From positions 4,032,001 to 4,096,000 of the forward strand of contig OZ244937.1 in the NCBI GenBank assembly GCA_965222075.1: DNA of 64,000 bases, in the 5' to 3' direction. This DNA comes from Candidatus Latescibacterota bacterium (GTDB lineage: Bacteria; Latescibacterota; UBA2968; GCA-2709665). Position 1 is the first letter of the stretch. Each line of letters opens with the position of its first letter. A model generated the notes under the pieces. The model was not told the origin of the DNA and did not search any database. It saw only the letters and a program-made list of their open reading frames with translations. Below are positions 1 through 64,000 of this stretch, in pieces. The translations under genes were made by a program, and so were the position numbers.

Positions 1-850
1 GGGAGGCAAACTGATGCGCCCCCCGCCCGTCCAGTGTAAAAACCAGATTGTCCCGATGGGGACCGCTCAACGTAAACCCCAGGCCCACCTCTTCTGCACG
101 TCGTTCATCCAGCGCCGAGGCCAGGATCTCCCGGCCCTGGTCCCGTTTGGCGGGTGGCACCAGGCTGCGGTAGACCGTGTGAAGCTGCTCGGACGTAGAG
201 GCAATCCGCCGATAATACGCTTCGATCATCGGCTGGGTCTCATCCAGCGCGTCCATCCGGTGCTGGATAATCCGCGCGCCGTGCTCGGCAAGCTGCGCAT
301 CCCAGGGGGCCAGTTGCGCAGGGTCGGAAAGCAGCTGCGTTCGACGGTCTCTCAGGAGTCGATTTCGCTGGGCAAGCACCCGGTAGTAGTGCTTCAGATC
401 CGAAAGATAGGAGGCGTTCGACTGGGAAACGAGAATATCCAGAATGCGTCGGCGTTGCAGGGGGTCGCGCAGCACCAGATCCACATCTTCGGGAGAGAAA
501 AGAACAGCGTTGAAGGCGCCAACCAAGCAGGAGAGGCGAGAAAGAGGGTGGTCTTTGAGATAGGCCTTCTTTTTTCCAACACGTGAATCGTATGCAATCC
601 GAATGGGAAGCGACTGATCTTCGCGTTCCACAACCGCGTCGACACTGAAGTAGTTTGCTCCCCAACGCAGGACGTGCCGATCTTTTGCGCCCCGGCCGGA
701 CTTGGCAATGGCCAGAAAGTAGATCGCCTCTAAGAGATTCGACTTGCCCCGCGCATTGTCACCGCATACAGCCGTCTTGTCTTTGTCGAAGGTAAATTCG
801 GCTTGCTCGAAGTTCCTGAAATTCGCCAGCTTAAGCGCCGAAATGTACAA
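1..850 (-). CDS. recF: DNA replication/repair protein RecF (3' end runs off the window)
   Basis: Not in the ORF track. Read manually from TTG at 850: LYISALKLANFRNFEQAEFTFDKDKTAVCGDNARGKSNLLEAIYFLAIAKSGR, containing the RecF N-terminal NFRN motif and Walker A GxNxxGKSNLLEAI. Directly downstream of dnaN. Confidence 0.95.
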   Translation of the reverse strand, partial: MYISALKLANFRNFEQAEFTFDKDKTAVCGDNARGKSNLLEAIYFLAIAKSGRGAKDRHVLRWGANYFSVDAVVEREDQSLPIRIAYDSRVGKKKAYLKDHPLSRLSCLVGAFNAVLFSPEDVDLVLRDPLQRRRILDILVSQSNASYLSDLKHYYRVLAQRNRLLRDRRTQLLSDPAQLAPWDAQLAEHGARIIQHRMDALDETQPMIEAYYRRIASTSEQLHTVYRSLVPPAKRDQGREILASALDERRAEEVGLGFTLSGPHRDNLVFTLDGRGAHQFAS

Positions 851-863
851 GGGAAATCATCCG

Positions 864-2051
864 TCAGTCGCTAAGACGAAGCGGCATAAGCAAACAGAGA
901 TAATCTTCGCCCTCCGGCTGATCCGCGGGTCGGATAATCCCGGCGGTAACAGGACTGTCCAGTTCGAACATAACCTGCTCTGAGTCGATCCGCCGAAGGA
1001 TGTCCTGAAGGTAGGCGGAGTTGTATCCGATCGCCATTTCTTCGTCGTTATAATCGGCCTCTAAGACCTCCCGGGCCTCTCCACCGATCTCCTGGCTGGT
1101 CGCCGAAAGTTCAATCTCATTTGCGTTTAGCCTGAAACGGACCTGGTGATTCTGAGAACTCGACAGAATAGAGACCCGTCGCACAGCAGGCGAAAGGAGA
1201 CTGTTGGAGACCTTCAGCCGTTTTCCATTGGCCTGCGGGATCACCTGTTCATAATCTACATAGGGGCCCTCAATCAGACGGGAGAAAAGGCGTATCCCCC
1301 CGCCCCCTTCCGTCCCATTCGCGCCAGACATCGAGAGGCTGAACATCAGGTGATTCTGCCCAAACTGCACCCGGTCCAGCTTACCCCCCGCCGACATCAA
1401 CTTCACAAGGTGATTGAGCGCCCGGGTCGGAACGATAGCCTCGGTACCCCCGCCCGACGGGGACGCCGGCATCGCTTTGGAATACTTGACCAGACGAGCA
1501 CCATCCGTTGCGACCATGGTCATACGGCCCTCCCCCACCTGCCACAGCACCCCATTGAGCACCGGCCGCGTCTCATCCCTTGAAACCGCAAAGGCCGTCC
1601 TGAAGATCATATCCCGGAGCAGGTGCCCGTCCTCCGACGCCTCGTCCGTTCCGGAAAACGCCATGTCAGGGCCCTCGATTTCCCCGGGCAGATCTGGAAA
1701 ATCGTCTGCAGACACAGACATAAGGGCATACGTCCCCTCAGCGCCCCCCTGCCTCTTTATAGTCACCCGTTCCGACTCGGCGTGCAACTCAACCGCTTCC
1801 TCCGGCAATTCCCGAACGATCTCTGCAAACTTCCGGGCAGGTACCGTTGTCGAACCGGGGACCTCCACCGAGGCCGAAACCCCACACAGAATAGAGATAT
1901 CCAGATCGGTGGCGGAAAAACGTATCCCCTCGGTCTCGCTCACATCAACCAGGATGTTTGAGAGCACCGGCAAGGCCGTTTTGGACGGCACAATGTCTAA
2001 AACGGCGTTCACACCCCTGAGCAATTCGTCCCGATCGATCACAACCTTCAT
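864..2051 (-). CDS. dnaN: DNA polymerase III beta sliding clamp
   Basis: LPVLSNIL, ATDLDI, SRDETRPVLNGV, MVATDGARL, SRLIEGPYVDY, C-terminal LLMPLRL. Start moved to MKVVID (2051). Confidence 0.97.
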   Translation of the reverse strand: MKVVIDRDELLRGVNAVLDIVPSKTALPVLSNILVDVSETEGIRFSATDLDISILCGVSASVEVPGSTTVPARKFAEIVRELPEEAVELHAESERVTIKRQGGAEGTYALMSVSADDFPDLPGEIEGPDMAFSGTDEASEDGHLLRDMIFRTAFAVSRDETRPVLNGVLWQVGEGRMTMVATDGARLVKYSKAMPASPSGGGTEAIVPTRALNHLVKLMSAGGKLDRVQFGQNHLMFSLSMSGANGTEGGGGIRLFSRLIEGPYVDYEQVIPQANGKRLKVSNSLLSPAVRRVSILSSSQNHQVRFRLNANEIELSATSQEIGGEAREVLEADYNDEEMAIGYNSAYLQDILRRIDSEQVMFELDSPVTAGIIRPADQPEGEDYLCLLMPLRLSD

Positions 2052-2349
2052 GGTCCCCAACCCCCTCAGCGATAAAAGGCCTTTAAAAGCAGAGTGAATC
2101 TCCCCGCACAAAGCGCGGGGCATCTCAGCTGAGAATGCTCCAGAGCATTCAATATACGCATTCATCCAGAGGCGAGATGAATACAATAATTAAACGCTTA
2201 TGCCAAAATCTCTCCTCTGGTTCTTGCACTGAGCAGTACTGTGTGGCACTACCGCAATTGATTTCCCGCCAAAATCTTCCATGAACCCAAAAAGGGGCTT
2301 AAAACCACCAAAAACAAGCCGCGTTTTCGCCCCCCCTGTATTCTGACGT

Positions 2350-2378
2350 AATATACTGATTTTTATCGAAGTTGTCAA
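2350..2378 (-). promoter_or_regulatory. sigma70-type promoter for dnaN-recF
   Basis: Minus strand TTGACA (2378-2373), 17-nt spacer, TATATT (2355-2350). Confidence 0.65.
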
Positions 2379-2589
2379 TATATTTTTGCCGATCTATCCC
2401 CCTTTCGGAAGGGGCAAAAATCACACGACAACAATACCCTTATAACCCTGGCCACTGTGATTGGTTCATATAAGATTTTTTACCCGTCTTTTACCATTCC
2501 GTTCCGTTTCCCAAGCCGCGAACGCTCCGCGTCTCCAATACGCCGATCCAATCCATTCACAAACCAGAGGACAGCTGTACATATTCCCA

Positions 2590-2975
2590 ATTTGATATTA
2601 TCCACACAGAACACATGTGGATAACATGGCCGCTTTTTCTCACCTCCAGTCGGAGATATATAAAACAACACATTATTTACAAACATGTTACACGAATTGT
2701 GCACAGTCCTGTGCACAGCCCGCCTCGATGTGAAAAACAATCTGGACACAGTGTGGATAGAATCTGTGGAAATCCTGTTCACAATCCACACTGTGGATAA
2801 CACCCCATTTTTGCACACGCATTTCACACAGCATTCACACACACAGTTCTGCCTTCATTCCCCGATCACCAGTAGCCTGCCAAAGGATTTGGACCACAGC
2901 CCACGTTATCCACCCTTTCCACAGAGTCGTTGTTGTCGTTGTTTTTATCTTGACTTGATACTTATTTATGGAAAA
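2590..2975. other. oriC: DnaA-box cluster, DnaA-trio-like repeat and AT-rich unwinding region between dnaA and dnaN
   Basis: Perfect boxes TTATCCACA 2598-2606, TGTGGATAA 2616-2624 and 2792-2800. Near-perfect boxes TTGTGCACA 2697-2705, TGTGGATAG 2752-2760, TTATCCACC 2906-2914, CTTTCCACA 2915-2923. Then GTC GTT GTT GTC GTT GTT (2926-2943) and an AT-rich tract. Confidence 0.88.
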
Positions 2976-3086
2976 GATAGAAGCTTTGTGAGAAACCCAA
3001 CAAAAAAAGGGTTGAAACCTGAATCAGAAAGTCAGATTTCAACCTTTCGCAAAATTGAAAGAATAATGTGTAAAAGCAACGGTGTT

Positions 3087-4475
3087 CTAAGCAACCAACC
3101 GACCCTGAATATGATCCCGCAATTGGGCGATCATATCTCCAAATCCCGGATCTTTGTTAAGCTTCTGTTCTACATTCCTGCAAGCGTAGATGACCGTGGT
3201 ATGGTCCCGGTTTCCAAAATGGCTTCCAATTGCCTTCAACGGCGCGCCCGTCAGGGACTTGCACAGGTACATACCTGCGTGGCGGGCCGCTGTAATTTCC
3301 TGCTTCCGGGTGGACCCGATGAGCGTCTCGATGGGAATATGAAAGAAATCAGCTGTCGCCTTCTGGATCTCCTCAATTCCGATCGAAGGTGTCGCACGCG
3401 TTGAGCGCCTCAGCAGGGCCTGGCGGGCCAGGTCAATAGAAACGGTCTGATGCTTATGGGCCGCAAACGCAACCAGACGGGTCAACGCCCCTTCCAACTC
3501 CCGGATATTCGAGTCGATTTGCACTGCCAGAAACCGCGCCACATCGTGAGACAGGTCAATCCCCCGTTCCTCAGCCTTCTGATTCAAAATAGCAATCCGG
3601 GTCTCTAAATCGGGGACCTCGATATCTGTCACCAGCCCCCACTGCAATCTGGATATCAAACGGTCCTCAAACCCCTTAAGCGTAGCGGGAGGTCGGTCAG
3701 AACTGATCACCACCTGTTTGTCATTCTGAGAAAGCGCATTGAAGGTATGAATAAACTCCCGCTGACACCCCTCGGTTTGCACATAAAATTGGATGTCGTC
3801 AATCAAGAGTACATCGGCTTTGCGATAGGTTTTCACAAACTCTGAGTGATCGTTCTGCCTCATCGAAGCAATATAGTCCGAAATAAATTGTTCTGCCGTC
3901 ACATAGACCACACGCTCCGCCGTCCTGTTCCGAACGCAAAAATCGCCGACCGCCTGGAGCAAGTGGGTCTTTCCCAGACCGACGCCCCCATAGATAAACA
4001 GGGGGTTGAACGCCGTCTGGCCGGGAGATTCCGCCACTGACCGCGCAGCGGTAAAGGTGAACTCATTGCTCCCCCCAACCACAAACTGTTCAAATCGGTA
4101 TCGGGGATTCAGGGGAAATACGGGCTTAACCTCCCCTGGCACATCCCGTTGGGGAGCCGGGGGCACGAGCGGTTCTGTCGGGTCGGCCAGAGAAAAATCC
4201 ACGGGTCCCTGTGCCTGCCCCGGTTCCTCTCTGACAACGAACACCAGAAAGGGTTTCCAGGTCGTCTCTTCCTCAAGCGTGGACTGGATCAACCACGAGT
4301 AGTGCTCTTCCAGCCAGTCCGCAAAAAAAGAGGTGGGAACCTCAATAACCGCCTTCTCTGCGCAGATGTGCTTTGAAGACGTCGGACCAAACCACGTCTG
4401 GAAACTCTGGGGTTGGATCTTGCGTTTGATCGACTGCAGGCACCGGGCCCAAAGGTCGGATGGGTTGTCTAACAT
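3087..4475 (-). CDS. dnaA: Chromosomal replication initiator DnaA
   Basis: LNPRYRFEQFVVG, FNPLFIYGGVGLGKTHLL, DVLLIDDIQF, NIRELEGAL, FGNRDHTTVIYAC. Confidence 0.99.
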   Translation of the reverse strand: MLDNPSDLWARCLQSIKRKIQPQSFQTWFGPTSSKHICAEKAVIEVPTSFFADWLEEHYSWLIQSTLEEETTWKPFLVFVVREEPGQAQGPVDFSLADPTEPLVPPAPQRDVPGEVKPVFPLNPRYRFEQFVVGGSNEFTFTAARSVAESPGQTAFNPLFIYGGVGLGKTHLLQAVGDFCVRNRTAERVVYVTAEQFISDYIASMRQNDHSEFVKTYRKADVLLIDDIQFYVQTEGCQREFIHTFNALSQNDKQVVISSDRPPATLKGFEDRLISRLQWGLVTDIEVPDLETRIAILNQKAEERGIDLSHDVARFLAVQIDSNIRELEGALTRLVAFAAHKHQTVSIDLARQALLRRSTRATPSIGIEEIQKATADFFHIPIETLIGSTRKQEITAARHAGMYLCKSLTGAPLKAIGSHFGNRDHTTVIYACRNVEQKLNKDPGFGDMIAQLRDHIQGRLVA

Positions 4476-4772
4476 AGGGCAAACACATCCACACCACTAA
4501 TGAGGCAAAACCCTCATCCGTAAGGAGAAGATCACCAGATTGGAAAAAGGTAAGATTATCGGCCTTTGTCCTCGCTTAGACCGCAGACGATGGTGGGAGG
4601 TATCCAAAAGGACGCGTCGTGTCCTGAGACAGGCGGCGCGATAAGGCCTGTACAAGCACCCAAAACAAGCTGGATACAGTCCGTTAGTCTGGGGGAAATG
4701 CAGCAAGACAGGGAAAACAAAAACCTGAGGGAGACCCCGGTGGACAGCCCATCCGGGGGGTAGGATGACAAG

Positions 4773-4801
4773 AAATTACGGAATAGAGAACCAAATGTCA
4801 A
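4773..4801 (-). promoter_or_regulatory. sigma70-type promoter upstream of dnaA
   Basis: Minus strand TTGACA (4801-4796), 17-nt spacer, TAATTT (4778-4773). Confidence 0.55.
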
Positions 4802-5227
4802 GCCCTTTTTGGCGCAGTCAAAAAAGGGAAATCTACCTGATTGGTATTGGTAATTTTGGATGCAACCACAGTGGCCGGCAATTCTTTTATCGTCCGGATA
4901 TGATCTGTTAAGCCAGCCGCCATAGCCGGTGAGCGGGGCAGCCAACATCGCTTGCCCTGCTTGTGTTCAACCCGCAAGGGTTTGATTTTTTCCAACAGCA
5001 CGTCCAATGTGCCAGACATAGGTCCCCAGGGCATCGATCTGAACCCGTAGTGAGGGCAAAGGTTTGTAAAAGCAGAGAACAACATATATGCACATGAAAT
5101 ACAAGATAATGCGATAAATAAATTTTATCCTACAATATATTGTATATACCGGTCTAAAAAATATCGCCTGGTTCGGTTCAAGTTGTCCACAACAGTGTCC
5201 AGTTGGGGTTTTTGCTACAATTCTGGG

Positions 5228-5277
5228 CCTGCCTGTCCGGGGGACCTGTCTGCCGACGAGGCAGGCAGACAGGCAGG
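5228..5277. repeat. Nested CCTGCCTG...CAGGCAGG palindromic repeat
   Basis: CCTGCCTGTC-cggggga-CCTGTCTGCCGACGAGGCAGG-ca-GACAGGCAGG. Same termini as the copies at 53844 and 56797. Confidence 0.7.
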
Positions 5278-5364
5278 CGTTTTTTGACATAAGCTCTTGT
5301 TTTAATAGGCTGATAACCTATGCAATGTTCACCCGGTCCCCTCCCCCGCCTAAACCAAAAAGCC

Positions 5365-5393
5365 TTGACAAAGTCCTCCTGCTCATCTATATT
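5365..5393 (+). promoter_or_regulatory. sigma70-type promoter for the rpmH operon
   Basis: TTGACA 5365-5370, 17-nt spacer, TATATT 5388-5393. Confidence 0.7.
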
Positions 5394-5478
5394 CATAACT
5401 CTCTGTGCGTCATCCGGATACCTGTAAACAGAAGACACCCAATCCTCACTTTATCGCCCTTTGAAAGGCATACCCCCA

Positions 5479-5613
5479 ATGAAACGGACGTTTCAGCCCA
5501 GCAAACGAAAGCGAAAAAACAAGCACGGCTTTCGGCACCGGATGAGCAGCCCCGGCGGACGTCAGGTACTCAACCGACGACGCCGTAAAGGGCGCAAACG
5601 CCTTTCCGCTTAA
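5479..5613 (+). CDS. rpmH: 50S ribosomal protein L34
   Basis: Manual translation (below the ORF-track cutoff): [44 protein letters not shown]. Confidence 0.98.
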
Positions 5614-5616
5614 TCT

Positions 5617-5946
5617 GTGGGCAGGCCCAACCTCAGGCTGCGGGGAGAAATTCGGAAGCTCTTCAACAGGGGGCGGCTCTATCGGGGCCGGTGGATGACC
5701 GTTCGCATCTGCGACACCGACCTGAGCGCTACCCTCATTTCCGTGAGAAAACGTTTCGGAGGTGCTGTTGTGAGAAACCGGGCACGCCGGCGGCTTCGTG
5801 CCCTCTGCCGCGAGTTGAACCCGCAGCGACACCCCGGACAGCTGCTCCTGGTCTCCATCAGGGACCACGCCCGGGGCAGGGGCTATCGAGACCTCCGAAT
5901 CGATCTCATCTCCGCTTTTAAATCCCTCGGTCTTCTCGACCAGTGA
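5617..5946 (+). CDS. rnpA: Ribonuclease P protein component
   Basis: RNR motif [17 protein letters not shown]; lies between rpmH and yidD. Confidence 0.9.
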
Positions 5947-6152
5947 AACAGGTCGCCATCTGGCTCATACGCGGCTACATCGTCGCCATCTCTCCACTCC
6001 TCCCTCCCCGCTGTCGATACCAGCCAACCTGCTCTCATTACGCCCTCGAAGCCATCCACCGCTACGGATTTCTGTACGGCGGCACCCTCGCCTTGCGCCG
6101 GCTCCTGCGCTGTCACCCCTGGGGGGGCTCAGGCTGCGACCTCGTTCCATAA
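5943..6152 (+). CDS. yidD: Membrane protein insertion efficiency factor
   Basis: [27 protein letters not shown]...[12 protein letters not shown]. Confidence 0.96.
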
Positions 6153-6176
6153 CCCCACGCCTAAGGAAACCGCACA

Positions 6177-7865
6177 ATGGACAGACGGACTGTGCTGGCC
6201 TTCGTCCTGATCGGCCTGATCATCATCCTTACTCCCTATTACATCAAGTGGCTCTCAGGCGACCGTCTCCCGCCACCACAGGATCGGTGGGAAGGCCCGG
6301 CCGAAACCAGGCGGACCTCGCCTCCAGTCTCCCAGGCCCCACCATCGATAACCCACCCGCCGGCCGGTGAAAAGACGCCGCCCCCTTCGGATAAGGCCCC
6401 TCCGGAGACCTCGGCGCCCCCCCCCCCTTCCGACTTTACCCCAGAGCAGGTGCTCGTCGAAACGGACCGTTATCTGGCCACCTTTACCACCCGCGGCGGC
6501 CGGCTCACCAGCCTGAAACTGAGGGACTATCGGCACCGAAACGGGGACTGGCTTGAGCTGATCAGGCCCGGCAGCGCAGGGCTGGGGCTCTCGCTGGACG
6601 GTGGGTCGCTGGACGAATTTGAGTTCAAACCCAACCGGAGTGACCTCTCCCTCCACGGCCCCCAACAGGGGGAACTTGTCTTTCGGGCCCGCCCCAACGG
6701 GGTATGGGTGGAGAAGCGTTTCCGGTTTCAGGGCAACAGGTACCGCATCGATATGGGGCTTGTGGTCTCAGGCGCGCAACGGGGGGCGAAACTGGGCGTT
6801 GGGTGGTCCGGGGGCCTGGCCGATACCGAAGCGAATCCCCAGGAGGATGTCGTCCACGCAATGGCGGTCACCCGTGTCGGGGGCGAGGTTGAAACGTGGG
6901 ATGCCCCAGACCTGGGGCCTGAAGTCACCCCACCCTCTGGGAGACTTTCCTGGGTCGGCCTGCGCAACAAATATTTCCTGGCCGCCCTCATCCCCCCTGA
7001 AGGCCGCTACGATTTGAACCTGCAAGGCCGGGTGGAAGTGGGGGCTGAACACTATACCGTCGAAGTTGTTACGGACGTTGACCGGGGGGCCTTTGAATTT
7101 GGGGTCTACGTCGGACCGATTTCCTACGACCTCCTCAGGTCCCAAAACAGAGACCTGTCGGGTAAGCACCAGGAGCTGGAACTGGATGAGTTTATGGACT
7201 ACGGCCCGTTCCTGCGGTCCATCTTCAAACCCATCACCATTCTGATCCTCAAGGCCTTTCTCACCCTGCACCAGATCATTCCCAACTACGGGCTGGTCAT
7301 TATCGTCTTTTCGATTCTGATCAAGATCGTCCTCTTCCCGATGACCCACAAGAGCCTGGAAGCCTCTGCCAGGATGCAGCAGCTTCAACCCAAACTCGCG
7401 GCCCTGAAGGAGAAATACCCCGACGACAAGCAGAAGGTGGGCCAGGAGACGATGAAGCTCTACAAGGAGGAGGGGGTCAACCCGCTTGGGGGATGCCTGC
7501 CCATGATCCCGCAGATGCCCATCCTCTTCTCCCTCTTCAACGTCTTCCGCGGCGCCATCGAGCTCAGGCAGTCCGAGTTTGCCCTCTGGATCGACGACCT
7601 CTCCCAGCCCGACCGTCTCACCATCGGCGGCATCGAAATCCACGTGTTGCCCCTCCTGATGGCGGTCTCGACCTTCCTCCAGTCCAAAATGACGATGAAG
7701 GACCCCAAGCAGGCGATGATGGTCTACATCATGCCTGTCTTCATGACCTTCATCTTCTGGAGCTTCTCCTCGGGGCTGGTCCTCTACTGGACCATGTTCA
7801 ACATCCTCACCGTACTCCAGCAGCAAGTAATGGAAAAGACAAAAGCGACGCTGTCCAGGACATGA
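6177..7865 (+). CDS. yidC: Membrane protein insertase YidC
   Basis: N-terminal TM helix, periplasmic domain, NYGLVII, VNPLGGCLP, LWIDDLSQPD, SGLVLYW. Confidence 0.97.
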   Translation: MDRRTVLAFVLIGLIIILTPYYIKWLSGDRLPPPQDRWEGPAETRRTSPPVSQAPPSITHPPAGEKTPPPSDKAPPETSAPPPPSDFTPEQVLVETDRYLATFTTRGGRLTSLKLRDYRHRNGDWLELIRPGSAGLGLSLDGGSLDEFEFKPNRSDLSLHGPQQGELVFRARPNGVWVEKRFRFQGNRYRIDMGLVVSGAQRGAKLGVGWSGGLADTEANPQEDVVHAMAVTRVGGEVETWDAPDLGPEVTPPSGRLSWVGLRNKYFLAALIPPEGRYDLNLQGRVEVGAEHYTVEVVTDVDRGAFEFGVYVGPISYDLLRSQNRDLSGKHQELELDEFMDYGPFLRSIFKPITILILKAFLTLHQIIPNYGLVIIVFSILIKIVLFPMTHKSLEASARMQQLQPKLAALKEKYPDDKQKVGQETMKLYKEEGVNPLGGCLPMIPQMPILFSLFNVFRGAIELRQSEFALWIDDLSQPDRLTIGGIEIHVLPLLMAVSTFLQSKMTMKDPKQAMMVYIMPVFMTFIFWSFSSGLVLYWTMFNILTVLQQQVMEKTKATLSRT

Positions 7866-7877
7866 GGAACCCATTCC

Positions 7878-9239
7878 GTGCGCCCCTCCGATCGAGATAC
7901 CATCGTGGCGGTGACCACCCCCCCAGGCGAAGGGGCGATCGGCATCGTGCGCTTGAGCGGCCCTCAGGCCGTTGAGATCGCCGCCCCGTGCTTCCGGTCT
8001 GGACAGAAGCTGCACGAGGTCGCGAACCGGCGGCTGACCTATGGGCGGTTTGTGATTGGGGACCAGGACCTCGACGAGGTCCTGGTCGCTGTGATGAGGT
8101 CCCCCCGCACCTACACCGGTGAAGATCTCGTCGAATTCAACTGCCATGGGGGGGCCCTGTTGCTTCGGCGTGTCGTCGAAGCCCTCGTGGACGGAGGCGC
8201 CCGGATCGCCGAACGGGGAGAGTTCACCAGGCGGGCCTTCTTAAACGGTCGGATCGATCTGACCCAGGCCGAGGCTGTGGCCGACCTGATCGCCGCCCGA
8301 TCCGACCTGAGCCTGCGGTCCGCCTATTTTCAACTGCGAGGGGGGCTGAGGGTCAGGTTTGAATCGATGGCCGAAGATCTGCGCCAGGCCCTGGCCCTGC
8401 TGGAGGCGGGCCTGGATTTCTCCGAGGATGTCGAGATCGACCCTCAGACCGTGCGCCTGCCCCTCAGTCGGGCGGCCGAAGGGGTGGACCGTCTAATTGC
8501 ATCCTACACCCGGGGCAAGATCGTCCGAGACGGCGCCCTGGTCACCTTTGCCGGCAGGCCCAATGTTGGCAAGTCCAGCCTCCTGAACCGGCTTCTGGAA
8601 GAGGACCGCGCCATCGTCACCCCCATCCCTGGAACCACCCGCGACACGATTGAAGAGGCTGTCACCCTGGATGGACTCCGGATCACCCTGGTTGATACGG
8701 CCGGCATTCGCAAGGCCGGGAACCCCGTGGAACGGGAGGGCACACGCCGGTCCCAACGGTCGATTGAACAGGCCGACCTGGTCCTCCTCGTGGTCGACGC
8801 ATCGGAGGCCCCCAGGAACAGGGACCTCAGGCTGATTCAGGACCTGCAGGGGCGGTCGGCGCTCCTGGTATTGAACAAACGCGATATGGGCAGCCACCCC
8901 GCCTGGGAGGCCACGCGCCGGGAAAACCAGCGAATCCCGGTTTCCGCCCTCACCGGCCAGGGCATCGACGGCCTGCGGGCAGCGGTCCGCACCGCCGTTC
9001 TGGCCGGCCTTCCCCCTCAGGAAGCCGAAGTGTTGACCCACGAACGCCATGTGGAATCCCTCGTACGTGCGGGGGGTGCCCTCAACAGGGCTGAGGAGAC
9101 GCTCCGGGCTGGCCTCCCTGGAGAATTGGTTGCCATGGAGCTTAGAGAGGCCCTCGACGCCTTGGGCGAGATCATCGGCGAGACCACCTCGGACGCGATA
9201 CTCGACCGGATCTTCCAGACCTTCTGTGTTGGGAAATAG
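7878..9239 (+). CDS. mnmE: tRNA modification GTPase MnmE
   Basis: DTIVAVTTPPGEGAIGIVRLSG, GEFTRRAFLNGRIDL, GRPNVGKSSL, GTTRD, DTAG, C-terminal FCVGK. Confidence 0.98.
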   Translation: MRPSDRDTIVAVTTPPGEGAIGIVRLSGPQAVEIAAPCFRSGQKLHEVANRRLTYGRFVIGDQDLDEVLVAVMRSPRTYTGEDLVEFNCHGGALLLRRVVEALVDGGARIAERGEFTRRAFLNGRIDLTQAEAVADLIAARSDLSLRSAYFQLRGGLRVRFESMAEDLRQALALLEAGLDFSEDVEIDPQTVRLPLSRAAEGVDRLIASYTRGKIVRDGALVTFAGRPNVGKSSLLNRLLEEDRAIVTPIPGTTRDTIEEAVTLDGLRITLVDTAGIRKAGNPVEREGTRRSQRSIEQADLVLLVVDASEAPRNRDLRLIQDLQGRSALLVLNKRDMGSHPAWEATRRENQRIPVSALTGQGIDGLRAAVRTAVLAGLPPQEAEVLTHERHVESLVRAGGALNRAEETLRAGLPGELVAMELREALDALGEIIGETTSDAILDRIFQTFCVGK

Positions 9240-9243
9240 GGTA

Positions 9244-9259
9244 TGTTCCACGTGAAACA
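9244..9259. promoter_or_regulatory. parS centromere-like site 1
   Basis: TGTTCCACGTGAAACA matches the parS consensus TGTTNCACGTGAAACA. Confidence 0.9.
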
Positions 9260-9286
9260 CCAGGGCTGGAGAAGCAGAACCGGAGA

Positions 9287-9302
9287 TGTTTCACGTGGAA
9301 CA
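9287..9302. promoter_or_regulatory. parS centromere-like site 2
   Basis: TGTTTCACGTGGAACA, the exact reverse complement of site 1. Confidence 0.9.
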
Positions 9303-9346
9303 TGGCAAAACGGTGCGTGGGGAGCTTGGATGGAACAGGAGGAACC

Positions 9347-10024
9347 GTGTTGGACGATCGGGCTTTTGCAGCCGCGGCAGGCACCCTGGGGTGTCCCCTC
9401 TCGTCGGAACAGATCGACCGGTTTCGGCGCTATGAAGACCGCCTTCAGGATTGGTCCGGGCGGGTCAGGCTGGTCTCCCGAGGCGATCGAGACCGTTTGA
9501 GAGAACGTCATTTTCTCGACTGCCTGGCGGTTGTGCCCTATCTTGCCCAGGCTCCTTTCCGCCTCCTGGATCTGGGTAGTGGCGCCGGGCTTCCGGGAAT
9601 TCCTATCAAAATCGCCCGACCCGACATCCAGGTGGACCTGCTCGAAGCGACGCGGATGAAGGCGCTCTTTCTCCGGGGCATTCGAGAGGACCTCGGCATG
9701 GGCGGCCTGAAGGTGATCCGTGCCCGGGCGGAGGAAATTGCACGAAAGGCCGCCCACCGGGCGTCCTACCGGGTGGTGTCCATCCGTGGGGTCGGTCCGT
9801 TGCCCCTGCTCTGGGCCTTGGCCGCACCCTTCCTTCAACCCGGCGGAGTGCTCGTGGCATTTAAAGGTCCCGGCGCCCTAAGCGAGTTCGGAGACGCCCC
9901 CCCTGCTGGCGTTACCGCCACCGAGCAGGTCCTGCGCATCCCGACCCTCAAGCGGGCACGGGCGTTCGTTTTTGTGGGATTCGAGGGGGGGGGAAGATTA
10001 ACGGATGGAGATTCTCTGCTGTGA
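9347..10024 (+). CDS. rsmG: 16S rRNA m7G527 methyltransferase RsmG (GidB)
   Basis: RHFLDCL, LLDLGSGAGLPGIP, RAEE. GTG start at 9347 with upstream GGAGG RBS. Confidence 0.95.
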   Translation: MLDDRAFAAAAGTLGCPLSSEQIDRFRRYEDRLQDWSGRVRLVSRGDRDRLRERHFLDCLAVVPYLAQAPFRLLDLGSGAGLPGIPIKIARPDIQVDLLEATRMKALFLRGIREDLGMGGLKVIRARAEEIARKAAHRASYRVVSIRGVGPLPLLWALAAPFLQPGGVLVAFKGPGALSEFGDAPPAGVTATEQVLRIPTLKRARAFVFVGFEGGGRLTDGDSLL

Positions 10025-10076
10025 GGGTTCAAGTTCAAGCCGTTAAGTACGTACCAAAAAGTGTTCACAGTACTGC

Positions 10077-10577
10077 TCAAGTGATCCCGGCCATGGCCTT
10101 GGCCGCGTTCAGGAGGGCCTCCCACTGCTGGGGGCCCATCTGTTTGATGATCTGGATCAGGTGGGGAATGTCCCGGTCTGACATCTCAACCCCCTCTGCC
10201 AGGGCGTCCCTCCACCTGTCGTCTTTCAGCGCTTTGCGGATTTTGGGCCGCTCCAGGGCCTCCAACAGCGATGCGTCCAGGAGCCCCCTGTCGGCCACGA
10301 GCCGGCTGGTGACCGGGTCCGCGAGGAGTTTTTCCATCTGCCGAAAGAGGGCCCGAGCCTCTTTTTCCTGCGCCCGCTCCCGGTAGGCCGCGATCAGGAG
10401 GTTCCGGGAGTCCAGCTCCAGGGCCTTGGCCATCTGCACACAGCGTGCGTCGGAGGGCACGCGTTCGCCCTTTTCGATCTGTCCGATATAGGTTCCCCAC
10501 ACCCCGATCTGTTTCCCCAGGGTCTGCTGGCTGAAACGACCTTTTCTCGCCTGTTTGATAATGTCGCCGAACCCCAT
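10077..10577 (-). CDS. XRE-family HTH transcriptional regulator with helical C-terminal domain
   Basis: FGDIIKQARKGRFSQQTLGKQIGVWGTYIGQIEKGERVPS; AGGAGG RBS. Confidence 0.88.
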   Translation of the reverse strand: MGFGDIIKQARKGRFSQQTLGKQIGVWGTYIGQIEKGERVPSDARCVQMAKALELDSRNLLIAAYRERAQEKEARALFRQMEKLLADPVTSRLVADRGLLDASLLEALERPKIRKALKDDRWRDALAEGVEMSDRDIPHLIQIIKQMGPQQWEALLNAAKAMAGIT

Positions 10578-10694
10578 TGCGCCTCCTGCCTCCGGTTGGT
10601 CTCTGTTTTCAGATCCTTCTTTAATATCATATCAAAACTCGATTCTGGCAAGCCAAAATCAAAGGGCACGAGCGGCCGATCATGAAGATTAGGC

Positions 10695-10723
10695 TTGACA
10701 ACACACACTTGAGAGCGTATATT
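10695..10723 (+). promoter_or_regulatory. sigma70-type promoter driving the structured leader and coiled-coil gene
   Basis: TTGACA 10695-10700, 17-nt spacer, TATATT 10718-10723. Confidence 0.75.
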
Positions 10724-10729
10724 TTAAAC

Positions 10730-11031
10730 GTGCCCTCTTATTTCTCCCCACGAAGGAGGGCACACACACAAACTTGTGTGTGTGATGTTGGGCTGTAAGG
10801 CCCATAAAAATAAAGAGATATGAAGTTTGTACTAATCGTGGAAGCAAATTTCACATCTCTTCCTCGGTGGGGAGGGTAAGATCAGACTTGCTCTTTTCCC
10901 CTTTCTCCCCTGATCTTTTTAATCTACCCTCCCCACATCTCTATCCTTTTTTTCTCTCCCATTTCTCTATCTGTGCGTTGTCTGTTGACCCCCTGGTCAG
11001 GGGGGTGTCTCTCAAGGGCAGGAGATCGTCT
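10730..11031 (+). ncRNA. Candidate structured 5' leader or small RNA (unknown family)
   Basis: At least five inverted-repeat stems between the predicted TSS and the ATG at 11032 (detailed in findings). Confidence 0.4.
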
Positions 11032-11379
11032 ATGGCGCTTGAGGCCGAAGCGCTTGACCTCATCAGAAAAACAGTTCAGGAAGCCGTGGTAGCGGCCCAG
11101 GAGCGGTTGGCCCAGATGGTGGCCAGGCAGTTCGTCGAGCTCAGGGTGGATCTTCAGGACATCCAGGAATCCCTGCGCAAGTCCGGCAACCGACAGGCCC
11201 AGATGGAGGCCGACGTGGCCGATGTGGGGCGGACCTGCGAGGTCTTAAAGCGCCGGCTGCAGGACCTCCACACCGAGTTGACCGACGGGGGGGCGTCCGC
11301 CCGGGAGTTTACACACCGGATGGATCACCTGGAACGCGACGTGGCAGATGTTCGGCGGCGTCTCTCTTCCGCGGTCTAA
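11032..11379 (+). CDS. Hypothetical 115-aa coiled-coil protein
   Basis: GGAGA RBS before MALEAEALD; heptad-like L/V/M periodicity (LQDIQESLRK...LERDVADVRRRL); followed by a hairpin terminator. Confidence 0.75.
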   Translation: MALEAEALDLIRKTVQEAVVAAQERLAQMVARQFVELRVDLQDIQESLRKSGNRQAQMEADVADVGRTCEVLKRRLQDLHTELTDGGASAREFTHRMDHLERDVADVRRRLSSAV

Positions 11380-11400
11380 CGGTCTCTTGGCAGGGAACAA

Positions 11401-11436
11401 GCAAGGGGCGGTCTGGAATGCCAGGCCGCCCCTTGC
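11401..11436. terminator. Hairpin between convergent genes
   Basis: GCAAGGGGCGGTCTGG-aatg-CCAGGCCGCCCCTTGC. Confidence 0.7.
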
Positions 11437-11452
11437 TGTGTGTGCCCGGGGT

Positions 11453-12307
11453 TTAGACCACCGGATTTTCGAGGCGGCCGATAGAGTCGATTTCGCAGAC
11501 TACGTTGTCTCCCGATTTGAGCCAGAGTTGGGGGGTACGGCCCATACCCACGCCCGATGGCGTGCCGGTAAAGATGAGGTCACCGGGGGTCAGGGTAAAG
11601 ACGTGGGAGAGGTAGGCGACGAGTTGCTGGATCTTGAAGATGAGCTGATCGGTGCAGGATGCCTGCACGGTCTCTCCATTTAGGATACAGCGGATGCCCA
11701 GGGCATGGGGGTCGGGCACCTCGTCAGAGGTGACCAGGTCGGGGCCAATCGGCGCAAAGGTGTCGAACGTCTTACCCAAAAGCCACTGCCCCGCAGGCTT
11801 TTCGAGCTGGTAGTCCCGGGCGCTGACGTCGTGACCCACAGTGTAGCCTGCCACGTGATCCAGGGCGTCCGATTCGGAGATATTTCTGCCTGCCCTGCCA
11901 ATTACGGCAACCAGTTCCACCTCGTAATCGACCTTCTGGCTGGTGGTGGGCAACCGGATGGCCTCGCCGGGACCGGCGATCACAGTCGCGTATTTGGCGA
12001 AGACCACCGGTTCGGAGGGGATGGGCATGTTGCTTTCAGCGGCGTGGTCCGCATAGTTGAGGCCGATGCAGATGATCTTTTGGGGGTTGGAGATCGGGGC
12101 AAGGACGTTGACCTCGGCGGCGCTGAGGGCAGGCTCCCCCACCTCCAGCGCCTTCTGCGCCCTGTCGAGGGCAGACCGGCCTGCGCCGAGGAAACCCAGC
12201 ATGTCGGCGGGGATCGAGGGATCGGCGCGGCTGATGTCAACAACCCTATCCCCGGACCGGGCACCGATGCGGCGCTGGCCGTCGTGTTCGAATGTGAGGA
12301 GTCGCAT
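11453..12307 (-). CDS. Fumarylacetoacetate hydrolase family protein
   Basis: KIICIGLNYADHAAE, DYEVEL, HDVSARDYQ, GKTFDTFAPIGP, PGDLIFTGTPSGVG. Confidence 0.95.
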   Translation of the reverse strand: MRLLTFEHDGQRRIGARSGDRVVDISRADPSIPADMLGFLGAGRSALDRAQKALEVGEPALSAAEVNVLAPISNPQKIICIGLNYADHAAESNMPIPSEPVVFAKYATVIAGPGEAIRLPTTSQKVDYEVELVAVIGRAGRNISESDALDHVAGYTVGHDVSARDYQLEKPAGQWLLGKTFDTFAPIGPDLVTSDEVPDPHALGIRCILNGETVQASCTDQLIFKIQQLVAYLSHVFTLTPGDLIFTGTPSGVGMGRTPQLWLKSGDNVVCEIDSIGRLENPVV

Positions 12308-12648
12308 GGCAGGTTTTCCTTTCCCGGTAGATCAGAGCTGTTGGGCGCGACCGCTTCAGTTTGGGGGGTCAGTCTCTACGGCTGTCGGACAAGAAGCGGG
12401 TTTACAGAAGGCTGCGGAGCGCTTCGGTCTGTTTGGATTTGTTGAGATCAAGAGAGAGGGAAAGTTACGGTTCGGGGGAGCCGGTGTCAAGCGATTTCGG
12501 GTCAACGCGGGTGAAGCGGGGGACAGGGCGCGCCATCGCGGTGCGAAATCCTTGCGTCGGGAAGATAAATATTGTACCTTTCCCGTCTGTTTCCTCAAGA
12601 CGGTGGATGCCGTGTTGCGATGTGATCCTGTAGATGTGGAGATGCCCC

Positions 12649-14043
12649 ATGTCCGAGTTTAAACCGCAGGCCCCCCAGGATGGGGGGAAGATCACCATGG
12701 CGGACGGCGTGCTGAACGTTCCCGACCGTCCGATCATTCCCTTTATCGAAGGTGACGGCACCGGTCCCGATATCTGGCGGGCGGCCTCGGCCGTGCTGGA
12801 TGCCGCGGTGGAGAAGGCCTACGGCGGGAGACGAAAAATCGTCTGGATGGAGGTGCTGGCGGGTGAGAAGGCCTTCAACCGGCTTGGAGCCTGGCTACCG
12901 GACGAAACCGTTGAGGCCTTCAAGGCGTATTTGGTGGGCATCAAAGGGCCGCTGACTACGCCTGTGGGGGGCGGCATCCGGAGTCTGAATGTGGCCCTGC
13001 GGCAGACGCTGGATCTCTACGTGTGCCTGCGGCCGGTGCGCTGGTTCAACGGGGTGCCCAGTCCTGTCAAACATCCAGAAGACGTGGACATGGCGATCTT
13101 CCGGGAGAACACCGAGGATATTTACGCCGGGATCGAGTGGGCGGCCAGTACAGAGGAGGTGAAAAAGGTCATCAACTGGCTGCAGACCGCTATGGGGGTC
13201 AACAAGATCCGGTTTCCGGAGACCTCAGCCATCGGAATCAAACCGATCTCTGAGGAGGGGAGCAAACGTCTGATCAGGGCTGCTATTAGCTACGCCCTTG
13301 ACAACAACCGGAAGAGCGTCACCTTGGTACACAAGGGCAATATCATGAAGTTCACCGAAGGGGCTTTTGCAGCCTGGGGCTACGAGTTGGCAGCCACTGA
13401 GTTCCGCAAGCAGACCGTAAGCCTGAGCGAGAGCTGGATCCTGGGCAACAGGGAGCGCGATGCGTCAATCTCGGTGGAGGAAAACGCACGCGCTGTGGCG
13501 CCTGGCTACGATATGATGCCCCCCCAGCGGCAGGAAAAGGTCCGCGCCGACGTTGAGGCAGCCCTGGCGCTGTGGGAGACCCACGGCAATGGGAAGTGGA
13601 AGGACAAGCTCTTGATTAAGGATACGATCGCAGACATTACGCTCCAGCAGGTGCTGACACGCGCGAAGGAGTTCGACGTGGTGGCGACGATGAACCTCAA
13701 CGGCGATTACCTCTCGGATGCGCTGGCCGCACAGGCCGGCGGCATCGGCATCGCGCCGGGGGGAAATATCAATTACGACACCGGACACGCAATCTTTGAG
13801 GCGACCCACGGCACGGCGCCCAAATATGCCGGTCAGGACAAGGTGAACCCGGGGTCGGTGGTCCTTTCCGGCGAGATGATGCTGCGGCATATGGGTTGGA
13901 CCGAGGCGTGCGATTTGATTGTCGCAGGGCTGGAGAAGACGATTGCGTCCAGGGTGGTCACGTACGATTTTGCGCGGTTGATGGACGGGGCCACGGAAGT
14001 GAAGTGCTCCGAGTTCGGGCAGGCGGTGATTGAGAATATGTAG
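12649..14043 (+). CDS. icd: NADP-dependent isocitrate dehydrogenase
   Basis: [75 protein letters not shown]. Confidence 0.98.
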
Positions 14044-14059
14044 GGCCAGCCGGAGAGCG

Positions 14060-14720
14060 ATGTTATTCACATCATTTTCCACAATGTGAATAACTTTTGT
14101 TTTGATTCTGTAGAATTTCCGGTTAAAATTTTGCTGGGGTCAAAAAGCTGTTAAAATATCCGTAAGGTATTTCTAAACAAAATGTTAAGCATAAAAACTT
14201 GCTTCGACACGACCGATATCTACCTTGGATAACCCTGCCAAACGGCGCTCTCGGAACCCATCGCCTTCGGGATGACGCCCAGATTGCTCGAACTTTGATT
14301 GCGCCGAAAGGCCCAAATCGTCCAAAAGGCCGTTGAAAGGCCTCGTTTGTAATTTTTCGCTCGGAATCCTTAAGCAGGATGGTATGGCAAGAAAGGCTTT
14401 AGTTAACCTTTGTTTCTAATTGTCTTATTAAAGCAAGCAATTTTCTAACCGGAAATTACTGGATTCTGTAGAAAAAATAGGGTTATAACCGGACGAACTT
14501 TTTTCTTTGAATTCAGCCCGCCCCCTGAGTTTGAGAAAAAGCCACTGAATTCAAACAGGTCTTGTATTTTAACGACTTATTGTTTTCAAGCCCTTAAGCA
14601 CTTATCCAAAAAGTGTTCACGGTATTGTGGAAAAGAATCCATCTGTTTTTCTTGAAGAGCGCATGACGCCTGTGAGTTATTCCCATTTATCTTGAAATAT
14701 GTGGAAACCGGTGTGGAAAA
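14060..14720. promoter_or_regulatory. Second AT-rich cluster of DnaA-box-like 9-mers
   Basis: TTATTCACA 14063, TTTTCCACA 14075, TGTGAATAA 14085, TTATCCAAA 14602, TGTGGAAAA 14626 and 14712, TTATTCCCA 14677, in an ORF-free ~860-bp spacer. Confidence 0.6.
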
Positions 14721-14905
14721 TTGGAGATCGGGCGGTGGCGAACCAGCGCTGAGCGGGAAGGGCATAGAACCCGAAATTCCGGTATTTCGGGGGGGGGCGG
14801 GGGAGAAGAATTCGCTTGCTACCCCCTCTGAATTGTTCTATATTTAAGTAAATTTCGAGCTATTTGGCACACGAGAATCACCATTTAGCCCAGGGATAAG
14901 GGCGC

Positions 14906-15490
14906 GTGCTTGAAAAGGTCAAAGACGATGTCGCCGAACTGATTCAGCCCTCGACGCAATATCTGGTGAAGAAGCGGTTTGGACCCGATGCCTTAACAAT
15001 GATCGGGTTTGCGTTAAATTTAGTGGCCGCTACTCTCTTCGGGGTTGATTATTTCCGGTGGGCCGGGCTGATGGTCCTGTTGGCCGGTGTTTTCGACTTC
15101 TTGGATGGGCAGGTGGCACGCGCTGGCAGAACCGCCACCACTTTCGGGGCCATACTGGATTCTACGGTTGATCGGTATTCGGAGATCTTCGTCTGGTTCG
15201 GCATTGTGGTCAGTTTTATCCGGGCGGGGTCTTTCTGGACCAGTTCCGCACTCTTTTTTGCGTTGGCCGGATCTTTGATGGTCAGCTATGTGCGTGCCCG
15301 GGCAGAGGGGTTGGGTGAGGAATGCAAGGTGGGGTTTATGCAGCGGCCCGAGCGGGTGGTCGCGATTGGCGTTGGGGCGCTGGTGGGCGAAATCGGACTG
15401 ATGGTGGCGATCTGGGCGATTGCGATTCTGTCGAACTATACGGCTCTGCAGCGGGTGTTGCATATCCGAAAACGTTCAAAACCCTTGTGA
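14906..15490 (+). CDS. CDP-alcohol phosphatidyltransferase (PgsA/PI-synthase-like)
   Basis: Motif DFLDGQVARAG...FGAILDSTVDRYSE; SYVRARAEGLG; GFMQRPER. Confidence 0.93.
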   Translation: MLEKVKDDVAELIQPSTQYLVKKRFGPDALTMIGFALNLVAATLFGVDYFRWAGLMVLLAGVFDFLDGQVARAGRTATTFGAILDSTVDRYSEIFVWFGIVVSFIRAGSFWTSSALFFALAGSLMVSYVRARAEGLGEECKVGFMQRPERVVAIGVGALVGEIGLMVAIWAIAILSNYTALQRVLHIRKRSKPL

Positions 15491-15532
15491 AGTTGGAGGG
15501 ATGGAAAAATCGGTGTGTGTTGGGAGATGTGG

Positions 15533-15559
15533 CCCGGGTATTCGCCGGGTTCTTTTTTT
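15533..15559 (+). terminator. Intrinsic terminator candidate
   Basis: CCCGG-gtattcg-CCGGG followed by TTCTTTTTTT. Confidence 0.5.
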
Positions 15560-15635
15560 GTCAGGGAGGGCCACGGAGCAGCCCTCGCTCCACCTTGGGG
15601 TGGGATTTTGTGATTTGCATAAAGGTTGAGGTCGG

Positions 15636-16265
15636 GTGGCCGGATTTTTTGTGACGTTTGAGGGGATCGACAAGAGTGGGAAGACGACCCAGGCGGAATT
15701 GTTGGCCGGGAAGCTCCGGGAAAAGGGTCGGGATGTGGTTTTCACTCAGGAACCGGGGGGGACGGGGCTGGGTCGGGAAATCCGACATCTGGTGCTGGGT
15801 TGGAGGCCCCAGGCGGCGGTGGTTCCTCTTGCCGAGATGCTCCTGTTTGCGGCAGATCGGGCGCAGCACGTGGCGGAGGTGATCCGGCCTGCGCTGGAGG
15901 CGGGGAAGATCGTGATCTCCAACCGCTTTGTCGATTCCACAATCGCCTACCAGGGCTACGGCAGGGGGATGGACCTGGTGCAGTTGCGGGCCATCCAGGA
16001 GGTGGCTTCGGACGGGTTGTGGCCCAACCTGACCGTGCTGGTTGACATAGATGTTGCCACGTCGCGGGAGCGGGGGGGGGCTTCAGATCGGCTGGAAGCG
16101 GAGAACGATCTCTTTTTTGAGCGGATTCGTGAAGGGTATCTGGCGCTCGGGCGGACCGAGCCGAACCGGATCTTCCGCGTTGAGGGCCGCCTTTCCGTAG
16201 AGGTGGTATCCCAACATATTTATGCAGAAGTGAGCAACCGCCTGGGGATGGACAACGGGCTGTAG
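15636..16265 (+). CDS. tmk: Thymidylate kinase
   Basis: FVTFEGIDKSGKTTQ, EPGGT, LLFAADRAQH, RFVDSTIAYQGYGRG. Confidence 0.96.
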   Translation: MAGFFVTFEGIDKSGKTTQAELLAGKLREKGRDVVFTQEPGGTGLGREIRHLVLGWRPQAAVVPLAEMLLFAADRAQHVAEVIRPALEAGKIVISNRFVDSTIAYQGYGRGMDLVQLRAIQEVASDGLWPNLTVLVDIDVATSRERGGASDRLEAENDLFFERIREGYLALGRTEPNRIFRVEGRLSVEVVSQHIYAEVSNRLGMDNGL

Positions 16266-16377
16266 AGGGAACGCCTGGGAAAGCGAAATTGTCAGGGAGC
16301 AGGAGATACTTTCGGATTTCGGATTGAAGTGCCTCTACTCCGCAATCCACAATCCGCAATTCGGTTGGAGGTGCTGG

Positions 16378-18291
16378 ATGTTTGGACCATACCACAGAAG
16401 GCTCTGGATCGGCCTGATGCTGATTGGGTTGCTGGCTTATGTAACCTTAGATTCAAGGCTGGTTAAGGGCGAAGATGCGTATGCCGCCGTGGAACGAAGT
16501 ATGGACGAGTACGCAGAGACCCTCAAGCTGCTCACACAGAGCTATTTCAAGCCTCTGGAGACGGAGGAGCTCACCACTTCTGCCATTGAGGGGATGCTCG
16601 GCGACCTGGATCCTTATACCCAGTATCTTGGCCCGAAGGCGCTTGAACAGCTCCGGATCGAGACGCAGGGGAAGTTCGGAGGGTTGGGCATTACCATCAG
16701 TTTGAGAAATAAAGTGCCGGTGGTCATGAGTGTGATCGAAGGCACACCTGCGGATACGGCAGGCCTTGTTGTGGGCGACCGTATTGTGAAGATTGAAGGG
16801 CAACCCACGGCCGGAAAAACGCTCCAGGAGGTGGTGGATGTGCTGCGGGGCACACCGGGGATGGGGGTGAGAATTACCCTTGATCGGGCGGGTCGGCCTG
16901 TGCCCTTTGACCAGCTGATCATCCGGGCGCGGATCCGGATTGAGAGTGTAAGGGTGGCTGAGGAGATCGAGCCGGGGATCGGATACATTTCGATGTCGGG
17001 GGTTCTGGGCAGTCGGTTCTCGGAGACGACGCCCCGGGAGTTGGACCAGGCACTCAGGAAGCTGAAGGCGCAGAACATCCGGGGAATGATCCTGGATCTG
17101 CGGGAAAACCCCGGCGGATTGTTGAACCAGGCCGTTGCGGTTGCAGATAAGTTCTTGGGCAAAGGCCAGCTGGTAGTGACCACCAGGGGACGCATGGCCT
17201 CCCAAAACGAGGAGTATCGAACCGAAGAGCCGTCGCTGATTCAAGACACCCCCCTGGTGGTGTTGGTCAACCGCTACAGCGCCAGCGCCTCGGAGATTGT
17301 CGCCGGGGCCATTCAGGATTCGGACCGGGGACTGATTCTGGGCACCCCGACGTTTGGAAAGGGATCGGTGCAGACGGTCAAGTATATCGGAAGGAATAAG
17401 GGCATCAAGCTGACCACGGCCGCCTACTATACACCCAGCGGCCGAAGCATTCACAAGTCCGCGAACGCGAAGCAAGCGCGCGGGCGGTGGCGAGGGATAA
17501 CGTTGACACTTGAGGATACACGTCGGATTTCGGCTTATCAGGTTTTGAGACTCATTGGCGAGGCCGACCGGCGGGAGGATGCACTGGCGGAGCTCAGGGA
17601 AAGGTTCGATTTGAACGAGGAACAGGCAGCACAGGTTATGGATATCCGTTTGGACCAACTTGTGGGCCTGGGGCTGCGTGAGCATGTCGGCGGGCCTGAA
17701 GGGGACGACCCGGAGAAGGCGTTCAAAACCGCGGGGGGCCGCACGGTTTATGGCGGTGGGGGCATTACCCCCGATGTGAAGGTCGAGCCGACACAGCGGC
17801 CGGGGTTGTTGATTGCGCTGGCCAGGGCAGGGCTCTTTTTCGATTTTGCCGTCGATTACGCTGCGACCCATTCTTTTCCGGAAGGGCCGGAGGATTTCAC
17901 GGTGGATGAGGAGGTTGTGAAGGCCTTCCGGGCGTTTTTAGCCGATACCTCAAAGACGGGGGACTTCCACCATCAGACCCTGGGTGAGATTCGGTTGCAG
18001 GAGTTGGAGGAGGCGCTTGAGGAGTCAGACCTCTTCGACGGGGAAGCACGGGGGGCGATGGAACGGTTGCGCGGGGTGGTGGTGGGCGAGCGGGAGGCGG
18101 AATTTGAAAAGGCAAAACCTTATATCCGGCTTGAGATTGAACGTCAGTTGGCCAACCGGGTGTGGGGAGACAGGGCCAAACTTCTGGCCTCTTTAAAGGG
18201 GGACAAGCAGTTTCAGGAGGCGGTGCGGATTTTAAAAGATCCGGAACTCTACAAGAAGAAGATGAACCTGACGCTCGTTTCGATGGAGTAG
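16378..18291 (+). CDS. S41A C-terminal processing protease (CtpA/Prc-like, PDZ domain) with a GyrA-like insertion
   Basis: N-terminal TM helix, LDPYTQY, GKFGGLGI, ILDLRENPGGLL, SASASEIVAGA, TFGKGSVQ, YYTPSGRSI, GGGGITPD. Confidence 0.95.
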   Translation: MFGPYHRRLWIGLMLIGLLAYVTLDSRLVKGEDAYAAVERSMDEYAETLKLLTQSYFKPLETEELTTSAIEGMLGDLDPYTQYLGPKALEQLRIETQGKFGGLGITISLRNKVPVVMSVIEGTPADTAGLVVGDRIVKIEGQPTAGKTLQEVVDVLRGTPGMGVRITLDRAGRPVPFDQLIIRARIRIESVRVAEEIEPGIGYISMSGVLGSRFSETTPRELDQALRKLKAQNIRGMILDLRENPGGLLNQAVAVADKFLGKGQLVVTTRGRMASQNEEYRTEEPSLIQDTPLVVLVNRYSASASEIVAGAIQDSDRGLILGTPTFGKGSVQTVKYIGRNKGIKLTTAAYYTPSGRSIHKSANAKQARGRWRGITLTLEDTRRISAYQVLRLIGEADRREDALAELRERFDLNEEQAAQVMDIRLDQLVGLGLREHVGGPEGDDPEKAFKTAGGRTVYGGGGITPDVKVEPTQRPGLLIALARAGLFFDFAVDYAATHSFPEGPEDFTVDEEVVKAFRAFLADTSKTGDFHHQTLGEIRLQELEEALEESDLFDGEARGAMERLRGVVVGEREAEFEKAKPYIRLEIERQLANRVWGDRAKLLASLKGDKQFQEAVRILKDPELYKKKMNLTLVSME

Positions 18292-18403
18292 AGGTGTGAA
18301 ACGTGAAAGATGCTCACGCCGGACCGGGTGTCTTCCGGATGCGATGCAATCGCAAACAGCGTTTCCTCGTGACCGGCCATGGGCGATCTTCTTTCCATCG
18401 ATC

Positions 18404-19738
18404 CTATCCCTTTGGCCTCCACGTCTCCGACAGCGGCCGGTGTGTAAACGTCCGTGCCTCCTCACCGCTGTATTCTCCCACGATCTGCCCCTCCCCCTCC
18501 ACGATATACTTGTAGATCACCAGCCCCTCCAGCCCTACCGGCCCCCGGCTGTGCAGCCGGTTGGTGCTGATCCCCACCTCGGCGCCCAGCCCGTACCGGA
18601 ACCCGTCCGCAAACCGGGTGGACGCATTGTGCAGCACCGAGGCCGCATCCACCCTCTGCAGGAACCGGGACGCGGCCGACCGGTCCTCGGTCACAATCGC
18701 ATCGGTGTGGTGGCTCCCGTACCGGTTGATATGGTCCATTGCGCTTTCCAGATCATTCACCACCTTCACCGAAACGATCAGGTCCAGGTATTCCGTCGCC
18801 CAGTCCGCCTCCGTCGCCGCAGCCACCTCCTCCCCCCCCAGCTTCCGGGTCGCTTCGTCCCCCCGAACTTCCACGCCGTTTTCACACAGGATCCGGACCA
18901 TATCCGGCAAAAACGCCTCCGCGATCTCCCGGTGCACCAGCAGCGTCTCCGCGGCATTGCACGCCGCCATATACTGTGTTTTCGCGTCTAAGCAGACCCG
19001 TTTCGCTTTCTTCAGATCCGCAGCCGAATCCACGTACACGTGGCAGATCCCATCCGCGTGTCCCATCACGGGAATCTTCGTATTTGCCATAATGTACTGA
19101 ACCAATTCATTCCCCCCCCTGGGGATAACCAGATCGATCAAATCGTGCAGATCCAGAATCGCCCGCACCTCCTCCCTTGCCTCCAACAGGTGCATCCAGC
19201 CCTCCGGGATGCCCGGCAGCCCCCGCGTTGCCTTCCGCATCACCTCTGCCAGCGCACGGTTCGTCTGAAGCGCCTCGCTCCCCCCTTTCAGCAGCACCGC
19301 ATTGCCCGACTTGAGGCAGAGCGTCGCAATTTGCACCATCGCATCCGGCCGCGACTCAAAAATCACCCCGATCACCCCGATCGGCACCGACACCCGGTAA
19401 AGCTTCAACCCCTCGTCTAACTCCGTCGCCATCAGCGTTCTTCCAATCGGCTCCGGCTGGTCCACCACGCTGCGCACGCCCACCACAATCTCCTTGTGCA
19501 GATTCTCCTCATCCACCTTCAACCGTTTGACCAGCGCCAGCGTCAGCTTTCCCTCTGCAACCAGCCCTTCCGCCGCCGCCAGGTCCCGCCGGTTCGCCTC
19601 CAGGATGCGTTCTGCGTTCGCCTCCAGCGCGCCCGCCATCGCCTCCAGGGCCGCGTTCCGTTCTCCCTCGGACGCCTGTCCCAGCGCCAGCGCCGCAGCC
19701 CGAGCCGCCTGTGCGCCCGCACGAATATCGTCAGCCAT
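18404..19738 (-). CDS. proA: Gamma-glutamyl phosphate reductase
   Basis: VPIGVIGVIFESRP, KSGNAVLLKGGSEA, IPRGG, ACNAAETLL, NASTRFADG, GAEVGIST, RGPVGLEGL. Confidence 0.97.
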   Translation of the reverse strand: MADDIRAGAQAARAAALALGQASEGERNAALEAMAGALEANAERILEANRRDLAAAEGLVAEGKLTLALVKRLKVDEENLHKEIVVGVRSVVDQPEPIGRTLMATELDEGLKLYRVSVPIGVIGVIFESRPDAMVQIATLCLKSGNAVLLKGGSEALQTNRALAEVMRKATRGLPGIPEGWMHLLEAREEVRAILDLHDLIDLVIPRGGNELVQYIMANTKIPVMGHADGICHVYVDSAADLKKAKRVCLDAKTQYMAACNAAETLLVHREIAEAFLPDMVRILCENGVEVRGDEATRKLGGEEVAAATEADWATEYLDLIVSVKVVNDLESAMDHINRYGSHHTDAIVTEDRSAASRFLQRVDAASVLHNASTRFADGFRYGLGAEVGISTNRLHSRGPVGLEGLVIYKYIVEGEGQIVGEYSGEEARTFTHRPLSETWRPKG

Positions 19739-19786
19739 ATTGACCTCCTGCGAACTTGCAATCGCCTGCCGTCCGGATTGATCTCG

Positions 19787-20830
19787 TCAAACCTTCACCC
19801 CCAGCTTCCTGGCCAGCCCCACGATCCGCTCCCAGACCGTCTCCTCAACCGGGATGCCCGCCTTTAGCCGCTCCTCCCGCGTCCGGTGCGACCGCTCACC
19901 CGGGGCCAGCACCTCGTCGAATCCCGGCGCCGGTGTTGCCGCCTTAACATAATCGATAAACCGCCCCACCTCCGCCTCAAACGCATCCAGCGGCCGGAAC
20001 GCGTCGATCCGGATCGCCTGCACGAACAGCGCGTTGCCCGTCACCTCCGAGTTCGCACGCGAGCACCCCGCAGGCGAAAGCGCTCCTGACAGAATATCCA
20101 GCACGAACGCCAGCCCCGACCCCTTGTGCCCCACCGCCCCTCCAAAAGGCAGCAGCGCCCCCCTGGGCTCTGTCAAAAACGTGTTCGGGTCGGTCGTCGG
20201 ACGCCCCTCCGCATCCATCATCCACCCCTCCGGCATAGACTCCCCCCGCGCCAACACCACCCGGACCTTCCCCCCGGCGGCCACCGCCGTCGTCAAGTCC
20301 AGCACCACCGGAAAATCCCGGTCTGTCGGAAACGCCATCGCGATGCAGTTGGCCGCCAAAACCCGCCCGATGCCGCCCCAGGGCGGCATCGCCAAGTCCG
20401 CCCCGTGCCCATTGTTGGCCACCATCCCCACCATCCCCGCCGCCGCCGCCGCGGGCGGATACGCCCCAACCCGCCCCACGTGGTTGCACCGGTGCACCGT
20501 CACCAGCCCCACGGACGCCTCCCGGGCCTTCTCCACGGCAATCCGCATCGCCTCCACCGCCGTCACGTGCCCGAACCCCCAGTTCCCGTTCACAACCGCC
20601 GTCGCCGCCGTCTCCCGCTCCACCTCCACCACCGCCCCCAGCACAATCTGCCCCGACTCGATACCGTCCACATATTGCGGCATCCGCAGCACGCCGTGGG
20701 AATCGTGCCCCACCAGGTTCGACTCTACCAGCTTCCCCGCCACGATCTCCGCCTCCTCCGGACTTGCCCCCACACGCTCGTAAACCTCCCGCCCGATTCT
20801 CCGAAGCTCATCCGCCGAAACCGTCGGCAT
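19787..20830 (-). CDS. Ldh_2 family (malate/L-lactate/ureidoglycolate-type) oxidoreductase
   Basis: GHDSHGV, NHVGRVG, LDLTT, GRPTTDP, GHKGSGL, PGE; GGAGG RBS before MPTVSA. Confidence 0.92.
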   Translation of the reverse strand: MPTVSADELRRIGREVYERVGASPEEAEIVAGKLVESNLVGHDSHGVLRMPQYVDGIESGQIVLGAVVEVERETAATAVVNGNWGFGHVTAVEAMRIAVEKAREASVGLVTVHRCNHVGRVGAYPPAAAAAGMVGMVANNGHGADLAMPPWGGIGRVLAANCIAMAFPTDRDFPVVLDLTTAVAAGGKVRVVLARGESMPEGWMMDAEGRPTTDPNTFLTEPRGALLPFGGAVGHKGSGLAFVLDILSGALSPAGCSRANSEVTGNALFVQAIRIDAFRPLDAFEAEVGRFIDYVKAATPAPGFDEVLAPGERSHRTREERLKAGIPVEETVWERIVGLARKLGVKV

Positions 20831-20914
20831 CAGGTCCTCCTTTATAAGAACAGGTTCATCCCCGCCTCCCGCCTCCCGCCTCCACTCCGGTTCAAAGTTC
20901 AAACTTCCCCTCCC

Positions 20915-22771
20915 CTATGCCCCATACGCCGCTTCAATCTCCTGCTCATACCTTTTCACAATCTCTTTTGGCACCACCTTCTTCAACCCCCGTGTCAGTG
21001 TCCCCGTCTCCTCGCTCAGCGCCTCCGGCAGCACCAGCACCTTCTGGGGGCGCTCGTGGCCGGGGAGTCCCACCCGGGTCGCCTCCTTCAACAGCGCCTC
21101 CCGAATCCGCTCGGCAACGGCCGGATGCGTGCGCAGGGCCTCCTCGTCCTGGGTGGGTAGATCCGGAATATCGGCCTGGTTTTTCGCCTCTTCGACACTG
21201 ACCGTCACCACCGGCAGGGGGAAGTCCCGCTTCTGGTCGCCGCAGACCAGCACGTGCTCGATCAGGGAGACGCGGGCGTAGAGACGCTCGAGCTGTTCGG
21301 GGTTCACAAACTCCCCGTTTCGGAGCTTGAACTGCCGGCCCACGCGTCCCCGAAACGTCAGGTATCCCTCCGAATCGATATCGAACAAATCGTCGGTCCG
21401 GTACCAGACCTTCCCTGTTTCGTCCTTGACCAGAGTCTTCGCCGTCTGTTCGGGATCGTTTAAGTACTCCTTCATCACATTCGACCCGTGCACCCAGAGT
21501 TCGCCCACCGCTCCGCCGCTGCCGCGATAGGTTTCGGTCGCCGGGTCTGCATACCCCACCTCCTGCCCGCTCTCATCCACCAGCTTCACCTCAACATACG
21601 GCCGCCCCACCGTTCCCACCCGCCGACCTTTCAGGTGGTTCACGGCAACCAGCGAACAGCTCTCCGTGGTGCCGTATCCCTCAAACGTCGTAATATCAAG
21701 CACATCGTGGAAGAAATCCAGCGCTTCCGGATCGGCCTTGGCCGACCCTACAATCAGCAGCTCCAGCCGCCCGCCCACCCGATCGGCCAGCCGGCCCCGG
21801 ATCTGTCCCACCACCTTCTTTCCCACCGTCCCGTACACCAGCCGGTCTGCCAGAGATGCCTGGCCCCGCGCCAGCTTCTGCTTGGCTCGGACCGCCCGCC
21901 CGATCAGCCGGCCCCGGGTGCCTCCGGCCTCGATCTCCTTGCGCACATTGCCGTAGACCTTATCCAGAATAAGCGGCACCGTCAAAAAGCCGTGGGGCTC
22001 GGAATGGCGGATATCGGTCAGCACCCGGTCCGGCGACCGCGCCAGATCTATCGTCCACCCCTTCGCTAAGGGATAGTAAATATTGATCACTCCCATCGTA
22101 TGGTAATCGGGGGCCGACTTAAAGAAGACCAGAGACTCCCGCTTGCTGATCACATCCCAGATCCCTTTCAGATTGGCCATAATATTCCTGTGGGTCTGCA
22201 CCGCTCCTTTCGGCAAACCCGAGGATCCGGATGTATAGATCACCTTCGTCTCGTCGTCCGGCAGAACCTCAACCTCGGGAAGCGACGCCTCCCCGCCGGC
22301 CTTGACCAAGTCGAAGAACGACCGGACGCCTTCGGCCTGGCCCTCGGTAAGAACCATCTGCGGAGGGTTTTCCAGGCGCGGCCGGATGCGTTCCACCTGG
22401 TCCTGGCTCTTGCGGTCCACAAACAGCAAAACAATCCCGGAATGGTTGACCTTGTACACCAGAATATCGTCCGGAAGCTTATTGCACAGCGGCACCGAAG
22501 AAAGCCCCAGCAGGTCTGTCGCAAGGAAAATCAGCAGCGGCTCTAAGCCCCCATCGGTCAAAATCCCTACCCGCTGACCCTTTTCAAAGTTAAGCTGCGC
22601 AAGCCCCGACGCAAGCCGGTCCCGCTGCTCCCTCAGCTGCTGGTAGGCCATAGGCACATACCGAAGTCCCTGCTCACCCGGCTCGTCCGACTGCCGTAGA
22701 ATGCGAACCGCCGTCCGGTCGGCATACCGTTCAAAACTCTCGTTCATCAGTTCCTTAAGCGTCTGGCTCAC
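20915..22771 (-). CDS. AMP-dependent long-chain acyl-CoA synthetase
   Basis: IYTSGSSGLPKG, FEGYGTTE, YRTDD, FRGR, KLRNGEFVNP. GTG start with GGAGG RBS. Confidence 0.9.
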   Translation of the reverse strand: MSQTLKELMNESFERYADRTAVRILRQSDEPGEQGLRYVPMAYQQLREQRDRLASGLAQLNFEKGQRVGILTDGGLEPLLIFLATDLLGLSSVPLCNKLPDDILVYKVNHSGIVLLFVDRKSQDQVERIRPRLENPPQMVLTEGQAEGVRSFFDLVKAGGEASLPEVEVLPDDETKVIYTSGSSGLPKGAVQTHRNIMANLKGIWDVISKRESLVFFKSAPDYHTMGVINIYYPLAKGWTIDLARSPDRVLTDIRHSEPHGFLTVPLILDKVYGNVRKEIEAGGTRGRLIGRAVRAKQKLARGQASLADRLVYGTVGKKVVGQIRGRLADRVGGRLELLIVGSAKADPEALDFFHDVLDITTFEGYGTTESCSLVAVNHLKGRRVGTVGRPYVEVKLVDESGQEVGYADPATETYRGSGGAVGELWVHGSNVMKEYLNDPEQTAKTLVKDETGKVWYRTDDLFDIDSEGYLTFRGRVGRQFKLRNGEFVNPEQLERLYARVSLIEHVLVCGDQKRDFPLPVVTVSVEEAKNQADIPDLPTQDEEALRTHPAVAERIREALLKEATRVGLPGHERPQKVLVLPEALSEETGTLTRGLKKVVPKEIVKRYEQEIEAAYGA

Positions 22772-22782
22772 TTTTCCCTCCT

Positions 22783-22953
22783 TCACTTCGGTCGGCCGCC
22801 CCGCCACAGATCGTACTGTGGACTTGCGTACCGACCGAAAAATTCCTCCAGTTGCGTTGGAAGCTCCTGAACGATCGATTCATCTTCTGAATCCCCGGCA
22901 AGGTTGTTCCGCTCGCCGGAATCGTTCACCGTATCGTACAACTCGTCTGGATG
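22783..22953 (-). pseudogene. Orphan C-terminal fragment of a sulfatase-like hydrolase
   Basis: Translates HPDELYDTVNDSGERNNLAGDSEDESIVQELPTQLEEFFGRYASPQYDLWRGGRPK*, resembling the sulfatase C-terminal ELYDxxxDPxExxNLA motif. No start codon or catalytic domain. Confidence 0.65.
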
Positions 22954-22961
22954 AATATTCC

Positions 22962-24422
22962 CTACCGGCCGCCAAACAGTTTTCCGATCAGACCCCACCC
23001 GCTGATGCCCGCAAAAACAACCAGAACCCCGGCCGACACGGCCGCGCCGATCACCATCGGAAGCCGGGTCCGGTAGGCGGGTGGAAGCTTGAAATTCAAA
23101 TACAGGGCGGCAAGCATAATCAGCGCGATGGAGAAATTCGCCAAGATGAAACCCGCGATTTGCGTCAGGATGTCGAATGGAATGTTGAGCCAGACAATAA
23201 CCATCGTAGCGGTGAATATGTAGGCGCAAATAACGCGCCGGATTTTATGGTAATCCCACTCGCGGTCGGGCCAAATTGCCTGAAAGAACTCCTGTGTCAC
23301 CCGGGCGTAGATCTCGGGCAGCGCCTGCAGCGTCCCCCACAGCGCTGCGATAATACAAATATAGTAGACCCACACCAGCGATGGGTGGATATTGCTCCAG
23401 ACGTGGGCCTGGTTCGTCAGCAGGGTCCAACCCTCAAATCGGGTCTCAAGCGGGTACAGAACCGCAGCCCCGGACAACATAAACGCCCCCGTCACCACGA
23501 GCAGAACGACTGCGCCCGTGCCCACATCCCACCGCAGGGGCGCAACAAGCTGCCGCAGCCGGCTCACCTCCTCCGGACTGTCGGGCAGATAGTTGATTGC
23601 ATCGTGTGTGAACGCATGCTGGCGGATCGCTTCAATCTTCCTATGGCACGTCAGCCCCCAGCCGTGCAACCCAATCCAGTTGGCGTAAACAATATATGAC
23701 ATTACCGACCCACCGACGTATCCGAAGGTCGTCGCCATGGTCAACATCGGGTGCTTGATCGTATCTTCCGGCGCCCAGGAGGGAAATGGCGGCAGGTGCC
23801 CAAAGCTGAGACTTCCCCAAAACGCTTCCCAGAAACCGGGACGCACCATCAGCGTGCCGATAATCGTCCCGCTGACAAGAATACAGCAGATCGCGATCTG
23901 CTGTTTCTCCAACCTCTCAAACGAAAGCCGCAGTCCAAGGGTCAACGCAAGCCCGATGAAGCAGGACGTAATCATATTCTCCCAGACAGGCTCCAAAACC
24001 CACGCCGGCAGAACACTTTGAAGCAGAAAGTGAAACAGGTCGCCGCAGGGTTTGGCAATCGGCACCCAGGCCAGCGGCGCGCCCAGCATCTCCGAAGCCA
24101 CAAGCGCAAGCAGCAGCCACCCGCGCGGCCCCGGCAGCCGCACCAGGCGGTGCCCGATGTATTCGCCGCTGATCGCCGTATAGCGTCCAACCAGATAAGT
24201 GACGAACACCCCCTTGACAACGCAGCTGAGCAGCACGAGCCACAGCAGCCCGTAGCCTGCCCACGCGCCCGCCCGAACCACGACAATCGTCTCGCCCGCC
24301 CCAATGCTCACCGACGCCACGATCGCCGCAGGTCCGAAAACCGCGAATAGCCCGACCAGCTTCTTCGCCGACCACCCCTCGGCAAAAATGCCGCTGACGG
24401 GCGGGATATCTATTTTGTCCAT
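22962..24422 (-). CDS. Nramp/APC-superfamily-like membrane transporter
   Basis: About 11 hydrophobic segments; FGPAAIVASVSIGAGE and GAWAGYGLLW N-terminal motifs. Confidence 0.85.
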   Translation of the reverse strand: MDKIDIPPVSGIFAEGWSAKKLVGLFAVFGPAAIVASVSIGAGETIVVVRAGAWAGYGLLWLVLLSCVVKGVFVTYLVGRYTAISGEYIGHRLVRLPGPRGWLLLALVASEMLGAPLAWVPIAKPCGDLFHFLLQSVLPAWVLEPVWENMITSCFIGLALTLGLRLSFERLEKQQIAICCILVSGTIIGTLMVRPGFWEAFWGSLSFGHLPPFPSWAPEDTIKHPMLTMATTFGYVGGSVMSYIVYANWIGLHGWGLTCHRKIEAIRQHAFTHDAINYLPDSPEEVSRLRQLVAPLRWDVGTGAVVLLVVTGAFMLSGAAVLYPLETRFEGWTLLTNQAHVWSNIHPSLVWVYYICIIAALWGTLQALPEIYARVTQEFFQAIWPDREWDYHKIRRVICAYIFTATMVIVWLNIPFDILTQIAGFILANFSIALIMLAALYLNFKLPPAYRTRLPMVIGAAVSAGVLVVFAGISGWGLIGKLFGGR

Positions 24423-24449
24423 CCTTGTGTACTCCTTACACCATGGCCT

Positions 24450-25462
24450 CTACAGAACCTGAAGACTCAGTTCATACCGCGCAACATCCGGAGAAAAGGG
24501 CAGCGTCACCACCAGAAGGGCCTCCTCCACCGTCGCCTCTCCGGCTTTCCGATACGGATTGTGCGGCACCGCAGGCCAGACCACCCGGGCCCCCTGCGGC
24601 AGCGAAAGCCGCCAGCCGGCGTGTTCGATCCAGTCTCCGTCACCCTCTGCGGCTCGCTCTATGGCGTCTTCTCCCAACACAAGAGAATCTCCGGATGCAA
24701 ACCGGAGCGCCTGCCCCGGGTGCGGAATCAGCGTCACGTGTCCCTCAACCGGTATACCTGAGTTCGCCGTCGCCTCAAAAGCCAGCGTCATTCCTGGTCT
24801 CGCCCTGAGGGGCCAGCGTAACCGTGCAGGTCTCCTCCCCGTATTTCAGGGTCAGGCCAGACGCATCTTCACCCGTACGGTAAGAGGCGCCCTCGGGCGC
24901 GTGGATCAGCCCTTCGCGCGGGCTGAAATCGGGGTGCTCGTCTCCCGGCGTGTGCGCGAGCAACGAGGAATCTCCCACCGTAAAAGTGCTCCACAGAGGC
25001 TGCAATTTCGTATTTCCTCCTCCAACAATCAGCCCTGTGCGGTCGTGAAAAACACTCACGAAATTCTGCCGGTCCTGCCCCCACCGGTTCTGGGGGATCT
25101 CGACCACAAAGGCGGAAAGGCAAAAAACCAGGGCCGGCGCCGCTGGGTCATCGCCTCGTCCCCCATGCGGTACAGATGCCGCTCCCGGCCCGCGGGCGTC
25201 TCCTCAACCTCCCCCTCTCCTCCATAAAGAAGCAGATGGGCCGCATAGTCGGCGGTAAAAGATCCCCCGGCCTGCAGTGGTAGTGCGAACTCTCCTCCAG
25301 GCTCCATGCCGCAGCCAGGGCAAGCATCACATTCTGATCCGTGGAAATCCAGGGCTCCGTCCCGAACTGGCCGTTCTCCTTTTGAGACGCCGGAATATCC
25401 GGCACGGCCGCGTCCAGCGGTTCCAGCAGCTGCGGCTCAGGCTTCCATGTCGTTGCCATCAC
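24450..25462 (-). pseudogene. Frameshifted and probably internally deleted hypothetical gene
   Basis: Four overlapping minus-strand ORF pieces in different frames (25148-25462, 25056-25307, 24775-25107, 24450-24791), each protein-like over part of its length. Good RBS (GGGAGGGG) before the first piece. Confidence 0.6.
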
Positions 25463-25473
25463 CCCTCCCTTTT

Positions 25474-26241
25474 TTACGCATCACAGGCGGCAATAAATGC
25501 CCCGGATGTCGCCGTATATCCCACCGCATACTCCGTCCACAGAATCATCCGCCTGGTAAACGCCATCTCCTCCAGTTCCTCCGGCAGTTCCAGCGCCATT
25601 GCACAATCGCGCAGCAGCAGAATCCGGTAATTCAGATTCATCGCATCGATCATCGTACAGTGTAAACAGATATCCAGCGCAAACCCCACGCACACCAGCG
25701 TCTTGATATTCAGATTGCGCAGCAACCCGTCCAGCCGCGTCTCGAAAAACCCGCTGTACGCGTGCTTGCGGATAAAATAGTCTTCGGGCCGGGGCTCGAT
25801 CACCTTCGAGAACTTTACGGCCGTTGAGTTCCCGTACACATACTCGCGCGGATCGACCCTATCCTCCGATCCCCACGCTTCCCAGTCCAGATCGCACGAC
25901 CGCTGTGCCGTCCTGGCCAGTTCCGACCGGTTGATCGCAATTCTGGGCGCGCTGTTGTTCAAATAGATCACTGGCAGTCCCGCCCTGCGCGCCGCATCCA
26001 TCGCCGGGCGGATGTGGTTGACCACAATATCTTTTTCCGTCTCAAAACTCGCGCTCAGGCTCATCGACGGGTATTCATGCGGCTTGCCCTCATCGTCCGG
26101 CGAAAACCCCAGCCCGTAAACATCCACAACCAGAAAAGCCGTCGTCTCCGTATCCAGTTCCAGCATCTCCTCCGCGTGCCCCAGAAATTTCTCGGGTGGA
26201 AAGAGCCGGTAATAGCGCCCCTTAATCTTCAATATTGCCAT
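25474..26241 (-). CDS. Isochorismatase/cysteine hydrolase family protein
   Basis: Catalytic triad motifs FLVVD, IRKHAYSGF, GFALDIC. Confidence 0.9.
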   Translation of the reverse strand: MAILKIKGRYYRLFPPEKFLGHAEEMLELDTETTAFLVVDVYGLGFSPDDEGKPHEYPSMSLSASFETEKDIVVNHIRPAMDAARRAGLPVIYLNNSAPRIAINRSELARTAQRSCDLDWEAWGSEDRVDPREYVYGNSTAVKFSKVIEPRPEDYFIRKHAYSGFFETRLDGLLRNLNIKTLVCVGFALDICLHCTMIDAMNLNYRILLLRDCAMALELPEELEEMAFTRRMILWTEYAVGYTATSGAFIAACDA

Positions 26242-26259
26242 ACCTGGTCACTCCAGACT

Positions 26260-26865
26260 TTATGATGAACCCCGGGCCGGCGCCAGCCAGCCCTTCCGGA
26301 CCGCATCCTCAACCATCGCCCTGGCGCGCGTCCAGAGCTCCGGCGCACCCTCCACCATGTGGCGGTTATACGCAATCACCTGATCGGAGCACACCCCGTG
26401 TCTCTTCCACGCCGCGCCTTCACTCCGGTAGTTGAGCAGCAGCGGCTGGAACCTGTCCAGTGCCGCGGCGAACCGGGCCTCAGGCGTCTCCCTGCCCTCG
26501 AACTCTTCCCAGAGCGCATACAACTCGGCCGCCAGATCTTCGGGCAGCAGGTTGAAAATCCGGTCCGCCGCCTCTCTCTCCCGCTCCTCCTTATCCTCAT
26601 TGCCTTTCTCATCGTACGCAAATGTATCCCCCGCATCGATCTCCACGAGGTCGTGGACCAGCAGCATCTTCACCACCAGCAACAGATCCACCTCCTCCCG
26701 CGCGTACTCCAACAGCAGAACCGCCATCACCGCCAGGTGCCAGGAATGCTCCGCATCGTTCTCCTGCCGGGGTGCATCCAGCAGCAGCGTTTGCCTCAGC
26801 ACCTGTTTGAGCTTATCGATCTCAACGATAAATTCAATCTGTTGTGTCAGCCTGTCGGAGCCCAT
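26260..26865 (-). CDS. HD-domain phosphohydrolase (YfbR/HDDC2-like)
   Basis: EIDKLKQVLRQT, ENDAEHSWHLA, LVHDLVEIDAGD, LDRFQP. Confidence 0.93.
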   Translation of the reverse strand: MGSDRLTQQIEFIVEIDKLKQVLRQTLLLDAPRQENDAEHSWHLAVMAVLLLEYAREEVDLLLVVKMLLVHDLVEIDAGDTFAYDEKGNEDKEEREREAADRIFNLLPEDLAAELYALWEEFEGRETPEARFAAALDRFQPLLLNYRSEGAAWKRHGVCSDQVIAYNRHMVEGAPELWTRARAMVEDAVRKGWLAPARGSS

Positions 26866-27008
26866 TCGCCTATCCCACCTCCGGGACAATCCGCCATCGT
26901 CCCTTCCAGCCGGTATGTCCCCACCCCTTCAACCGGACCACCTCCGAAAAATCCCCGTTCCTCCCATCCTCCCCACCCCTGTCTGTTTCCGAGTTTAACC
27001 TGGAACGA

Positions 27009-27797
27009 CTACCTCTCCCCCCGCGGCAGCGGCCACGACTCCCCGGCCATAAATCCTCCGTCCACATAAATCTTCACCCCCGTCACATAATCAGACGCCG
27101 GTGAGGCCAGAAACACCGCCGTTCCCACCATATCTTCCGGCGTCGCCAGGCGTCCCAGAGGCGTCCGGCCCTCACCCCAGGCCCGCATCGTCGGATCGGC
27201 CCAGAGCTTCTCCGTCAGCGGCGTTAGCACAAACCCGGGGCAGATCGTGTTCACCTGGATATTGTGAGGCGCCAGCTCCAGCGCCTGCGCCCTGGTCAGC
27301 TGTCCCACGGCCCCCTTCGTCGCCGTATACACCGACACACTGTGCAGCGCCGTGCCCGTGGTCAAAGACCCGATATTGATTACCTTCCCCTGCCTGCGCG
27401 GGATCATATGCCGGGCCGCCGTCTGCGTCAAAAAATAAAGCCCTTTCAGATTCACGGCCACAATTCGGTCGTAGTGTTCCTCCGTCACCTCTTCCAGCGG
27501 CTCCCGGATATTCATCCCCGCATTGTTTACCAGAATATCGATCTGCCCGTACTGTTCCAGCGTTGTCTCCACCCCCCGGCTCACCGACGCCAGGTCCGCC
27601 ATATCCACCTCCACGGCCAGCGCATCTCCTCCCGCCGCCTGAATCGCCAATGCTGCTTCGTCCAGCTGGGACCGGGTGCGCGCCGCACACACCACCTTTG
27701 CCCCGTGCGCCGCCAGCCCCTCGGCAATCCCCCGCCCGATGCCTCGCCCTGCGCCGGTAACCAGCGCAACACGTCCTTCCAGAGAAAACAGATTCAC
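27009..27797 (-). CDS. SDR oxidoreductase (gluconate 5-dehydrogenase/KduD-like)
   Basis: TGAGRGIG, NNAG, YTATK, ICPG. Confidence 0.93.
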   Translation of the reverse strand: MNLFSLEGRVALVTGAGRGIGRGIAEGLAAHGAKVVCAARTRSQLDEAALAIQAAGGDALAVEVDMADLASVSRGVETTLEQYGQIDILVNNAGMNIREPLEEVTEEHYDRIVAVNLKGLYFLTQTAARHMIPRRQGKVINIGSLTTGTALHSVSVYTATKGAVGQLTRAQALELAPHNIQVNTICPGFVLTPLTEKLWADPTMRAWGEGRTPLGRLATPEDMVGTAVFLASPASDYVTGVKIYVDGGFMAGESWPLPRGER

Positions 27798-27826
27798 GAT
27801 TCTCCCCTTTTTGATTACCGTTATGC

Positions 27827-27840
27827 GTTTACCGGTAAAC
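27827..27840. promoter_or_regulatory. Perfect 14-bp palindrome, possible LacI-type operator
   Basis: GTTTACCGGTAAAC, 30 bp upstream of the SDR start. Confidence 0.45.
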
Positions 27841-27969
27841 CCATCCCGAAGCCGACCTTCTTACGGGGCCAACAGTGCCGAAGGTGCAATTCTTCTCTCG
27901 TCCAACGGAATATATGCAAATATTCCGATCCGAACAACCCTCTCCCGGCCACGCTCCCCTGTTGCGCTT

Positions 27970-28003
27970 AAAAAAAACCGGCCTCACAGCAATGTGAGAC
28001 CGG
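27970..28003 (-). terminator. Intrinsic terminator of the 28031-28654 gene
   Basis: CCGGcCTCACA-gcaa-TGTGAGaCCGG preceded by A8 on the plus strand (U-tract on the minus strand). Confidence 0.7.
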
Positions 28004-28030
28004 GATGTTTTCATATCTACCTGCTGGATC

Positions 28031-28654
28031 TCATCGGAAAAACATCGACACTCCGGCGGTCACAATATGCCGCGTCACGTGCTGTCCATCGGCAAAAAGG
28101 ACCGTAAACGCGTACTGCGAGGTCATCGCCGTCCGACTGGAGATGAATTTCCGCACGCCTGCGCCGCCGCCCACCTCGCTCACATCCCCCCAGCCGAAAT
28201 CACGCCCCCCGAAAACCTCCACAAACGGGTAGGTCCGCTTCTCTATCTGGTAGGGGATATTATAGCGATAGAACCCGGTCAGTGAGGACCCGAACCCCTG
28301 GTCAACAGACAGGATGCGCCCGGTCACCCGGTGGGTATCCCCGGGTGTGCCGACCACAACCTCCCGTCGGTTCGCCCGGTCCCAGGCCCGGTTGCCCATC
28401 ACAAACGTCCCGCCGAGCTGATGTGTCCGGGTCAGAGCATACGCCATCGTCACACCTGCGCGGTAAACCAGCGCACTGCCCGAAAAGCGTAAGGACATCA
28501 TCGGGCTGATCTCCAGGCGTCCGGCCTGCATCGGCCCGCCCACCCCGAAGATCTCCACCTCTTCCGGCTCCTCCTCCGGCGCCAGAAAATCGGCCCGGAC
28601 GGCCCCGCCGGAAACCAGCAACACCACCGTTAGAAACAGGACGATTCGTCTCAT
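28031..28654 (-). CDS. Secreted hypothetical protein, probable outer-membrane beta-barrel
   Basis: Signal peptide MRRIVLFLTVVLLVSGGAVRA; alternating amphipathic strands (YPFVEVFGG, GAGVRKFI); C-terminal GVSMFFR. Confidence 0.65.
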   Translation of the reverse strand: MRRIVLFLTVVLLVSGGAVRADFLAPEEEPEEVEIFGVGGPMQAGRLEISPMMSLRFSGSALVYRAGVTMAYALTRTHQLGGTFVMGNRAWDRANRREVVVGTPGDTHRVTGRILSVDQGFGSSLTGFYRYNIPYQIEKRTYPFVEVFGGRDFGWGDVSEVGGGAGVRKFISSRTAMTSQYAFTVLFADGQHVTRHIVTAGVSMFFR

Positions 28655-28857
28655 TGAACCCACCTCCTGGGAAAAAGATGGAAAACCTGCCTGCCGGGTA
28701 CATCACTTAGACGCCTTGAACGCCCGATTGTTCCTCAAAGATTCGACCCCCCAACCCCGGTTCGCACCGGTTCCAGGGCCGTGCTGGGCCGGCTGCTATC
28801 TGCTGCCTGCTCCACATTGCCCCCAACTCCTGTCAACAGACGTTTCATACATCCCCG

Positions 28858-29949
28858 CTAAAATACAATCAGCCCCCGGGCCACCTCACCCTCGGCCAGG
28901 GCGCGGAATGCCTCGTTCGCCTCTTCCAGCGAAAAGCGCCGCGTAATCAGCTCGTCGATCTTCAGCTTGCCGGCCATGTAGAGGTCCACCATCCGGGGAA
29001 AATCCTCCCACGTCCGGGCGCTGCCGTACTTGCACCCGCGCAGCATCCTTTCCTCGTTTTGCAATTTCCAGGTGTCGAATGTCACCGTTGACCCCGTGGG
29101 CGGAAGCCCGATCAGCACGCAGGTCCCCCCAGGCGCCAGGCAGTTCCACGCCTGATTGATCACGCTTGCCTCGCCCACCGCCACAAAAGTATAGTCGGCG
29201 CCTCGCCCTGTCAGATCTTTAATCGCCTCCACCGGGTCCTCTTTCGACGCATCGATCCCGTGCGAAGCGCCCATAGACCGGGCATAGTCCAGCTTGGCCG
29301 GGTTCACATCCACGGCGATAATCGGATGCGCGTCCACCAGCACCCCGCCCTGGACCACATTGAGCCCGATGCCCCCGCTACCGAACACCGCCATACTCGC
29401 CCCGGGCGGCACCGCTGCCGTGTTGATCACCGCGCCCACGCCCGTCATCACCGAACAGCCGATCAGCGCGGCGACCTCTAAGGGCATATCTTTCCGGATC
29501 GGAACCGCGCACGACGCCGGCATCACCGAATAGGACGCATAGGAGGCCACATGCCCATAGTGGTACACCGGCTTGCCGCCCAGCGACATCCGTGTCGCAC
29601 CGTCCATCAGCGTGCCCAGGCTTGGCACCCCGCGCTCGCACAGCTGCGACCGTCCCGTCACGCAGTAGTGGCAGCGCCCGCAGGAAGGCGCCCAGGAAAG
29701 AATCACGTGGTCGCCCACTTCCACATGGCGGACTCCCGGCCCCACCTCCTCCACCACCCCCGCTCCCTCGTCTCCCAGCACGATCGGCATGGGATACCCT
29801 TTCCAGCTCCCGTCCGCCGCGTGCAGACAGCTGTGGCACACCCCGCTGGCGGCCATTCGCACCACCACCTCATCCTCCTTCGGCGGCGCCAGCTCCAGGT
29901 CTTCGGTTTCCAGTGGCTGCCCCTGCTCAAAAAGCACCGACGCCCGCAT
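28858..29949 (-). CDS. Zn-dependent alcohol dehydrogenase (class III-like MDR)
   Basis: GVCHS, GDEGAG, CGRCHYC...C, LIGCSVMTGVGAV, GSGGIG. Confidence 0.93.
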   Translation of the reverse strand: MRASVLFEQGQPLETEDLELAPPKEDEVVVRMAASGVCHSCLHAADGSWKGYPMPIVLGDEGAGVVEEVGPGVRHVEVGDHVILSWAPSCGRCHYCVTGRSQLCERGVPSLGTLMDGATRMSLGGKPVYHYGHVASYASYSVMPASCAVPIRKDMPLEVAALIGCSVMTGVGAVINTAAVPPGASMAVFGSGGIGLNVVQGGVLVDAHPIIAVDVNPAKLDYARSMGASHGIDASKEDPVEAIKDLTGRGADYTFVAVGEASVINQAWNCLAPGGTCVLIGLPPTGSTVTFDTWKLQNEERMLRGCKYGSARTWEDFPRMVDLYMAGKLKIDELITRRFSLEEANEAFRALAEGEVARGLIVF

Positions 29950-30038
29950 GATCAAGCTCCTTTCCCGGTAGAGAAAATCGGTAACAATACGATGCTCTGA
30001 ACCTTGAAATCCTGTTATTTTCCTGGAAGCTCTGAAAT

Positions 30039-30803
30039 CTATATACACCCCGGCACGGACTGCCCCCGCACCAGCATCGCGTCATTCTGCTCGGAAGGCC
30101 CGGTGTACCGGCACTTAGCGCTGACGTAGTGCGTGGCATAGCCCCGCCGCCGCTGGTCCGTCAGATTGGGCTGGCTGCTGTGGAGAATCAACCCATGGTG
30201 AAAGCTGCAGCTGCCTGCCTTCAGCTCCACCGGCCGCTCTTCGGGCAGGCGTCCCTCTAAGGACATCCGCTCGTAGTCCTCCCACTCCGCCTTTTCGAGA
30301 ATTCCGAACTTATGCGTGCCGGGCAGCATCCACAGACACCCGTTCTCGATCGTCGCATCCGTCAGCGCAGCCCAGCAGCTCACCATATCGGGCGGATCGA
30401 TGAAAAAACCCAGCGGCATATCCTGGTGGTAGCGTTGCCGCGAGCCGACCTTCGGCGGCTTCATAAAGAACTGGTCCTGGTAGAGCTTAACGTCCGGCCC
30501 TAAGAGCGACTCAATCGCATCCAGAACCTTCGGATTCCGGGCGTGGGCCTCAAACACCTCATCACAGAAGGCCAAGTGGCTCATCTTCCGCAGGGAATTC
30601 CCGTACGTATCGGCCACAGCCTTCCCTTCGGCCACGTCGGGCTCCACCTGGAGCCGCCTCTTCAAGATGTGTGGCGCCTGTCCGCTGGCCACCCATTCTG
30701 CGTGCTGCAGCACCGTGCTGACTTCCTCCTGGTCGAGCAGGTTCTCTACAACGAGAAACCCCTCCTCCCAGAACTGCGCCACTTGTTCTTCAGACAGCTT
30801 CAC
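30039..30803 (-). CDS. PhyH-like Fe(II)/2-oxoglutarate dioxygenase
   Basis: KPPKVGS..YHQD, WAALTDATIENGCL..LPGTH, LHSS.PN....RR. GTG start with GGAGG RBS. Confidence 0.92.
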   Translation of the reverse strand: MKLSEEQVAQFWEEGFLVVENLLDQEEVSTVLQHAEWVASGQAPHILKRRLQVEPDVAEGKAVADTYGNSLRKMSHLAFCDEVFEAHARNPKVLDAIESLLGPDVKLYQDQFFMKPPKVGSRQRYHQDMPLGFFIDPPDMVSCWAALTDATIENGCLWMLPGTHKFGILEKAEWEDYERMSLEGRLPEERPVELKAGSCSFHHGLILHSSQPNLTDQRRRGYATHYVSAKCRYTGPSEQNDAMLVRGQSVPGCI

Positions 30804-30964
30804 TGAGGCACCCTCCTTTCTGGCAATGTACGGAAAAATCCGCCCATCCGCAGCAGAAAAATGGACGCATCCATCCGCAGCGGACAAAACGCTTGGGGTC
30901 GTGGGAATTACACCCTCGGATACGCCCATCCTGAACTTGAACAAACACTATAAAAACGACGCAC

Positions 30965-30993
30965 TTGACACCCATACTGCAATGCACTATTAT
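30965..30993 (+). promoter_or_regulatory. sigma70-type promoter
   Basis: TTGACA, 17-nt spacer, TATTAT upstream of the 31201 gene. Confidence 0.55.
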
Positions 30994-31200
30994 AGCACCA
31001 GGGCCCAATGGATCAACCGTGACGTACGCACCGGCAAACAAACCCATCGCGTCTCCATCACGGGCAGGCTGTGCAAGAAAACGGCGTAGAACTCGGAACG
31101 CTTCTCTCACTTCACCTTTTACACCCTCCCTCAACACCTTCATCACAGAGGACCCTGTGGAAGGCCATCTCCCCGACCTCTACCAGGGGAGCATATAACG

Positions 31201-32226
31201 ATGGATATTCTGATCATCGGTGGTACACGCTACATGGGCCGGATTGCGGTTCAGAAACTCCTTGAACGGGGAGATCGGGTAACCGTGTTCTCAAGGGGAA
31301 ACACCCGGCCTGAATGGTGGGATCAGGTCGAGCATATCCAGGGAGACCGCCAGGACCGACCGGACTTCAATGCGAAACTCCGGACAAAATCGTTTGACGC
31401 GGTCATCGATACCCAGGTATTCCGAAAAGAAGACGTGGAATCCGCCGAAGAGACCTTCCGGGGCCGCATCGGCCGCTACCTGATGGTCAGCACCGGATCG
31501 GTCTACCTGGACGGCAAGCTGGACTTTGCCACCCACTGCCCCTTTAAGGAATCGGATGTCAGCTGGTCCGCTCTGGACTACACCTATCCTCAAGGCGAGG
31601 ACCCCTATGGTGTGGGCAAACGCCACTGTGAAAAATGGCTTCAGGAAAACAGCAAAATCCCCTACACGGTCGTCCGTATCCCGGCGGTCATGGGCTGGGA
31701 CGATCCCACGGGACGGATGTGGTGGTGGGTACAGCGCGCCCTGGACGGACGCGGGGTGATCATCCCACTGGAGGACCGGGCCCCGTTTCGCACCCTGTAT
31801 TCCGTGGATGCGGCGGCCAACTTCCTGCGCGCCATCGACGCGCCGGCTGCGGCCAACCAGACCTACCACACCGCCATGCAGGAAGTCATGACCATCGAAC
31901 GCTGGGCGCAGCTCATCTGGGAAGCGGCCGGTCATACCTGCACGATCACCCACGTACCAAAGGACGTCATCCGCAAACAGCAAAACCTGAAACCCTACGC
32001 CCCGCCGTTGAGCCGGCCTATCCCGTACATTCACGACCTGTCTAAGGCAGAGCGTGAATTCGGCTTTAAAACCACGCCCGTGGAAGAATGGATTCAAACA
32101 ACCGTGGGCTGGTATCGCGATCAATACCGGGGGGGAAACGCAACAGGGTATGAATATCGAGAAGAGGAAGCGGCGCTTGCGGTAGCGTGGAAAACAGCCT
32201 TCGACACGTTAGTCTCGGCATTTTAA
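31201..32226 (+). CDS. NAD-dependent epimerase/dehydratase family protein
   Basis: ILIIGGTRYMG, STGSVY, YGVGK. Confidence 0.9.
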   Translation: MDILIIGGTRYMGRIAVQKLLERGDRVTVFSRGNTRPEWWDQVEHIQGDRQDRPDFNAKLRTKSFDAVIDTQVFRKEDVESAEETFRGRIGRYLMVSTGSVYLDGKLDFATHCPFKESDVSWSALDYTYPQGEDPYGVGKRHCEKWLQENSKIPYTVVRIPAVMGWDDPTGRMWWWVQRALDGRGVIIPLEDRAPFRTLYSVDAAANFLRAIDAPAAANQTYHTAMQEVMTIERWAQLIWEAAGHTCTITHVPKDVIRKQQNLKPYAPPLSRPIPYIHDLSKAEREFGFKTTPVEEWIQTTVGWYRDQYRGGNATGYEYREEEAALAVAWKTAFDTLVSAF

Positions 32227-32249
32227 TCCCCAGCCAGGGAGACCACCTT

Positions 32250-33005
32250 ATGCCCGACCAGAACGCCGAAGCCCGGCTTGCAGGAAAAATCGTCCTTGTC
32301 ACCGGAGGCGGCCGAGGCATCGGCCGGGCCATCGCCATCGCCTGCGCCCATGAGGGCGCGAACCTCTGCCTGGTTGCCCGGACCCAATCGCAGATCGAAT
32401 CCGTCGCCGGTGAAATCCAGGCCCTCGGTCGGCGGGCCGTCGCCATTCCCGCCGACGTCACCGATGCGGACTCGGTCAACGCCCTGGCCGAACAGGTGCG
32501 CGAGGCCTTCGGCCGCATCGACATCCTGTTCAACAACGCCGGGGGCGGCATCGAGCCCAAACCCATCCTCGAAAGCGACCCCGACCTTTGGGTAAAAGAC
32601 GTCACCGTCAACCTCACCAGCGCTTACCTCGTCACCCGCGCCCTCCTGCCCCTCATCGTAGGCACCGGCGGCGGCAAAATCATCAATATCGGCTCTGGTA
32701 TGGGCCACCGCTCCGGCCCGAAAAGCTCCGCCTACCACGTGGGCAAAGCCGGGCTGTGGATGTTCACCCGCTGCCTGGCCGAAGAAGTGTGGGAACACGG
32801 CATCGACGTCAACGAACTCATCCCCGGACCCGTTGAAACCCACCTCACCCGCGGCCGGATGCGGGCCGGCGGCTCCCCGCCCTTCGCCCCCAGCGAACGC
32901 GTCAAATCCCCCGAAGACGTGGTCCCCCTTGCTGTCTATCTGGCCACCCAGCCCCCCGGCGGCCCCACGGCCCAGTCCTTCAGCCTCACCCGGCGGCCGA
33001 TCTGA
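32250..33005 (+). CDS. SDR oxidoreductase
   Basis: TGGGRGIG, NNAGG, YHVGK, IPGPV. Confidence 0.92.
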   Translation: MPDQNAEARLAGKIVLVTGGGRGIGRAIAIACAHEGANLCLVARTQSQIESVAGEIQALGRRAVAIPADVTDADSVNALAEQVREAFGRIDILFNNAGGGIEPKPILESDPDLWVKDVTVNLTSAYLVTRALLPLIVGTGGGKIINIGSGMGHRSGPKSSAYHVGKAGLWMFTRCLAEEVWEHGIDVNELIPGPVETHLTRGRMRAGGSPPFAPSERVKSPEDVVPLAVYLATQPPGGPTAQSFSLTRRPI

Positions 33006-33031
33006 CCCCGTTCAGAGGCGGACAGACAGCT

Positions 33032-33826
33032 TTACGCCTTCCCCAACACCTCCCGCATCGCCTCCCCTTCCGTCTTGAACCATGCCCGCAGGATACTCAC
33101 ATCCGTTCCCAGACAGAAATGCTTCACCCCCATATCCAGATACCTCTGCGCCTGGTCCGGGCTTCCGATTTCAGCCCGGGGCTGGATGCCCAGCTTCAGC
33201 GACGTCTCGATCACGTATTTCTCTGCCTCCTTCACCTTCGGGTGGTCAAACTCCCCGGGATGTCCGATGCTCATCGAATAGTCGCCCGGACCGAACTGCA
33301 CCATATCCACTCCCTTGACCGACAGGAGCGCCTCTAAGTTCTCCACGGCGGGGGCCTTCTCAATCATCACCATAATCACCGCATCTTCCATCGCCTGCAC
33401 AAAGGCCGGGCTGCCCGCCTCCGCTCCAAAGCCCACATTCCGTCGCGAGCTGGCCCCGTGCCTCCCGCCGGTCCCGGGCGTCTCTGCACGTACGGCTTCA
33501 ACACATTCCCGAACATCTTCCACCGTCCGCACGTCTGCAAACAGCACATTCTGAATGCCCGCCCCGATCGCACGGCCCGCCAGGTGGCTCCTCGGCTCCT
33601 GTTCAACTTTGATCATCGCTGTCAGGTGGTCGAACAGTTCCACAGCCCGGGCGATATGTTCAAACGTGTGGAGGTCGTAGGGCGCATACTCGGACACGTA
33701 TTCCACATAGTCGAACATCCCCGAAGCTCCCACCAGTTCCACGATTGACGGCCAGGGGCTGTGCACGTGGGTACCCAGGCTCGGTTCATCGGCATCCAAC
33801 AGTTCACGAAGTCGATTCTTGCGCAT
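33032..33826 (-). CDS. HpcH/HpaI aldolase family protein
   Basis: FDYVEYVSEYAP, VMIEK, VDMVQFGPGDYSMSIG, GTD. Confidence 0.9.
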   Translation of the reverse strand: MRKNRLRELLDADEPSLGTHVHSPWPSIVELVGASGMFDYVEYVSEYAPYDLHTFEHIARAVELFDHLTAMIKVEQEPRSHLAGRAIGAGIQNVLFADVRTVEDVRECVEAVRAETPGTGGRHGASSRRNVGFGAEAGSPAFVQAMEDAVIMVMIEKAPAVENLEALLSVKGVDMVQFGPGDYSMSIGHPGEFDHPKVKEAEKYVIETSLKLGIQPRAEIGSPDQAQRYLDMGVKHFCLGTDVSILRAWFKTEGEAMREVLGKA

Positions 33827-33860
33827 GCTCTCATCCTCCCGTCGGGCTAAAAATTTGAAT

Positions 33861-34619
33861 TCACTGCCCCGCGGACCCAAACGGCCTCAATGCCCGAATC
33901 TCCAGAATATGGGCGGCAATCTCGTCCGCGGAAACATCCAGCATACGCTCCCCCTTCTCGGCGGTTGCCGGCCGGGGATCGCCCACCCCGCCGTGCTGCG
34001 TGCGCTGGTCGAACCGGTGATAGGAAGCCACGCCTGGCACCCGCATGCCGTCGCGCTCCCCGTCCGCATCCAGCCGGTCGGTGCGCACCAGTTCCGGGCG
34101 TATCGCCAGAATCATCGATGTCTCGGTCTCTCCCGCATGCCCGGAGCCGTCCGAGCCCAGCTCGCGAATCTCGTTCAACCGCTCCGCCCCACCCCAGGCC
34201 CACCGCGAATAAAACTCCGCGCCGCTGTCGCCGAAGCGCTCCATCAGCCGCTGCAGCAGAGCCGAGATATTCGCGCTATTGCCCCCGTGGCTGTTCTGAA
34301 TCAGAATCTTCTTGAAACCGTGCCCTACCATTGAAGCCACGATATCCATCATCATCAGCAGGTGGGTCTCCGACACCGCGCTTACCGTGCCCGGATACCG
34401 GATGTGGTGTTGGGAGTATCCCAGCCACTGCACGGGCAAAACCAGCACATCGTTCGGAAAGCGCTCGTGCACGCGCCGGGCCACCTCTCCTCCGATCAGG
34501 CTATCGGTAAAAACCGGAAGGTGCAGGCTGTGCTGTTCGCAGGACGCCACAGGAATCAACACCACAATATCCCGCGGCAAAGCGTCAATCTCGGGAGATG
34601 TCATCTCGGCCAGAATCAT
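33861..34619 (-). CDS. Creatininase family amidohydrolase
   Basis: SCEQHSLHLPVFTD, GYSQHH..YPGT, NSHGGN, HAGETETS, GGVGDP. Confidence 0.93.
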   Translation of the reverse strand: MILAEMTSPEIDALPRDIVVLIPVASCEQHSLHLPVFTDSLIGGEVARRVHERFPNDVLVLPVQWLGYSQHHIRYPGTVSAVSETHLLMMMDIVASMVGHGFKKILIQNSHGGNSANISALLQRLMERFGDSGAEFYSRWAWGGAERLNEIRELGSDGSGHAGETETSMILAIRPELVRTDRLDADGERDGMRVPGVASYHRFDQRTQHGGVGDPRPATAEKGERMLDVSADEIAAHILEIRALRPFGSAGQ

Positions 34620-34650
34620 AGCAACTACCTTTTGTAAGAATGAAAAAACG

Positions 34651-35310
34651 CTACGGCGGCCCTGCCTTTTCCACATCCGTCAGCTCGAAATCGATCTCCG
34701 GATGCTCCAGCGCAGCCAAATCGCTCTTCGACCGCTTGCGCAGAATCACACCGCTGAAATAGACCCAGTCCAGTTCCGCCAGTTCCCCAAACCGCTCGAT
34801 CGGCTTGTTCCCACGGCAGTAAAAATACAAACGGCTTTCTGCAATCGGACCTTCCGACCTCACCCTGCCGGATGCGATCTCGCACCTGGGCTGTAGCATC
34901 TCCGGCCGTGTTCCCAGCGGAAGGCGTTCGATCCGGCCGTACCAGCTGTGAACGGCCAGTCCCTCGATCTCTTTTAAAAAACCCTTCCACTTTTCCCGGG
35001 CCGGCCTCTCAATCTGTTCCCGCTGCTCTCTGAACCGTTTCCTGGCCTGCTCGGCCACGCCCTTTCGACCCATAGAATCAAAGGTTAGAGTCAAGTTGCC
35101 GGCCTTGCCCAGCTCCCTGTCGGCCGTCCGTTTCGCCTCCCGCAACTCGGCTCGCACAGCCTCCAACCTTAAAAAGAACCCCTCCTGATCGGCCGATGTG
35201 GATTCGGGAAATCGTCCGGGGTCCCTGCTACACGAAATCGCCAGCGCAAGACATCCCAAAATCAACCACGACCGGCTTGCGATCTGCCATTTGCAATTTT
35301 CAACGTGCAA
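34651..35310 (-). CDS. Hypothetical lipoprotein (start uncertain)
   Basis: Lipobox-like LILGCLALAISC; 219-aa ORF between genes on the same strand. Confidence 0.6.
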   Translation of the reverse strand: MHVENCKWQIASRSWLILGCLALAISCSRDPGRFPESTSADQEGFFLRLEAVRAELREAKRTADRELGKAGNLTLTFDSMGRKGVAEQARKRFREQREQIERPAREKWKGFLKEIEGLAVHSWYGRIERLPLGTRPEMLQPRCEIASGRVRSEGPIAESRLYFYCRGNKPIERFGELAELDWVYFSGVILRKRSKSDLAALEHPEIDFELTDVEKAGPP

Positions 35311-35505
35311 TTTTCTACCTCACCCGCCCGCGCCGTTCCCGGCGCAGCATCGCAACCACAACACGCCCCAGCGCGCACCCGATCAGCCCGTATAGCTATG
35401 GATTCAGGCTAAATATATCACAAAGGCCGTGAGCGTCAAGCCTTAACTACCGGACTAACCCCCCGGCCTCCTTCTCTTCAGGGTTGGGACCTTGGGTTGA
35501 GGGGG

Positions 35506-36531
35506 CTACCTGTCGAAAGCCTGTAATACATTCCCCACGCATGTTCCCACCGTCTCAAGATCGTATCCCCCCTCCTGCGCCAGAAGCGTGGGTAGCCCCA
35601 TCTGTCCGAGCCGTTCCCCGATGTGTGTAAACGCCTCTAAAGACAGTCCAAAATCCCCCAGCGGATCTCCCTGATAGGTATCCACCCCCAGCGAAACCAC
35701 GAAGAACGCCGGACCAAACGCGTGGACCGCGTCCAGCGCCCGATCCAGTACCTCCAGGTAGCGCGCCTCGTCCACCCCCGCCTCCTCCAGCGGAAAATTT
35801 CGACTGAACCCCCGGCCGCCTCCCTGGCCCTCCTCATCGGCAAACCCGCTGAAATACGGATATTTCCGGTTGGGATCGGTGTGGATTGACACGAACAGCA
35901 CCTCATTGGAATCGTAAAAGATATCCTGTGTTCCGTTCCCGTGGTGGAAGTCAACATCCAGAATAGCCACCCGCCCCTCCCGGCTCAACTGAGCCGCTGC
36001 AATCGCCGCGTTGTTTAGATAACAGTACCCGCCGTAAACATCCCGCCCCGCGTGGTGCCCCGGGGGCCGGCAGAGCGCATAGGCTGCCCGTTCCCCTTCC
36101 AGAAGCAGTTCTGCCCCAATCAGCGCGCATCCCGCAGATGCCAGTGCGGCCTCATACGTCCCCTCCAGAATCGGCGTCTGCGTCTCAAAACAGTAATATC
36201 CCGCCTGGTAAATGAGCGTGTCCGGCTTCCCCCTCAATGTCCGCATCGCAAACGTATCGGGAATAAGTCCGGCCGCCGATGTTCCTCCTGCATCCACCCA
36301 CGCCGCATAGACATGCTCCAGATAATGCAGATAGCCCGGATCGTGCACTGCCCGGATCGCATCCGGCGCAAACGTCCGGGAAAAAATCACCTCCGTGAAT
36401 CCCCGCGCGTTCAGAGCTTGCAAAACCCGCTCCGCCCGCTCCGGAACCTCCGGGTACGGCACCATCCCGTCTTTTATAAACTGATAAGGCGGAGCGTGTT
36501 GATTGTGCTTTTCCGAATAGATGATTTTCAT
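35506..36531 (-). CDS. Histone-deacetylase family, acetylpolyamine amidohydrolase-like
   Basis: CRPPGHHA, GGYCYLNNAAIAA, DVDFHHGNGTQDIF, QEGGY. Confidence 0.94.
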   Translation of the reverse strand: MKIIYSEKHNQHAPPYQFIKDGMVPYPEVPERAERVLQALNARGFTEVIFSRTFAPDAIRAVHDPGYLHYLEHVYAAWVDAGGTSAAGLIPDTFAMRTLRGKPDTLIYQAGYYCFETQTPILEGTYEAALASAGCALIGAELLLEGERAAYALCRPPGHHAGRDVYGGYCYLNNAAIAAAQLSREGRVAILDVDFHHGNGTQDIFYDSNEVLFVSIHTDPNRKYPYFSGFADEEGQGGGRGFSRNFPLEEAGVDEARYLEVLDRALDAVHAFGPAFFVVSLGVDTYQGDPLGDFGLSLEAFTHIGERLGQMGLPTLLAQEGGYDLETVGTCVGNVLQAFDR

Positions 36532-36599
36532 AGAAAACTTCCCAGATAGCAGATAAAGAAATACCCGTGCGGGGTCGAGCAGTCAGCCGTCCTTCTGCT

Positions 36600-37061
36600 C
36601 TACGATGGTCGGTTTGTGCGCATCACGTCCTGGATGGTCTCGTCGAGACGCTGGAGAAAGCGGGAGCGATCTCGTTTCTCAAAGGGAGCCGGTCCCCCCG
36701 TCATAGTCCCGAGATCGCGGAGATGAGTCAGGAGCTCCCGGTTTGCGAGGGCCTCGCCGATGGAACCCTCGGTGAAAACCCGACCCCGTGGACCCAGCAC
36801 CGGAACACCCTTTTCCAGGCACCGAGAGGCAAGGGGGATGTCTCCGGAGATCACGATATCGCCTCTGGTGACATGCTCGACAATCCAGTCATCGGCCGCG
36901 TCGAGCTGTCCACCCACAACAACCCGTTCGAGCCAGTCCTCATCAGGAACCCGCATCCACGAATTCGACACCAGGATGACCTTGAGCCCGTAGCGTTTTG
37001 CCACACGGTAGACCTCCTGTTTCACCGGGCAGCCATCCGCATCCACGAAGATGTCCAACAC
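36600..37061 (-). CDS. YaiI/YqxD family protein
   Basis: IFVDADGCPVK, DAADDWI, DIPLASRCL, TGGPAPF. Confidence 0.92.
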   Translation of the reverse strand: MLDIFVDADGCPVKQEVYRVAKRYGLKVILVSNSWMRVPDEDWLERVVVGGQLDAADDWIVEHVTRGDIVISGDIPLASRCLEKGVPVLGPRGRVFTEGSIGEALANRELLTHLRDLGTMTGGPAPFEKRDRSRFLQRLDETIQDVMRTNRPS

Positions 37062-37224
37062 CCCTGGACCTTTCGCTGTGATGAGGCGAGTTATTCAGCC
37101 CCATGTCGATCCGAGATACGAAAAGCGCCATCCGGGTAAGGATGGCGTCAACCGTTCATCACGATCTTGAATTCGCCTGCATTTCCCCAGACACAAGTGG
37201 TCCGTAAAAAACACCTTCGGGCGG

Positions 37225-38505
37225 TCAGACAGGGCCAAATTCCCTCTGTCCCCCTTCCACCACCGGCGTCTCCGTACACCGCCTGTACAAATCCTCAAAC
37301 TCCCCCGACCCATCGTCCAGCCGGATCTCCATCCGGACCCCCCGCACAAACCCCGGCAGGTTGCCAAAGTAAAACGCCTCGTGCCGCTGGTGTTCGCCTC
37401 CAAAACACCACCGCAGGCCGTCGGGGTAGACCACCGTGGAAATGCGTCGGAGGGTGGGCTCAGGCGGTTCTACCCGCTGTGCTTCAACCGCCGCCTCGTC
37501 CACCTCAACCCCCAGCCCCGTCCCTTCCGGAACCGGCATCCACCCGGCAATCGGCCTGGGGGGAGACGCGATATCCCGCTGCCGGATGTCGTGTGCCGCC
37601 AGGTGGGAGAGCAGCCCCTGCTTGCAGGTTGACGCTACGTGCGCCACCCAGGCCGCTCGCAGCCCCGTCCCCACCGTCTGAATCCAGAACGGCATCCGGG
37701 CCTCATCGGCCACACCGGCACGCTGACGGATCGTCTCCACATCGTCGCCTCCCAGCACGAACCCGTCGCAGAGCCGCCTTGCAATCTGAACTCCGGCCGG
37801 TGTGCCCTTGTCGAATTCCGGGTCCGACCTCACGTGGCAGCAGCCGCTGCCGTAATGGGCGGCAATCGGCCGGTCGATTTTGCGGCACAGGATCTTGTAG
37901 CCCTCCGCATCCCGCTGTGGAATCGGCGACTCGAACCCGCCCACGCAATCGTACCGGGACAGCTCCCGGAGAATCGGCAGCGCCTGGCGGGCCTCCCGGA
38001 GGTGCCCGTTAAAATCCAACCAGAACGCGAATCCCGGCGGCGCAACCCTGGACACGGCCTCAATCTGTTCTACAATATCCCACCAGGGCCGGGTCTTGAA
38101 CTTGAACGTCCTGTACCCCAGGGAAGCGGCATGCCGGATCTGCTTTACATACACGTCGGGGGGAAGGTCGATGGTCCAGTAGGCAAAGGGCACCCGGCGC
38201 CGGACCTGCCGCCCCATCAGCGCGTGCGCCGGCAGTCCCAGTGCCTTTCCCACCGCATCGTAACAGGCCATCTGCACCCCCCCGTGCGTGATATCCCGCA
38301 ATCCCGCCACTGCGTCCCGGCCGATGAACCCGCCCGCCTCGGTGGGTGCCCCCATCTGATCCCCGTACCCGACCGCTCCGGAAGCCAGGCGAACCCGGTA
38401 GAGTGTGACCGCCTCCAGCGTCTTCTGCGAGAGGTGCATGAACGGCGCCATTTCAGGCAGAAAGGGCATCTTGAGCGGAATCACCTCAATATCGGTAATC
38501 TTCAC
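37225..38505 (-). CDS. Enolase superfamily (mandelate racemase/MLE-like) protein
   Basis: MKITDIE N-terminus, MACYDAVGKALGLP, KFK, LDFN, FESP, PEGTGLGVEVDE. Confidence 0.85.
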   Translation of the reverse strand: MKITDIEVIPLKMPFLPEMAPFMHLSQKTLEAVTLYRVRLASGAVGYGDQMGAPTEAGGFIGRDAVAGLRDITHGGVQMACYDAVGKALGLPAHALMGRQVRRRVPFAYWTIDLPPDVYVKQIRHAASLGYRTFKFKTRPWWDIVEQIEAVSRVAPPGFAFWLDFNGHLREARQALPILRELSRYDCVGGFESPIPQRDAEGYKILCRKIDRPIAAHYGSGCCHVRSDPEFDKGTPAGVQIARRLCDGFVLGGDDVETIRQRAGVADEARMPFWIQTVGTGLRAAWVAHVASTCKQGLLSHLAAHDIRQRDIASPPRPIAGWMPVPEGTGLGVEVDEAAVEAQRVEPPEPTLRRISTVVYPDGLRWCFGGEHQRHEAFYFGNLPGFVRGVRMEIRLDDGSGEFEDLYRRCTETPVVEGGQREFGPV

Positions 38506-38756
38506 AACAAACCTCGCACGCTTAAAGGTGATGCGACCCGAATAAATACCTCATAATTAAGGGAATTGTGCCGATATTTTCAATACGCATCCGGCGCTTT
38601 GCCATACGGAGGTGAACACCCGGTATTTTACGACACATCGGACGGCCGCGCAAGCCTTATTTGGGCACCCGAAAAACACGTGACAAACGCCCTTCGAGTC
38701 AATATCTTTGGGAAATTCACCTTTGATCGACAACAGTCGTCAGAAGGGAGCCAGAG

Positions 38757-40049
38757 ATGGACAGCGAAGAGGCGGGAAAACTGCTCGAACGCGCCGACCG
38801 GTACCTGGCCGGCGGCAGCCTGGGAATGTTCCGGATGCCCGATGAAGTGGCCACGGTCTTCCACCGGGGAGAGGGCAGCCGGCTATACGACACGACCGGC
38901 CGGGAATACATCGACTACGTGATGGGCTCCGGCCCCATGATTCTGGGGCATGCGCACCCGGCCGTGGTGGCCGCCGTCCGGGAACAGGTGGGCCTGGGGT
39001 CCACTTTTTACGGACTCAACGAACCGGCCATTCGTCTGGCCGAGCGGATTGTGAACGCCGTGCCCTGCGGAGAGCAGATCCGGTTCACCTCCTCCGGCAC
39101 TGAAGGCACCTTCTCTGCCATCCGCCTGGCCCGGGCCTTTACCGGGCGTGAGAAAATTCTCAAATTTGAAGGTGGTTGGCACGGCGGCCACGACTACGCC
39201 CAGCAATCCGCCGCACCCTCGGAGCCTGCGGACTACCCGGCGCCGGTCGCGGATTCCGGAGGCATTCCCAGGGGAGCGTCACAGACCGTGCTGGTCGCCC
39301 CGTTCAACGATCCCGAAGCGGCAGCCGACATCGTCAAAACCCACGGCAGCGAACTGGCGGCCGTCATCCTCGAACCGCTTCAGCGGGCCATCCGGCCCCA
39401 GCCCGGTTATCTGGAAAGCTTGAGAGAGGTCACCCGGGCGCAGGGAGTGATGTTGATCTTCGACGAAGTCGTCACCGGTTTCCGTATTGCCTGGGGCGGG
39501 GCCCAGGAGCGCTACGGCGTGGTGCCCGACCTGGCCGTGTACGGAAAAACCATCAGCGGGGGCTATTCCCTGGCTGCCGTGTGCGGCCGGGCGGACGTCA
39601 TGGCCTGTGCGGATCGGAGGCGGACGTCTCCTCCCGTCTTCATCAGCGGCACCACAAACGGCAACCCCATCAGCACCACCGCCGGGCTGGCCACCCTGGA
39701 CGAACTGGAAAAAGAGGGCGTCTACCCCCGGCTTTACGCCCTCTCCGACCGGCTCAGAGCCGGCCTGGAAACCGTGGGCAGAGCAATGGGGTTCTGCTTC
39801 CAGGTCATCGGAGAAGGCCCGGTGCTGCAGCCCTTCTTCACCAATACGAACATCCGCAACCACGCCGATACCCTCAAAGCGGATACAGAGACCGTCCGGA
39901 GGTTTGGCATCGAACTGATCAAACGCGGCATCTTCGTCAACCCCACCGGAAAGCTCTACCTCTCGTTGGCGCTGTCGGACGACGACATCGACCACACGCT
40001 GGAGGCCGCGGGTGAGGCGTTCATCCAGATCAAAGCCGGGGGCCCATAA
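38757..40049 (+). CDS. Class III PLP aminotransferase (GSA-aminomutase-like)
   Basis: YIDYVMGSGPMILGHAHP, SSGTEG, KFEGGWHG, FDEVVTGFR, YGKTISGG. Confidence 0.92.
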   Translation: MDSEEAGKLLERADRYLAGGSLGMFRMPDEVATVFHRGEGSRLYDTTGREYIDYVMGSGPMILGHAHPAVVAAVREQVGLGSTFYGLNEPAIRLAERIVNAVPCGEQIRFTSSGTEGTFSAIRLARAFTGREKILKFEGGWHGGHDYAQQSAAPSEPADYPAPVADSGGIPRGASQTVLVAPFNDPEAAADIVKTHGSELAAVILEPLQRAIRPQPGYLESLREVTRAQGVMLIFDEVVTGFRIAWGGAQERYGVVPDLAVYGKTISGGYSLAAVCGRADVMACADRRRTSPPVFISGTTNGNPISTTAGLATLDELEKEGVYPRLYALSDRLRAGLETVGRAMGFCFQVIGEGPVLQPFFTNTNIRNHADTLKADTETVRRFGIELIKRGIFVNPTGKLYLSLALSDDDIDHTLEAAGEAFIQIKAGGP

Positions 40050-40140
40050 TCCCAAGGACCGAAAAAAGTTTGACATTCCCCTTTTGTGACTGCTATTTAT
40101 CCAGATGATGGCGTGTCTGAACAAACCAAAAGGAGGTGTT

Positions 40141-41025
40141 ATGGGAAACAACAACTATACCATGTCCGAAGAAGAGAAATACTTCTTCGACCTGACGGGC
40201 TACCTGATCGTTCGGGGCGCGCTGGAGCCCGGAGAGGTGGATGCGTGCAACCGCGCCATTGACCACTTTGCCGACAAAATCGCTGTCCGCTCCCTGGAAA
40301 AAGGAAGTCTGGCGCACGGTTCATCCGCGCTTGAGGGCCAAGCCGGCCGAAAGGAACTCACCGGCATGCTCGGCTGGCCTCCCCTTTACCGGGAGCCTTT
40401 CCGAAAGCTCCTGGTCCACCCGGTGGTGGTCTCCCGGTTAAACGAGCTCTCCGGAAAGGGTTTCCGTCTGGACCACGGCCCCCTCCTGATCGGGGCCGAA
40501 AGCGGAACCGAAGGCCACCAGCTGCACGGGGCGGGAGAACCCTTCAGCCCGGCCGTCTGGTACCACCAGCAGAACGGCCGGATCGACTGCAGGGGCATCA
40601 CCGTGGCCTGGCAGCTGGCCGATGTCAACGCGGGCGACGGGGGCTTTGCGATCGTCCCGGGCAGCCACAAAGCCTGCGAACCCACCCCCGGTGGGGTCAA
40701 AAGCGTAGAGGACAACATGGGCCTGGTGGTACAGCCCGCGATGAAAGCCGGCGATGTCCTCTTCTTCGCGGAAACCGCCACCCACGGTACTCTCCCCTGG
40801 AAAGGTAAGGGGGAGCGGCGCTCCGTGCTCTACAAATACGCCTCCCGGGCCGCAGCCCGCGCTGTGGGACGCTTTTTCACCCCCCGGCAGCGTCACGGCG
40901 AGTGGACGGACGATCTCACTCCCGAACAGCGGGCCGTCCTCTACGGCCCGGGCGTTCACTCAAGCGGCACGCTTCCCATCCTGGCGTCCGACGGGGAGAA
41001 GACCCGGGTTGCAGGGCACAGATAG
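40141..41025 (+). CDS. PhyH-like dioxygenase (non-canonical HxA motif)
   Basis: FDLTGYLIVRGAL, LHGAG, GGFAIVPGSHK, KAGDVLFF...HGTLPW, RRSVLYKY; GGAGG RBS. Confidence 0.88.
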   Translation: MGNNNYTMSEEEKYFFDLTGYLIVRGALEPGEVDACNRAIDHFADKIAVRSLEKGSLAHGSSALEGQAGRKELTGMLGWPPLYREPFRKLLVHPVVVSRLNELSGKGFRLDHGPLLIGAESGTEGHQLHGAGEPFSPAVWYHQQNGRIDCRGITVAWQLADVNAGDGGFAIVPGSHKACEPTPGGVKSVEDNMGLVVQPAMKAGDVLFFAETATHGTLPWKGKGERRSVLYKYASRAAARAVGRFFTPRQRHGEWTDDLTPEQRAVLYGPGVHSSGTLPILASDGEKTRVAGHR

Positions 41026-41120
41026 TGAAAGGGCAAACGGCCCTATCCCTCCACCTCCGGGCACGGCGCACAGGCCTTCCACAAGGCCGAACTTGAAAAT
41101 TTTTGAAAGGAAGATCAACT

Positions 41121-41975
41121 ATGGACGCACGCGAACGCTACTTCTGGGACCTCACCGGATACCTGGTGGTCCGGAACGTCCTCACCCCCGATGAAATCGC
41201 CGCCGCCAACGAAACCGTCGAACGCTATACGGACCACATCCAGGCGGGCGAAGACAACGCGCTGGCCGGGGAGTCCGAGCGGCTGAAGGGCACCGGGCGG
41301 CCGATGCTCACCGGCATGCTCGAATTTGAAAAACCCTACTGCGAGCCTTTCCGGAACATGCTGGTCCACCCGGTTGTGGTGCAGCGCCTGAACACTATGT
41401 GCAGCACGGGCTTCCGCCTCGACCACGGCCCCTGGGTCATCACCAGCCCAAAAGGCACGTCGGGCCACCGGATGCACGGGTCGGGGCAACCCCACAGGCC
41501 CCACGTGGCCTACCACCACCAGAACGGCGCCACCTATTGCGGCGGCGTCACCGTTGCCTGGCAGTTGACCGACTGCCCCAAAGGCATGGGGGGATTCGCC
41601 TGTGTGCCCGGCAGCCACAAATCCCGTTTGTCCATGCCCGGAGGCGTGAGCACCGGCGACAACGACATGGGCCTCATCGTCCAGCCGGAACTGAAGGCCG
41701 GAGACGTGCTCTTCTTTATGGACAGCGCCCAGTCCCACGGCGCCCTGCCCTGGAAAAGCGAAGTTACCCGCCGCTCCGTCCTCTTCAAATATGCGGGCCG
41801 GACGGCCATCCGCAGCGGCCGGGAGTTTGCGCCTCCCGAAATCTACTGGGGAGAGGAACTGGTGGAAGACATGACCGAAGAACAGCGCGCTGTCATGTAC
41901 GGCCCTTATTCCAACCACCGGGGCGAAGTCCCCTTCCTCACCGTAGAGGATGACGGCACGGTGAGGGTGGAATAG
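41121..41975 (+). CDS. PhyH-like dioxygenase (non-canonical HxS motif), paralog of 40141
   Basis: WDLTGYLVVRNVL, MHGSG, GGFACVPGSHK, KAGDVLFF...HGALPW, RRSVLFKY. Confidence 0.88.
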   Translation: MDARERYFWDLTGYLVVRNVLTPDEIAAANETVERYTDHIQAGEDNALAGESERLKGTGRPMLTGMLEFEKPYCEPFRNMLVHPVVVQRLNTMCSTGFRLDHGPWVITSPKGTSGHRMHGSGQPHRPHVAYHHQNGATYCGGVTVAWQLTDCPKGMGGFACVPGSHKSRLSMPGGVSTGDNDMGLIVQPELKAGDVLFFMDSAQSHGALPWKSEVTRRSVLFKYAGRTAIRSGREFAPPEIYWGEELVEDMTEEQRAVMYGPYSNHRGEVPFLTVEDDGTVRVE

Positions 41976-42110
41976 CCCGCCGGAGTCTGTCCGGAGATCG
42001 GAGGCCCCATGGAGGCCCCCCTCCAGCCCATCCGGATTCGGTCGGGAAAAGCCGGCCGGATCGCCGTGGTCCTCCCCTACACCGAAGACCGCGTTGCGAA
42101 GGAGAGATCC

Positions 42111-43682
42111 ATGAAAGGCATGATCACCGCGCCCCAGCCGCTGGCAGTGGACGCCGGCGCAAACGTGCTGGCAGATGGAGGAAACGCCGTTGACGCCGCG
42201 ACCACCGCAGCCTTCGTGCAGATGGTCACCACCCCGCGCAGCTGCGGCATCGGCGGCTTTGGCATGATGAACATCCACACCGCAGGGCAGGAGACCATAC
42301 TTGACTTTCACGGCAAGGCCGGCGCGAAGGCGGAACCCGCTATGTGGGAAGACCGGATCATTCGGGAGAACCTGACCGGCTACGGCTACACCCTCCAGGA
42401 CCAGGTCAACGAACGCGGGTACAAATCGATCACCACACCCGGCACGGTCGCCGGGCTTTACAAAGCCCAGACGGAATACGGCACCCTGCCGTGGCGCGAG
42501 GTTCTTCAGCCTGCGATCAAAGTCGCCGCCGAAGGGTTTGAAGTCACCAGCAGCACAGCCGAGGCCTGGAAACGCACGCCGGTCGGCTCAGAAACATCGC
42601 CGTGGATCGGCGTGGGGAAATCCCCCTACGAGGAAGGCGGGGAATTGATCGCCAACCCGGACATGGCCAGAACCTTCTCGATCCTCGCCGAAGGAAGCGC
42701 GGAAGTCTTCTACCGGGGCGACCTGGCCGAGCAGATTGCGGAGGACATGGAACGCGGCGGCGGGTTTGTCACTCTTGAGGATCTCAACCGCTACGAAGTC
42801 ACCGTCACCCAGCCGATCTATTCGGACTACCGGGGCTACACAATCGCCTCCAACCAGCCCCCCGGCGGCGGTGTCACCATTCTTCAGACGCTCAAAACAC
42901 TCGAAGGCTACGACCTCGCGCAAATGGGCTATCTCACGCCCGAATACGTCTACACCGTCTCCCTGGCGATGAAAGCTGCCTGGACGGACCGGGCCAACCT
43001 CGTCGGAGACTCCGCCTTTGTGGATGTCCCGATCGAAGACCTCCTCTCCGAAGACCGGGCGGTCCGATGGCGGCAGGTCATCGATGCGCGTGAAAAAATC
43101 ACGATCTCCCGCTGGCACCCTCAGGAATCACCCGACACCACCCACCTCTCTGTCGTCGATGTGTGGGGAAATGTCGTGGGCCTGACGCACTCATTGGGCT
43201 CGGGTTCTGACGTTATCACTCAGGGACTCGGATTTATGTACAACAACTGCATGAACTGCTTTAACCCGGTGCCCGGCCAGGTTAACTCCGTAGAACCCGG
43301 GAAATCCAGGATCACAGGCATGGCGCCCACGCTGGTAAAGATCGGGGAAAAACCTTATTTCACCGTCGGCGCGCCGGGCGGAACCCGGATCGTGACCGGA
43401 ATCCTGCACGCCATCCTCAACGTCATCGACCACCGCATGACCGCCACGGAGGCCATTGCGGGCCCCCGTTTCGACTGTCAGAGCGACGTCATCGTCGCGC
43501 AAGCCCGCATCCCTCCCTCCGTCTGTGACCGCGTAAAAGAAATCGGACACGATATCAACCGCAGTCTGGCGAGCTACGGCGGAATCGCGTCCGTTCACGG
43601 AATTGTCATCGACCCGGAGACGGGCGCCCTGGACGGAGGCGCCGATCCGGGCGATAGCGGGATGGCGATGGGCGTCAGGTGA
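42111..43682 (+). CDS. Gamma-glutamyltransferase family protein
   Basis: GGNAVDAA, catalytic Thr in DTTHLSVVD, GAPGGTRI, GGADP; GGAGAG RBS before MKGMITAPQ. Confidence 0.93.
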   Translation: MKGMITAPQPLAVDAGANVLADGGNAVDAATTAAFVQMVTTPRSCGIGGFGMMNIHTAGQETILDFHGKAGAKAEPAMWEDRIIRENLTGYGYTLQDQVNERGYKSITTPGTVAGLYKAQTEYGTLPWREVLQPAIKVAAEGFEVTSSTAEAWKRTPVGSETSPWIGVGKSPYEEGGELIANPDMARTFSILAEGSAEVFYRGDLAEQIAEDMERGGGFVTLEDLNRYEVTVTQPIYSDYRGYTIASNQPPGGGVTILQTLKTLEGYDLAQMGYLTPEYVYTVSLAMKAAWTDRANLVGDSAFVDVPIEDLLSEDRAVRWRQVIDAREKITISRWHPQESPDTTHLSVVDVWGNVVGLTHSLGSGSDVITQGLGFMYNNCMNCFNPVPGQVNSVEPGKSRITGMAPTLVKIGEKPYFTVGAPGGTRIVTGILHAILNVIDHRMTATEAIAGPRFDCQSDVIVAQARIPPSVCDRVKEIGHDINRSLASYGGIASVHGIVIDPETGALDGGADPGDSGMAMGVR

Positions 43683-43706
43683 AGCGTCTCGGAAGATAAA
43701 CGGCCA

Positions 43707-44750
43707 TCAACGAATTTCCAGTTCTCCTTTGCGATACGCACGCAGAAAATTCTTACAAAGAGGATCTTTCCCCAGGAGCATATCCTCGGCAAGCCGGTAA
43801 GGTTCTGCCTTCCGATCCAGGGAGAAAACATGCTGAGGGTTGCTGGTCACCGGATCGATAATCCCGCTGTCCGAACCGGCCTCAACGGCCAGAATGGTGA
43901 AAACGTCGTTAATAAGTTGGCGGCACGGCAGTCCGAAAGAGATATTGCTGAACCCACCTGCAATGTGGATTTTGGACCCGTACTTCTCTCGTAGCCGGCG
44001 AATGGCCTCGAAGCAGTGATTGCCAAATTCCGAATCTACCGAAATCGGGAATACCAGAGGATCGACGTAAATATCCTGAATCACAATCCCTTTGGCCAGG
44101 GCCGCGCCGATCATACGCGAAGCGTTGGAGACCCGTTCCTCGTCGTTCTGCGGCATGCCGCTCTCGCCGGCAGCCGTCACAACCACGCGGGAATCGTAGC
44201 GCCTGGCTATGTCTAAGGCCTCAAGGCGTTCCAGCGAAGCCGAGTTCAGCAGCGTCCGGCCTGCCCTGCCGTCGCAGGCTTCAAGCCCCACCCGGATCGT
44301 CTCGATGTTGGAGGAGTCCACAGACAGTGGAACCGGGCACACCTGCTGCACGGTGCGCACCAGCCACTGCATGGCCTCCTTCTGCTCCTCAAGGCGCAGT
44401 GAGATTTCGTCCACATTCAGATCTAAGAAGTCCGCCCCGGCATCCACCTGGCGCTGGACCAGCCGGTGCAGGTAGGCCAGTCCTTCACCGGCATCAGGCT
44501 CCTGCCCGGACATCGCGGCCTGCACGGCGATCTTGACGTATTTGACACGTCCTTCCTCGTAATCCTGCGTCCGTTTGACCTCTTCGGGAATCACGAGGTA
44601 GCGGCGTTTCTTTTGGGTGTCGTAATAGCGGACCGCCTCCATCCCATCGGGATTCTTCGTGACAAGCTTTCCTTTTCTCAGCACTACCCGGGTGGTATGG
44701 ATGTTTTCACCGATAACGATAAATTCACCTTCTCGACCGTCTATCTTCAC
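43707..44750 (-). CDS. Pterin-binding methyltetrahydrofolate:corrinoid methyltransferase (MeTr/AcsE or MetH Fol-domain-like)
   Basis: IVIGENI, GADFLDLNV, PLSVDS, LLNSAS, YVDPLVFPIS, GFSNISFGLP, IIDP. Confidence 0.87.
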   Translation of the reverse strand: MKIDGREGEFIVIGENIHTTRVVLRKGKLVTKNPDGMEAVRYYDTQKKRRYLVIPEEVKRTQDYEEGRVKYVKIAVQAAMSGQEPDAGEGLAYLHRLVQRQVDAGADFLDLNVDEISLRLEEQKEAMQWLVRTVQQVCPVPLSVDSSNIETIRVGLEACDGRAGRTLLNSASLERLEALDIARRYDSRVVVTAAGESGMPQNDEERVSNASRMIGAALAKGIVIQDIYVDPLVFPISVDSEFGNHCFEAIRRLREKYGSKIHIAGGFSNISFGLPCRQLINDVFTILAVEAGSDSGIIDPVTSNPQHVFSLDRKAEPYRLAEDMLLGKDPLCKNFLRAYRKGELEIR

Positions 44751-44760
44751 CGTGTCCTCC

Positions 44761-46362
44761 TCATTTCGTCCGGGCGTGGTGGTCCCGCTCCAGAAAGGTG
44801 TTCGCCCAGGCGCTGGTGCCTTTCAAGGCGCCATCCTTGAAGATCACCGGCCTATCCAGCATCTTCTCTTCATCTCCGTATACCTTAAGCCGCTCATAGG
44901 CCAGCGACCAGATGCACTCCTTCTCTCCCACCTCGCACTTCCCCTGGCGCGTTCCTCCGCAGGGGCCGTTGCGCTGGTTTTTAACGCATTGCGACTCGGG
45001 GCAGAGAAACGCGATATCCGGCAATGAGCAGTCGCCGCAGTCCTGACAATCGAAGCACAGTATCTTCACCGCCTGTTCGGCGCCATGCACGGCCTTCTGC
45101 AGGCCTCTCCCGGCGCGCTCGACCGCCTGGAAGATCTTCTTGCCGATACGAAACGCCAGGCGCCCCTTTTCGAAGACTTTGTCGTGCACCGAGCGGTTGA
45201 TTTTATAACCCAGGGAAACGCGTTGTCTGGAGGCCCTCAAGACCTCCGGACGCTTCGAATGGCGATATTGGCGGTTGATCCTGGTCGAGCTGAGCCCCGT
45301 CGTCGTATCGGGCTCAAAGAAAAAAAACTCCCCGGGCTGGTGGAAGAGGACCTCCTGAACAAAGTCTTTCCAATCCCCTTCTCCGAAGCGGCCGGCAATC
45401 TCTAAAATCCGCTCATAGTCCTCGTACTTCAGGTGTCCCCCCAGGTATACACCGCGATATCCCAGTCCTCTGGCAATGGCGCACTGCTTTGCGGCGAACT
45501 CCAAAAAGAAGGCCTTGCCCTTATCGCGCGACCGGGCGTGCTTTTGGGTCAATGCAAGCAGTTCATCCGTTACGATCACTCCGGGGATGTTGCCCGCGTG
45601 AAAAAACCGGGCCGCAGCCGGGCTGAGCACATAAACGTTGGCCAGCACCGGCACCTGGAGATCGTGAAGCGCCATATACTTCAACAACTCGTCCTGTTTG
45701 CGCGCGTCATACCCGATCTGGTTGATGATGAACGCAGCGCCACTCTCAACCTTTTTGGCCAGCTTGAAATACTGCGGCATCACCTCACGTTCGTAGCGCT
45801 TGTGGTTGTTCACCACTGCGCCTAAGAAAAAATGCGTGGGCGCCAGAACATGATCGGCCCTGCCACTGTCCACCCGCATACCGGAATTCATCTCGAAGAA
45901 CATCTTCAACAGGCCAACCGAGTCGATATCAAACACACCGCCTGCCTGCCCATTATATCCGCTGACAGGATAGTCGCCCGACAGCGCCAGCACGTTGTTG
46001 AATCCTTCGCTGGCGAGTTGCCAGCCTCTGCCCAGCAGGGCATTCCGGTTCCAGTCCTTGCACGAAAGGTGAATGATGACCTCCTGCCCCCGGGCCAGCA
46101 GGTCGGTTCCCATGGTATCGGCGTTGATCATGGCGTTGCCGCCTGGATTATCGGTGATACTCAGGGCGTGCACCTGCGGATGTTCGGCAAGTTCTCGCGC
46201 AAGCTTCAACACCAGGCGCCCACGGCGCTCGGTAATGACGCCGCGAGAATTGACCAGTTCCACGCAGGTAACGAACGTATCCGTCTCCTGAAGCAGGTAG
46301 CGCAAGGCGTGCTTCTGCCAGGCGCCCAGGCTGTGGTTCGCTTTCTCAGGGGGTGTAGCCAT
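44761..46362 (-). CDS. Methylenetetrahydrofolate reductase (MetF-like) fused to a C-terminal MetV/MTHFR_C Cys-rich domain
   Basis: SITDNPGG, HLSCKDWNRNAL, NVLALSGD, KKVESGAAFIINQIGYD; C-terminal CQDCGDC..CPESQCVKNQRNGPCGG..KCEV..ECIW. Confidence 0.9.
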   Translation of the reverse strand: MATPPEKANHSLGAWQKHALRYLLQETDTFVTCVELVNSRGVITERRGRLVLKLARELAEHPQVHALSITDNPGGNAMINADTMGTDLLARGQEVIIHLSCKDWNRNALLGRGWQLASEGFNNVLALSGDYPVSGYNGQAGGVFDIDSVGLLKMFFEMNSGMRVDSGRADHVLAPTHFFLGAVVNNHKRYEREVMPQYFKLAKKVESGAAFIINQIGYDARKQDELLKYMALHDLQVPVLANVYVLSPAAARFFHAGNIPGVIVTDELLALTQKHARSRDKGKAFFLEFAAKQCAIARGLGYRGVYLGGHLKYEDYERILEIAGRFGEGDWKDFVQEVLFHQPGEFFFFEPDTTTGLSSTRINRQYRHSKRPEVLRASRQRVSLGYKINRSVHDKVFEKGRLAFRIGKKIFQAVERAGRGLQKAVHGAEQAVKILCFDCQDCGDCSLPDIAFLCPESQCVKNQRNGPCGGTRQGKCEVGEKECIWSLAYERLKVYGDEEKMLDRPVIFKDGALKGTSAWANTFLERDHHARTK

Positions 46363-46455
46363 AGCTATATACTCACAATGTGAAGCAGCTCTGCAAATTG
46401 CTGTTCTCGCGGTTCCTTCTCGATGCGTGTCACGTCACCTCACACTCCTGAAGGA

Positions 46456-47400
46456 TCATCCGTCCTTGCGAATCTGCTCCGTCTGCCTGGCCACCGTTGC
46501 AAGCTGGTCTTCATCCCATGCCTCTTGCTGCTGCAATGCATACAGCGATGTATAACCGTCCGACCAGTCCGGGGGAACCAGGCAGGGGCGGTCATCGTGG
46601 TGTGCCCAGCGTACAGGGTTACCCCGTACAATGGTTCCTTCGTATCGACTGGGGAGTGGATTGGGAGTGTAGGTAAATGCATCGGCAGACGAATACGCGT
46701 TCAGCAGCAGGGGACGCCCCCTGTCGGAAAGATTTGGCCTGGAGCCATGAATTACACGACAGTTATGAATGGTGATGGACCCGGCCGGCCCCGTCAGGTA
46801 CTTGACCTTCTCCGTATCGATGCGTTTGACGTCTTCGCCGCCTATGCAGCCCACCCATTGATCCCTGGCATCGTATTGGTTGAAGAGTTCGCCATTGTGG
46901 CTGCCCGGGATGGCGCCAAGCGGACCCTGATCGTCGCCCACATCATGAAGATAAAGGCCTATTGTGAGCGGACTGTAGTTGGTGTGTGGCCAGTACGTAA
47001 TGTCCTGATGCCACTTTACCTCCTCGCCGCCTTCTGCCCATTTGAAATTCAGTTTGGAGTGGTGGAATTTCACATCCGGCCCCACCAGATCGGCTGCCAC
47101 GTCGGCAATGATCGACTGCGAAGCGAACTCCCAGTAGGCCGGGTGATGTTCCACGGGGCTGCTCAACCGACGAAGACGCGGATCGTCCGCCGTGTGACCG
47201 GGCTCCAGATCGAACACGACGTCCGACTTGCTCACGGAACGGCTGCGCTGCACCATTTCGTTTGTGACGTCAATCAGGCGCTCAACCCAGTCCTGCGGCA
47301 CAATGGATTCAACGAGCAGGTATCCGTTATCAAAGTAGAATTGACGTTGCTCCTGGGTGAGCACCTCAGGTTTGTGAGACAATATCTCCTCGGGCGTCAT
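46456..47400 (-). CDS. PhyH-like Fe(II)/2-oxoglutarate dioxygenase
   Basis: FHHSKLNFKW, WHQD, IPGSH, HGSRPNLS..GRPLL. Confidence 0.92.
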   Translation of the reverse strand: MTPEEILSHKPEVLTQEQRQFYFDNGYLLVESIVPQDWVERLIDVTNEMVQRSRSVSKSDVVFDLEPGHTADDPRLRRLSSPVEHHPAYWEFASQSIIADVAADLVGPDVKFHHSKLNFKWAEGGEEVKWHQDITYWPHTNYSPLTIGLYLHDVGDDQGPLGAIPGSHNGELFNQYDARDQWVGCIGGEDVKRIDTEKVKYLTGPAGSITIHNCRVIHGSRPNLSDRGRPLLLNAYSSADAFTYTPNPLPSRYEGTIVRGNPVRWAHHDDRPCLVPPDWSDGYTSLYALQQQEAWDEDQLATVARQTEQIRKDG

Positions 47401-47587
47401 CGAACAGCCTCCTTCTATGAGAAACCAACGATGAGGTTGCGACTGAGCTATGCGAAATTCAGAATTTAGACAAACCACTTCTCTTCAGCAAGCCATATTG
47501 CCGTTGTCCAAACGAACATAATGTTGTATTTTGTCAGCAGCACCGACCGATTGTCGGCGGTAGACCACTGGCGAAGAGAGGAGCTTT

Positions 47588-48451
47588 ATGGAACAATGCA
47601 CGGTATTGGGCACAACCGATCTCCAGGTGAGCCGCCTGGGATTTGGGGCTGCCCGGATTGGCGAGGGCGTGCCCCCCGACCGGGTGGAAGTCCTGCTCAA
47701 CACCCTCCTTGACCTGGGTATCACCTTTATCGACACGGCGGATTGTTATGCAAATAGCGAAGCGCTGATCGGCCGCTTCCTCGGTCATCGTCTGCAGGAG
47801 TGCGTTCTGGCCACCAAGTGCGGCTGCATCATCGGTGGGGCCAAGGGCGAACCCTACTCACGATCCATCATCGCCGAGAGCATCGACCGCTCCCTGCAGC
47901 GACTGGGCGTTGACCACCTTGACCTGGTGCTGCTCCACACCTGCTCGGCGGAGGTGCTGCGCGCCGGTGAGGCGGCCGAGGCGCTGCTGCAGGCGAAGGT
48001 AGCCGGCAAGGTGCGGTACACAGGGTACAGCGGCGACGGGGAAGACGCCCTGCAGGCGATTTCCATGGGAGCTTTCGATGCCCTCCAGGTGACCTTCAAC
48101 CTGGTGAACCAGGTGGCACTGGGGGATGTGTTGCCGGCGGCAGAGCGGGCCGGAATGGGCGTGATCGCCAAGCGTCCCATCGCCAACGCCCAGCTCCTCA
48201 ATACGGGTTCTCCCTACTTCCGCGAAGGAGGGCATTGGGACCCGGTGCGGCAGCTGCTGGCAGAGGAAGGAGTCTGGGAGGATGCACTGGAGCTCTCCCT
48301 GCGCTTCACCCTATCCCACGACGTCATCAACAGCGCCATCGTCGGCACCACCGATGCCGATCACGCACGGGCCAACGCTCGGCGCTCGGCGGCAGGGCCT
48401 CTGCCGTTACATGTCGTGGAGGCCCTTCATCGGTTGGGGCGCGATTTCTAA
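47588..48451 (+). CDS. Aldo/keto reductase
   Basis: LGTTDLQVSRLGFG, FIDTADCY, LATKCG, SLQRLGVDHLDLVLLH, GKVRYTGYS. Confidence 0.93.
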   Translation: MEQCTVLGTTDLQVSRLGFGAARIGEGVPPDRVEVLLNTLLDLGITFIDTADCYANSEALIGRFLGHRLQECVLATKCGCIIGGAKGEPYSRSIIAESIDRSLQRLGVDHLDLVLLHTCSAEVLRAGEAAEALLQAKVAGKVRYTGYSGDGEDALQAISMGAFDALQVTFNLVNQVALGDVLPAAERAGMGVIAKRPIANAQLLNTGSPYFREGGHWDPVRQLLAEEGVWEDALELSLRFTLSHDVINSAIVGTTDADHARANARRSAAGPLPLHVVEALHRLGRDF

Positions 48452-48469
48452 GAAGCTGTCTTAAAACCC
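48451..48469 (+). mobile_element. Solo IS/MITE terminal inverted repeat-like sequence
   Basis: AGAAGCTGTCTTAAAA is 15/16 identical to the reverse complement of 61697-61712 and shares CTGTCTTAAAACCC with 61578-61591. Confidence 0.5.
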
Positions 48470-48549
48470 CCAGCGGTCATCGGCTGGCGGCGGTCCGAGT
48501 ACAGCCCATTGTTATGAAGCTGTTCTGATACTGCACCTGAGACGCTACA

Positions 48550-49653
48550 TCATTCATAAATGTCGAGCGGCTTCCCCAGAACATCGAACCTGGGTTCAAC
48601 ACCCAGGCCGGGGGCTTCCGGTGCAAAGAGCTTTCCCGATTCGACTGCCGGGCCTGGGCAGCCCGTGGAGATCGTGGTGTAGTTGTGCAGGTCCGTCGAG
48701 CTCATCAGAAGCTCCTGCGGCGTGGAAACCGCCAGATGTGCATGCGCAGCCGTTACGATCTCTCCTCCCCACACATCCTCGATCACCAGCGCGATCCCAT
48801 GTTCCACACACAGATCTCGAATCCGGCGAGACTTCGTCAGTCCACCCTCCCTCGAGACCTTGATGCTGAGGACCTCTGCGGCCCGATCTGCGATCATCCG
48901 TTCGACCATTCGAATATTCCCCACGCATTCGTCGAGTTTCATCGGATGGCTTGTGCTGCGCCGAACATGCAAACACGCCTCATAGGTAAGACAGGGCTGT
49001 TCTACATAGAAGTCCAGGTCTTGTACCGCACGCACAACGCGAACGGCTTCATCCATACGCCAACCCGTGTTGGCATCCACAAATGCGCGTTCTCCCGGCT
49101 TTAGATTGGGAACAGTAGCGCGAATTCGTTCGATATCCTCATCGGGGTCCGAGCCCACCTTGATCTGGAATACCCTGTACCCGGCTTCCCGGTATTTTTG
49201 CATCTCGCCCGCCATCGCATCGGGCGCAGCCTGAGGAACCACCCGGTATATCGGTGCGTACTCTGAGAGTTTCCCTCCCAATAGCATGTAGACGGGAAGA
49301 CCCGTGCTTTTGCCAAGGATATCCCAGCAGGCGGCATCGAAGGCGGACTTGGCGTATCCATGCCCTTTCAGGACTTCATCCATAATACGTTCAATTCGCC
49401 CGATCTGCCGCGGATCTTCTCCCAGTAACGCCCGGGCCAAACGCGGCGCCGCAGACCGGACGCCTTCCGGGTATGCCTCTGCGTAATTGCCTTCCATCGG
49501 GCAGCATTCGCCACACCCATAGACACCGGCGTCCGTTTCAATGGTGACCACCGTTGTATCGCCAACTTCAAAAACGCGCCCGGGCCCCCACGTGTAAGCC
49601 CCCCCAACATATGGAAGACCCGTGCGATAAACGGCAACTCGACTGATTCGCAC
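48550..49653 (-). CDS. Enolase superfamily protein of the cis-3-hydroxyproline dehydratase (LhpI)/hydroxyproline-betaine epimerase (HpbD) type
   Basis: GECCP..NY..AYPEG, LKGHGYAKSAFDAACWDILGK, FQIKVG, VDANTGW, YVEQPC, KLDE, IEDVWGGEI. Confidence 0.8.
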   Translation of the reverse strand: MRISRVAVYRTGLPYVGGAYTWGPGRVFEVGDTTVVTIETDAGVYGCGECCPMEGNYAEAYPEGVRSAAPRLARALLGEDPRQIGRIERIMDEVLKGHGYAKSAFDAACWDILGKSTGLPVYMLLGGKLSEYAPIYRVVPQAAPDAMAGEMQKYREAGYRVFQIKVGSDPDEDIERIRATVPNLKPGERAFVDANTGWRMDEAVRVVRAVQDLDFYVEQPCLTYEACLHVRRSTSHPMKLDECVGNIRMVERMIADRAAEVLSIKVSREGGLTKSRRIRDLCVEHGIALVIEDVWGGEIVTAAHAHLAVSTPQELLMSSTDLHNYTTISTGCPGPAVESGKLFAPEAPGLGVEPRFDVLGKPLDIYE

Positions 49654-49659
49654 GACGCA

Positions 49660-50991
49660 TCACCCCGCACAAAGTGTCAGTGTCTCAAGCAACTCGACAC
49701 TGGTATCGGCCCACAGCCCTGCGGTCCCTTTTGGCGCGCGGACGTGCCGACAGAGCCTGGTCTCATAGCTTCCCTCGTCGAGTGCCCGATCGGTTGCTAC
49801 GTAGCCCACGGAACCATTCGCCAGTCCCACGACCATCGTCTGACCCATGGAAGATCGGGCCTTGATGTCCAGCCCCACCTCGGCAAACACCTCTCCGTGC
49901 AGTCCGACAATCCCCAGATCGCCAATCCGCAGCGCTTGAACGGGGATGTCCCACTCCGACGCGCTTTCGTTGAGAAGAACGATCTCGCGCGCATATACCC
50001 ACTCCGTGTCGCCCCAGTTCTCGCCGGACGCATACAGTTCCCTGGCCGAGGCAAGCTCCTCGGCAGTCGGTGTCCTTGCGCGGAAGGGAATCCGCCTCAG
50101 GATTGCTCCCAGGGCGATATCCGATTTGAAGTCATCCTCCCGGAGCAAATTCCATTGTTTCCATGCCTCCGCCGCGACGACGTTGCCCACCCGCTCAATC
50201 TCGCCATAGGCGTGCGTGGGACGCCGGGCGGGACGGGTAAAATCGCAATTGTTTATGTCGCCCTGGCATCCGTTGGCCATACTGGCAACAAACTCCCCTC
50301 CGGCCATCCGCTGGAGAGCAGCGCCGAAAGCACTGAAGTAGTCAGCAGACACCCAACTCCCCTGAGACGTACCCACGTAGTGCAGACTCAGGTTCGCATA
50401 CACCGCAACAGGATGCCGTCCCGTCGACTCACGGATCACCAGCAGGCCCAACTGGGGATCCGTCGGCCCCGCCGGCCTGATTGCATCCGGATTCTCGTAC
50501 CCCGGGTTCATGCGAACCGAACCGTCCACCATGTGCCAGCGACGGTTATGGACCTCTTCGCCGCAGTTCCCCGACGCGTGCGCCGCCTCGGCGGGAACTT
50601 GGTCCCGGGCTGCCATAAGCATCGCATCGGCGATCCTCGGGATGAGGGACTCCGCATACGCCGGCTCATCGGGCGTACCCAGTGCGCCCACCGCGCTGGG
50701 TGCCGTATGCGTATGCGTTGACGATATCAGCACATGATCGGGTGGAATCCCCGTCTGCTCATTGATCCGGGCCTTGGCAGCTTCAACCACGCGAACCGGA
50801 ACATCAATCAGATCACAGGTTATCAGCCCCAGGGTCATCTCCCCGTCACTTAACGCAACCGCTCTCGCATACAGCTCATCGTAGATGCGATCGGCCGTCC
50901 GATCTTGGAAACTGCCGACGAGGTGACACCCCAGGTTCGGCGTGATATTTGTCTTTGCCGCTCCCGCCTTCAACGTTCCCATCGTTGCCAT
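49660..50991 (-). CDS. Neutral/alkaline ceramidase-like metallohydrolase of unknown substrate
   Basis: GAAKTNITP, STHTHTAP, NRR, GPTDP, ANLSLHY, SADYF, NGCQGDIN, GEVF, LANGSVGY, EGSYE. Confidence 0.8.
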   Translation of the reverse strand: MATMGTLKAGAAKTNITPNLGCHLVGSFQDRTADRIYDELYARAVALSDGEMTLGLITCDLIDVPVRVVEAAKARINEQTGIPPDHVLISSTHTHTAPSAVGALGTPDEPAYAESLIPRIADAMLMAARDQVPAEAAHASGNCGEEVHNRRWHMVDGSVRMNPGYENPDAIRPAGPTDPQLGLLVIRESTGRHPVAVYANLSLHYVGTSQGSWVSADYFSAFGAALQRMAGGEFVASMANGCQGDINNCDFTRPARRPTHAYGEIERVGNVVAAEAWKQWNLLREDDFKSDIALGAILRRIPFRARTPTAEELASARELYASGENWGDTEWVYAREIVLLNESASEWDIPVQALRIGDLGIVGLHGEVFAEVGLDIKARSSMGQTMVVGLANGSVGYVATDRALDEGSYETRLCRHVRAPKGTAGLWADTSVELLETLTLCAG

Positions 50992-51128
50992 TCCTCTCCT
51001 CAGATGTGTGCGTGTCCTTCACTCGCCTCCCTCGGAAAAGCTCAGCCGCGCCCCGGTAGCGGCGTCGGCTGGAGCGAATAGAAAAATTCTGGGAGTTATT
51101 TCTTAACATCGACCTTCGGACCTGATGT

Positions 51129-52763
51129 TTAAGACACTGCCGATGATACAAATTCCGTCGGCATCGGCTTGAATTGGCACCCTTCCACGAACACTTCGAA
51201 GAAATCCGGTGTCGTCTCCAGTTCGATATGTTCGATCTCTTTCACCAGCGCCTCTATGGACTCGCGTCTTTTCCGGGAAAGCAGCACTTCTCTGGCCCCC
51301 TGAACCGCCGCATTCCCGATTTTCACAATCCGATCTTCGGCCACCGGGACCAGAAACCCGATCTCAATCGCATTTTGAACATTCACATAATTGGCGAACC
51401 CCCCGGCCAGAAAAAGCTTGCCGATATCCGCCGGATTGATGCCAAAATGCCGCATCACGATAAACTGACCGCAATAATTCGCCGCCTTGGCCTGCGCCAG
51501 ATTGCTGGCATCTTCCCGGGACAACGTAATCCCGTACTCGGGCACAACCGTCATCTCATAAGACCTATCCGTAAACATCCCCTTGGGCTTCATACGGCCG
51601 TGCCGTCGAAGCTCCGCCAGCAGATCGATCAAACCGGAGCCACAGATCCCTTGCGGTTGCACATCGCCGATTGTTCGATACACAATCTCATCGTCTTCTA
51701 TGCGGATTGACTCAATCGCACCTTCATAACCCGGCATCCCGTACTGAATCAGCCCGCCCTCAAACGCAGGCCCGGCCGGGCAGGAAGCCGTCAGCAGCCG
51801 CCCCGGGTGTCCCACCACCACCTCCGTATTGGTCCCCACATCCACCAGCATCACCACACCTTCCTGAGACGCCATATCCATCGCCACCAGGTCGGCTGCC
51901 GTATCCGCCCCTACATGGCTGGCAATCAGCGGCATCCCGTAGACCTTCCCCTTCGGATTTGCCCGCAGCCCCAGGCGCCGCGTGCCTTCAAGCAGCGACG
52001 TCGTCTCCCGTTCGCCCGCAAGATACGCATGCTCCACCCCGGACTTATAAGGTTTCTGACCGATGCCCTGCACATCCAGCTTAAAAAAAATATCGCGCAT
52101 CGTGGAATTGCCCGCTACGACCACCTCGTAAATCTCCTGACGGACAAACCCGAAGCGTTTCCCCAGCTCCAGGATTTCGTGGTTGAGCGCATTCACAATC
52201 GCCTTCTGCAACTCCCCCTGAAACTCTCCATCGTAAGAAATCCGGTGCATTACATCGCTGCCTCCGAACCGCTGGGGGTTCTCGAAGGAACTGACGTGAA
52301 CACTCTTTCCCGTCTCCAAGTCCACCAGGTCCATCACCACCGTTGTGGTGCCCAGATCCATCGCAATCCCGTACAGGTGCCCGCGGTACGTATCGACCAC
52401 CTCGCCGTCGTAAAAAACAACATCCCCCCGGCGTGTGACCAGGGGGGCCGATTCAACGGGTTTTTCCCGCGTGACGGAAAGGATCTTGGGGGTGCGCCTC
52501 AGAGGCGAGAATTGGATATCAACCCCGGCGTCTTCAACCACCACCTGGCAGGCAAGGCGGTAGTTCTCCCGCAAAAACGACTCCGCATCGGTCCGGGGCC
52601 CCAGCGCCTCCATCCCCCGCTTGATCTCAACCACACACTCGTGACAGTGCCCGGTGCGCCCGCAGGAGGTGGGCACCTGGACCGCCAGTTCATCCGCATA
52701 GTCAAAAACCGTCTTCCCGGCTACAAGGTCACATGCCTTGCCATCGTGAGATATTGTACCCAT
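51129..52763 (-). CDS. Reductive activator of corrinoid proteins (RACE/RamA-type, DUF4445/ASKHA ATPase with N-terminal 2Fe-2S domain)
   Basis: CGRTGHCHEC...LACQ ferredoxin motif; DLGTTT, NPQRFGGSDV, DVGTNTE, CPAGPAFEG, GICGSG, LAGGF, IGNAA. Confidence 0.92.
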   Translation of the reverse strand: MGTISHDGKACDLVAGKTVFDYADELAVQVPTSCGRTGHCHECVVEIKRGMEALGPRTDAESFLRENYRLACQVVVEDAGVDIQFSPLRRTPKILSVTREKPVESAPLVTRRGDVVFYDGEVVDTYRGHLYGIAMDLGTTTVVMDLVDLETGKSVHVSSFENPQRFGGSDVMHRISYDGEFQGELQKAIVNALNHEILELGKRFGFVRQEIYEVVVAGNSTMRDIFFKLDVQGIGQKPYKSGVEHAYLAGERETTSLLEGTRRLGLRANPKGKVYGMPLIASHVGADTAADLVAMDMASQEGVVMLVDVGTNTEVVVGHPGRLLTASCPAGPAFEGGLIQYGMPGYEGAIESIRIEDDEIVYRTIGDVQPQGICGSGLIDLLAELRRHGRMKPKGMFTDRSYEMTVVPEYGITLSREDASNLAQAKAANYCGQFIVMRHFGINPADIGKLFLAGGFANYVNVQNAIEIGFLVPVAEDRIVKIGNAAVQGAREVLLSRKRRESIEALVKEIEHIELETTPDFFEVFVEGCQFKPMPTEFVSSAVS

Positions 52764-52771
52764 GCGACGGT

Positions 52772-53056
52772 CTATTCCCCAGCTTCAATGAAGGCGCCCT
52801 CACCCGCCTCCGTCTCCCAGGCGCTGCGATAGTCCAGCTTGTCCCCACCACACATCAGCAGTTTGCCTCCCGGACGGGGCTTCCTCTGGTTCCTGCAACC
52901 AAACTCGGCCGTACATTCGTCGAAGCGATTCTTATAAGGACACCGCCGGGTGGAAAGTTCATCGGCATGGGCCACCATGCCGGCGAACAAGTCTGTAATC
53001 TTATCCAGCCGCTTTTGATATTCCTCTTTGTCAATTTTTTGCATCGTTGGGCTCAC
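52772..53056 (-). CDS. Small uncharacterised 4-Cys protein
   Basis: Overlaps the stop of the corrinoid gene and ends 8 bp before the activator gene; RCPYKNRFDECTAEFGC-x14-C. Confidence 0.75.
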   Translation of the reverse strand: MSPTMQKIDKEEYQKRLDKITDLFAGMVAHADELSTRRCPYKNRFDECTAEFGCRNQRKPRPGGKLLMCGGDKLDYRSAWETEAGEGAFIEAGE

Positions 53057-53838
53057 GCATTAGATTTGACCTCTTCCTCTTGCTCCTCAAGCAACTGCTT
53101 GGCCAGGGCCACGCACGCCATCGCATCCTTGCCGTACCCGTCCGCGCCCATATCGTCCGCAAACTCCTGCGTTACCGGCGCGCCTCCCACCATAATCTTG
53201 ACATCCTCCCGCATATCCGCATCGATAAACGCCTCGATGGTCCTGCCCATATTGGGCATTGTCGTTGTCAGCAGCGCCGACATCCCCAGCAGGGGCGCCC
53301 CGTGCTCCTCCACCGCATCCATAAACTCGTCCTCCGACGTGTCCACCCCCAGGTCGTGGACGACAAACCCGGTGCCTCGAAGCATCATAATGCAGAGATT
53401 CTTTCCGATATCGTGCAAATCCCCTTTCACCGTGCCCATAATCACCGTACCGATCGGCTCGATGCCCGACGCGGACAGAATCGGTTCAATATACGCCATA
53501 CCGGCCTTCATCGCCCGGGCGCAGGCCAGCACTTCTGGTACAAAAATAAAGTTCTCTCTAAATTTGATTCCGACGATCCCCATTCCCGCAACCAACCCGT
53601 CGTCCATAATTTCCAGCGCTTCGGTGCCCCCCTCTAAGGCCGCTTTGGTCAACCGGTCTACGGTATGGTGTTCTCCGTCGATCAGCGCCGCGCCAATCGC
53701 CTGCATCGCGGGGCTGGCAGTGGCAAATATATTGATCGTCCGCTTCCGCTCGTCCTCCCGCTCGATAAACTCCTCAATCTCATCCCGGATGAATTCATTT
53801 TCGATATCCGTAATTTCCGCCATTCTTTCCCTCGTCAT
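53053..53838 (-). CDS. Corrinoid (B12-binding) methyl-carrier protein with acidic N-terminal extension
   Basis: Cap domain GLVAGMGIVG..F....FVPEVL; DxHxxG in GTVKGDLHDIGKN; SALLTTT; KIMVGGAPV. Confidence 0.95.
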   Translation of the reverse strand: MTRERMAEITDIENEFIRDEIEEFIEREDERKRTINIFATASPAMQAIGAALIDGEHHTVDRLTKAALEGGTEALEIMDDGLVAGMGIVGIKFRENFIFVPEVLACARAMKAGMAYIEPILSASGIEPIGTVIMGTVKGDLHDIGKNLCIMMLRGTGFVVHDLGVDTSEDEFMDAVEEHGAPLLGMSALLTTTMPNMGRTIEAFIDADMREDVKIMVGGAPVTQEFADDMGADGYGKDAMACVALAKQLLEEQEEEVKSNA

Positions 53839-53843
53839 TCTGA

Positions 53844-53876
53844 CCTGCCTGTCGAGCCGAGCTCGGCGCAGGCAGG
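53844..53876. repeat. 33-bp palindromic dispersed repeat
   Basis: CCTGCCTGTCGAGCCGAGCTCGGCGCAGGCAGG, 31/33 identical to 56797-56829. Confidence 0.8.
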
Positions 53877-53949
53877 AAACAGACTATCCGTGTTCATTTG
53901 TGTTCATGATCGAATTACTCGCCTTCATCTGTGGTTGTTTTTCCCTGCC

Positions 53950-54996
53950 TCAATTCGCCGCATGCTCCTTATGCCAGCTCCGCACCGCCCTGGGAATCTC
54001 CTTGAGGTTCTCAATCGAGGTCTGCAGCGGAATCGCGCACTCCGGGCCGACAAGCTGCACGCCGGCATCCAAGTTCTTGTAGACCTCCTGCCGGACCTCT
54101 TTCGGCCCTTTTGAAAACAGCGTCTCAGGATTGTTGATATTGCCTACCAGGGAAATCCGCTCCTTCACCACCTGCATGGACTCCTGGGGTTCGTTCTTGG
54201 AGTCATAATGAAACGCCGCCATCCCCGTCTGGGCGATGTACTCCATCCGGTCCACCGTCCGCCCGCAGATATGCAGAATCAGCGGAATCGGAATCCGCTC
54301 CACGAACTCAATGTGCAGGTCGCGTAAATACCGCTTGTAATAGTCGCCGCTCACCAGATCCCCGGTCGCGTGGTCCGGCAGCGTCAGCGCATCGGCGCCC
54401 GCCTCGATCTGCGCCACCCCGAACGCCACGGTCGCTTCCTTCATCTTATCCAGACAGGCCTTTGTCTTGTCCGGATCGTCTAAGGACATCAGCAGGAAAG
54501 GCTCCACTCCGAAACAGTGGTAGCCCAGCGACCAGGGCCCCATCGTCTTTCCAATCACGGCCACCTCATCTCCGAATTCCACCTTGAGCATTTTGATCGC
54601 ATCCAGCACGCATTTCGTATCCTGATGTGTCAGAAGGTCCGGCGGAATCCGGATATCGTCCACATCCTCCCAGATCGGTTCGCGCATCTTCACCGTCGGC
54701 CAGTTGTCCTTCTGTTCCCACTGAATCTTGCACCCCAGCGCCGAAGACTCCTGGATAATCGTAAACACCGGCATAATGGTATCAAACCCCAATTCGGTAT
54801 GTCCGGTAGCCGCTAAGCGGGCCATCAACTCCGGATCCCGATTTGCATCCGGAAACGGCGCATCCACCAAGTCCATGAGTTCCACCGTCGCCACGGACGT
54901 GGGATTGCAAACCGCCGTCCGGTCCACCGGTTCTCTGCTCAGCGCAGCTAAGACGCGTTCTCGGCCGGCCATCGGCTTTACAGGCTGCGTATCCAT
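53950..54996 (-). CDS. MtaA/CmuA-family (UroD-fold) corrinoid methyltransferase
   Basis: ERVLAAL...VDR, FPDANRDPELMARLA, GPWSL, AQIEAGAD; Zn ligands LHICG and GPEC; LVGNINN. Confidence 0.9.
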   Translation of the reverse strand: MDTQPVKPMAGRERVLAALSREPVDRTAVCNPTSVATVELMDLVDAPFPDANRDPELMARLAATGHTELGFDTIMPVFTIIQESSALGCKIQWEQKDNWPTVKMREPIWEDVDDIRIPPDLLTHQDTKCVLDAIKMLKVEFGDEVAVIGKTMGPWSLGYHCFGVEPFLLMSLDDPDKTKACLDKMKEATVAFGVAQIEAGADALTLPDHATGDLVSGDYYKRYLRDLHIEFVERIPIPLILHICGRTVDRMEYIAQTGMAAFHYDSKNEPQESMQVVKERISLVGNINNPETLFSKGPKEVRQEVYKNLDAGVQLVGPECAIPLQTSIENLKEIPRAVRSWHKEHAAN

Positions 54997-55065
54997 AATG
55001 TGATCTCCTGGCCTGAAATCCATGATCCTTACCATGTTGTTTCGCGGCCCCACCCCTCACATCCC

Positions 55066-55090
55066 AGGGCGCACGGCTGTGCGCCCCTAC
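55066..55090 (-). repeat. GTAG-type REP palindrome
   Basis: Minus strand GTAGGGGCGCACAGCCGTGCGCCCT. Its TAG is the stop codon of the 55087-55716 gene. Confidence 0.65.
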
Positions 55091-55716
55091 TGTTGCTGGC
55101 TTGGCGCCGCCAGAACACCGCGGGATGCCGTCATCTCTTGCTCCCGAATCGCCGCCCGAACGTTCGGTGCTCGAACCAGCAGCAATCCCACCATCTCATC
55201 GTGGGCGTGCCCGCAGGAAAAGGCGGCCCTGTCCACACTCTGGTCCAGCATCTCTCCAAGCTTGATCAACCCGCCCGTAATCGCCGAAATCCGCCGCTCC
55301 CTGTCCTTCCCGTCTCCTTCGGCGCCCACCTGGTAGCCCCCGTCCCCAAGGCTGGAAACCGTTATCTTCAGCCCGGATTTCTTATCTAAGATCCCCAAGG
55401 GCCGGGCTTCGGCCTCGCTGTCCGGACCCAGCTTGCACGCCTCTAAGAAAACCCGCTTGCAGGCCAGTTCGTGCTCCGCCCCGCAGGGAAACCGGAGCAG
55501 CCCCTCCGGCGTCTGCTCCATCCCGCCCAGCGCCTCCATGGTTTTCACCACAGACGCAATCCGACCCTCAGCCCCTTCCAGATGGCTGTACGTATGGACC
55601 AGGTACGCCGGTCCTCCATCCTGCTCCTGGCGGTAGAGCGCGATCGTAATATCGTGGAAATGCGGGTCCATCGGGACCAGTTCAATCCGTCTGCCGATAT
55701 CAACTGTCTGTCCCAT
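55087..55716 (-). CDS. Uncharacterised protein with two internal FxCGxxH repeats; first gene of the methyltransferase operon
   Basis: GAGG RBS before MGQTVDIG; internal duplication RI...LGxM...FxCGxxH. Confidence 0.8.
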   Translation of the reverse strand: MGQTVDIGRRIELVPMDPHFHDITIALYRQEQDGGPAYLVHTYSHLEGAEGRIASVVKTMEALGGMEQTPEGLLRFPCGAEHELACKRVFLEACKLGPDSEAEARPLGILDKKSGLKITVSSLGDGGYQVGAEGDGKDRERRISAITGGLIKLGEMLDQSVDRAAFSCGHAHDEMVGLLLVRAPNVRAAIREQEMTASRGVLAAPSQQQ

Positions 55717-55814
55717 AACGCGATCCTCTGATAACACTTCCTGCTGACAGCGTGCCTATATTTTTCTTGACAGCACGGAACCAAGTCCGCTATTTTTAGT
55801 CAACATTGTGCTGA

Positions 55815-55825
55815 TGGTCTGACCA
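55815..55825. promoter_or_regulatory. FadR-subfamily GntR operator
   Basis: TGGTCTGACCA palindrome in the divergent promoter region between the operon and the GntR gene. Confidence 0.7.
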
Positions 55826-55961
55826 ATTTTAACAATAAAGATTAACCCAAAACCGGGGAATTGTAAAGCGAAATTTCAGGGTTTGAATTGAAAATTTGAG
55901 CTTCTCAACAGAAATCATACATATATAACTGAAAAATAGAAACTTATGTGAGGAATTCTAA

Positions 55962-56738
55962 ATGGCTCTCAACACGCAAAAACAGAAAAACCCGGCATTC
56001 GAAGAGATGAAGCCGGTCACACGAACCTCGCTCAGCGACGAGATCGTTGCCCAGATCGTCGACCTGATCTCCCGGGATGTGCTCAAACCGGGAGACCGGC
56101 TGCCGCCCGAAAGAGAACTCTGCAAACAATTCGATGTGGGCCGCACCTCCCTGCGGGAAGCGCTCCGTTCCCTCGCCGTCATGGGCATCCTGGAAGGCCG
56201 GGTCGGCGAAGGCACCTTTGTAAGCAACAACAGCAGCAAATACCTGGAAAAATCCCTGCAATGGGGCCTGCTGTTGGACACAAAAAAAGTCCAGGACCTC
56301 ATCGAAACCCGCCTCATGCTGGAATCCCAGACCGCGTTTCTGGCCGCACAGCGGGCCACAAAAGAAAACCTCCGGGAAATCCAGCAGACCATCCGGGGAA
56401 TCGAAGCCTCTCTCGATCAACCCAAGAAATTCCTGGAATATGACTTACGGTTCCACCTGACCATCGCCCGGTCCACGCAGAATTCGATCCTCTACAACCT
56501 CCTCAGCATGATCCGCAGTTATCTCCAGGAGTGGATCAAGAACAGCCTGGAAGAACCCTCAACGCATACAATGGAAATACGCGCCCGAATGTCTCTGGAC
56601 GAACACAAAAAAATCCTGCAATCCCTCCAAGCCCGTGATGCCGAAGGCGCACGGCAGGCCATGAATGAACATATTCTCTCCAGCAGCGTTGACCTTCAGA
56701 CGCAGATCACAGAAAACGCCGGAGACGATCCGGAGTGA
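55962..56738 (+). CDS. FadR/GntR-family transcriptional regulator (FCD domain)
   Basis: LKPGDRLPPERELCKQFDVGRTSLREAL, GEGTFV, DLRFH, EHKKIL. Confidence 0.95.
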   Translation: MALNTQKQKNPAFEEMKPVTRTSLSDEIVAQIVDLISRDVLKPGDRLPPERELCKQFDVGRTSLREALRSLAVMGILEGRVGEGTFVSNNSSKYLEKSLQWGLLLDTKKVQDLIETRLMLESQTAFLAAQRATKENLREIQQTIRGIEASLDQPKKFLEYDLRFHLTIARSTQNSILYNLLSMIRSYLQEWIKNSLEEPSTHTMEIRARMSLDEHKKILQSLQARDAEGARQAMNEHILSSSVDLQTQITENAGDDPE

Positions 56739-56796
56739 AAAGACGGATCGGGTATGCCAGAACCCTGACCGGTCCCACCATTAGGCACACGCGTCG

Positions 56797-56829
56797 CCTG
56801 CCTGTCGAGCAGAACTCGGCGCAGGCAGG
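56797..56829. repeat. 33-bp palindromic dispersed repeat
   Basis: CCTGCCTGTCGAGCAGAACTCGGCGCAGGCAGG. Confidence 0.8.
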
Positions 56830-56845
56830 GCATCCGGCGCAGGTG

Positions 56846-57706
56846 TTACCTCCCATCCAGCGCATACTGCTCCACCACCCTCGAAAATCCTTCCGCCTCA
56901 AACGGCGGCGCCATCTCAAGCCCGGCATCCGCTGCCAGCCGCTTCGTCTGCTCGTCCGCACTCTCCACCAGCACCCCCACGCCTGCCTCCCGCAGCATCG
57001 GCAGATCGTTATCTCCATCTCCCACCGCCAGCGTCTCGGCAAGCGACACCCCGCACGTCTCGCAAATCGTCCGAAGTGCCCCACCTTTGTTCACCTCCGG
57101 GTGCATCACCTCCACACGATCGTCGCCGGTTCGTGCGAGATAGAGCCGCTGCCCGAAAACCTCTTGCATCTCTTCCAGCACCACATCCCGCCGCTCCGGC
57201 CCGGGCATCACAATAAGCTTGGGAGGCGGTCCCAGTTCCCCCACCCGGATCCGGGAAAGCAGATTACCGTCGATAACAAACCGCACCCCGGTCAACGCCA
57301 CCAGCCCCTGTACCGATGCCGTCTCCCGGTCCGTCATATAGTCCTCCTGCACGCCCCCTCCTCCGACCTCACACCGGCAGTAAACAAAATTCAACCCACG
57401 CTCGCCGATATAATCCACCACCTCTTGAAAAACCGACAACCGCTGTTCGTGCAAAAGCCGTCTCGACCCATCCACCGCCGGGCCAAGCACCACCGCCCCG
57501 TTATAACTCCCAATGTACATCGCCGCCGCCAGTTCCGGCACTCCGGCAAACGGCGCCTGGCTCTTTTCCATATTCCGCCCGCTGATTGACGCAACAGCGG
57601 TCCCCCGCTCCACAAGCGCCCGAATCGCCTCGACAGACGCCTCCGAAGCCTGCCCCATCCCGCTCAACACCGTACCGTCCAGGTCGAACGCCACCAGCCG
57701 GATCAT
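56846..57706 (-). CDS. Cof-type HAD phosphatase
   Basis: FDLDGT, ISGR, YNGA, VNKG, GDGDNDLPM. Confidence 0.93.
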   Translation of the reverse strand: MIRLVAFDLDGTVLSGMGQASEASVEAIRALVERGTAVASISGRNMEKSQAPFAGVPELAAAMYIGSYNGAVVLGPAVDGSRRLLHEQRLSVFQEVVDYIGERGLNFVYCRCEVGGGGVQEDYMTDRETASVQGLVALTGVRFVIDGNLLSRIRVGELGPPPKLIVMPGPERRDVVLEEMQEVFGQRLYLARTGDDRVEVMHPEVNKGGALRTICETCGVSLAETLAVGDGDNDLPMLREAGVGVLVESADEQTKRLAADAGLEMAPPFEAEGFSRVVEQYALDGR

Positions 57707-57776
57707 ATCCAGAACCCCGAAAATTTCGGATTGTGGAACGGGAGTTTTAAATTCGAAATTCTCAATCTGACGGCCT

Positions 57777-58820
57777 CTAATCCACCAGCGGCAGCGTCAC
57801 TGTTGCGCCCCGCTCCACCGACCGGAACACCGCCTCGGTGAACTCCATATATTTCACCCCCGCCTCAAAGCTCGTGTCGCCCTGCGGCCCCCCCTGGACC
57901 GCGCTGACAAAATCCTGCTCCACAGTCCACTCCCGCGCCTCATCCTCCGGAATCGGGAGCTCCGACAGCCCCTTATCCCCGGCTTTTCCGCCCAGAATCG
58001 TATCGCTGTCCAGCTTGTAAATCAGCGTCCCCTCGCTCCCGTAGAGTTCCACCTGGGAATCGGTACCAAATCGTGCCACACTCGAAAAGAGAAGCCCTGC
58101 CGTCGCCCCGTTCTCCATCCGGCCCAGAACACTCACCGTATCGGGCCGTTCCACCGGTCCTTTTCCCACTCCACCGGACAGGGAGCGCTCCTTGATAAAC
58201 GTCTCCGTCTGCGCCGAAATCGTCTTCATATATCCCGCCCAGCGATGGATTGTCTCCACCAGAATCCCCATATTCAGCGCATTCACCCCCGAATATCGAT
58301 CAATTTGGCGCCAGTGCAACGGTTCATCCGGATCGCAGTTACCGCCGTTGAAAGACCGGCTGTACACATTGTAAATCTCTCCCAGGTACCCCTCCCGGAC
58401 CAGCCGCTGCACAAACCAGTCTCCCTTCATCCCTATCGGCGAGGGGCAGATCTGCGTCACCAGCCCGGTCTCCTGCGCCTTCGCATACATCGCCTTCGCC
58501 TCCCGCAGGTTCATCGCCATCCGCGCCTGCACGAACGTATGCTTCCCCGCATCCAAGGACGCCAGCACAAACGGACGGTGCTTGTAGGGCCACGTCCCGA
58601 TCATCACCGCATCGATATCCTCCCGGGCAATCAGCGCGTGCGGGTCCGTCATAATATCCGGACGCAATCCGAACTCCCTGGCAATCTTCCTCCCGCTCTC
58701 CTCGCTCCGGTTGCAGACCGCCGCCACCTTCGCGTCCTCAATCTTTGCCAGCCCGGGAAAATGCCGGCTCCGAAAAATTCCTCCTGCTCCGATGATACCA
58801 ATACGAACCTTGTCAGACAT
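57777..58820 (-). CDS. Gfo/Idh/MocA family oxidoreductase
   Basis: RIGIIGAG, DIDAVMIGTWPYKH, AGKHTFVQARMAM, ELYGSEGT. Confidence 0.9.
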   Translation of the reverse strand: MSDKVRIGIIGAGGIFRSRHFPGLAKIEDAKVAAVCNRSEESGRKIAREFGLRPDIMTDPHALIAREDIDAVMIGTWPYKHRPFVLASLDAGKHTFVQARMAMNLREAKAMYAKAQETGLVTQICPSPIGMKGDWFVQRLVREGYLGEIYNVYSRSFNGGNCDPDEPLHWRQIDRYSGVNALNMGILVETIHRWAGYMKTISAQTETFIKERSLSGGVGKGPVERPDTVSVLGRMENGATAGLLFSSVARFGTDSQVELYGSEGTLIYKLDSDTILGGKAGDKGLSELPIPEDEAREWTVEQDFVSAVQGGPQGDTSFEAGVKYMEFTEAVFRSVERGATVTLPLVD

Positions 58821-58838
58821 AACGCTCTCCCTTCTGTC

Positions 58839-60113
58839 TCAATCATTGTACAATCGGTCCAGCAGTCCTGCTGCCGTCTTCACAATCTGCTCTCCCACCC
58901 CCGGGCGGAAAACGCTCGCCTCGGCTTCGTACCCTCCCTCTTCAAAGGCCTTCCGGCCGGGCAAATAGCCCACGCTGTCATTGGCCAGTTCCAGCACCAT
59001 CGTCTGCCCAAACGGCGACCGCTCTTTGATCTCCAGCCCCAATTCCACCAAGAGTTCCCCCGGCGCCGTCACCAGGGCCAGGTTCCCCACCCGCAGGGCT
59101 TGAACCCAGGTCGGCGCCTCTTCCGGCACCTCATGAATCCGCTCCAGATTCCGCCGGGAAAACGCCCGCTCGCCCATTGTCCCCTTGCCCTGCTGCTGAA
59201 TCTCCCGGGCGTGGGCCAGGTCCGCTTCCGACGGGGCCTCCCGCCGCTTCAGCACCACCTCTTCCATTGCCGCTCCCAGGGGCGCATCGTCTGTAAACGC
59301 CATCTCATTCCATGCCCAGAAGACATCCGCAGCCACCAGCGCGGCCACCCGTTCCGTGTGCTGGTACCGGTCGTTTTTCGGCCGGACGCCGCCCATCACA
59401 TCGTGGTTGTTGATATCTCCGCATGCCCCGTTGGAAAGCGCCGCGACAAACCGCTCGCCCCGCATCCCCTGGATCAAGGCTGAAAAAAACCCGAAATAGT
59501 CCGCCGAAATCGCCCGTTCGTGGTCTCCGCCCCCCACGTAGTGGAGGCTGTAATTGGCCAGCAATCCGATCGTCTCACCCCCGGTCCGGCGCAGGCAAAG
59601 CGCCCCCACCTCCGGATCGACCGGACCTGCAGGTTCCACCACGTCCGGGTTCTCCAGGCCCGGATTTGTCCGCACAGACCCGTCCCTCATCCGGTAGCGG
59701 CGGTTGAACACCACCCGGTCTTGGTCCCGGCGCCCCCAGCCGACCTGGGCCGGCTGCCGTCCCTCCCACGCCAGCCGGACCGCATCCGCAATCCGCCCGA
59801 TCAGAAATTCCGTATACGCGTCCTCTCCCGTCTGGGCCCCCGTATGCGTGTGGGTGCAGCAGATCAACACCCGCTCAGGCGCAAGTCCCACAGCCTCCGC
59901 AATCTGCGCCTTCGCCCGGTCTAAGTAGACCCGTTTCACCCCGATCAGATCGCACACCACAACCGCGATCCCTTCGCCTTCCCGTTCCAGCACAAAACTC
60001 CGCACCTGCAGCGGATCGTGGACCACCTCTGCCCGCCGTTCGTGGAACAGCCCCGGGATCAACGTCCCCAGAGGCGGCGTAATATCCAGACAATACGCAC
60101 CGGCTTTTAGCAT
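58839..60113 (-). CDS. Neutral/alkaline ceramidase-like metallohydrolase, paralog of 49660-50991
   Basis: DITPP, HDPL, THTHTG, FNRRY, GPVDP, ANYSLHY, SADYF, NGACGDIN, LANDSVGY, GGYE. Confidence 0.8.
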   Translation of the reverse strand: MLKAGAYCLDITPPLGTLIPGLFHERRAEVVHDPLQVRSFVLEREGEGIAVVVCDLIGVKRVYLDRAKAQIAEAVGLAPERVLICCTHTHTGAQTGEDAYTEFLIGRIADAVRLAWEGRQPAQVGWGRRDQDRVVFNRRYRMRDGSVRTNPGLENPDVVEPAGPVDPEVGALCLRRTGGETIGLLANYSLHYVGGGDHERAISADYFGFFSALIQGMRGERFVAALSNGACGDINNHDVMGGVRPKNDRYQHTERVAALVAADVFWAWNEMAFTDDAPLGAAMEEVVLKRREAPSEADLAHAREIQQQGKGTMGERAFSRRNLERIHEVPEEAPTWVQALRVGNLALVTAPGELLVELGLEIKERSPFGQTMVLELANDSVGYLPGRKAFEEGGYEAEASVFRPGVGEQIVKTAAGLLDRLYND

Positions 60114-60200
60114 AGGGCCTCCTCCTTCTGCGGCCAATCGGCGTCCGTTATACCGGTGTTGTCCCACTCCGGGGTAACGCGTAGGGACTGACCCCCGACC

Positions 60201-61202
60201 TTACGGATTGGTGATATCCTCATACCCCGTCAAATGGTAATCATACTCCAGATAATCCAGCAGCCGACAGAGGCTTCGGAAGGCCACCCCGAAACCGTCC
60301 ACACCGCTCACACCGCCAAACTGCCCGCCCCCCTTTACGTGGGGCTCTAAGTCCACAAAAACTCCGGGCACCCCCAGAGGGGAAAGTCGCTTCTGAATCT
60401 CCGGCACCAGTTCCCGGAAATCGCGCAGCACCAGCTCGTGTCCGGCATCGCCCCGATCTACGGGAATAAACCGGGTCAGCCCCCGATTCTCGGCGGCGTT
60501 CAGCATCGCCTGGTTCGCCGGATTGTTGAACCCTTTGATGTGAATCCAGCCCACGCCTGGTTTCATTTTGACGTAATGCTCATAAACGCTGTCCGGGCTG
60601 TGCCCTTTGGCCTCCATGTTTCCCACATCCGGAATGATGCAGACATAGGGACTGTTGATCTTCTCGTACAGGGCGATCAGCGTCTCCCCGTCTCCCCCCA
60701 CCAGATCCCCTTCGACCTCTAAGCCGTAAATCACTTCGGCCTTAGCGCAGGCCTCAACGATCTGCGCGAGTTGCTCGGCGGCCCGGTCCAGGTACTCCCA
60801 CGGGTCTTCACCGTGCGGATGGTAATAACTGAACCCGCGGATCAGTTTGGTATCGAACACATGGGCCAGCTCAATCGCCCGCTGCACATCTTTCTCTAAG
60901 TAGTCTTCCAGAGGAACGTAGCGGTTCTGTGTGCCGTCCTCCTGGTCGATCAGCTTCACTTTGCCCAGCGGAGACCCGATGCTGGAGATCGAAATGCCGA
61001 ACTCGCGGTGCATGTCCTTGAGTCGCTCGATCTCCTCCTCGGTCAGCTCCATCACATTCTTTACCCCGCCGCCTATGTCGATAAACCGGATTGTATAATA
61101 GGAAAGCCCCAGCGCCCGCATCATCGTCAACTGCTCTTCGGCCCGTTTGCTCACCGGCCCTTCGTCTGCAAACCCGGAAAGAATCACCTCGGGATTGGCC
61201 AT
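60201..61202 (-). CDS. Sugar-phosphate isomerase/epimerase-like TIM-barrel protein
   Basis: LSGFADE, SIGSPLGK, IRGFSYY, GLEVE, HIK, DLEPH, GGGQFGG. Confidence 0.85.
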   Translation of the reverse strand: MANPEVILSGFADEGPVSKRAEEQLTMMRALGLSYYTIRFIDIGGGVKNVMELTEEEIERLKDMHREFGISISSIGSPLGKVKLIDQEDGTQNRYVPLEDYLEKDVQRAIELAHVFDTKLIRGFSYYHPHGEDPWEYLDRAAEQLAQIVEACAKAEVIYGLEVEGDLVGGDGETLIALYEKINSPYVCIIPDVGNMEAKGHSPDSVYEHYVKMKPGVGWIHIKGFNNPANQAMLNAAENRGLTRFIPVDRGDAGHELVLRDFRELVPEIQKRLSPLGVPGVFVDLEPHVKGGGQFGGVSGVDGFGVAFRSLCRLLDYLEYDYHLTGYEDITNP

Positions 61203-61269
61203 CAAACACCTCCTGAATCCATAAGAAACTGCTTGGAAAATAACCTTTCGGTAGATACTCAGGTCCAAC

Positions 61270-61510
61270 TGTTCTTTTGCTCTTGGCCTTTTTCTTGCAC
61301 GCCCAAGAAAAAGGCCCAAAAAGAAGGGCGCCGCTCAAGCGCCGCGGGGGCTGCTTTTCCGCGAATTGCCCCTGGGGTCGATATGTGCGTTTGTGCCCTG
61401 CGAGCGTTTAGGGATTCACGCGGCGAAGGCGCTGGAGGGAACCGCGCGGAAAAGCCCCTTCCCCCCGCACCGAACGCGCGGGAGGCGAAACGCGTGAGAG
61501 GGCGTGTACG
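61270..61510. repeat. Structured intergenic element (MITE-like or ncRNA-like)
   Basis: 13-bp stem GGCCTTTTTCTTG/CAAGAAAAAGGCC (61285-61316) and long-range GCTTTTCCGCG/CGCGGAAAAGC (61353/61445). Confidence 0.5.
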
Positions 61511-61573
61511 GATTACAGCACAAGTCTGTCAACGCAACTATTTTCATCATAATGGACGCCTCAGCGAGGCATG

Positions 61574-61713
61574 ATAACTGTCTTAAAACCCATGTCGGGC
61601 CGCTTTGCGGGCCTGTCGAGTTCCCGGCGTCAATTTCGAGGACGAGACGCCCTCGTTCCCAGATTCTTTGATCTGCTTGAGGGACCAAACCCGGAATTTT
61701 AAGACGGCTTCTA
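61574..61713. mobile_element. Putative ~140-bp MITE
   Basis: Ends ACTGTCTTAAAA ... TTTTAAGACGGCTTCTA are imperfect inverted repeats related to 48451; no coding capacity. Confidence 0.5.
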
Positions 61714-61730
61714 ACTTTGAACTTTGAACC

Positions 61731-62450
61731 TTATGTCACCAGTTCCACCGGCAGATGCTCCAACCGGTTCGTATAACCAACCACAGTATGTCCATCCTCG
61801 TGGAAATCGAGACGGCTGATTGACGTATTCTGGTGGGCAAAATATATACCGTCCATCCTCCGGCCGTTGACAAGCGCCTGGATGAGGTGGTTGCCAAACC
61901 CCCCGTGGCTCACCATCACAATCCGCTCGTCCGTCCCTGCAAACCGCTCACGCAGCTGGGCGGCCACCCGGGCGGCCCGATCCAGCCACTCCGCCTCGGT
62001 CTCCTGCGGGCGGTTCCACCATCCCGGTTCCGTCATCTGGTCGGGCAGAATATAATTCGGAAATCGCGCCTCGGCCTCGGCCTGTGTGAGACCGGGGTAT
62101 CCCACAGGCCCTCTCCCATCGTCGTGGTCCAGCCAGATCCCCCCCTGCTCATGAATGTCGATCCACACCTCCGGACGGATGCCCAGCGCCTTTCCGATCG
62201 GCGCGGCTGTCTGCATGGTCCGCAGCATCGCACTGCAAAAAACCCGGGTAATCCTGTACCCGGACCGATTCTGAAACGCCCCTGCCAGGGTCACCTGTTC
62301 CGGCTCGGCGGAGGCCTCTTTCAGGTGTTTTCCAACCCGCTCCGCCTGCGCCTCCCCTTTCTCTGTCAACGGCGGATCGCACACCCGCTGAGTCACATCC
62401 TCAAGCGCGTTGTTAAAAGATTCCCCGTGTCGGATTAGATAAAGTTCCAT
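61731..62450 (-). CDS. Histidine phosphatase (phosphoglycerate mutase family)
   Basis: LYLIRHGES, DPPLTEKGEAQA, SAMLRTMQTA, VSHGG, NTSISR. Confidence 0.93.
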   Translation of the reverse strand: MELYLIRHGESFNNALEDVTQRVCDPPLTEKGEAQAERVGKHLKEASAEPEQVTLAGAFQNRSGYRITRVFCSAMLRTMQTAAPIGKALGIRPEVWIDIHEQGGIWLDHDDGRGPVGYPGLTQAEAEARFPNYILPDQMTEPGWWNRPQETEAEWLDRAARVAAQLRERFAGTDERIVMVSHGGFGNHLIQALVNGRRMDGIYFAHQNTSISRLDFHEDGHTVVGYTNRLEHLPVELVT

Positions 62451-62634
62451 ACCCCTCTCTATCGTAAAATGGCCCATCGAACGAATGTCAGCGGTGGTAA
62501 AAAGGCCAGATCAACATAGCACATTGCCAAAAAAAACATAACATCGAACAAAGGCGTAGCGCATTAAAACAACCCGGTACGAGAAAGCAGCGGATCGCCC
62601 AATCCCCGGCCCCCCTTGGAAGGGGAGCCGGGGG

Positions 62635-63027
62635 TTAGGTCACCAGATCGAACGTCACCGCGTCGCTGAACCCCTCCAGGCTCGGCGTTGCCGGAAAGCT
62701 CAAAGTCAAAGAGACGTGCCTCTTCGCGCCTGGCGCCATATTCCCCTCCAGCCTCGTGGAGGCCGATCCGTAAATCTTCCCCTGCCCGTCCAGAAGGGAC
62801 CAGGTGATGGTAAAAGGCACAGTAATGGTCAGGTCCCCTACATTGATGACATCCACCTCCACCTCCAGCGCGATAATCCGGGAGGGATTGGCAGGGTCCT
62901 GAATCGGCCGCTTGATCCGGTTGGACAGAGACAGCATATTGGACAGTTCCCTGTTGTCCGGCTCCATCGGATTGGACCCGCAGCCGCAAAGCACCAGCGC
63001 AATCGCCAAAAGCATCCTCACCACCAT
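62635..63027 (-). CDS. Hypothetical lipoprotein
   Basis: MVVRMLLAIALVLCGC lipobox followed by a beta-rich domain; GAGG RBS. Confidence 0.7.
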   Translation of the reverse strand: MVVRMLLAIALVLCGCGSNPMEPDNRELSNMLSLSNRIKRPIQDPANPSRIIALEVEVDVINVGDLTITVPFTITWSLLDGQGKIYGSASTRLEGNMAPGAKRHVSLTLSFPATPSLEGFSDAVTFDLVT

Positions 63028-63041
63028 ATTGACCCCTCTGT

Positions 63042-63821
63042 TTATCTCCAGAAGACCGCCAGCCCCACCAGGCCAACCGCCCAGCAATAGTACGCAAACC
63101 GGTCCAGCCGCCCACCCCGCAGCAGCGCCAGCAGCCAGCGGATGGCAACCACGCCCGCCCCGTAGGCGGCCAGCATGCCCACCATCAGCGGCGCCAGCGC
63201 CCCCCAGGCCGGCGGGTACGCGGCCAACTCGCCCACCTTCAGTACCGTGGCCCCCAAGATCACCGGAATCGAAAGCAGAAATGAAAATGCCGCCGCCTCC
63301 CGGCCGTCCACCCCGCGCCAGAGCCCTGTGCTGATGGTCATCCCCGACCGGGAAATTCCCGGCAGGATCGCAAATGCCTGCGCCGCGCCGATCCAGACCG
63401 CGTCCCAGACCCCGACCTCCTGCCGGTAGCCTTTTCTGAAACGGGTACTCCAGAGCACCGCGCCAGTCACCACCAGCCACCCCGAAGCGGCAGCCGGACT
63501 GGAAAAAACCGCTTCCAGAGCATCTTTGAAAAGCATTCCCACAGCCGCGGCCGGAACCGTACCGATCCCAAGCGCCAGCACCATCCGCCAGGCAGCGGCG
63601 TCCCGCTTGAAACAGCCCCGCACCAGCGCCCAGACCCGCTCCCGGAGCGCCGTCACCACCGCCAGCAGCGTCCCGAAATGGACGATCACCTCAAACGTAA
63701 TGTCTCCCGTCCGGACCCCCAGCAGCGCCTGCCCCAATACCAGGTGTCCGGAACTGCTGATCGGCAGAAACTCGGACAGCCCCTGAACCAGCCCCAGCAG
63801 CGCCGCTTGAAAAGGCGTCAC
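63042..63821 (-). CDS. uppP: Undecaprenyl-diphosphate phosphatase
   Basis: LGLVQGLSEFLPISSSGHL, HFGT, PGISRSG, FSFLLSIP. Confidence 0.96.
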   Translation of the reverse strand: MTPFQAALLGLVQGLSEFLPISSSGHLVLGQALLGVRTGDITFEVIVHFGTLLAVVTALRERVWALVRGCFKRDAAAWRMVLALGIGTVPAAAVGMLFKDALEAVFSSPAAASGWLVVTGAVLWSTRFRKGYRQEVGVWDAVWIGAAQAFAILPGISRSGMTISTGLWRGVDGREAAAFSFLLSIPVILGATVLKVGELAAYPPAWGALAPLMVGMLAAYGAGVVAIRWLLALLRGGRLDRFAYYCWAVGLVGLAVFWR

Positions 63822-64000
63822 CAGCCGGCCTCCTCACGCATTCGTATCACCTCAAGACTGAATATCGGCAACCCCATATTATACCATAGAACAGGTAAAA
63901 CGCCACAGGAAAATTTCTCAAGCCCGGCTCTGCGTTACCTTGATACCCCGACGCGCTTTGCCATATTCTTTACGGAAGATACCTTTTCCTTCGGCGATCA

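What the first reader, a model, noticed from the sequence alone, without database searches (positions are those of the whole stretch)
17533..17670. GyrA-like helical segment inserted into the CtpA/S41 protease
Seen: between the S41 motifs YYTPSGRSIH and TAGGRTVYGGGGITPD lies AYQVLRLIGEADRREDALAELRERFDLNEEQAAQVMDIRLDQLVGL. From recall, this aligns without gaps to the GyrA/ParC signature DxVIxLIRxSxxxxxAxxxLxxxFxLxExQAxAILDMRLxxLTGL, which forms the small helical domain at the C-gate dimer interface of type IIA topoisomerases. Inference: an exported protease has captured a topoisomerase dimerisation module in a variable loop, possibly as a new oligomerisation or gating element. I know of no described example.
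Basis: partly seen in the sequence, partly recalled or inferred. Interest (0 to 1): 0.75.

Follow-up and report, generated by a model that had tools for sequence, protein, structure and literature searches.

The report
Gyrase C-gate module inside S41 protease
A membrane-anchored tail-specific (S41) protease carries, as an old and conserved insertion, a small helical module that is truly related to the exit-gate dimer contact of DNA gyrase subunit A, an unusual case of a topoisomerase part reused in an exported protease.

Summary
Window 17533-17670 encodes residues 404-449 of a 637/655-aa S41 protease (gene 16378..18291, +), between YYTPSGRSIH and GGGGITPD. The GyrA likeness is real homology. 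A profile of 27 relatives' inserts, built without the window's own sequence, hits GyrA/ParC in the first 34 PDB rows (best E 5.4e-9). In the window's own genome a 30-sequence insert profile finds only GyrA. Folded alone, the insert's best structural matches are the GyrA C-gate region.

It is not a chimera: three independent assemblies span it. It is not recent either: 109 of the 120 nearest homologs carry it, as do 53 of 151 genomes of the phylum at E <= 6.2e-20. Sister short forms, 79 of 80 more distant S41 loci and the solved CtpA chains lack it.

The insert sits at the end of the protease core, just before the part of the chain where P. aeruginosa CtpA has its C-terminal dimerisation region. 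Two copies are predicted to pair through the GyrA-equivalent face (score 0.46, best control 0.08; this may be memory of GyrA structures). GyrA's DNA-facing basic patch is lost. The function, probably self-association or gating, is inferred. I rate it a new variant of a known kind, of moderate interest.

The parts
16378..18291 (+). S41 (C-terminal processing) protease gene, 637 aa from ATG (M19 of the 655-aa TTG frame that begins at 16324)
   Evidence: the database form P0003 is 637 aa. Pfam S41 scores 165.2 bits against a cut-off of 24. TIGR00225 prc scores 301.4 against 218.6.
16390..16455 (+). N-terminal hydrophobic helix (residues 23-44), read as a signal anchor that places the enzyme outside the cytoplasm
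   Evidence: Helix H23-44 in the model; basic residues lie before it in the sequence. The topology is inferred, not tested.
16474..16629 (+). CtpB_N-like helical region (residues 51-102)
   Evidence: Pfam PF22694, 28.4 bits against a cut-off of 27.
16651..16899 (+). PDZ domain (residues 110-192)
   Evidence: Pfam PDZ_6, PDZ and PDZ_2, E 4.7e-13 to 1.6e-9.
16978..17457 (+). S41 protease core (residues 219-378), with inferred catalytic S321, K346 and Q350
   Evidence: Pfam PF03572. S321, K346 and Q350 are invariant in 33 sequences. Their spacing matches S300/K325/Q329 named in the title of PDB entry 9ku3. Homology to solved CtpA ends at residue 378.
17479..17691 (+). The whole insertion relative to the short sister forms (about residues 386-456)
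   Evidence: Alignment A1: absent in P0115, P0119 and P0121. Also absent in P0108 and P0113.
17497..17532 (+). Predicted beta-hairpin leading into the module (residues 392-403)
   Evidence: Strands E393-396 and E400-403 in the full model; E16-19 and E23-26 in the insert-only model.
17533..17676 (+).
   Evidence: sequence; structure; predicted symmetric interface at 404-420 and 438-451.
17677..17727 (+). Low-confidence acidic/Gly-Pro linker back to the core (residues 452-468)
   Evidence: pLDDT below 50 at 447-460 and at positions 77-85 of the insert model.
17752..17775 (+). GGGGITPD motif (residues 477-484)
   Evidence: G477-G480, I481, P483 and D484 are invariant in A1.
17776..18288 (+). C-terminal helical domain (residues 485-655), corresponding to the precomputed Pfam family PF28547
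   Evidence: Helices in the model. PF28547 tracks this domain and not the insert. No NCBIfam family matches.

Best explanation
The gene encodes a membrane-anchored, extracytoplasmic C-terminal processing protease of the S41 family. Its parts in order are an N-terminal helical region, a PDZ domain, a Ser-Lys-Gln protease core and a clade-specific C-terminal helical domain. At the end of the core, an ancestor of this clade gained an in-frame insertion of about 70 residues. Its helical core of about 48 residues descends from the small globular unit at the tip of the GyrA coiled coil, which forms the C-gate dimer contact of gyrase. The module kept its hydrophobic core and the L-x-G-L turn. It lost the arginine patch that faces DNA in gyrase. 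I propose that it now works as a protein-protein contact: two protease subunits pair through the same face that pairs two GyrA subunits. That would add to or replace the C-terminal dimerisation region that other Ctp proteases have a little further along the chain, and so help build or gate the oligomeric protease chamber. Shown here: the insertion, its homology to GyrA, its age and spread, and the loss of the basic patch. Inferred: the direction of transfer (by parsimony), the periplasmic location, and self-association as the function.
For: Homology:
- A profile of 27 inserts, without the window's sequence and without P0005, was searched against 177,635 PDB sequences. The first 34 rows are all GyrA, ParC or their fusion constructs (E 5.4e-9 to 9.2e-4), and the 35th is a GyrA fragment. 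The first unrelated family is Mfd at E 0.035.
- A 30-sequence insert profile against 45,956 six-frame ORFs of the window's genome gives only the S41 gene itself and GyrA (E 4.2e-6); the next hit is at E 1.8.
- 16 of 27 inserts on their own hit the gyrA model NF004043 at E <= 0.01.
- The insert-only model has core pLDDT 83-94. The listed Foldseek rows are all gyrase chains (49 columns, rmsd 2.4 A, 35% identity). VIA-align ranks 1-4 are GyrA/ParC, Z 6.2-4.9.

Real and old:
- Contigs from three studies span 17200-18000 with no differences or joints.
- 109 of 120 nearest homologs carry the insert.
- 53 of 151 genomes of the phylum carry it at E <= 6.2e-20 in frames of 626-729 aa: 19/19 in the own family, 30/30 in f2, 2/2 in f4 and 2/2 in f6.

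Direction of transfer: the insert is absent from the short sister forms, from 79 of 80 more distant S41 loci and from the solved CtpA chains, whose homology stops at residue 378.

Function:
- Two copies of residues 388-457 gave a median score of 0.46 against a best control of 0.08. That mark was reached by 20 of 30 proteins solved as pairs of one chain and by 1 of 23 solved as single chains. The runs agree in at least 85% of contacts and the partner's pLDDT is at least 61.
- The interface (404-420 and 438-451) maps by the alignment onto S. pneumoniae GyrA 421-434. The paper places R425, R427 and R428 there, at the C-gate dimer interface (PMC8368997, passages).
- In P. aeruginosa CtpA, the chain after the core forms the C-terminal dimerisation region, which the paper describes as divergent between CtpA and CtpB and needed for the hexamer (PMC8764530, passages).
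- The equivalents of the basic patch are basic in 32%, 0% and 14% of 28 sequences.
Against: - The complex score may come from the model's memory of solved GyrA dimers. Only the isolated module was folded, not the whole enzyme, so it is untested whether two inserts can meet in a real oligomer.
- Predicted interface positions are no more conserved than the rest of the module (mean entropy 1.88 against 1.90).
- On their own the structural statistics are weak. Foldseek gives no match at E <= 0.001. VIA Z values are below 8, and generic HTH domains follow at Z 4.3 and below.
- In the full-length model the insert has only pLDDT 55-77.
- Pfam DNA_topoisoIV did not hit the window's segment at E <= 10.
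- BLASTP against the genome's own GyrA finds no match, so no recent donor can be named.
- The insert precedes the GGGGITPD motif, so it is next to the position of the CtpA dimerisation region, not at it.
- No experiment bears on any of this.
Confidence: 0.55

Rival explanations
1. The insert derives from GyrA but does not pair with itself. It acts as a lid or regulator of the substrate tunnel, or as a docking site for a partner or substrate. For comparison, CtpA needs LbcA and Prc needs NlpI.
For: Interface positions are not specially conserved. Only part of the module is strongly conserved: L424 is invariant, A435 nearly so, and F428, L430, L443 and G448 are conserved, which fits a fold core rather than a fixed interface. 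Known Ctp proteases are regulated by adaptors and by PDZ gating (PMC8764530 passages). The module is flanked by low-confidence, probably flexible linkers.
Against: The predicted homodimer passed the tool's mark with clear controls and uses the GyrA-equivalent face. No candidate partner is evident next to the gene: the neighbours are dTMP kinase and proA.
Confidence: 0.28
2. The likeness to GyrA is convergence, or membership of a broad class of small three-helix (HTH-like, PqqD/RRE-like or TRCF-like) modules, and not descent from GyrA. A PqqD-like peptide-binding element would suit a protease.
For: There are weak hits to PqqD: Pfam E 0.005 for the segment (17.6 bits against a cut-off of 23.4) and PqqD_rel_X E 0.0016. 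TRCF matches 7 of 27 members at E <= 0.1, and Mfd appears at E 0.035. A beta-hairpin precedes the helices, as in winged-helix domains. Many HTH domains follow at Z 3-4.3.
Against: GyrA scores exceed every other family by six orders of magnitude in E-value and rise when the profile is used (20 bits to 39 bits). No PqqD chain appears among the 60 PDB rows shown of 66. PqqD matches only 3 of 27 members at E <= 0.1, against 16 of 27 for gyrA at E <= 0.01. GyrA of the same phylum scores up to 52.8 bits.
Confidence: 0.08
3. The segment is an assembly chimera or a local sequencing artefact that joins gyrA-like DNA into the protease gene.
For: gyrA lies about 19 kb from the S41 gene in the same genome.
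Against: Single contigs of 4.7-7.5 kb from three studies cover 17200-18000 with no differences, joints or loose ends, and a fourth run covers 17494-17768 (one of these may be the source sample). Diverged copies occur in 109 of 120 homologs and in 53 genomes. BLASTP finds no match to the genome's own GyrA.
Confidence: 0.01

Closest known systems
P. aeruginosa CtpA (PDB 7RPQ, 8SXE-8SXH), H. pylori CtpA (9JR1 and others) and B. subtilis CtpB (4C2C)
   Same: They share the N-terminal helical region, PDZ domain and S41 core with the Ser-Lys-Gln residues. Profile E is 8.4e-108 to 7RPQ. Foldseek E is 1.3e-33 to 8SXG at about 40% identity. These are oligomeric, self-compartmentalising periplasmic proteases (PMC8764530 passages).
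   Different: Homology stops at YYTPxGRSI(H/Q). The solved enzymes have no GyrA-like module. After the core they carry a short dimerisation region (S10, a loop and H6 in CtpA). This protein instead has the ~70-aa insert plus a 170-aa helical domain (PF28547). The specific CtpA, CtpB and CtpC equivalog cut-offs are not met: 232-256 bits against 625-665.
C-gate globular unit of GyrA/ParC (e.g. B. subtilis 4DDQ, S. pneumoniae 4Z2C, S. aureus 5CDM)
   Same: The helical unit of about 48 residues aligns without gaps at about 35% identity. Profile E is 5.4e-9. Structural fit is rmsd 2.4 A over 49 columns. The predicted self-contact uses the equivalent residues.
   Different: There are no flanking coiled-coil arms, no winged-helix domain with the catalytic tyrosine, no tower and no C-terminal domain. 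The whole-model score is 20-25 bits against a cut-off of 877. The DNA-facing R425/R427/R428 patch is not kept. The inferred location is outside the cytoplasm, where there is no DNA.
Nocardia iowensis hypothetical protein GAA5103378.1 (P0135) and P0278: Clp_N plus two GyrA-like repeats
   Same: This is a second non-topoisomerase host of the same GyrA segment. Pfam DNA_topoisoIV matches at E 1e-12, two stretches, model positions 334-409. It matches the S41-insert profile at E 7.8e-9.
   Different: The partner domain is cytoplasmic-type (Clp_N). The module is in tandem and includes more of the coiled coil. It is very rare: 2 proteins in the length range searched. It is unrelated to S41.
TIGR03900 MXAN_5808-family long S41 peptidases
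   Same: Best-scoring NCBIfam row, 305.2 bits, over residues 77-377.
   Different: The cut-off of 660.95 is not met. Only the PDZ and core part aligns (model positions 98-394 of 973). I did not examine whether that family has a similar insert.

Membership tests
Peptidase S41 / C-terminal processing protease (TIGR00225 prc subfamily) | S41 domain and subfamily model over the curated cut-offs | tested here: met
   PF03572 scores 165.2 bits against 24. TIGR00225 scores 301.4 against 218.6.
Peptidase S41 / C-terminal processing protease (TIGR00225 prc subfamily) | PDZ domain ahead of the protease core | tested here: met
   PDZ_6, PDZ and PDZ_2 at residues 110-192.
Peptidase S41 / C-terminal processing protease (TIGR00225 prc subfamily) | Catalytic Ser-Lys(-Gln) residues | tested here: met
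   S321, K346 and Q350 are invariant in 33 sequences. The spacing (25, +4) equals S300/K325/Q329 in the title of PDB entry 9ku3. The assignment is by spacing and conservation, not by a residue-level structural check.
Peptidase S41 / C-terminal processing protease (TIGR00225 prc subfamily) | Fold of solved Ctp proteases | tested here: met
   Foldseek E 1.3e-33 to 8sxg_A, TM 0.69 on the target's length.
Peptidase S41 / C-terminal processing protease (TIGR00225 prc subfamily) | Proteolytic activity on C-terminal tails | not testable with these tools
   Needs an enzyme assay.
Named Ctp equivalogs (CtpA NF045588, CtpB NF045589, CtpC NF045590) | Score over the equivalog cut-off | tested here: not met
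   231.6, 235.5 and 256.4 bits against cut-offs of 625, 633 and 665.
GyrA/ParC (type IIA topoisomerase subunit A) | Full-length match over the curated cut-off (winged-helix domain with catalytic Tyr, tower, coiled coil, C-terminal domain) | tested here: not met
   TIGR01063 scores 20.1 bits (whole protein) or 24.6 bits (segment) against 877. Only model positions 384-428 of 800 match.
GyrA/ParC (type IIA topoisomerase subunit A) | Sequence homology of the insert to the C-gate globular unit | tested here: met
   Profile without the window's sequence: E 5.4e-9, and the first 34 PDB rows are all GyrA/ParC. GyrA is the only other hit in the own genome. 16 of 27 members hit on their own.
GyrA/ParC (type IIA topoisomerase subunit A) | Same fold as the C-gate unit | tested here: inconclusive
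   GyrA/ParC rank first with both aligners. However, Foldseek E is 0.07-0.5 and Z is 4.9-6.2, values that small helical domains can reach by common arrangement.
GyrA/ParC (type IIA topoisomerase subunit A) | DNA-facing basic patch at the gate (S. pneumoniae R425, R427, R428; PMC8368997) | tested here: not met
   The window protein has R442, D444 and Q445. Across 28 sequences these positions are basic in 32%, 0% and 14%.
GyrA/ParC (type IIA topoisomerase subunit A) | Homodimer contact through the unit | tested here: inconclusive
   Prediction only: score 0.46 against a best control of 0.08. The mark was reached by 20 of 30 proteins solved as pairs and 1 of 23 solved as single chains. It may be memory of GyrA structures, and the isolated module was used.
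PqqD / RRE peptide-binding domain | Score over the Pfam gathering cut-off | tested here: not met
   17.6 bits against 23.4 for the segment. 3 of 27 members at E <= 0.1. PqqD_rel_X scores 19.4 against 35.

The most novel reading that the evidence does not exclude
The globular tip of the gyrase C-gate is an autonomous, portable dimerising or gating unit. It has been recruited at least twice outside topoisomerases: into this S41 clade and into a Nocardia Clp_N protein. In this protease it would work outside the cytoplasm as an openable protein gate that closes the oligomeric proteolytic chamber, coupling gate opening to substrate entry or product exit much as gyrase couples it to DNA exit.
Probability: 0.25. 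Interest if true: 0.7.

Novelty: new variant of a known kind. Interest (0 to 1): 0.55.

Why it matters
It shows that a piece of an essential DNA enzyme, normally seen only inside type IIA topoisomerases, can survive as a separate folding unit and be reused in an unrelated, exported enzyme. For protease biology, it marks a large uncultured-lineage clade of Ctp proteases whose oligomerisation or gating is probably built differently from the CtpA, CtpB and Prc models. For topoisomerase biology, it offers a natural minimal C-gate unit, free of the coiled-coil arms and of DNA binding, on which to test what makes the gate contact form and open. I found no description of it in five literature searches. 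The precomputed Pfam annotations of the homologs list no family for the insert.

Tried and rejected
- **Full-length profile against the PDB:** PDZ hits swamped the list and no GyrA appeared among the 60 rows shown of 387. I replaced it with the insert-only profile.
- **PF28547 lookup:** the family is not in the local library. I inferred indirectly that it is the C-terminal domain.
- **ESM Atlas on residues 388-456:** the best score was 0.79, below the tool's lead level, so nothing was used.
- **Earlier notes of this scan:** none.
- **BLASTP of the insert against the genome's own GyrA:** no match, so a recent copy of the resident gyrA is rejected.
- **Conservation of the predicted interface:** no difference from the rest of the module.
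- **Named genome scan:** Only L004 had the insert.
- **Multi-stretch hits in the big search:** P0126 (3058 aa, 25 stretches), P0131 and P0179 are repetitive proteins with no topoisomerase family match. I do not count them as homologs.
- **Sequencing runs with small shares of words:** sponge, marine and coral metagenomes at 0.06-0.16.
- **PqqD/RRE reading:** considered and set aside (see rivals).
- **Whole-enzyme homodimer:** 2 x 655 residues exceeds the 1000-residue limit of the complex tool, so only the module was tested.
Full report
**What is there.** The finding lies in a 655-codon frame at 16324..18291 on the + strand. Database copies of the same protein are 637 aa and begin at M19, the ATG at 16378.

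The protein is a clear S41 C-terminal processing protease:
- Pfam Peptidase_S41 covers 219-378 (165 bits), PDZ covers 110-192, and a CtpB_N-like helical region covers 51-102.
- TIGR00225 prc is over its cut-off, while the named CtpA, CtpB and CtpC equivalogs are far under theirs.
- S321, K346 and Q350 are invariant in 33 relatives. Their spacing equals the S300/K325/Q329 named in a H. pylori CtpA entry title.
- A hydrophobic helix at 23-44 preceded by basic residues suggests a signal anchor with the enzyme outside the cytoplasm. That is an inference.
- The neighbours are dTMP kinase upstream and proA on the other strand.
- The genome has at least three further S41 loci. The insert profile matched none of them.

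**Is the GyrA likeness real?** Yes.
- With the single 96-aa segment, the NCBIfam gyrA model matches residues 406-450 to model positions 384-428 without gaps (E 5.7e-6). In the PDB search, 20 of 22 matches at E <= 10 are GyrA (best E 0.0048). These values are marginal on their own, so I tested the family.
- An alignment of 33 homologs shows the insert in 30. I built a profile from 27 inserts, leaving out the window's protein and its closest relative. Against 177,635 PDB sequences it gave GyrA, ParC or their fusion constructs in the first 34 rows (E 5.4e-9 to 9.2e-4). A GyrA fragment came 35th, and the first other family, Mfd, only at E 0.035. The score rose from about 20 bits to 39 bits on going from one sequence to the profile, which is what homology predicts and chance does not.
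- In the window's own genome, a 30-sequence insert profile matched only the S41 gene and GyrA among 45,956 six-frame ORFs (E 4.2e-6; next hit E 1.8).
- Taken one at a time, 16 of 27 inserts hit a gyrA model at E <= 0.01.
- Pfam's DNA_topoisoIV model is less sensitive here. It gave no hit for the window's segment at E <= 10 and hit 5 of 27 members at E <= 0.1.
- Weak PqqD and TRCF hits also occur but are far behind.

**Structure.**
- The full-length model (pLDDT 78) puts a beta-hairpin at 393-403 and short helices at 404-448 in the insert, at pLDDT 55-77.
- Folded alone with its family alignment, the core reaches pLDDT 83-94.
- With Foldseek, the listed matches are all gyrase chains (49 columns, rmsd 2.4 A, 35% identity), but E is only 0.07-0.5 because the domain is small.
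- With VIA-align, the four best of 48,161 chains are GyrA or ParC (Z 6.2-4.9). Generic HTH domains follow at Z 4.3 and below.
- The ranking agrees with the sequence result. The statistics alone would not carry it.

**Artefact?** No.
- Logan contigs of three runs from three studies each cover 17200-18000 in one piece with no differences, joints or loose ends. A fourth study's run covers 17494-17768. One of these may be the source sample.
- More telling, diverged copies are widespread (next paragraph).
- BLASTP finds no match between the insert and the genome's own GyrA.

**Age and spread.**
- Of the 120 nearest homologs, 109 carry the insert (27 of these built the profile). The 11 without it are one truncated fragment and ten short forms of 558-590 aa. 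The five short forms I aligned (P0108, P0113, P0115, P0119, P0121) share the C-terminal domain.
- Sources label some insert-bearing homologs Gemmatimonadota or Latescibacterota.
- In 151 genomes of the window's phylum, 53 have a strong match (E <= 6.2e-20) in frames of 626-729 aa: 19 of 19 in the own family, 30 of 30 in a second family of the order, and 2 of 2 in each of two further families.
- Another large family shows weaker matches in S41-sized frames, which I did not verify. The remaining families show mostly only the GyrA match.
- Among 80 named, more distant S41 loci, only one has the insert.
- Solved CtpA chains stop aligning at residue 378.
- GyrA and ParC are universal while the insert is confined to one S41 clade, so the direction is GyrA to S41 by parsimony.
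- In the library of 1.84 billion representatives, the profile found 1190 proteins at E <= 0.001. The ones I checked were GyrA fragments (5 of 10 scanned), apart from the cases below.

**What it may do.** The matched GyrA stretch is the globular part of the C-gate.
[quoted passage not shown] By the alignment these map to R442, D444 and Q445. Across 28 inserts these positions are basic in 32%, 0% and 14%. So the DNA-facing patch is lost, as expected away from DNA, while the hydrophobic core (L424 invariant; A435, F428, L430, L443) and the L-x-G-L turn are kept.
- Two copies of residues 388-457 were predicted to pair, with a median score of 0.46 against a best control of 0.08. That mark was reached by 20 of 30 proteins solved as pairs of one chain and by 1 of 23 solved as single chains. 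The runs agreed in at least 85% of contacts and the partner's pLDDT was at least 61.
- The symmetric interface (404-420 and 438-451) uses the GyrA-equivalent residues. The tool warns that such a pass can be memory of solved GyrA dimers. It also says nothing about the whole enzyme.
- Interface positions are not more conserved than others.
- On position, the insert begins where homology to CtpA ends. In P. aeruginosa CtpA the following chain is the C-terminal dimerisation region (S10 at 370-376, a disordered loop at 378-411, H6 at 418-435). The paper says this region differs between CtpA and CtpB and is needed for the hexamer and for full activity (PMC8764530, passages read). The insert precedes the GGGGITPD motif, so it is next to that region, not identical in position.

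I therefore favour self-association or gating of the oligomer at about 45%. A non-self-pairing role as lid or docking site is the main rival.

**Known or new.** Five literature searches found nothing on a GyrA-like module in S41 proteases (listings only, apart from the two papers read in passages). The recent Pfam family PF28547 listed for the homologs tracks the C-terminal domain, not the insert. P0028 and P0103 have the insert but not PF28547, and five insert-less forms have it. I could not read that entry itself.

The module is not unique to S41. A Nocardia iowensis hypothetical protein, and one relative, combine Clp_N domains with two tandem GyrA-like units that Pfam itself assigns to DNA_topoisoIV.

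**Verdict.** This is a new variant of a known kind of enzyme.

Noticed in passing
Own genome: gyrA at G000:C1:4026808-4029198 (-), about 3-5 kb before the window start; S41 gene at window 16378-18291: The S41 gene and gyrA lie 13-29 kb apart in the window's genome and in at least 20 other genomes listed (for example G150, G072, G122, G111, G079, G063, G087). This spans more than one family. It may be plain conserved synteny, or a hint about where the donor DNA came from.
   Followed up: partly
P0135 (NCBI GAA5103378.1, Nocardia iowensis) and P0278: A 315-aa protein has two Clp_N repeats followed by two tandem copies of the GyrA coiled-coil tip and C-gate unit (Pfam DNA_topoisoIV E 1e-12). Only 2 such proteins were found in the length range searched. 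This is a second non-topoisomerase host of the module.
   Followed up: partly
window 17776-18288: The 170-aa C-terminal helical domain matches no NCBIfam family and nothing in the local Pfam copy. It corresponds to the precomputed family PF28547, whose description I could not read. It is shared with the insert-less short forms.
   Followed up: partly
L002 = G000:C1:4127074-4131447 (outside the window): A second GyrA-like gene (frame of 640 aa) scores 248.6 bits against the gyrA cut-off of 877, matching model positions 11-492. It may be a ParC-like or short topoisomerase A subunit without the C-terminal domain. The insert profile did not match it.
   Followed up: no
G000:C1:3154333-3154858 (-) (outside the window): An S41 domain is split over two adjacent frames (132 and 322 aa), with model positions 81-165 and 1-62. 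This may be a frameshifted or broken S41 paralog.
   Followed up: no
P0126 (3058 aa), P0131 (424 aa), P0179 (324 aa): These are repetitive proteins that match the insert profile in 25, 6 and 4 stretches through an 'L..FGLS..EA..I...L.QLV'-like helical repeat. No topoisomerase family matches them. Whether they are related to the module is unclear.
   Followed up: partly
window 16324-16377: The open frame extends 18 codons upstream of the ATG to a TTG. Homologs and the database form start at the ATG, so the TTG start given by the ORF list is probably not used.
   Followed up: partly
PDB Mfd chains (e.g. 6x26_A residues 1021-1063): The insert profile weakly matches the TRCF domain of Mfd (E 0.035; Pfam TRCF in 7 of 27 members at E <= 0.1). 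There may be a remote kinship between the GyrA C-gate unit and this Mfd region.
   Followed up: no

Follow-up and report, generated by a model that had tools for sequence, protein, structure and literature searches.

A conserved gene set of a sponge-associated Latescibacterota bacterium resembles a modular corrinoid hub and pairs an MtaA-like enzyme with Unk216

Corrinoid-dependent methyl transfer is organised in several ways in the systems closest to the gene set considered here. Characterised MtaA runs in the acceptor direction, and methyl transfer from a methyl-pterin to a thiol releases roughly 30 kJ/mol; to run it backwards would take a strong pull. A split methionine synthase with a RamA-type activase was reportedly described by Price et al. 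in 2018. The MtgBCDE hub is reported from aerobic Alphaproteobacteria, namely Ruegeria pomeroyi and Phaeobacter inhibens, where metF2 adjoins the methyltransferases as described there (Mausz et al. 2025, PMC12478193), a placement that parallels that of MetF in the present locus. For chloromethane, cdmBCA, a second corrinoid system unrelated to the first, is reported to have been found only in 2026 (PMC13222342). Finally, Type 1 mlp clusters have been proposed to serve methyl-sulfur or methyl-selenium metabolism, and the same preprint presents a His-Cys-Cys site as the mark of UroD-superfamily S-methyltransferases, the O-demethylases having carboxylates instead (Kountz and Balskus 2023, PMC10418091).

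The window analysed here is a stretch of 64,000 nucleotides (contig OZ244937.1, positions 4,032,001 to 4,096,000) from a sponge-associated bacterium, Candidatus Latescibacterota. A first-pass annotation, made from the sequence alone, had placed in it a minus-strand corrinoid gene set divergent from a FadR-type regulator. Pfam and NCBIfam matches together with the list of open reading frames confirm the named genes and their strand, and the regulator is a GntR+FCD protein on the plus strand (Table 1). Its best NCBIfam matches, NanR, LldR and PdhR, all score under their cut-offs, as does the match of the MeTr-like protein to NF005719, methyl-THF:corrinoid methyltransferase (204.9 bits, cut-off 259). 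The window holds two more PhyH genes (40105-41025 and 41103-41975).

Table 1. Genes of the corrinoid locus, with window coordinates and the features on which their assignment is based
Feature	Position	Strand	Evidence
GntR/FCD-family regulator	55962-56738	+	Pfam GntR 71.6 bits, FCD 92.5 bits
Unk216, 216-residue ORF	55087-55737	-	two FxCGxxH motifs
MtaA/CmuA-family corrinoid methyltransferase, URO-D fold (MtaA-like)	53950-55053	-	URO-D 219 bits
Corrinoid carrier protein (CoP), MtgC/MtbC-like	53053-53838	-	B12-binding_2 + B12-binding
Cys4, 94-residue ORF	52772-53056	-	four Cys
RACo-type activase	51129-52763	-	RACo_C_ter 224 bits, Raco_middle 140 bits, Fer2 34 bits
Ceramidase-like protein	49660-50991	-	Pfam/NCBIfam
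Enolase-superfamily protein	48550-49653	-	near cis-3-hydroxy-L-proline dehydratase, 457 bits vs cut-off 500
Aldo-keto reductase	47588-48451	+	Pfam/NCBIfam
PhyH dioxygenase	46456-47478	-	Pfam/NCBIfam
MetF-MetV fusion (MetFV)	44761-46362	-	MTHFR 38.6 bits (residues 65-250), DUF5981/MTHFR_C 87.9 bits (residues 421-503)
MeTr/MtgD-like methyl-THF:corrinoid methyltransferase, pterin-binding TIM barrel	43707-44750	-	Pterin_bind 79.9 bits

The arrangement recurs well beyond chance. The order Unk216, MtaA-like, CoP, Cys4, RACo is found in 71-79 of 80 related loci from other genomes in at least seven phyla (MtaA-like 79, CoP 72, Cys4 72, RACo 71); the downstream genes follow in 53 (MeTr) and 36 (MetFV) of the 80 and a divergent GntR homologue adjoins Unk216 in 42, all these presence counts being lower bounds, with several loci ending at contig edges. 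The carriers belong to Poribacteria, Latescibacterota, Gemmatimonadota, Acidobacteriota, Proteobacteria and Spirochaetia. In three poribacterial loci (L027, L029 and L030) CoP is absent near Unk216, but a CoP of 82-84 % identity is encoded elsewhere in the genome. Both genes that had been flagged as uncharacterised are thus regular companions of the corrinoid genes, as the first-pass annotation supposed. Its claim that no MttB/MtaB-type MT1 accompanies the set also holds: neither MttB nor MtaB was found in the organism's own genome, and MttB occurs in just 3 of 50 genomes that bear the cluster, so that such an MT1 is not a routine partner.

Two points of the early annotation need correction. 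The four-gene block noted between RACo and MetFV (46456-50991) is a lineage-specific insert outside the conserved set: three of its genes recur there only in the closest relative, L001, which lacks the ceramidase-like gene at the matching position, and in other lineages the RACo/MetFV junction holds different genes. Likewise, the 4-Cys protein had been taken for an independent subunit, but in 37 of 51 relatives Cys4 and RACo are fused into one reading frame, the other 14 having Cys4 as a separate gene. From these alignments it is best regarded as the N-terminal module of the activase, encoded separately here. It matches no Pfam or NCBIfam family and AF2 models it with low confidence (pLDDT 67.5), but four cysteines (C35, C44, C50 and C65) are invariant. 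RACo itself combines 2Fe-2S ferredoxin, middle and ASKHA domains, as in an ATP-dependent reductive activase of a corrinoid protein, and CoP, with a mean column identity of 80 %, carries the DxHxxG motif and matches the MtgC-type NCBIfam model at 192 bits, under its cut-off.

The MtaA-like protein probably starts at 54996 (348 aa), judging from alignment with relatives. It passes the family models TIGR01463 (250.8 bits vs cut-off 235.4) and PRK06252 (257.9 vs 244) and falls under the equivalog cut-offs of MtaA (236 vs 400) and MtbA (200 vs 600). The closest solved structure is Methanosarcina mazei MtaA (4ay7, E 4.4e-53, residues 30-355), with HxC and C aligned. The zinc-site motif HxC...C is invariant in all 49 relatives, and mean column identity across phyla reaches 83 %. 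Because a His-Cys-Cys zinc site points to soft-atom substrates, we infer one of this class, that is methyl-sulfur, methyl-selenium or, as for CmuA, a methyl halide.

The partner of this enzyme, Unk216, belongs to no Pfam or NCBIfam family. Its start, again from alignment with relatives, is probably 55716 (209 aa), and it consists of a tandem alpha+beta repeat with two Cys-x3-His pairs whose residues (C85, H89, C175, H179) are invariant among the aligned relatives. Of its 1351 homologues, the 120 that were listed are all unnamed or 'hypothetical'; a library of 1.84 billion proteins holds 283 cluster representatives, with no fused forms. The AF2 model has a pLDDT of 84.9 and a pTM of 0.80, a Foldseek comparison with the PDB gave no match at E<=0.001, and the best VIA Z was 6.7. 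For Unk216 modelled together with the MtaA-like enzyme and CoP, three runs gave ipSAE values of 0.85, 0.84 and 0.85, against at most 0.10 in three controls; the mark used for such scores is attained by 58 of 80 solved complexes and by 2 of 110 mismatched pairs. The three runs share at least 54 % of contacts, with partner pLDDT of at least 80, and since Unk216 has no solved relative the high score is not a memory of a similar complex. The predicted interface holds the invariant Unk216 residues G15, R17, Y50, S51, R189, N192, V193 and R194 and takes in residues 336-344 of the MtaA-like enzyme, adjoining the zinc ligand C332. By this prediction Unk216 sits against the face of the enzyme that bears the active site and also touches the carrier.

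Unk216 might instead have an accessory part, for example as a metallochaperone supplying the zinc site, in the redox reactions or assembly of the carrier, or in regulation of the enzyme, rather than being a catalytic or specificity subunit. Its four invariant Cys/His residues suggest a metal site and fall outside the predicted interface, it is much less conserved than its partners (49 % mean column identity vs 83 % for MtaA-like and 80 % for CoP), and there is a precedent in the Ruegeria DUF1638 protein, which is described as predicted to aid reductive recharging in the Mtg system (PMC12478193). However, the near-constant adjacency to the MtaA-like gene and a predicted position on the active-site face, reached through invariant residues, are easier to reconcile with a stable subunit than with a transient helper, and a purely accessory role seems to us improbable. 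The substrate-handling pair of MtaA-like enzyme and Unk216 is widespread and uncharacterised.

The gene families bear out the proposal of a complete X-CH3/Co/THF relay with its own activase and MTHFR. In such a relay the cobalamin-binding CoP would alternate between Co(I) and CH3-Co(III), the MeTr-like enzyme would exchange methyl groups reversibly between CoP and tetrahydrofolate, the MetF-MetV fusion would link CH3-THF with CH2=THF, and RACo with its Cys4 module would spend ATP to reduce Co(II) again. In the substrate spoke, the MtaA-like zinc enzyme and Unk216 would form a heterodimer. For the direction of the relay we give an even chance to a modular hub of the MtgBCDE kind in which this spoke acts mainly on the methyl-donor side, in the place of MtgB or CmuA, the favoured donor being a sulfur-, selenium- or halide-bound methyl group. 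From there the methyl groups would go to THF and be oxidised, or reach homocysteine wherever a PF02574 enzyme is available.

Several observations argue for this donor-side reading. A PF02574 homocysteine methyltransferase is encoded after MeTr in 8 of the 80 loci, so the MtaA-like enzyme is not required as a homocysteine methylase, and MetH frames of at least 1184 aa occur in 19 of the 50 cluster-bearing genomes. A GntR/FCD regulator next to its genes is a usual feature of inducible catabolism, and the annotated recurrent neighbours of the loci include no transporter, as would suit a substrate that permeates the membrane or is made in the cell. The placement of MetF beside the methyltransferases, like that of metF2 in the Mtg system, points the same way. 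On the other side, no substrate emerged from the analysis, thermodynamics count against a simple thioether donor (DMS, methanethiol, MMPA), and the acceptor direction of MtaA, the closest solved relative, weighs against it. So does the status of the complex as a prediction. The nearest named relatives of the regulator, NanR, LldR and PdhR, sense small carboxylates and are a poor fit for a gas such as a methyl halide.

The composition of the genome itself, one contig of 5.36 Mb that is 97.6 % complete, bears on the opposite direction. The MtaA-like protein is its sole URO-D member besides hemE, CoP its only high-scoring B12-binding carrier, MeTr its only Pterin_bind protein besides a FolP-like one and MetF-MetV its only MTHFR (sole PF02219 match), RACo being single-copy. 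A MetH activation domain was not found in it, and a search for canonical two-domain MetE in 51 genomes including this one returned only single-domain frames of 343-507 aa at no more than 36 bits. With the only MTHFR and the only consumer of methyl-THF both in the cluster, and MetH and canonical MetE missing, the set looks like an anabolic methionine synthase. MetFV would then turn CH2=THF into CH3-THF, MeTr would form CH3-CoP, and MtaA-like/Unk216 would methylate a thiol: either homocysteine, the set then being a methionine synthase of four parts whose MtaA-type module takes the place of the homocysteine domain of MetH, or sulfide/methanethiol, mercaptopropionate or selenide, in biosynthesis or detoxification. 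The alternative of a thiol or homocysteine methylase, already raised in the first-pass annotation, is therefore kept alive. MtaA and His-Cys-Cys zinc sites are known for methylating thiolates, this direction is the thermodynamically favourable one, and 17 of the 50 cluster-bearing genomes lack any PF02965 match. Against this stand the carriers with full-length MetH and ten more of the 50 with stand-alone activation-domain proteins of about 281-307 aa. In the loci with a PF02574 enzyme of their own an MtaA-type homocysteine methylase is redundant, and in the present genome some 24 PF02574 paralogues and three core-MetE-like proteins could serve as the homocysteine end. The regulator, moreover, is not of a methionine type, and no SAM, B12 or THF riboswitch was found in the window. 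Taken together, the anabolic direction is possible, if somewhat unlikely. As to expression, parts of MeTr, MetFV, RACo, CoP, MtaA-like and GntR are matched with 0 mismatches by contigs of sponge metatranscriptomes (four runs from a single study), which is weak evidence because DNA may have been carried over.

A more specific version of the donor-side reading would make the set a non-fused CmuA analogue, a dehalogenase of methyl halides (CH3Cl, CH3Br, CH3I) feeding THF in bacteria without cmuA. The match to TIGR01463, the MtaA/CmuA family model, is consistent with it, as are MeTr and MetF alongside, like CmuB and MetF2 in the cmu pathway, whose genes also have folD and purU as partners. Methyl halides are strong, membrane-permeant methyl donors, which fits the lack of transporters among the annotated recurrent neighbours, and Unk216, touching enzyme and carrier in the model, could stand in for the covalent domain fusion of CmuA. 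The report of cdmBCA indicates that such systems are still being discovered (PMC13222342). Nevertheless, methanogen MtaA is a much closer relative of the MtaA-like enzyme, the type of regulator speaks for a carboxylate effector, and none of the recurrent neighbours was seen to be halide-related. No CmuA-like match came from tblastn against 72,556 plasmids, a collection that may not include the cmu plasmid. Such a dehalogenase appears quite unlikely.

Among described systems, Type 1 mlp clusters, as outlined in the preprint, have two or three Mlps and no THF methyltransferase and belong to obligate anaerobes (PMC10418091), whereas the present set has a single MtaA-like enzyme with MeTr and MetFV. 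The methanogen coenzyme M methyltransferases (MtaA, MtbA, MtsA, MtpA) are the closest relatives of the MtaA-like enzyme in sequence and structure, with a common fold, His-Cys-Cys zinc ligands and a small DxHxxG corrinoid protein as partner. They differ in that the host here is bacterial, with a lone ComA homologue and no com operon in its genome, the coupling, made by MeTr, is to THF and not to methanogenesis, and the enzyme is paired with Unk216 (79 of 80 loci), a partner that the methanogen enzymes are not known to require. The cmu pathway of aerobes (CmuA, CmuB, MetF2) has an MtaA/CmuA-family enzyme, a corrinoid module, a pterin-binding methyltransferase and an MTHFR in common with the present set and follows the same scheme, from X-CH3 by way of Co and THF to CH2=THF. 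However, CmuA fuses the methyltransferase and corrinoid domains, which are separate genes here, and a dedicated activase is encoded in the present locus.

The resemblance to the MtgBCDE hub means that the architecture is not without precedent, as had first been thought, but a variant of a system described in 2025, with an MtaA-like spoke replacing MtgB (PMC12478193). No MttB-family MtgB was found in this genome; the substrate enzyme is instead an MtaA-like URO-D enzyme with Unk216 as obligatory partner. The activase has Cys4 as an additional module, MetF and MetV are fused in the MTHFR, and a DUF1638 gene was not seen in the cluster. As the hub is described there, the two have in common a separate corrinoid carrier with a bidirectional pterin-binding methyltransferase, an ATP-dependent activase of the RACo/RamA family, an MTHFR paralogue adjoining the methyltransferase, and an occurrence in aerobes often without MetH. 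In 8 of the 80 loci a PF02574 homocysteine methyltransferase is a further likeness, and CoP is 44-46 % identical to B12-binding proteins encoded on alphaproteobacterial plasmids.

Family scans and the ORF list bear out the minus-strand gene list of the first-pass annotation (see table). Alignment with relatives places the likely start of Unk216, a hypothetical protein with two FxCGxxH motifs, at 55716 and that of the MtaA-like methyltransferase at 54996. The interval between the genes for the RACo activase and MetFV (the MetF-MetV fusion) is occupied by ceramidase-like, enolase-superfamily, aldo-keto reductase (other strand) and PhyH dioxygenase genes, and the region is flanked by two further PhyH genes and other catabolic genes. 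Rfam detected no riboswitch or other RNA family across the whole window. The neighbourhood of the cluster is paralogue-rich and catabolic, with three PhyH-family dioxygenases (40105-41025, 41103-41975, 46456-47478), two ceramidase-like proteins (49660-50991, 58839-60167) and two enolase-superfamily proteins (37225-38505, 48550-49653), one of these last close to cis-3-hydroxy-L-proline dehydratase, all encoded within 25 kb.

Genes of the cluster and their homologues in 80 related loci (tblastn of window proteins, E<=1e-8, coverage >=50%; several loci run into contig edges, so that the tallies are lower bounds)
Gene product	Position	Strand	Assigned by	Loci with homologue (tblastn)
MeTr, MeTr-like pterin-binding methyltransferase	43707-44750	-	family scans	53/80
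MetFV, MetF-MetV fusion (MTHFR + DUF5981/MTHFR_C)	44761-46362	-	family scans	36/80
RACo-type activase	51129-52763	-	family scans	71/80
Cys4, 94 residues, four Cys	52772-53056	-	ORF list	72/80
CoP, corrinoid protein with DxHxxG	53053-53838	-	family scans	72/80
MtaA-like, MtaA/CmuA-family URO-D methyltransferase	53950-55053	-	family scans	79/80
Unk216, 216 residues, two FxCGxxH motifs	55087-55737	-	ORF list
GntR/FCD regulator, divergent	55962-56738	+	family scans	42/80

The cluster is a real, strongly conserved system that contains one uncharacterised component pair. Unk216 has 1351 homologues at E<=0.001, and its family forms 283 clusters at 50% identity. None of the 120 homologues listed carries a Pfam domain or a name beyond "hypothetical", and the divergent members looked up are likewise unnamed, one of them coming from a Dehalococcoidia MAG. 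Scanning one genome per species yielded 110 relatives, and 80 were retained as loci. Their MAGs carry the labels Latescibacterota, Poribacteria, Gemmatimonadota, Acidobacteriota, Alpha- and Betaproteobacteria, or Spirochaetia; a Latescibacterota MAG has the closest relative (93%). By tblastn the order of the cluster genes is identical throughout the loci, and MtaA-like and CoP are separate genes in all loci examined. Three Poribacteria loci that have no CoP near Unk216 (L027, L029, L030) have a CoP of 82-84% identity elsewhere in the genome. Judged by mean column identity, MtaA-like (83%) and CoP (80%) are unusually conserved; the figure for Unk216 is 49%. In a quick maximum-likelihood tree of the MtaA-like protein, Poribacteria fall mostly together and the Latescibacterota and Gemmatimonadota labels, which are the submitters' own, are interleaved.

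The genes around this core vary. Only the closest relative, L001, has three genes of the four-gene block in place, the ceramidase-like gene not recurring in place, and in other lineages the RACo/MetFV junction has a different PhyH, restriction-modification genes or unknowns; on this comparison the block is a lineage-specific insert. PhyH at this junction was dropped as a shared substrate clue, the proteins of Poribacteria and of the window's lineage not being orthologous (29% identity over 78 residues). An APH-family kinase is encoded near the cluster in 13 loci (L034:15624-16643, L010:6725-7897 and 11 more) of Gemmatimonadota, Latescibacterota and Betaproteobacteria. Its best NCBIfam match, S-methyl-5-thioribose kinase, reaches 51-67 bits against a cut-off of 275 and would be a weak hint at methylthio metabolism. 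An Ldh_2 dehydrogenase lies 3' of the cluster in 6 loci. None of PhyH, kinase and dehydrogenase is conserved across phyla. A small PF13769 protein is encoded after MeTr in 25/80 loci and a PF02574 homocysteine methyltransferase in 8/80. The PF13769 gene ("Virulence_fact", ~90-100 aa; L078:15589-15885 and 24 further loci) sits directly 3' of MeTr, often in clusters without the MetF-MetV fusion. In several Poribacteria (L008, L012, L016, L017, L018, L024; e.g. L016:12172-12579) an HNH endonuclease and a small unknown ORF stand between the MtaA-like and CoP genes, and Type ISP / Eco57I-like restriction-modification genes occur upstream of the cluster or between activase and MetFV.

The window belongs to a genome consisting of one contig of 5.36 Mb, with a completeness rating of 97.6%, which permits an accounting of the whole genome. 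It encodes two URO-D members (hemE and MtaA-like), one real corrinoid carrier (CoP), two pterin-binding proteins (a FolP-like one and MeTr) and one MTHFR, which is the cluster's MetFV; CoP, MeTr and the RACo activase are each single-copy. The earlier observation that no MttB or MtaB accompanies the relay extends to the genome, which has neither MttB (PF06253) nor MtaB; MttB is found in 3/50 of the other cluster-bearing genomes, here called carriers. Whether the organism has metH or metE was a question raised at the same time. The MetH activation domain (PF02965) is absent from this 97.6% complete genome, and three short MetE-like proteins are present with no canonical MetE. Hence the cluster alone connects the organism's folate methyl pool with any methyl acceptor or donor, and methionine synthesis probably depends on it as well. 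About 24 PF02574 paralogues are encoded in the genome, at most 28.6% identical (231-239 aligned residues) to the cluster-linked form of other phyla, and none in the window's cluster. Many of these homocysteine S-methyltransferase/BHMT-like genes lie in the first 150 kb of the genome (G000; e.g. C1:24858-152856), a striking expansion, which may mean that methyl groups are drawn from many betaines or sulfonium compounds supplied by the host.

The cluster is not a simple replacement for MetH, a reading rejected on the finding of a PF02965 match in 33/50 other carriers: 19 in frames of at least 1184 aa, 10 in stand-alone proteins of ~281-307 aa, and 4 that are fragments or uncertain. The PF02965-only proteins (~281-307 aa) occur in the Poribacteria genomes G002-G005 and G007-G012 alongside the RACo-activated hub of CoP, MeTr and activase, and two different reactivation devices may coexist in them. 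The matches at G001:C1:7166404-7167192 and G016:C1:3269615-3270514 each contain one in-frame TGA; sequencing error, pseudogene and recoding are the candidate explanations. None of the 51 genomes (the 50 carriers and the window's own) yielded a canonical two-domain MetE. Single-domain "core MetE"-type proteins of ~345-370 aa are common (G000:C1:888437-889411, with similar frames in 32/51 genomes). Core MetE uses methylcobalamin, and these proteins might draw on the cluster's corrinoid carrier.

The MtaA-like protein passes TIGR01463 (250.8 bits vs a cut-off of 235.4) and PRK06252 (257.9 vs 244), scores 219 bits with Pfam URO-D, and misses the equivalog cut-offs of MtaA_Meth (235.8 bits vs 400) and MtbA (200.1 vs 600). 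Its His-x-Cys and distal Cys align with the zinc ligands of 4ay7 and are invariant in 49/49 relatives. Kountz and Balskus (PMC10418091) describe His-Cys-Cys zinc sites as the mark of S- (or Se-) methyltransferases in the superfamily. By the carboxylate rule set out in the same paper, the zinc ligands would separate the enzyme from acetogen and archaeal O-demethylases of the OdmB, VdmB, MtvB and MtoB type: carboxylates replacing one or both Cys, as in that type, are not found, His-Cys-Cys being invariant. The genome has one ComA homologue (169 bits; G000:C1:1768778-1769497, L089:7752-8537), beside a Zn-ADH, and no ComB-E or other coenzyme M biosynthesis genes lie near it. A search for CmuA-like sequences on plasmids gave only UroD and unrelated URO-D family matches of <30% identity.

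Unk216 is modelled with good confidence (pLDDT 84.9, pTM 0.80) as two copies of an alpha+beta unit. Foldseek found no fold relative in the PDB at E<=0.001, the ESM Atlas gave no usable match, and the best VIA-align hits among 48,161 chains (KipI-like, urea carboxylase and BMC-shell domains) had a Z of 6.7, a level that the tool calls common. A profile search of 1.84 billion representatives returned only fragments and relatives of equal length; neither an informative fusion nor a distant relative was among them. A metal site is suggested by four invariant residues, C85, H89, C175 and H179. In a three-chain prediction, Unk216 would bind both the MtaA-like enzyme and the carrier: Unk216, MtaA-like and CoP together scored 0.85 (median of three runs) against 0.10 for the best of three controls, a mark that is reached by 58/80 solved complexes and 2/110 mismatched pairs. 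Contact agreement between runs was at least 54% and partner pLDDT at least 80. On the Unk216 side the predicted interface includes the invariant residues G15, R17, Y50, S51, R189, N192, V193 and R194, and on the enzyme side the invariant stretches 50-55 and 336-344, the latter adjoining the zinc ligand C332 (alignment A2 numbering); Unk216 also contacts CoP residues 195-234. Such a complex would explain both the conservation pattern and the strict adjacency of Unk216 and MtaA-like.

The first-pass annotation had counted two uncharacterised subunits. This holds for Unk216, which has no known relative, and fails for Cys4. In most relatives (37/51, separate in 14/51) Cys4 forms the N-terminal part of an in-frame fusion with RACo, so that it belongs to the activase as an accessory module and is no subunit in its own right. 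In five fused ORFs that were checked, the Cys4 part runs from residue 1-5 to 81-100, and a RACo that is complete or nearly so comes after it. The four Cys are invariant among relatives; the AF2 model of Cys4 has low confidence (pLDDT 67.5).

The protein families, the His-Cys-Cys site, the DxHxxG carrier, the Cys4-RACo fusion and the conserved order can be read directly from the sequences. MtaA-like and Unk216 would form the substrate-side enzyme, or spoke, of the hub and would act on a soft-atom methyl compound. That methyl groups pass from this substrate into the hub is a proposition for which we see an even chance. It is favoured by the dedicated homocysteine methyltransferase of some clusters, by the coexistence of MetH with the cluster in many carriers, by the local GntR/FCD regulator beside the operon, by the lack of a transporter among the annotated recurrent neighbour clusters, and by the adjacency of MetF, as in the Mtg and cmu systems. 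Transfer of a methyl group from a thioether to THF is energetically uphill, which weakens the proposal; methyl halide or sulfonium donors would remove this objection. The carboxylate-type regulator mildly disfavours a gas as substrate. Two further points against the donor direction, namely that MtaA itself works towards thiols and that no other CH3-THF-dependent route to methionine seems possible in the cluster's own genome, argue for the pair methylating thiols instead. We find this rather doubtful, as some clusters include a dedicated PF02574 homocysteine methyltransferase and many carriers have MetH too.

Most genes of the region have partial, mismatch-free matches of low depth among contigs from four RNA libraries, all of the same sponge metatranscriptome study; DNA carry-over is possible in these contigs, and they cannot show operon structure. 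Sponges are a habitat of the organism or of a near-identical strain, and the cluster genes are probably transcribed. Many carriers come from sponges and corals, others from soil, peat, groundwater and lakes.

The closest parallel is the Mtg system of Ruegeria pomeroyi, for which Mausz et al. (2025; PMC12478193) showed, from proteomics and knockouts, that the corrinoid protein MtgC, which stands alone, and MtgD, a pterin-binding methyltransferase working in both directions, fill two roles: glycine betaine demethylation via the MttB-family MtgB, and methionine synthesis via MtgE, a PF02574 protein. The system also involves a RamA-type activase and MetF2, and MetH is given as absent from ~70% of MtgBCD genomes. 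Experimental proof of the hub design, in which interchangeable substrate spokes serve one corrinoid carrier, a reversible THF methyltransferase and an ATP-driven activase, dates only from 2025 and concerns glycine betaine in marine Alphaproteobacteria. The window's cluster likewise has a stand-alone corrinoid protein, a pterin-binding methyltransferase and a RACo/RamA-family activase. It differs in its spoke, MtaA-like/Unk216 standing in a genome without PF06253 and hence without MtgB. PF02574 genes, the family of MtgE, are part of the cluster in 8 related loci and lie outside it in the window's genome. The architecture had not been recognised as a characterised system; this applies to the spoke, whereas the hub is the same as that of Mtg.

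In the cmu pathway the methyltransferase and corrinoid domains of CmuA are fused, whereas here two genes 111 bases apart encode them. The mlp clusters of anaerobes, as described by Kountz and Balskus (PMC10418091), encode MtaA-like proteins, two or three of them, and lack a THF methyltransferase. A Type 1 mlp cluster needs at least Mlp2 and Mlp3, whereas the present genome has one non-hemE URO-D and a MeTr in the cluster. The system differs from MetH in that PF02965 is absent from the genome and no PF02574 homocysteine-domain gene is in the window's cluster. Bernhardt et al. (2026; PMC13222342) report an unrelated URO-D chloromethane system in acetogens. No published description of an MtaA-like/Unk216 cluster was found; the supplementary datasets that accompany PMC12478193 and PMC10418091 might contain examples.

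According to Kroeber and Schaefer (2019; PMC6548844), a cobalamin-dependent DMS methyltransferase of aerobes, proposed in 1993, was still unidentified in 2019. That the pair is this sought enzyme, stripping methyl groups from volatile methyl-sulfur compounds (DMS, methanethiol) or methyl halides and passing them to THF and methionine, with Unk216 as a novel type of subunit holding enzyme and carrier together and shaping the pocket for the substrate, seems to us improbable. Knowing the substrate would close a gap in the aerobic cycling of methyl-sulfur compounds, methyl-selenium compounds or methyl halides and assign a function to a widespread hypothetical protein. The system is a new variant on a recently established hub design, with the same hub and a different spoke: this second, equally conserved spoke, found in at least seven phyla, joins a methanogen-type zinc methyltransferase to a protein family without known relative.
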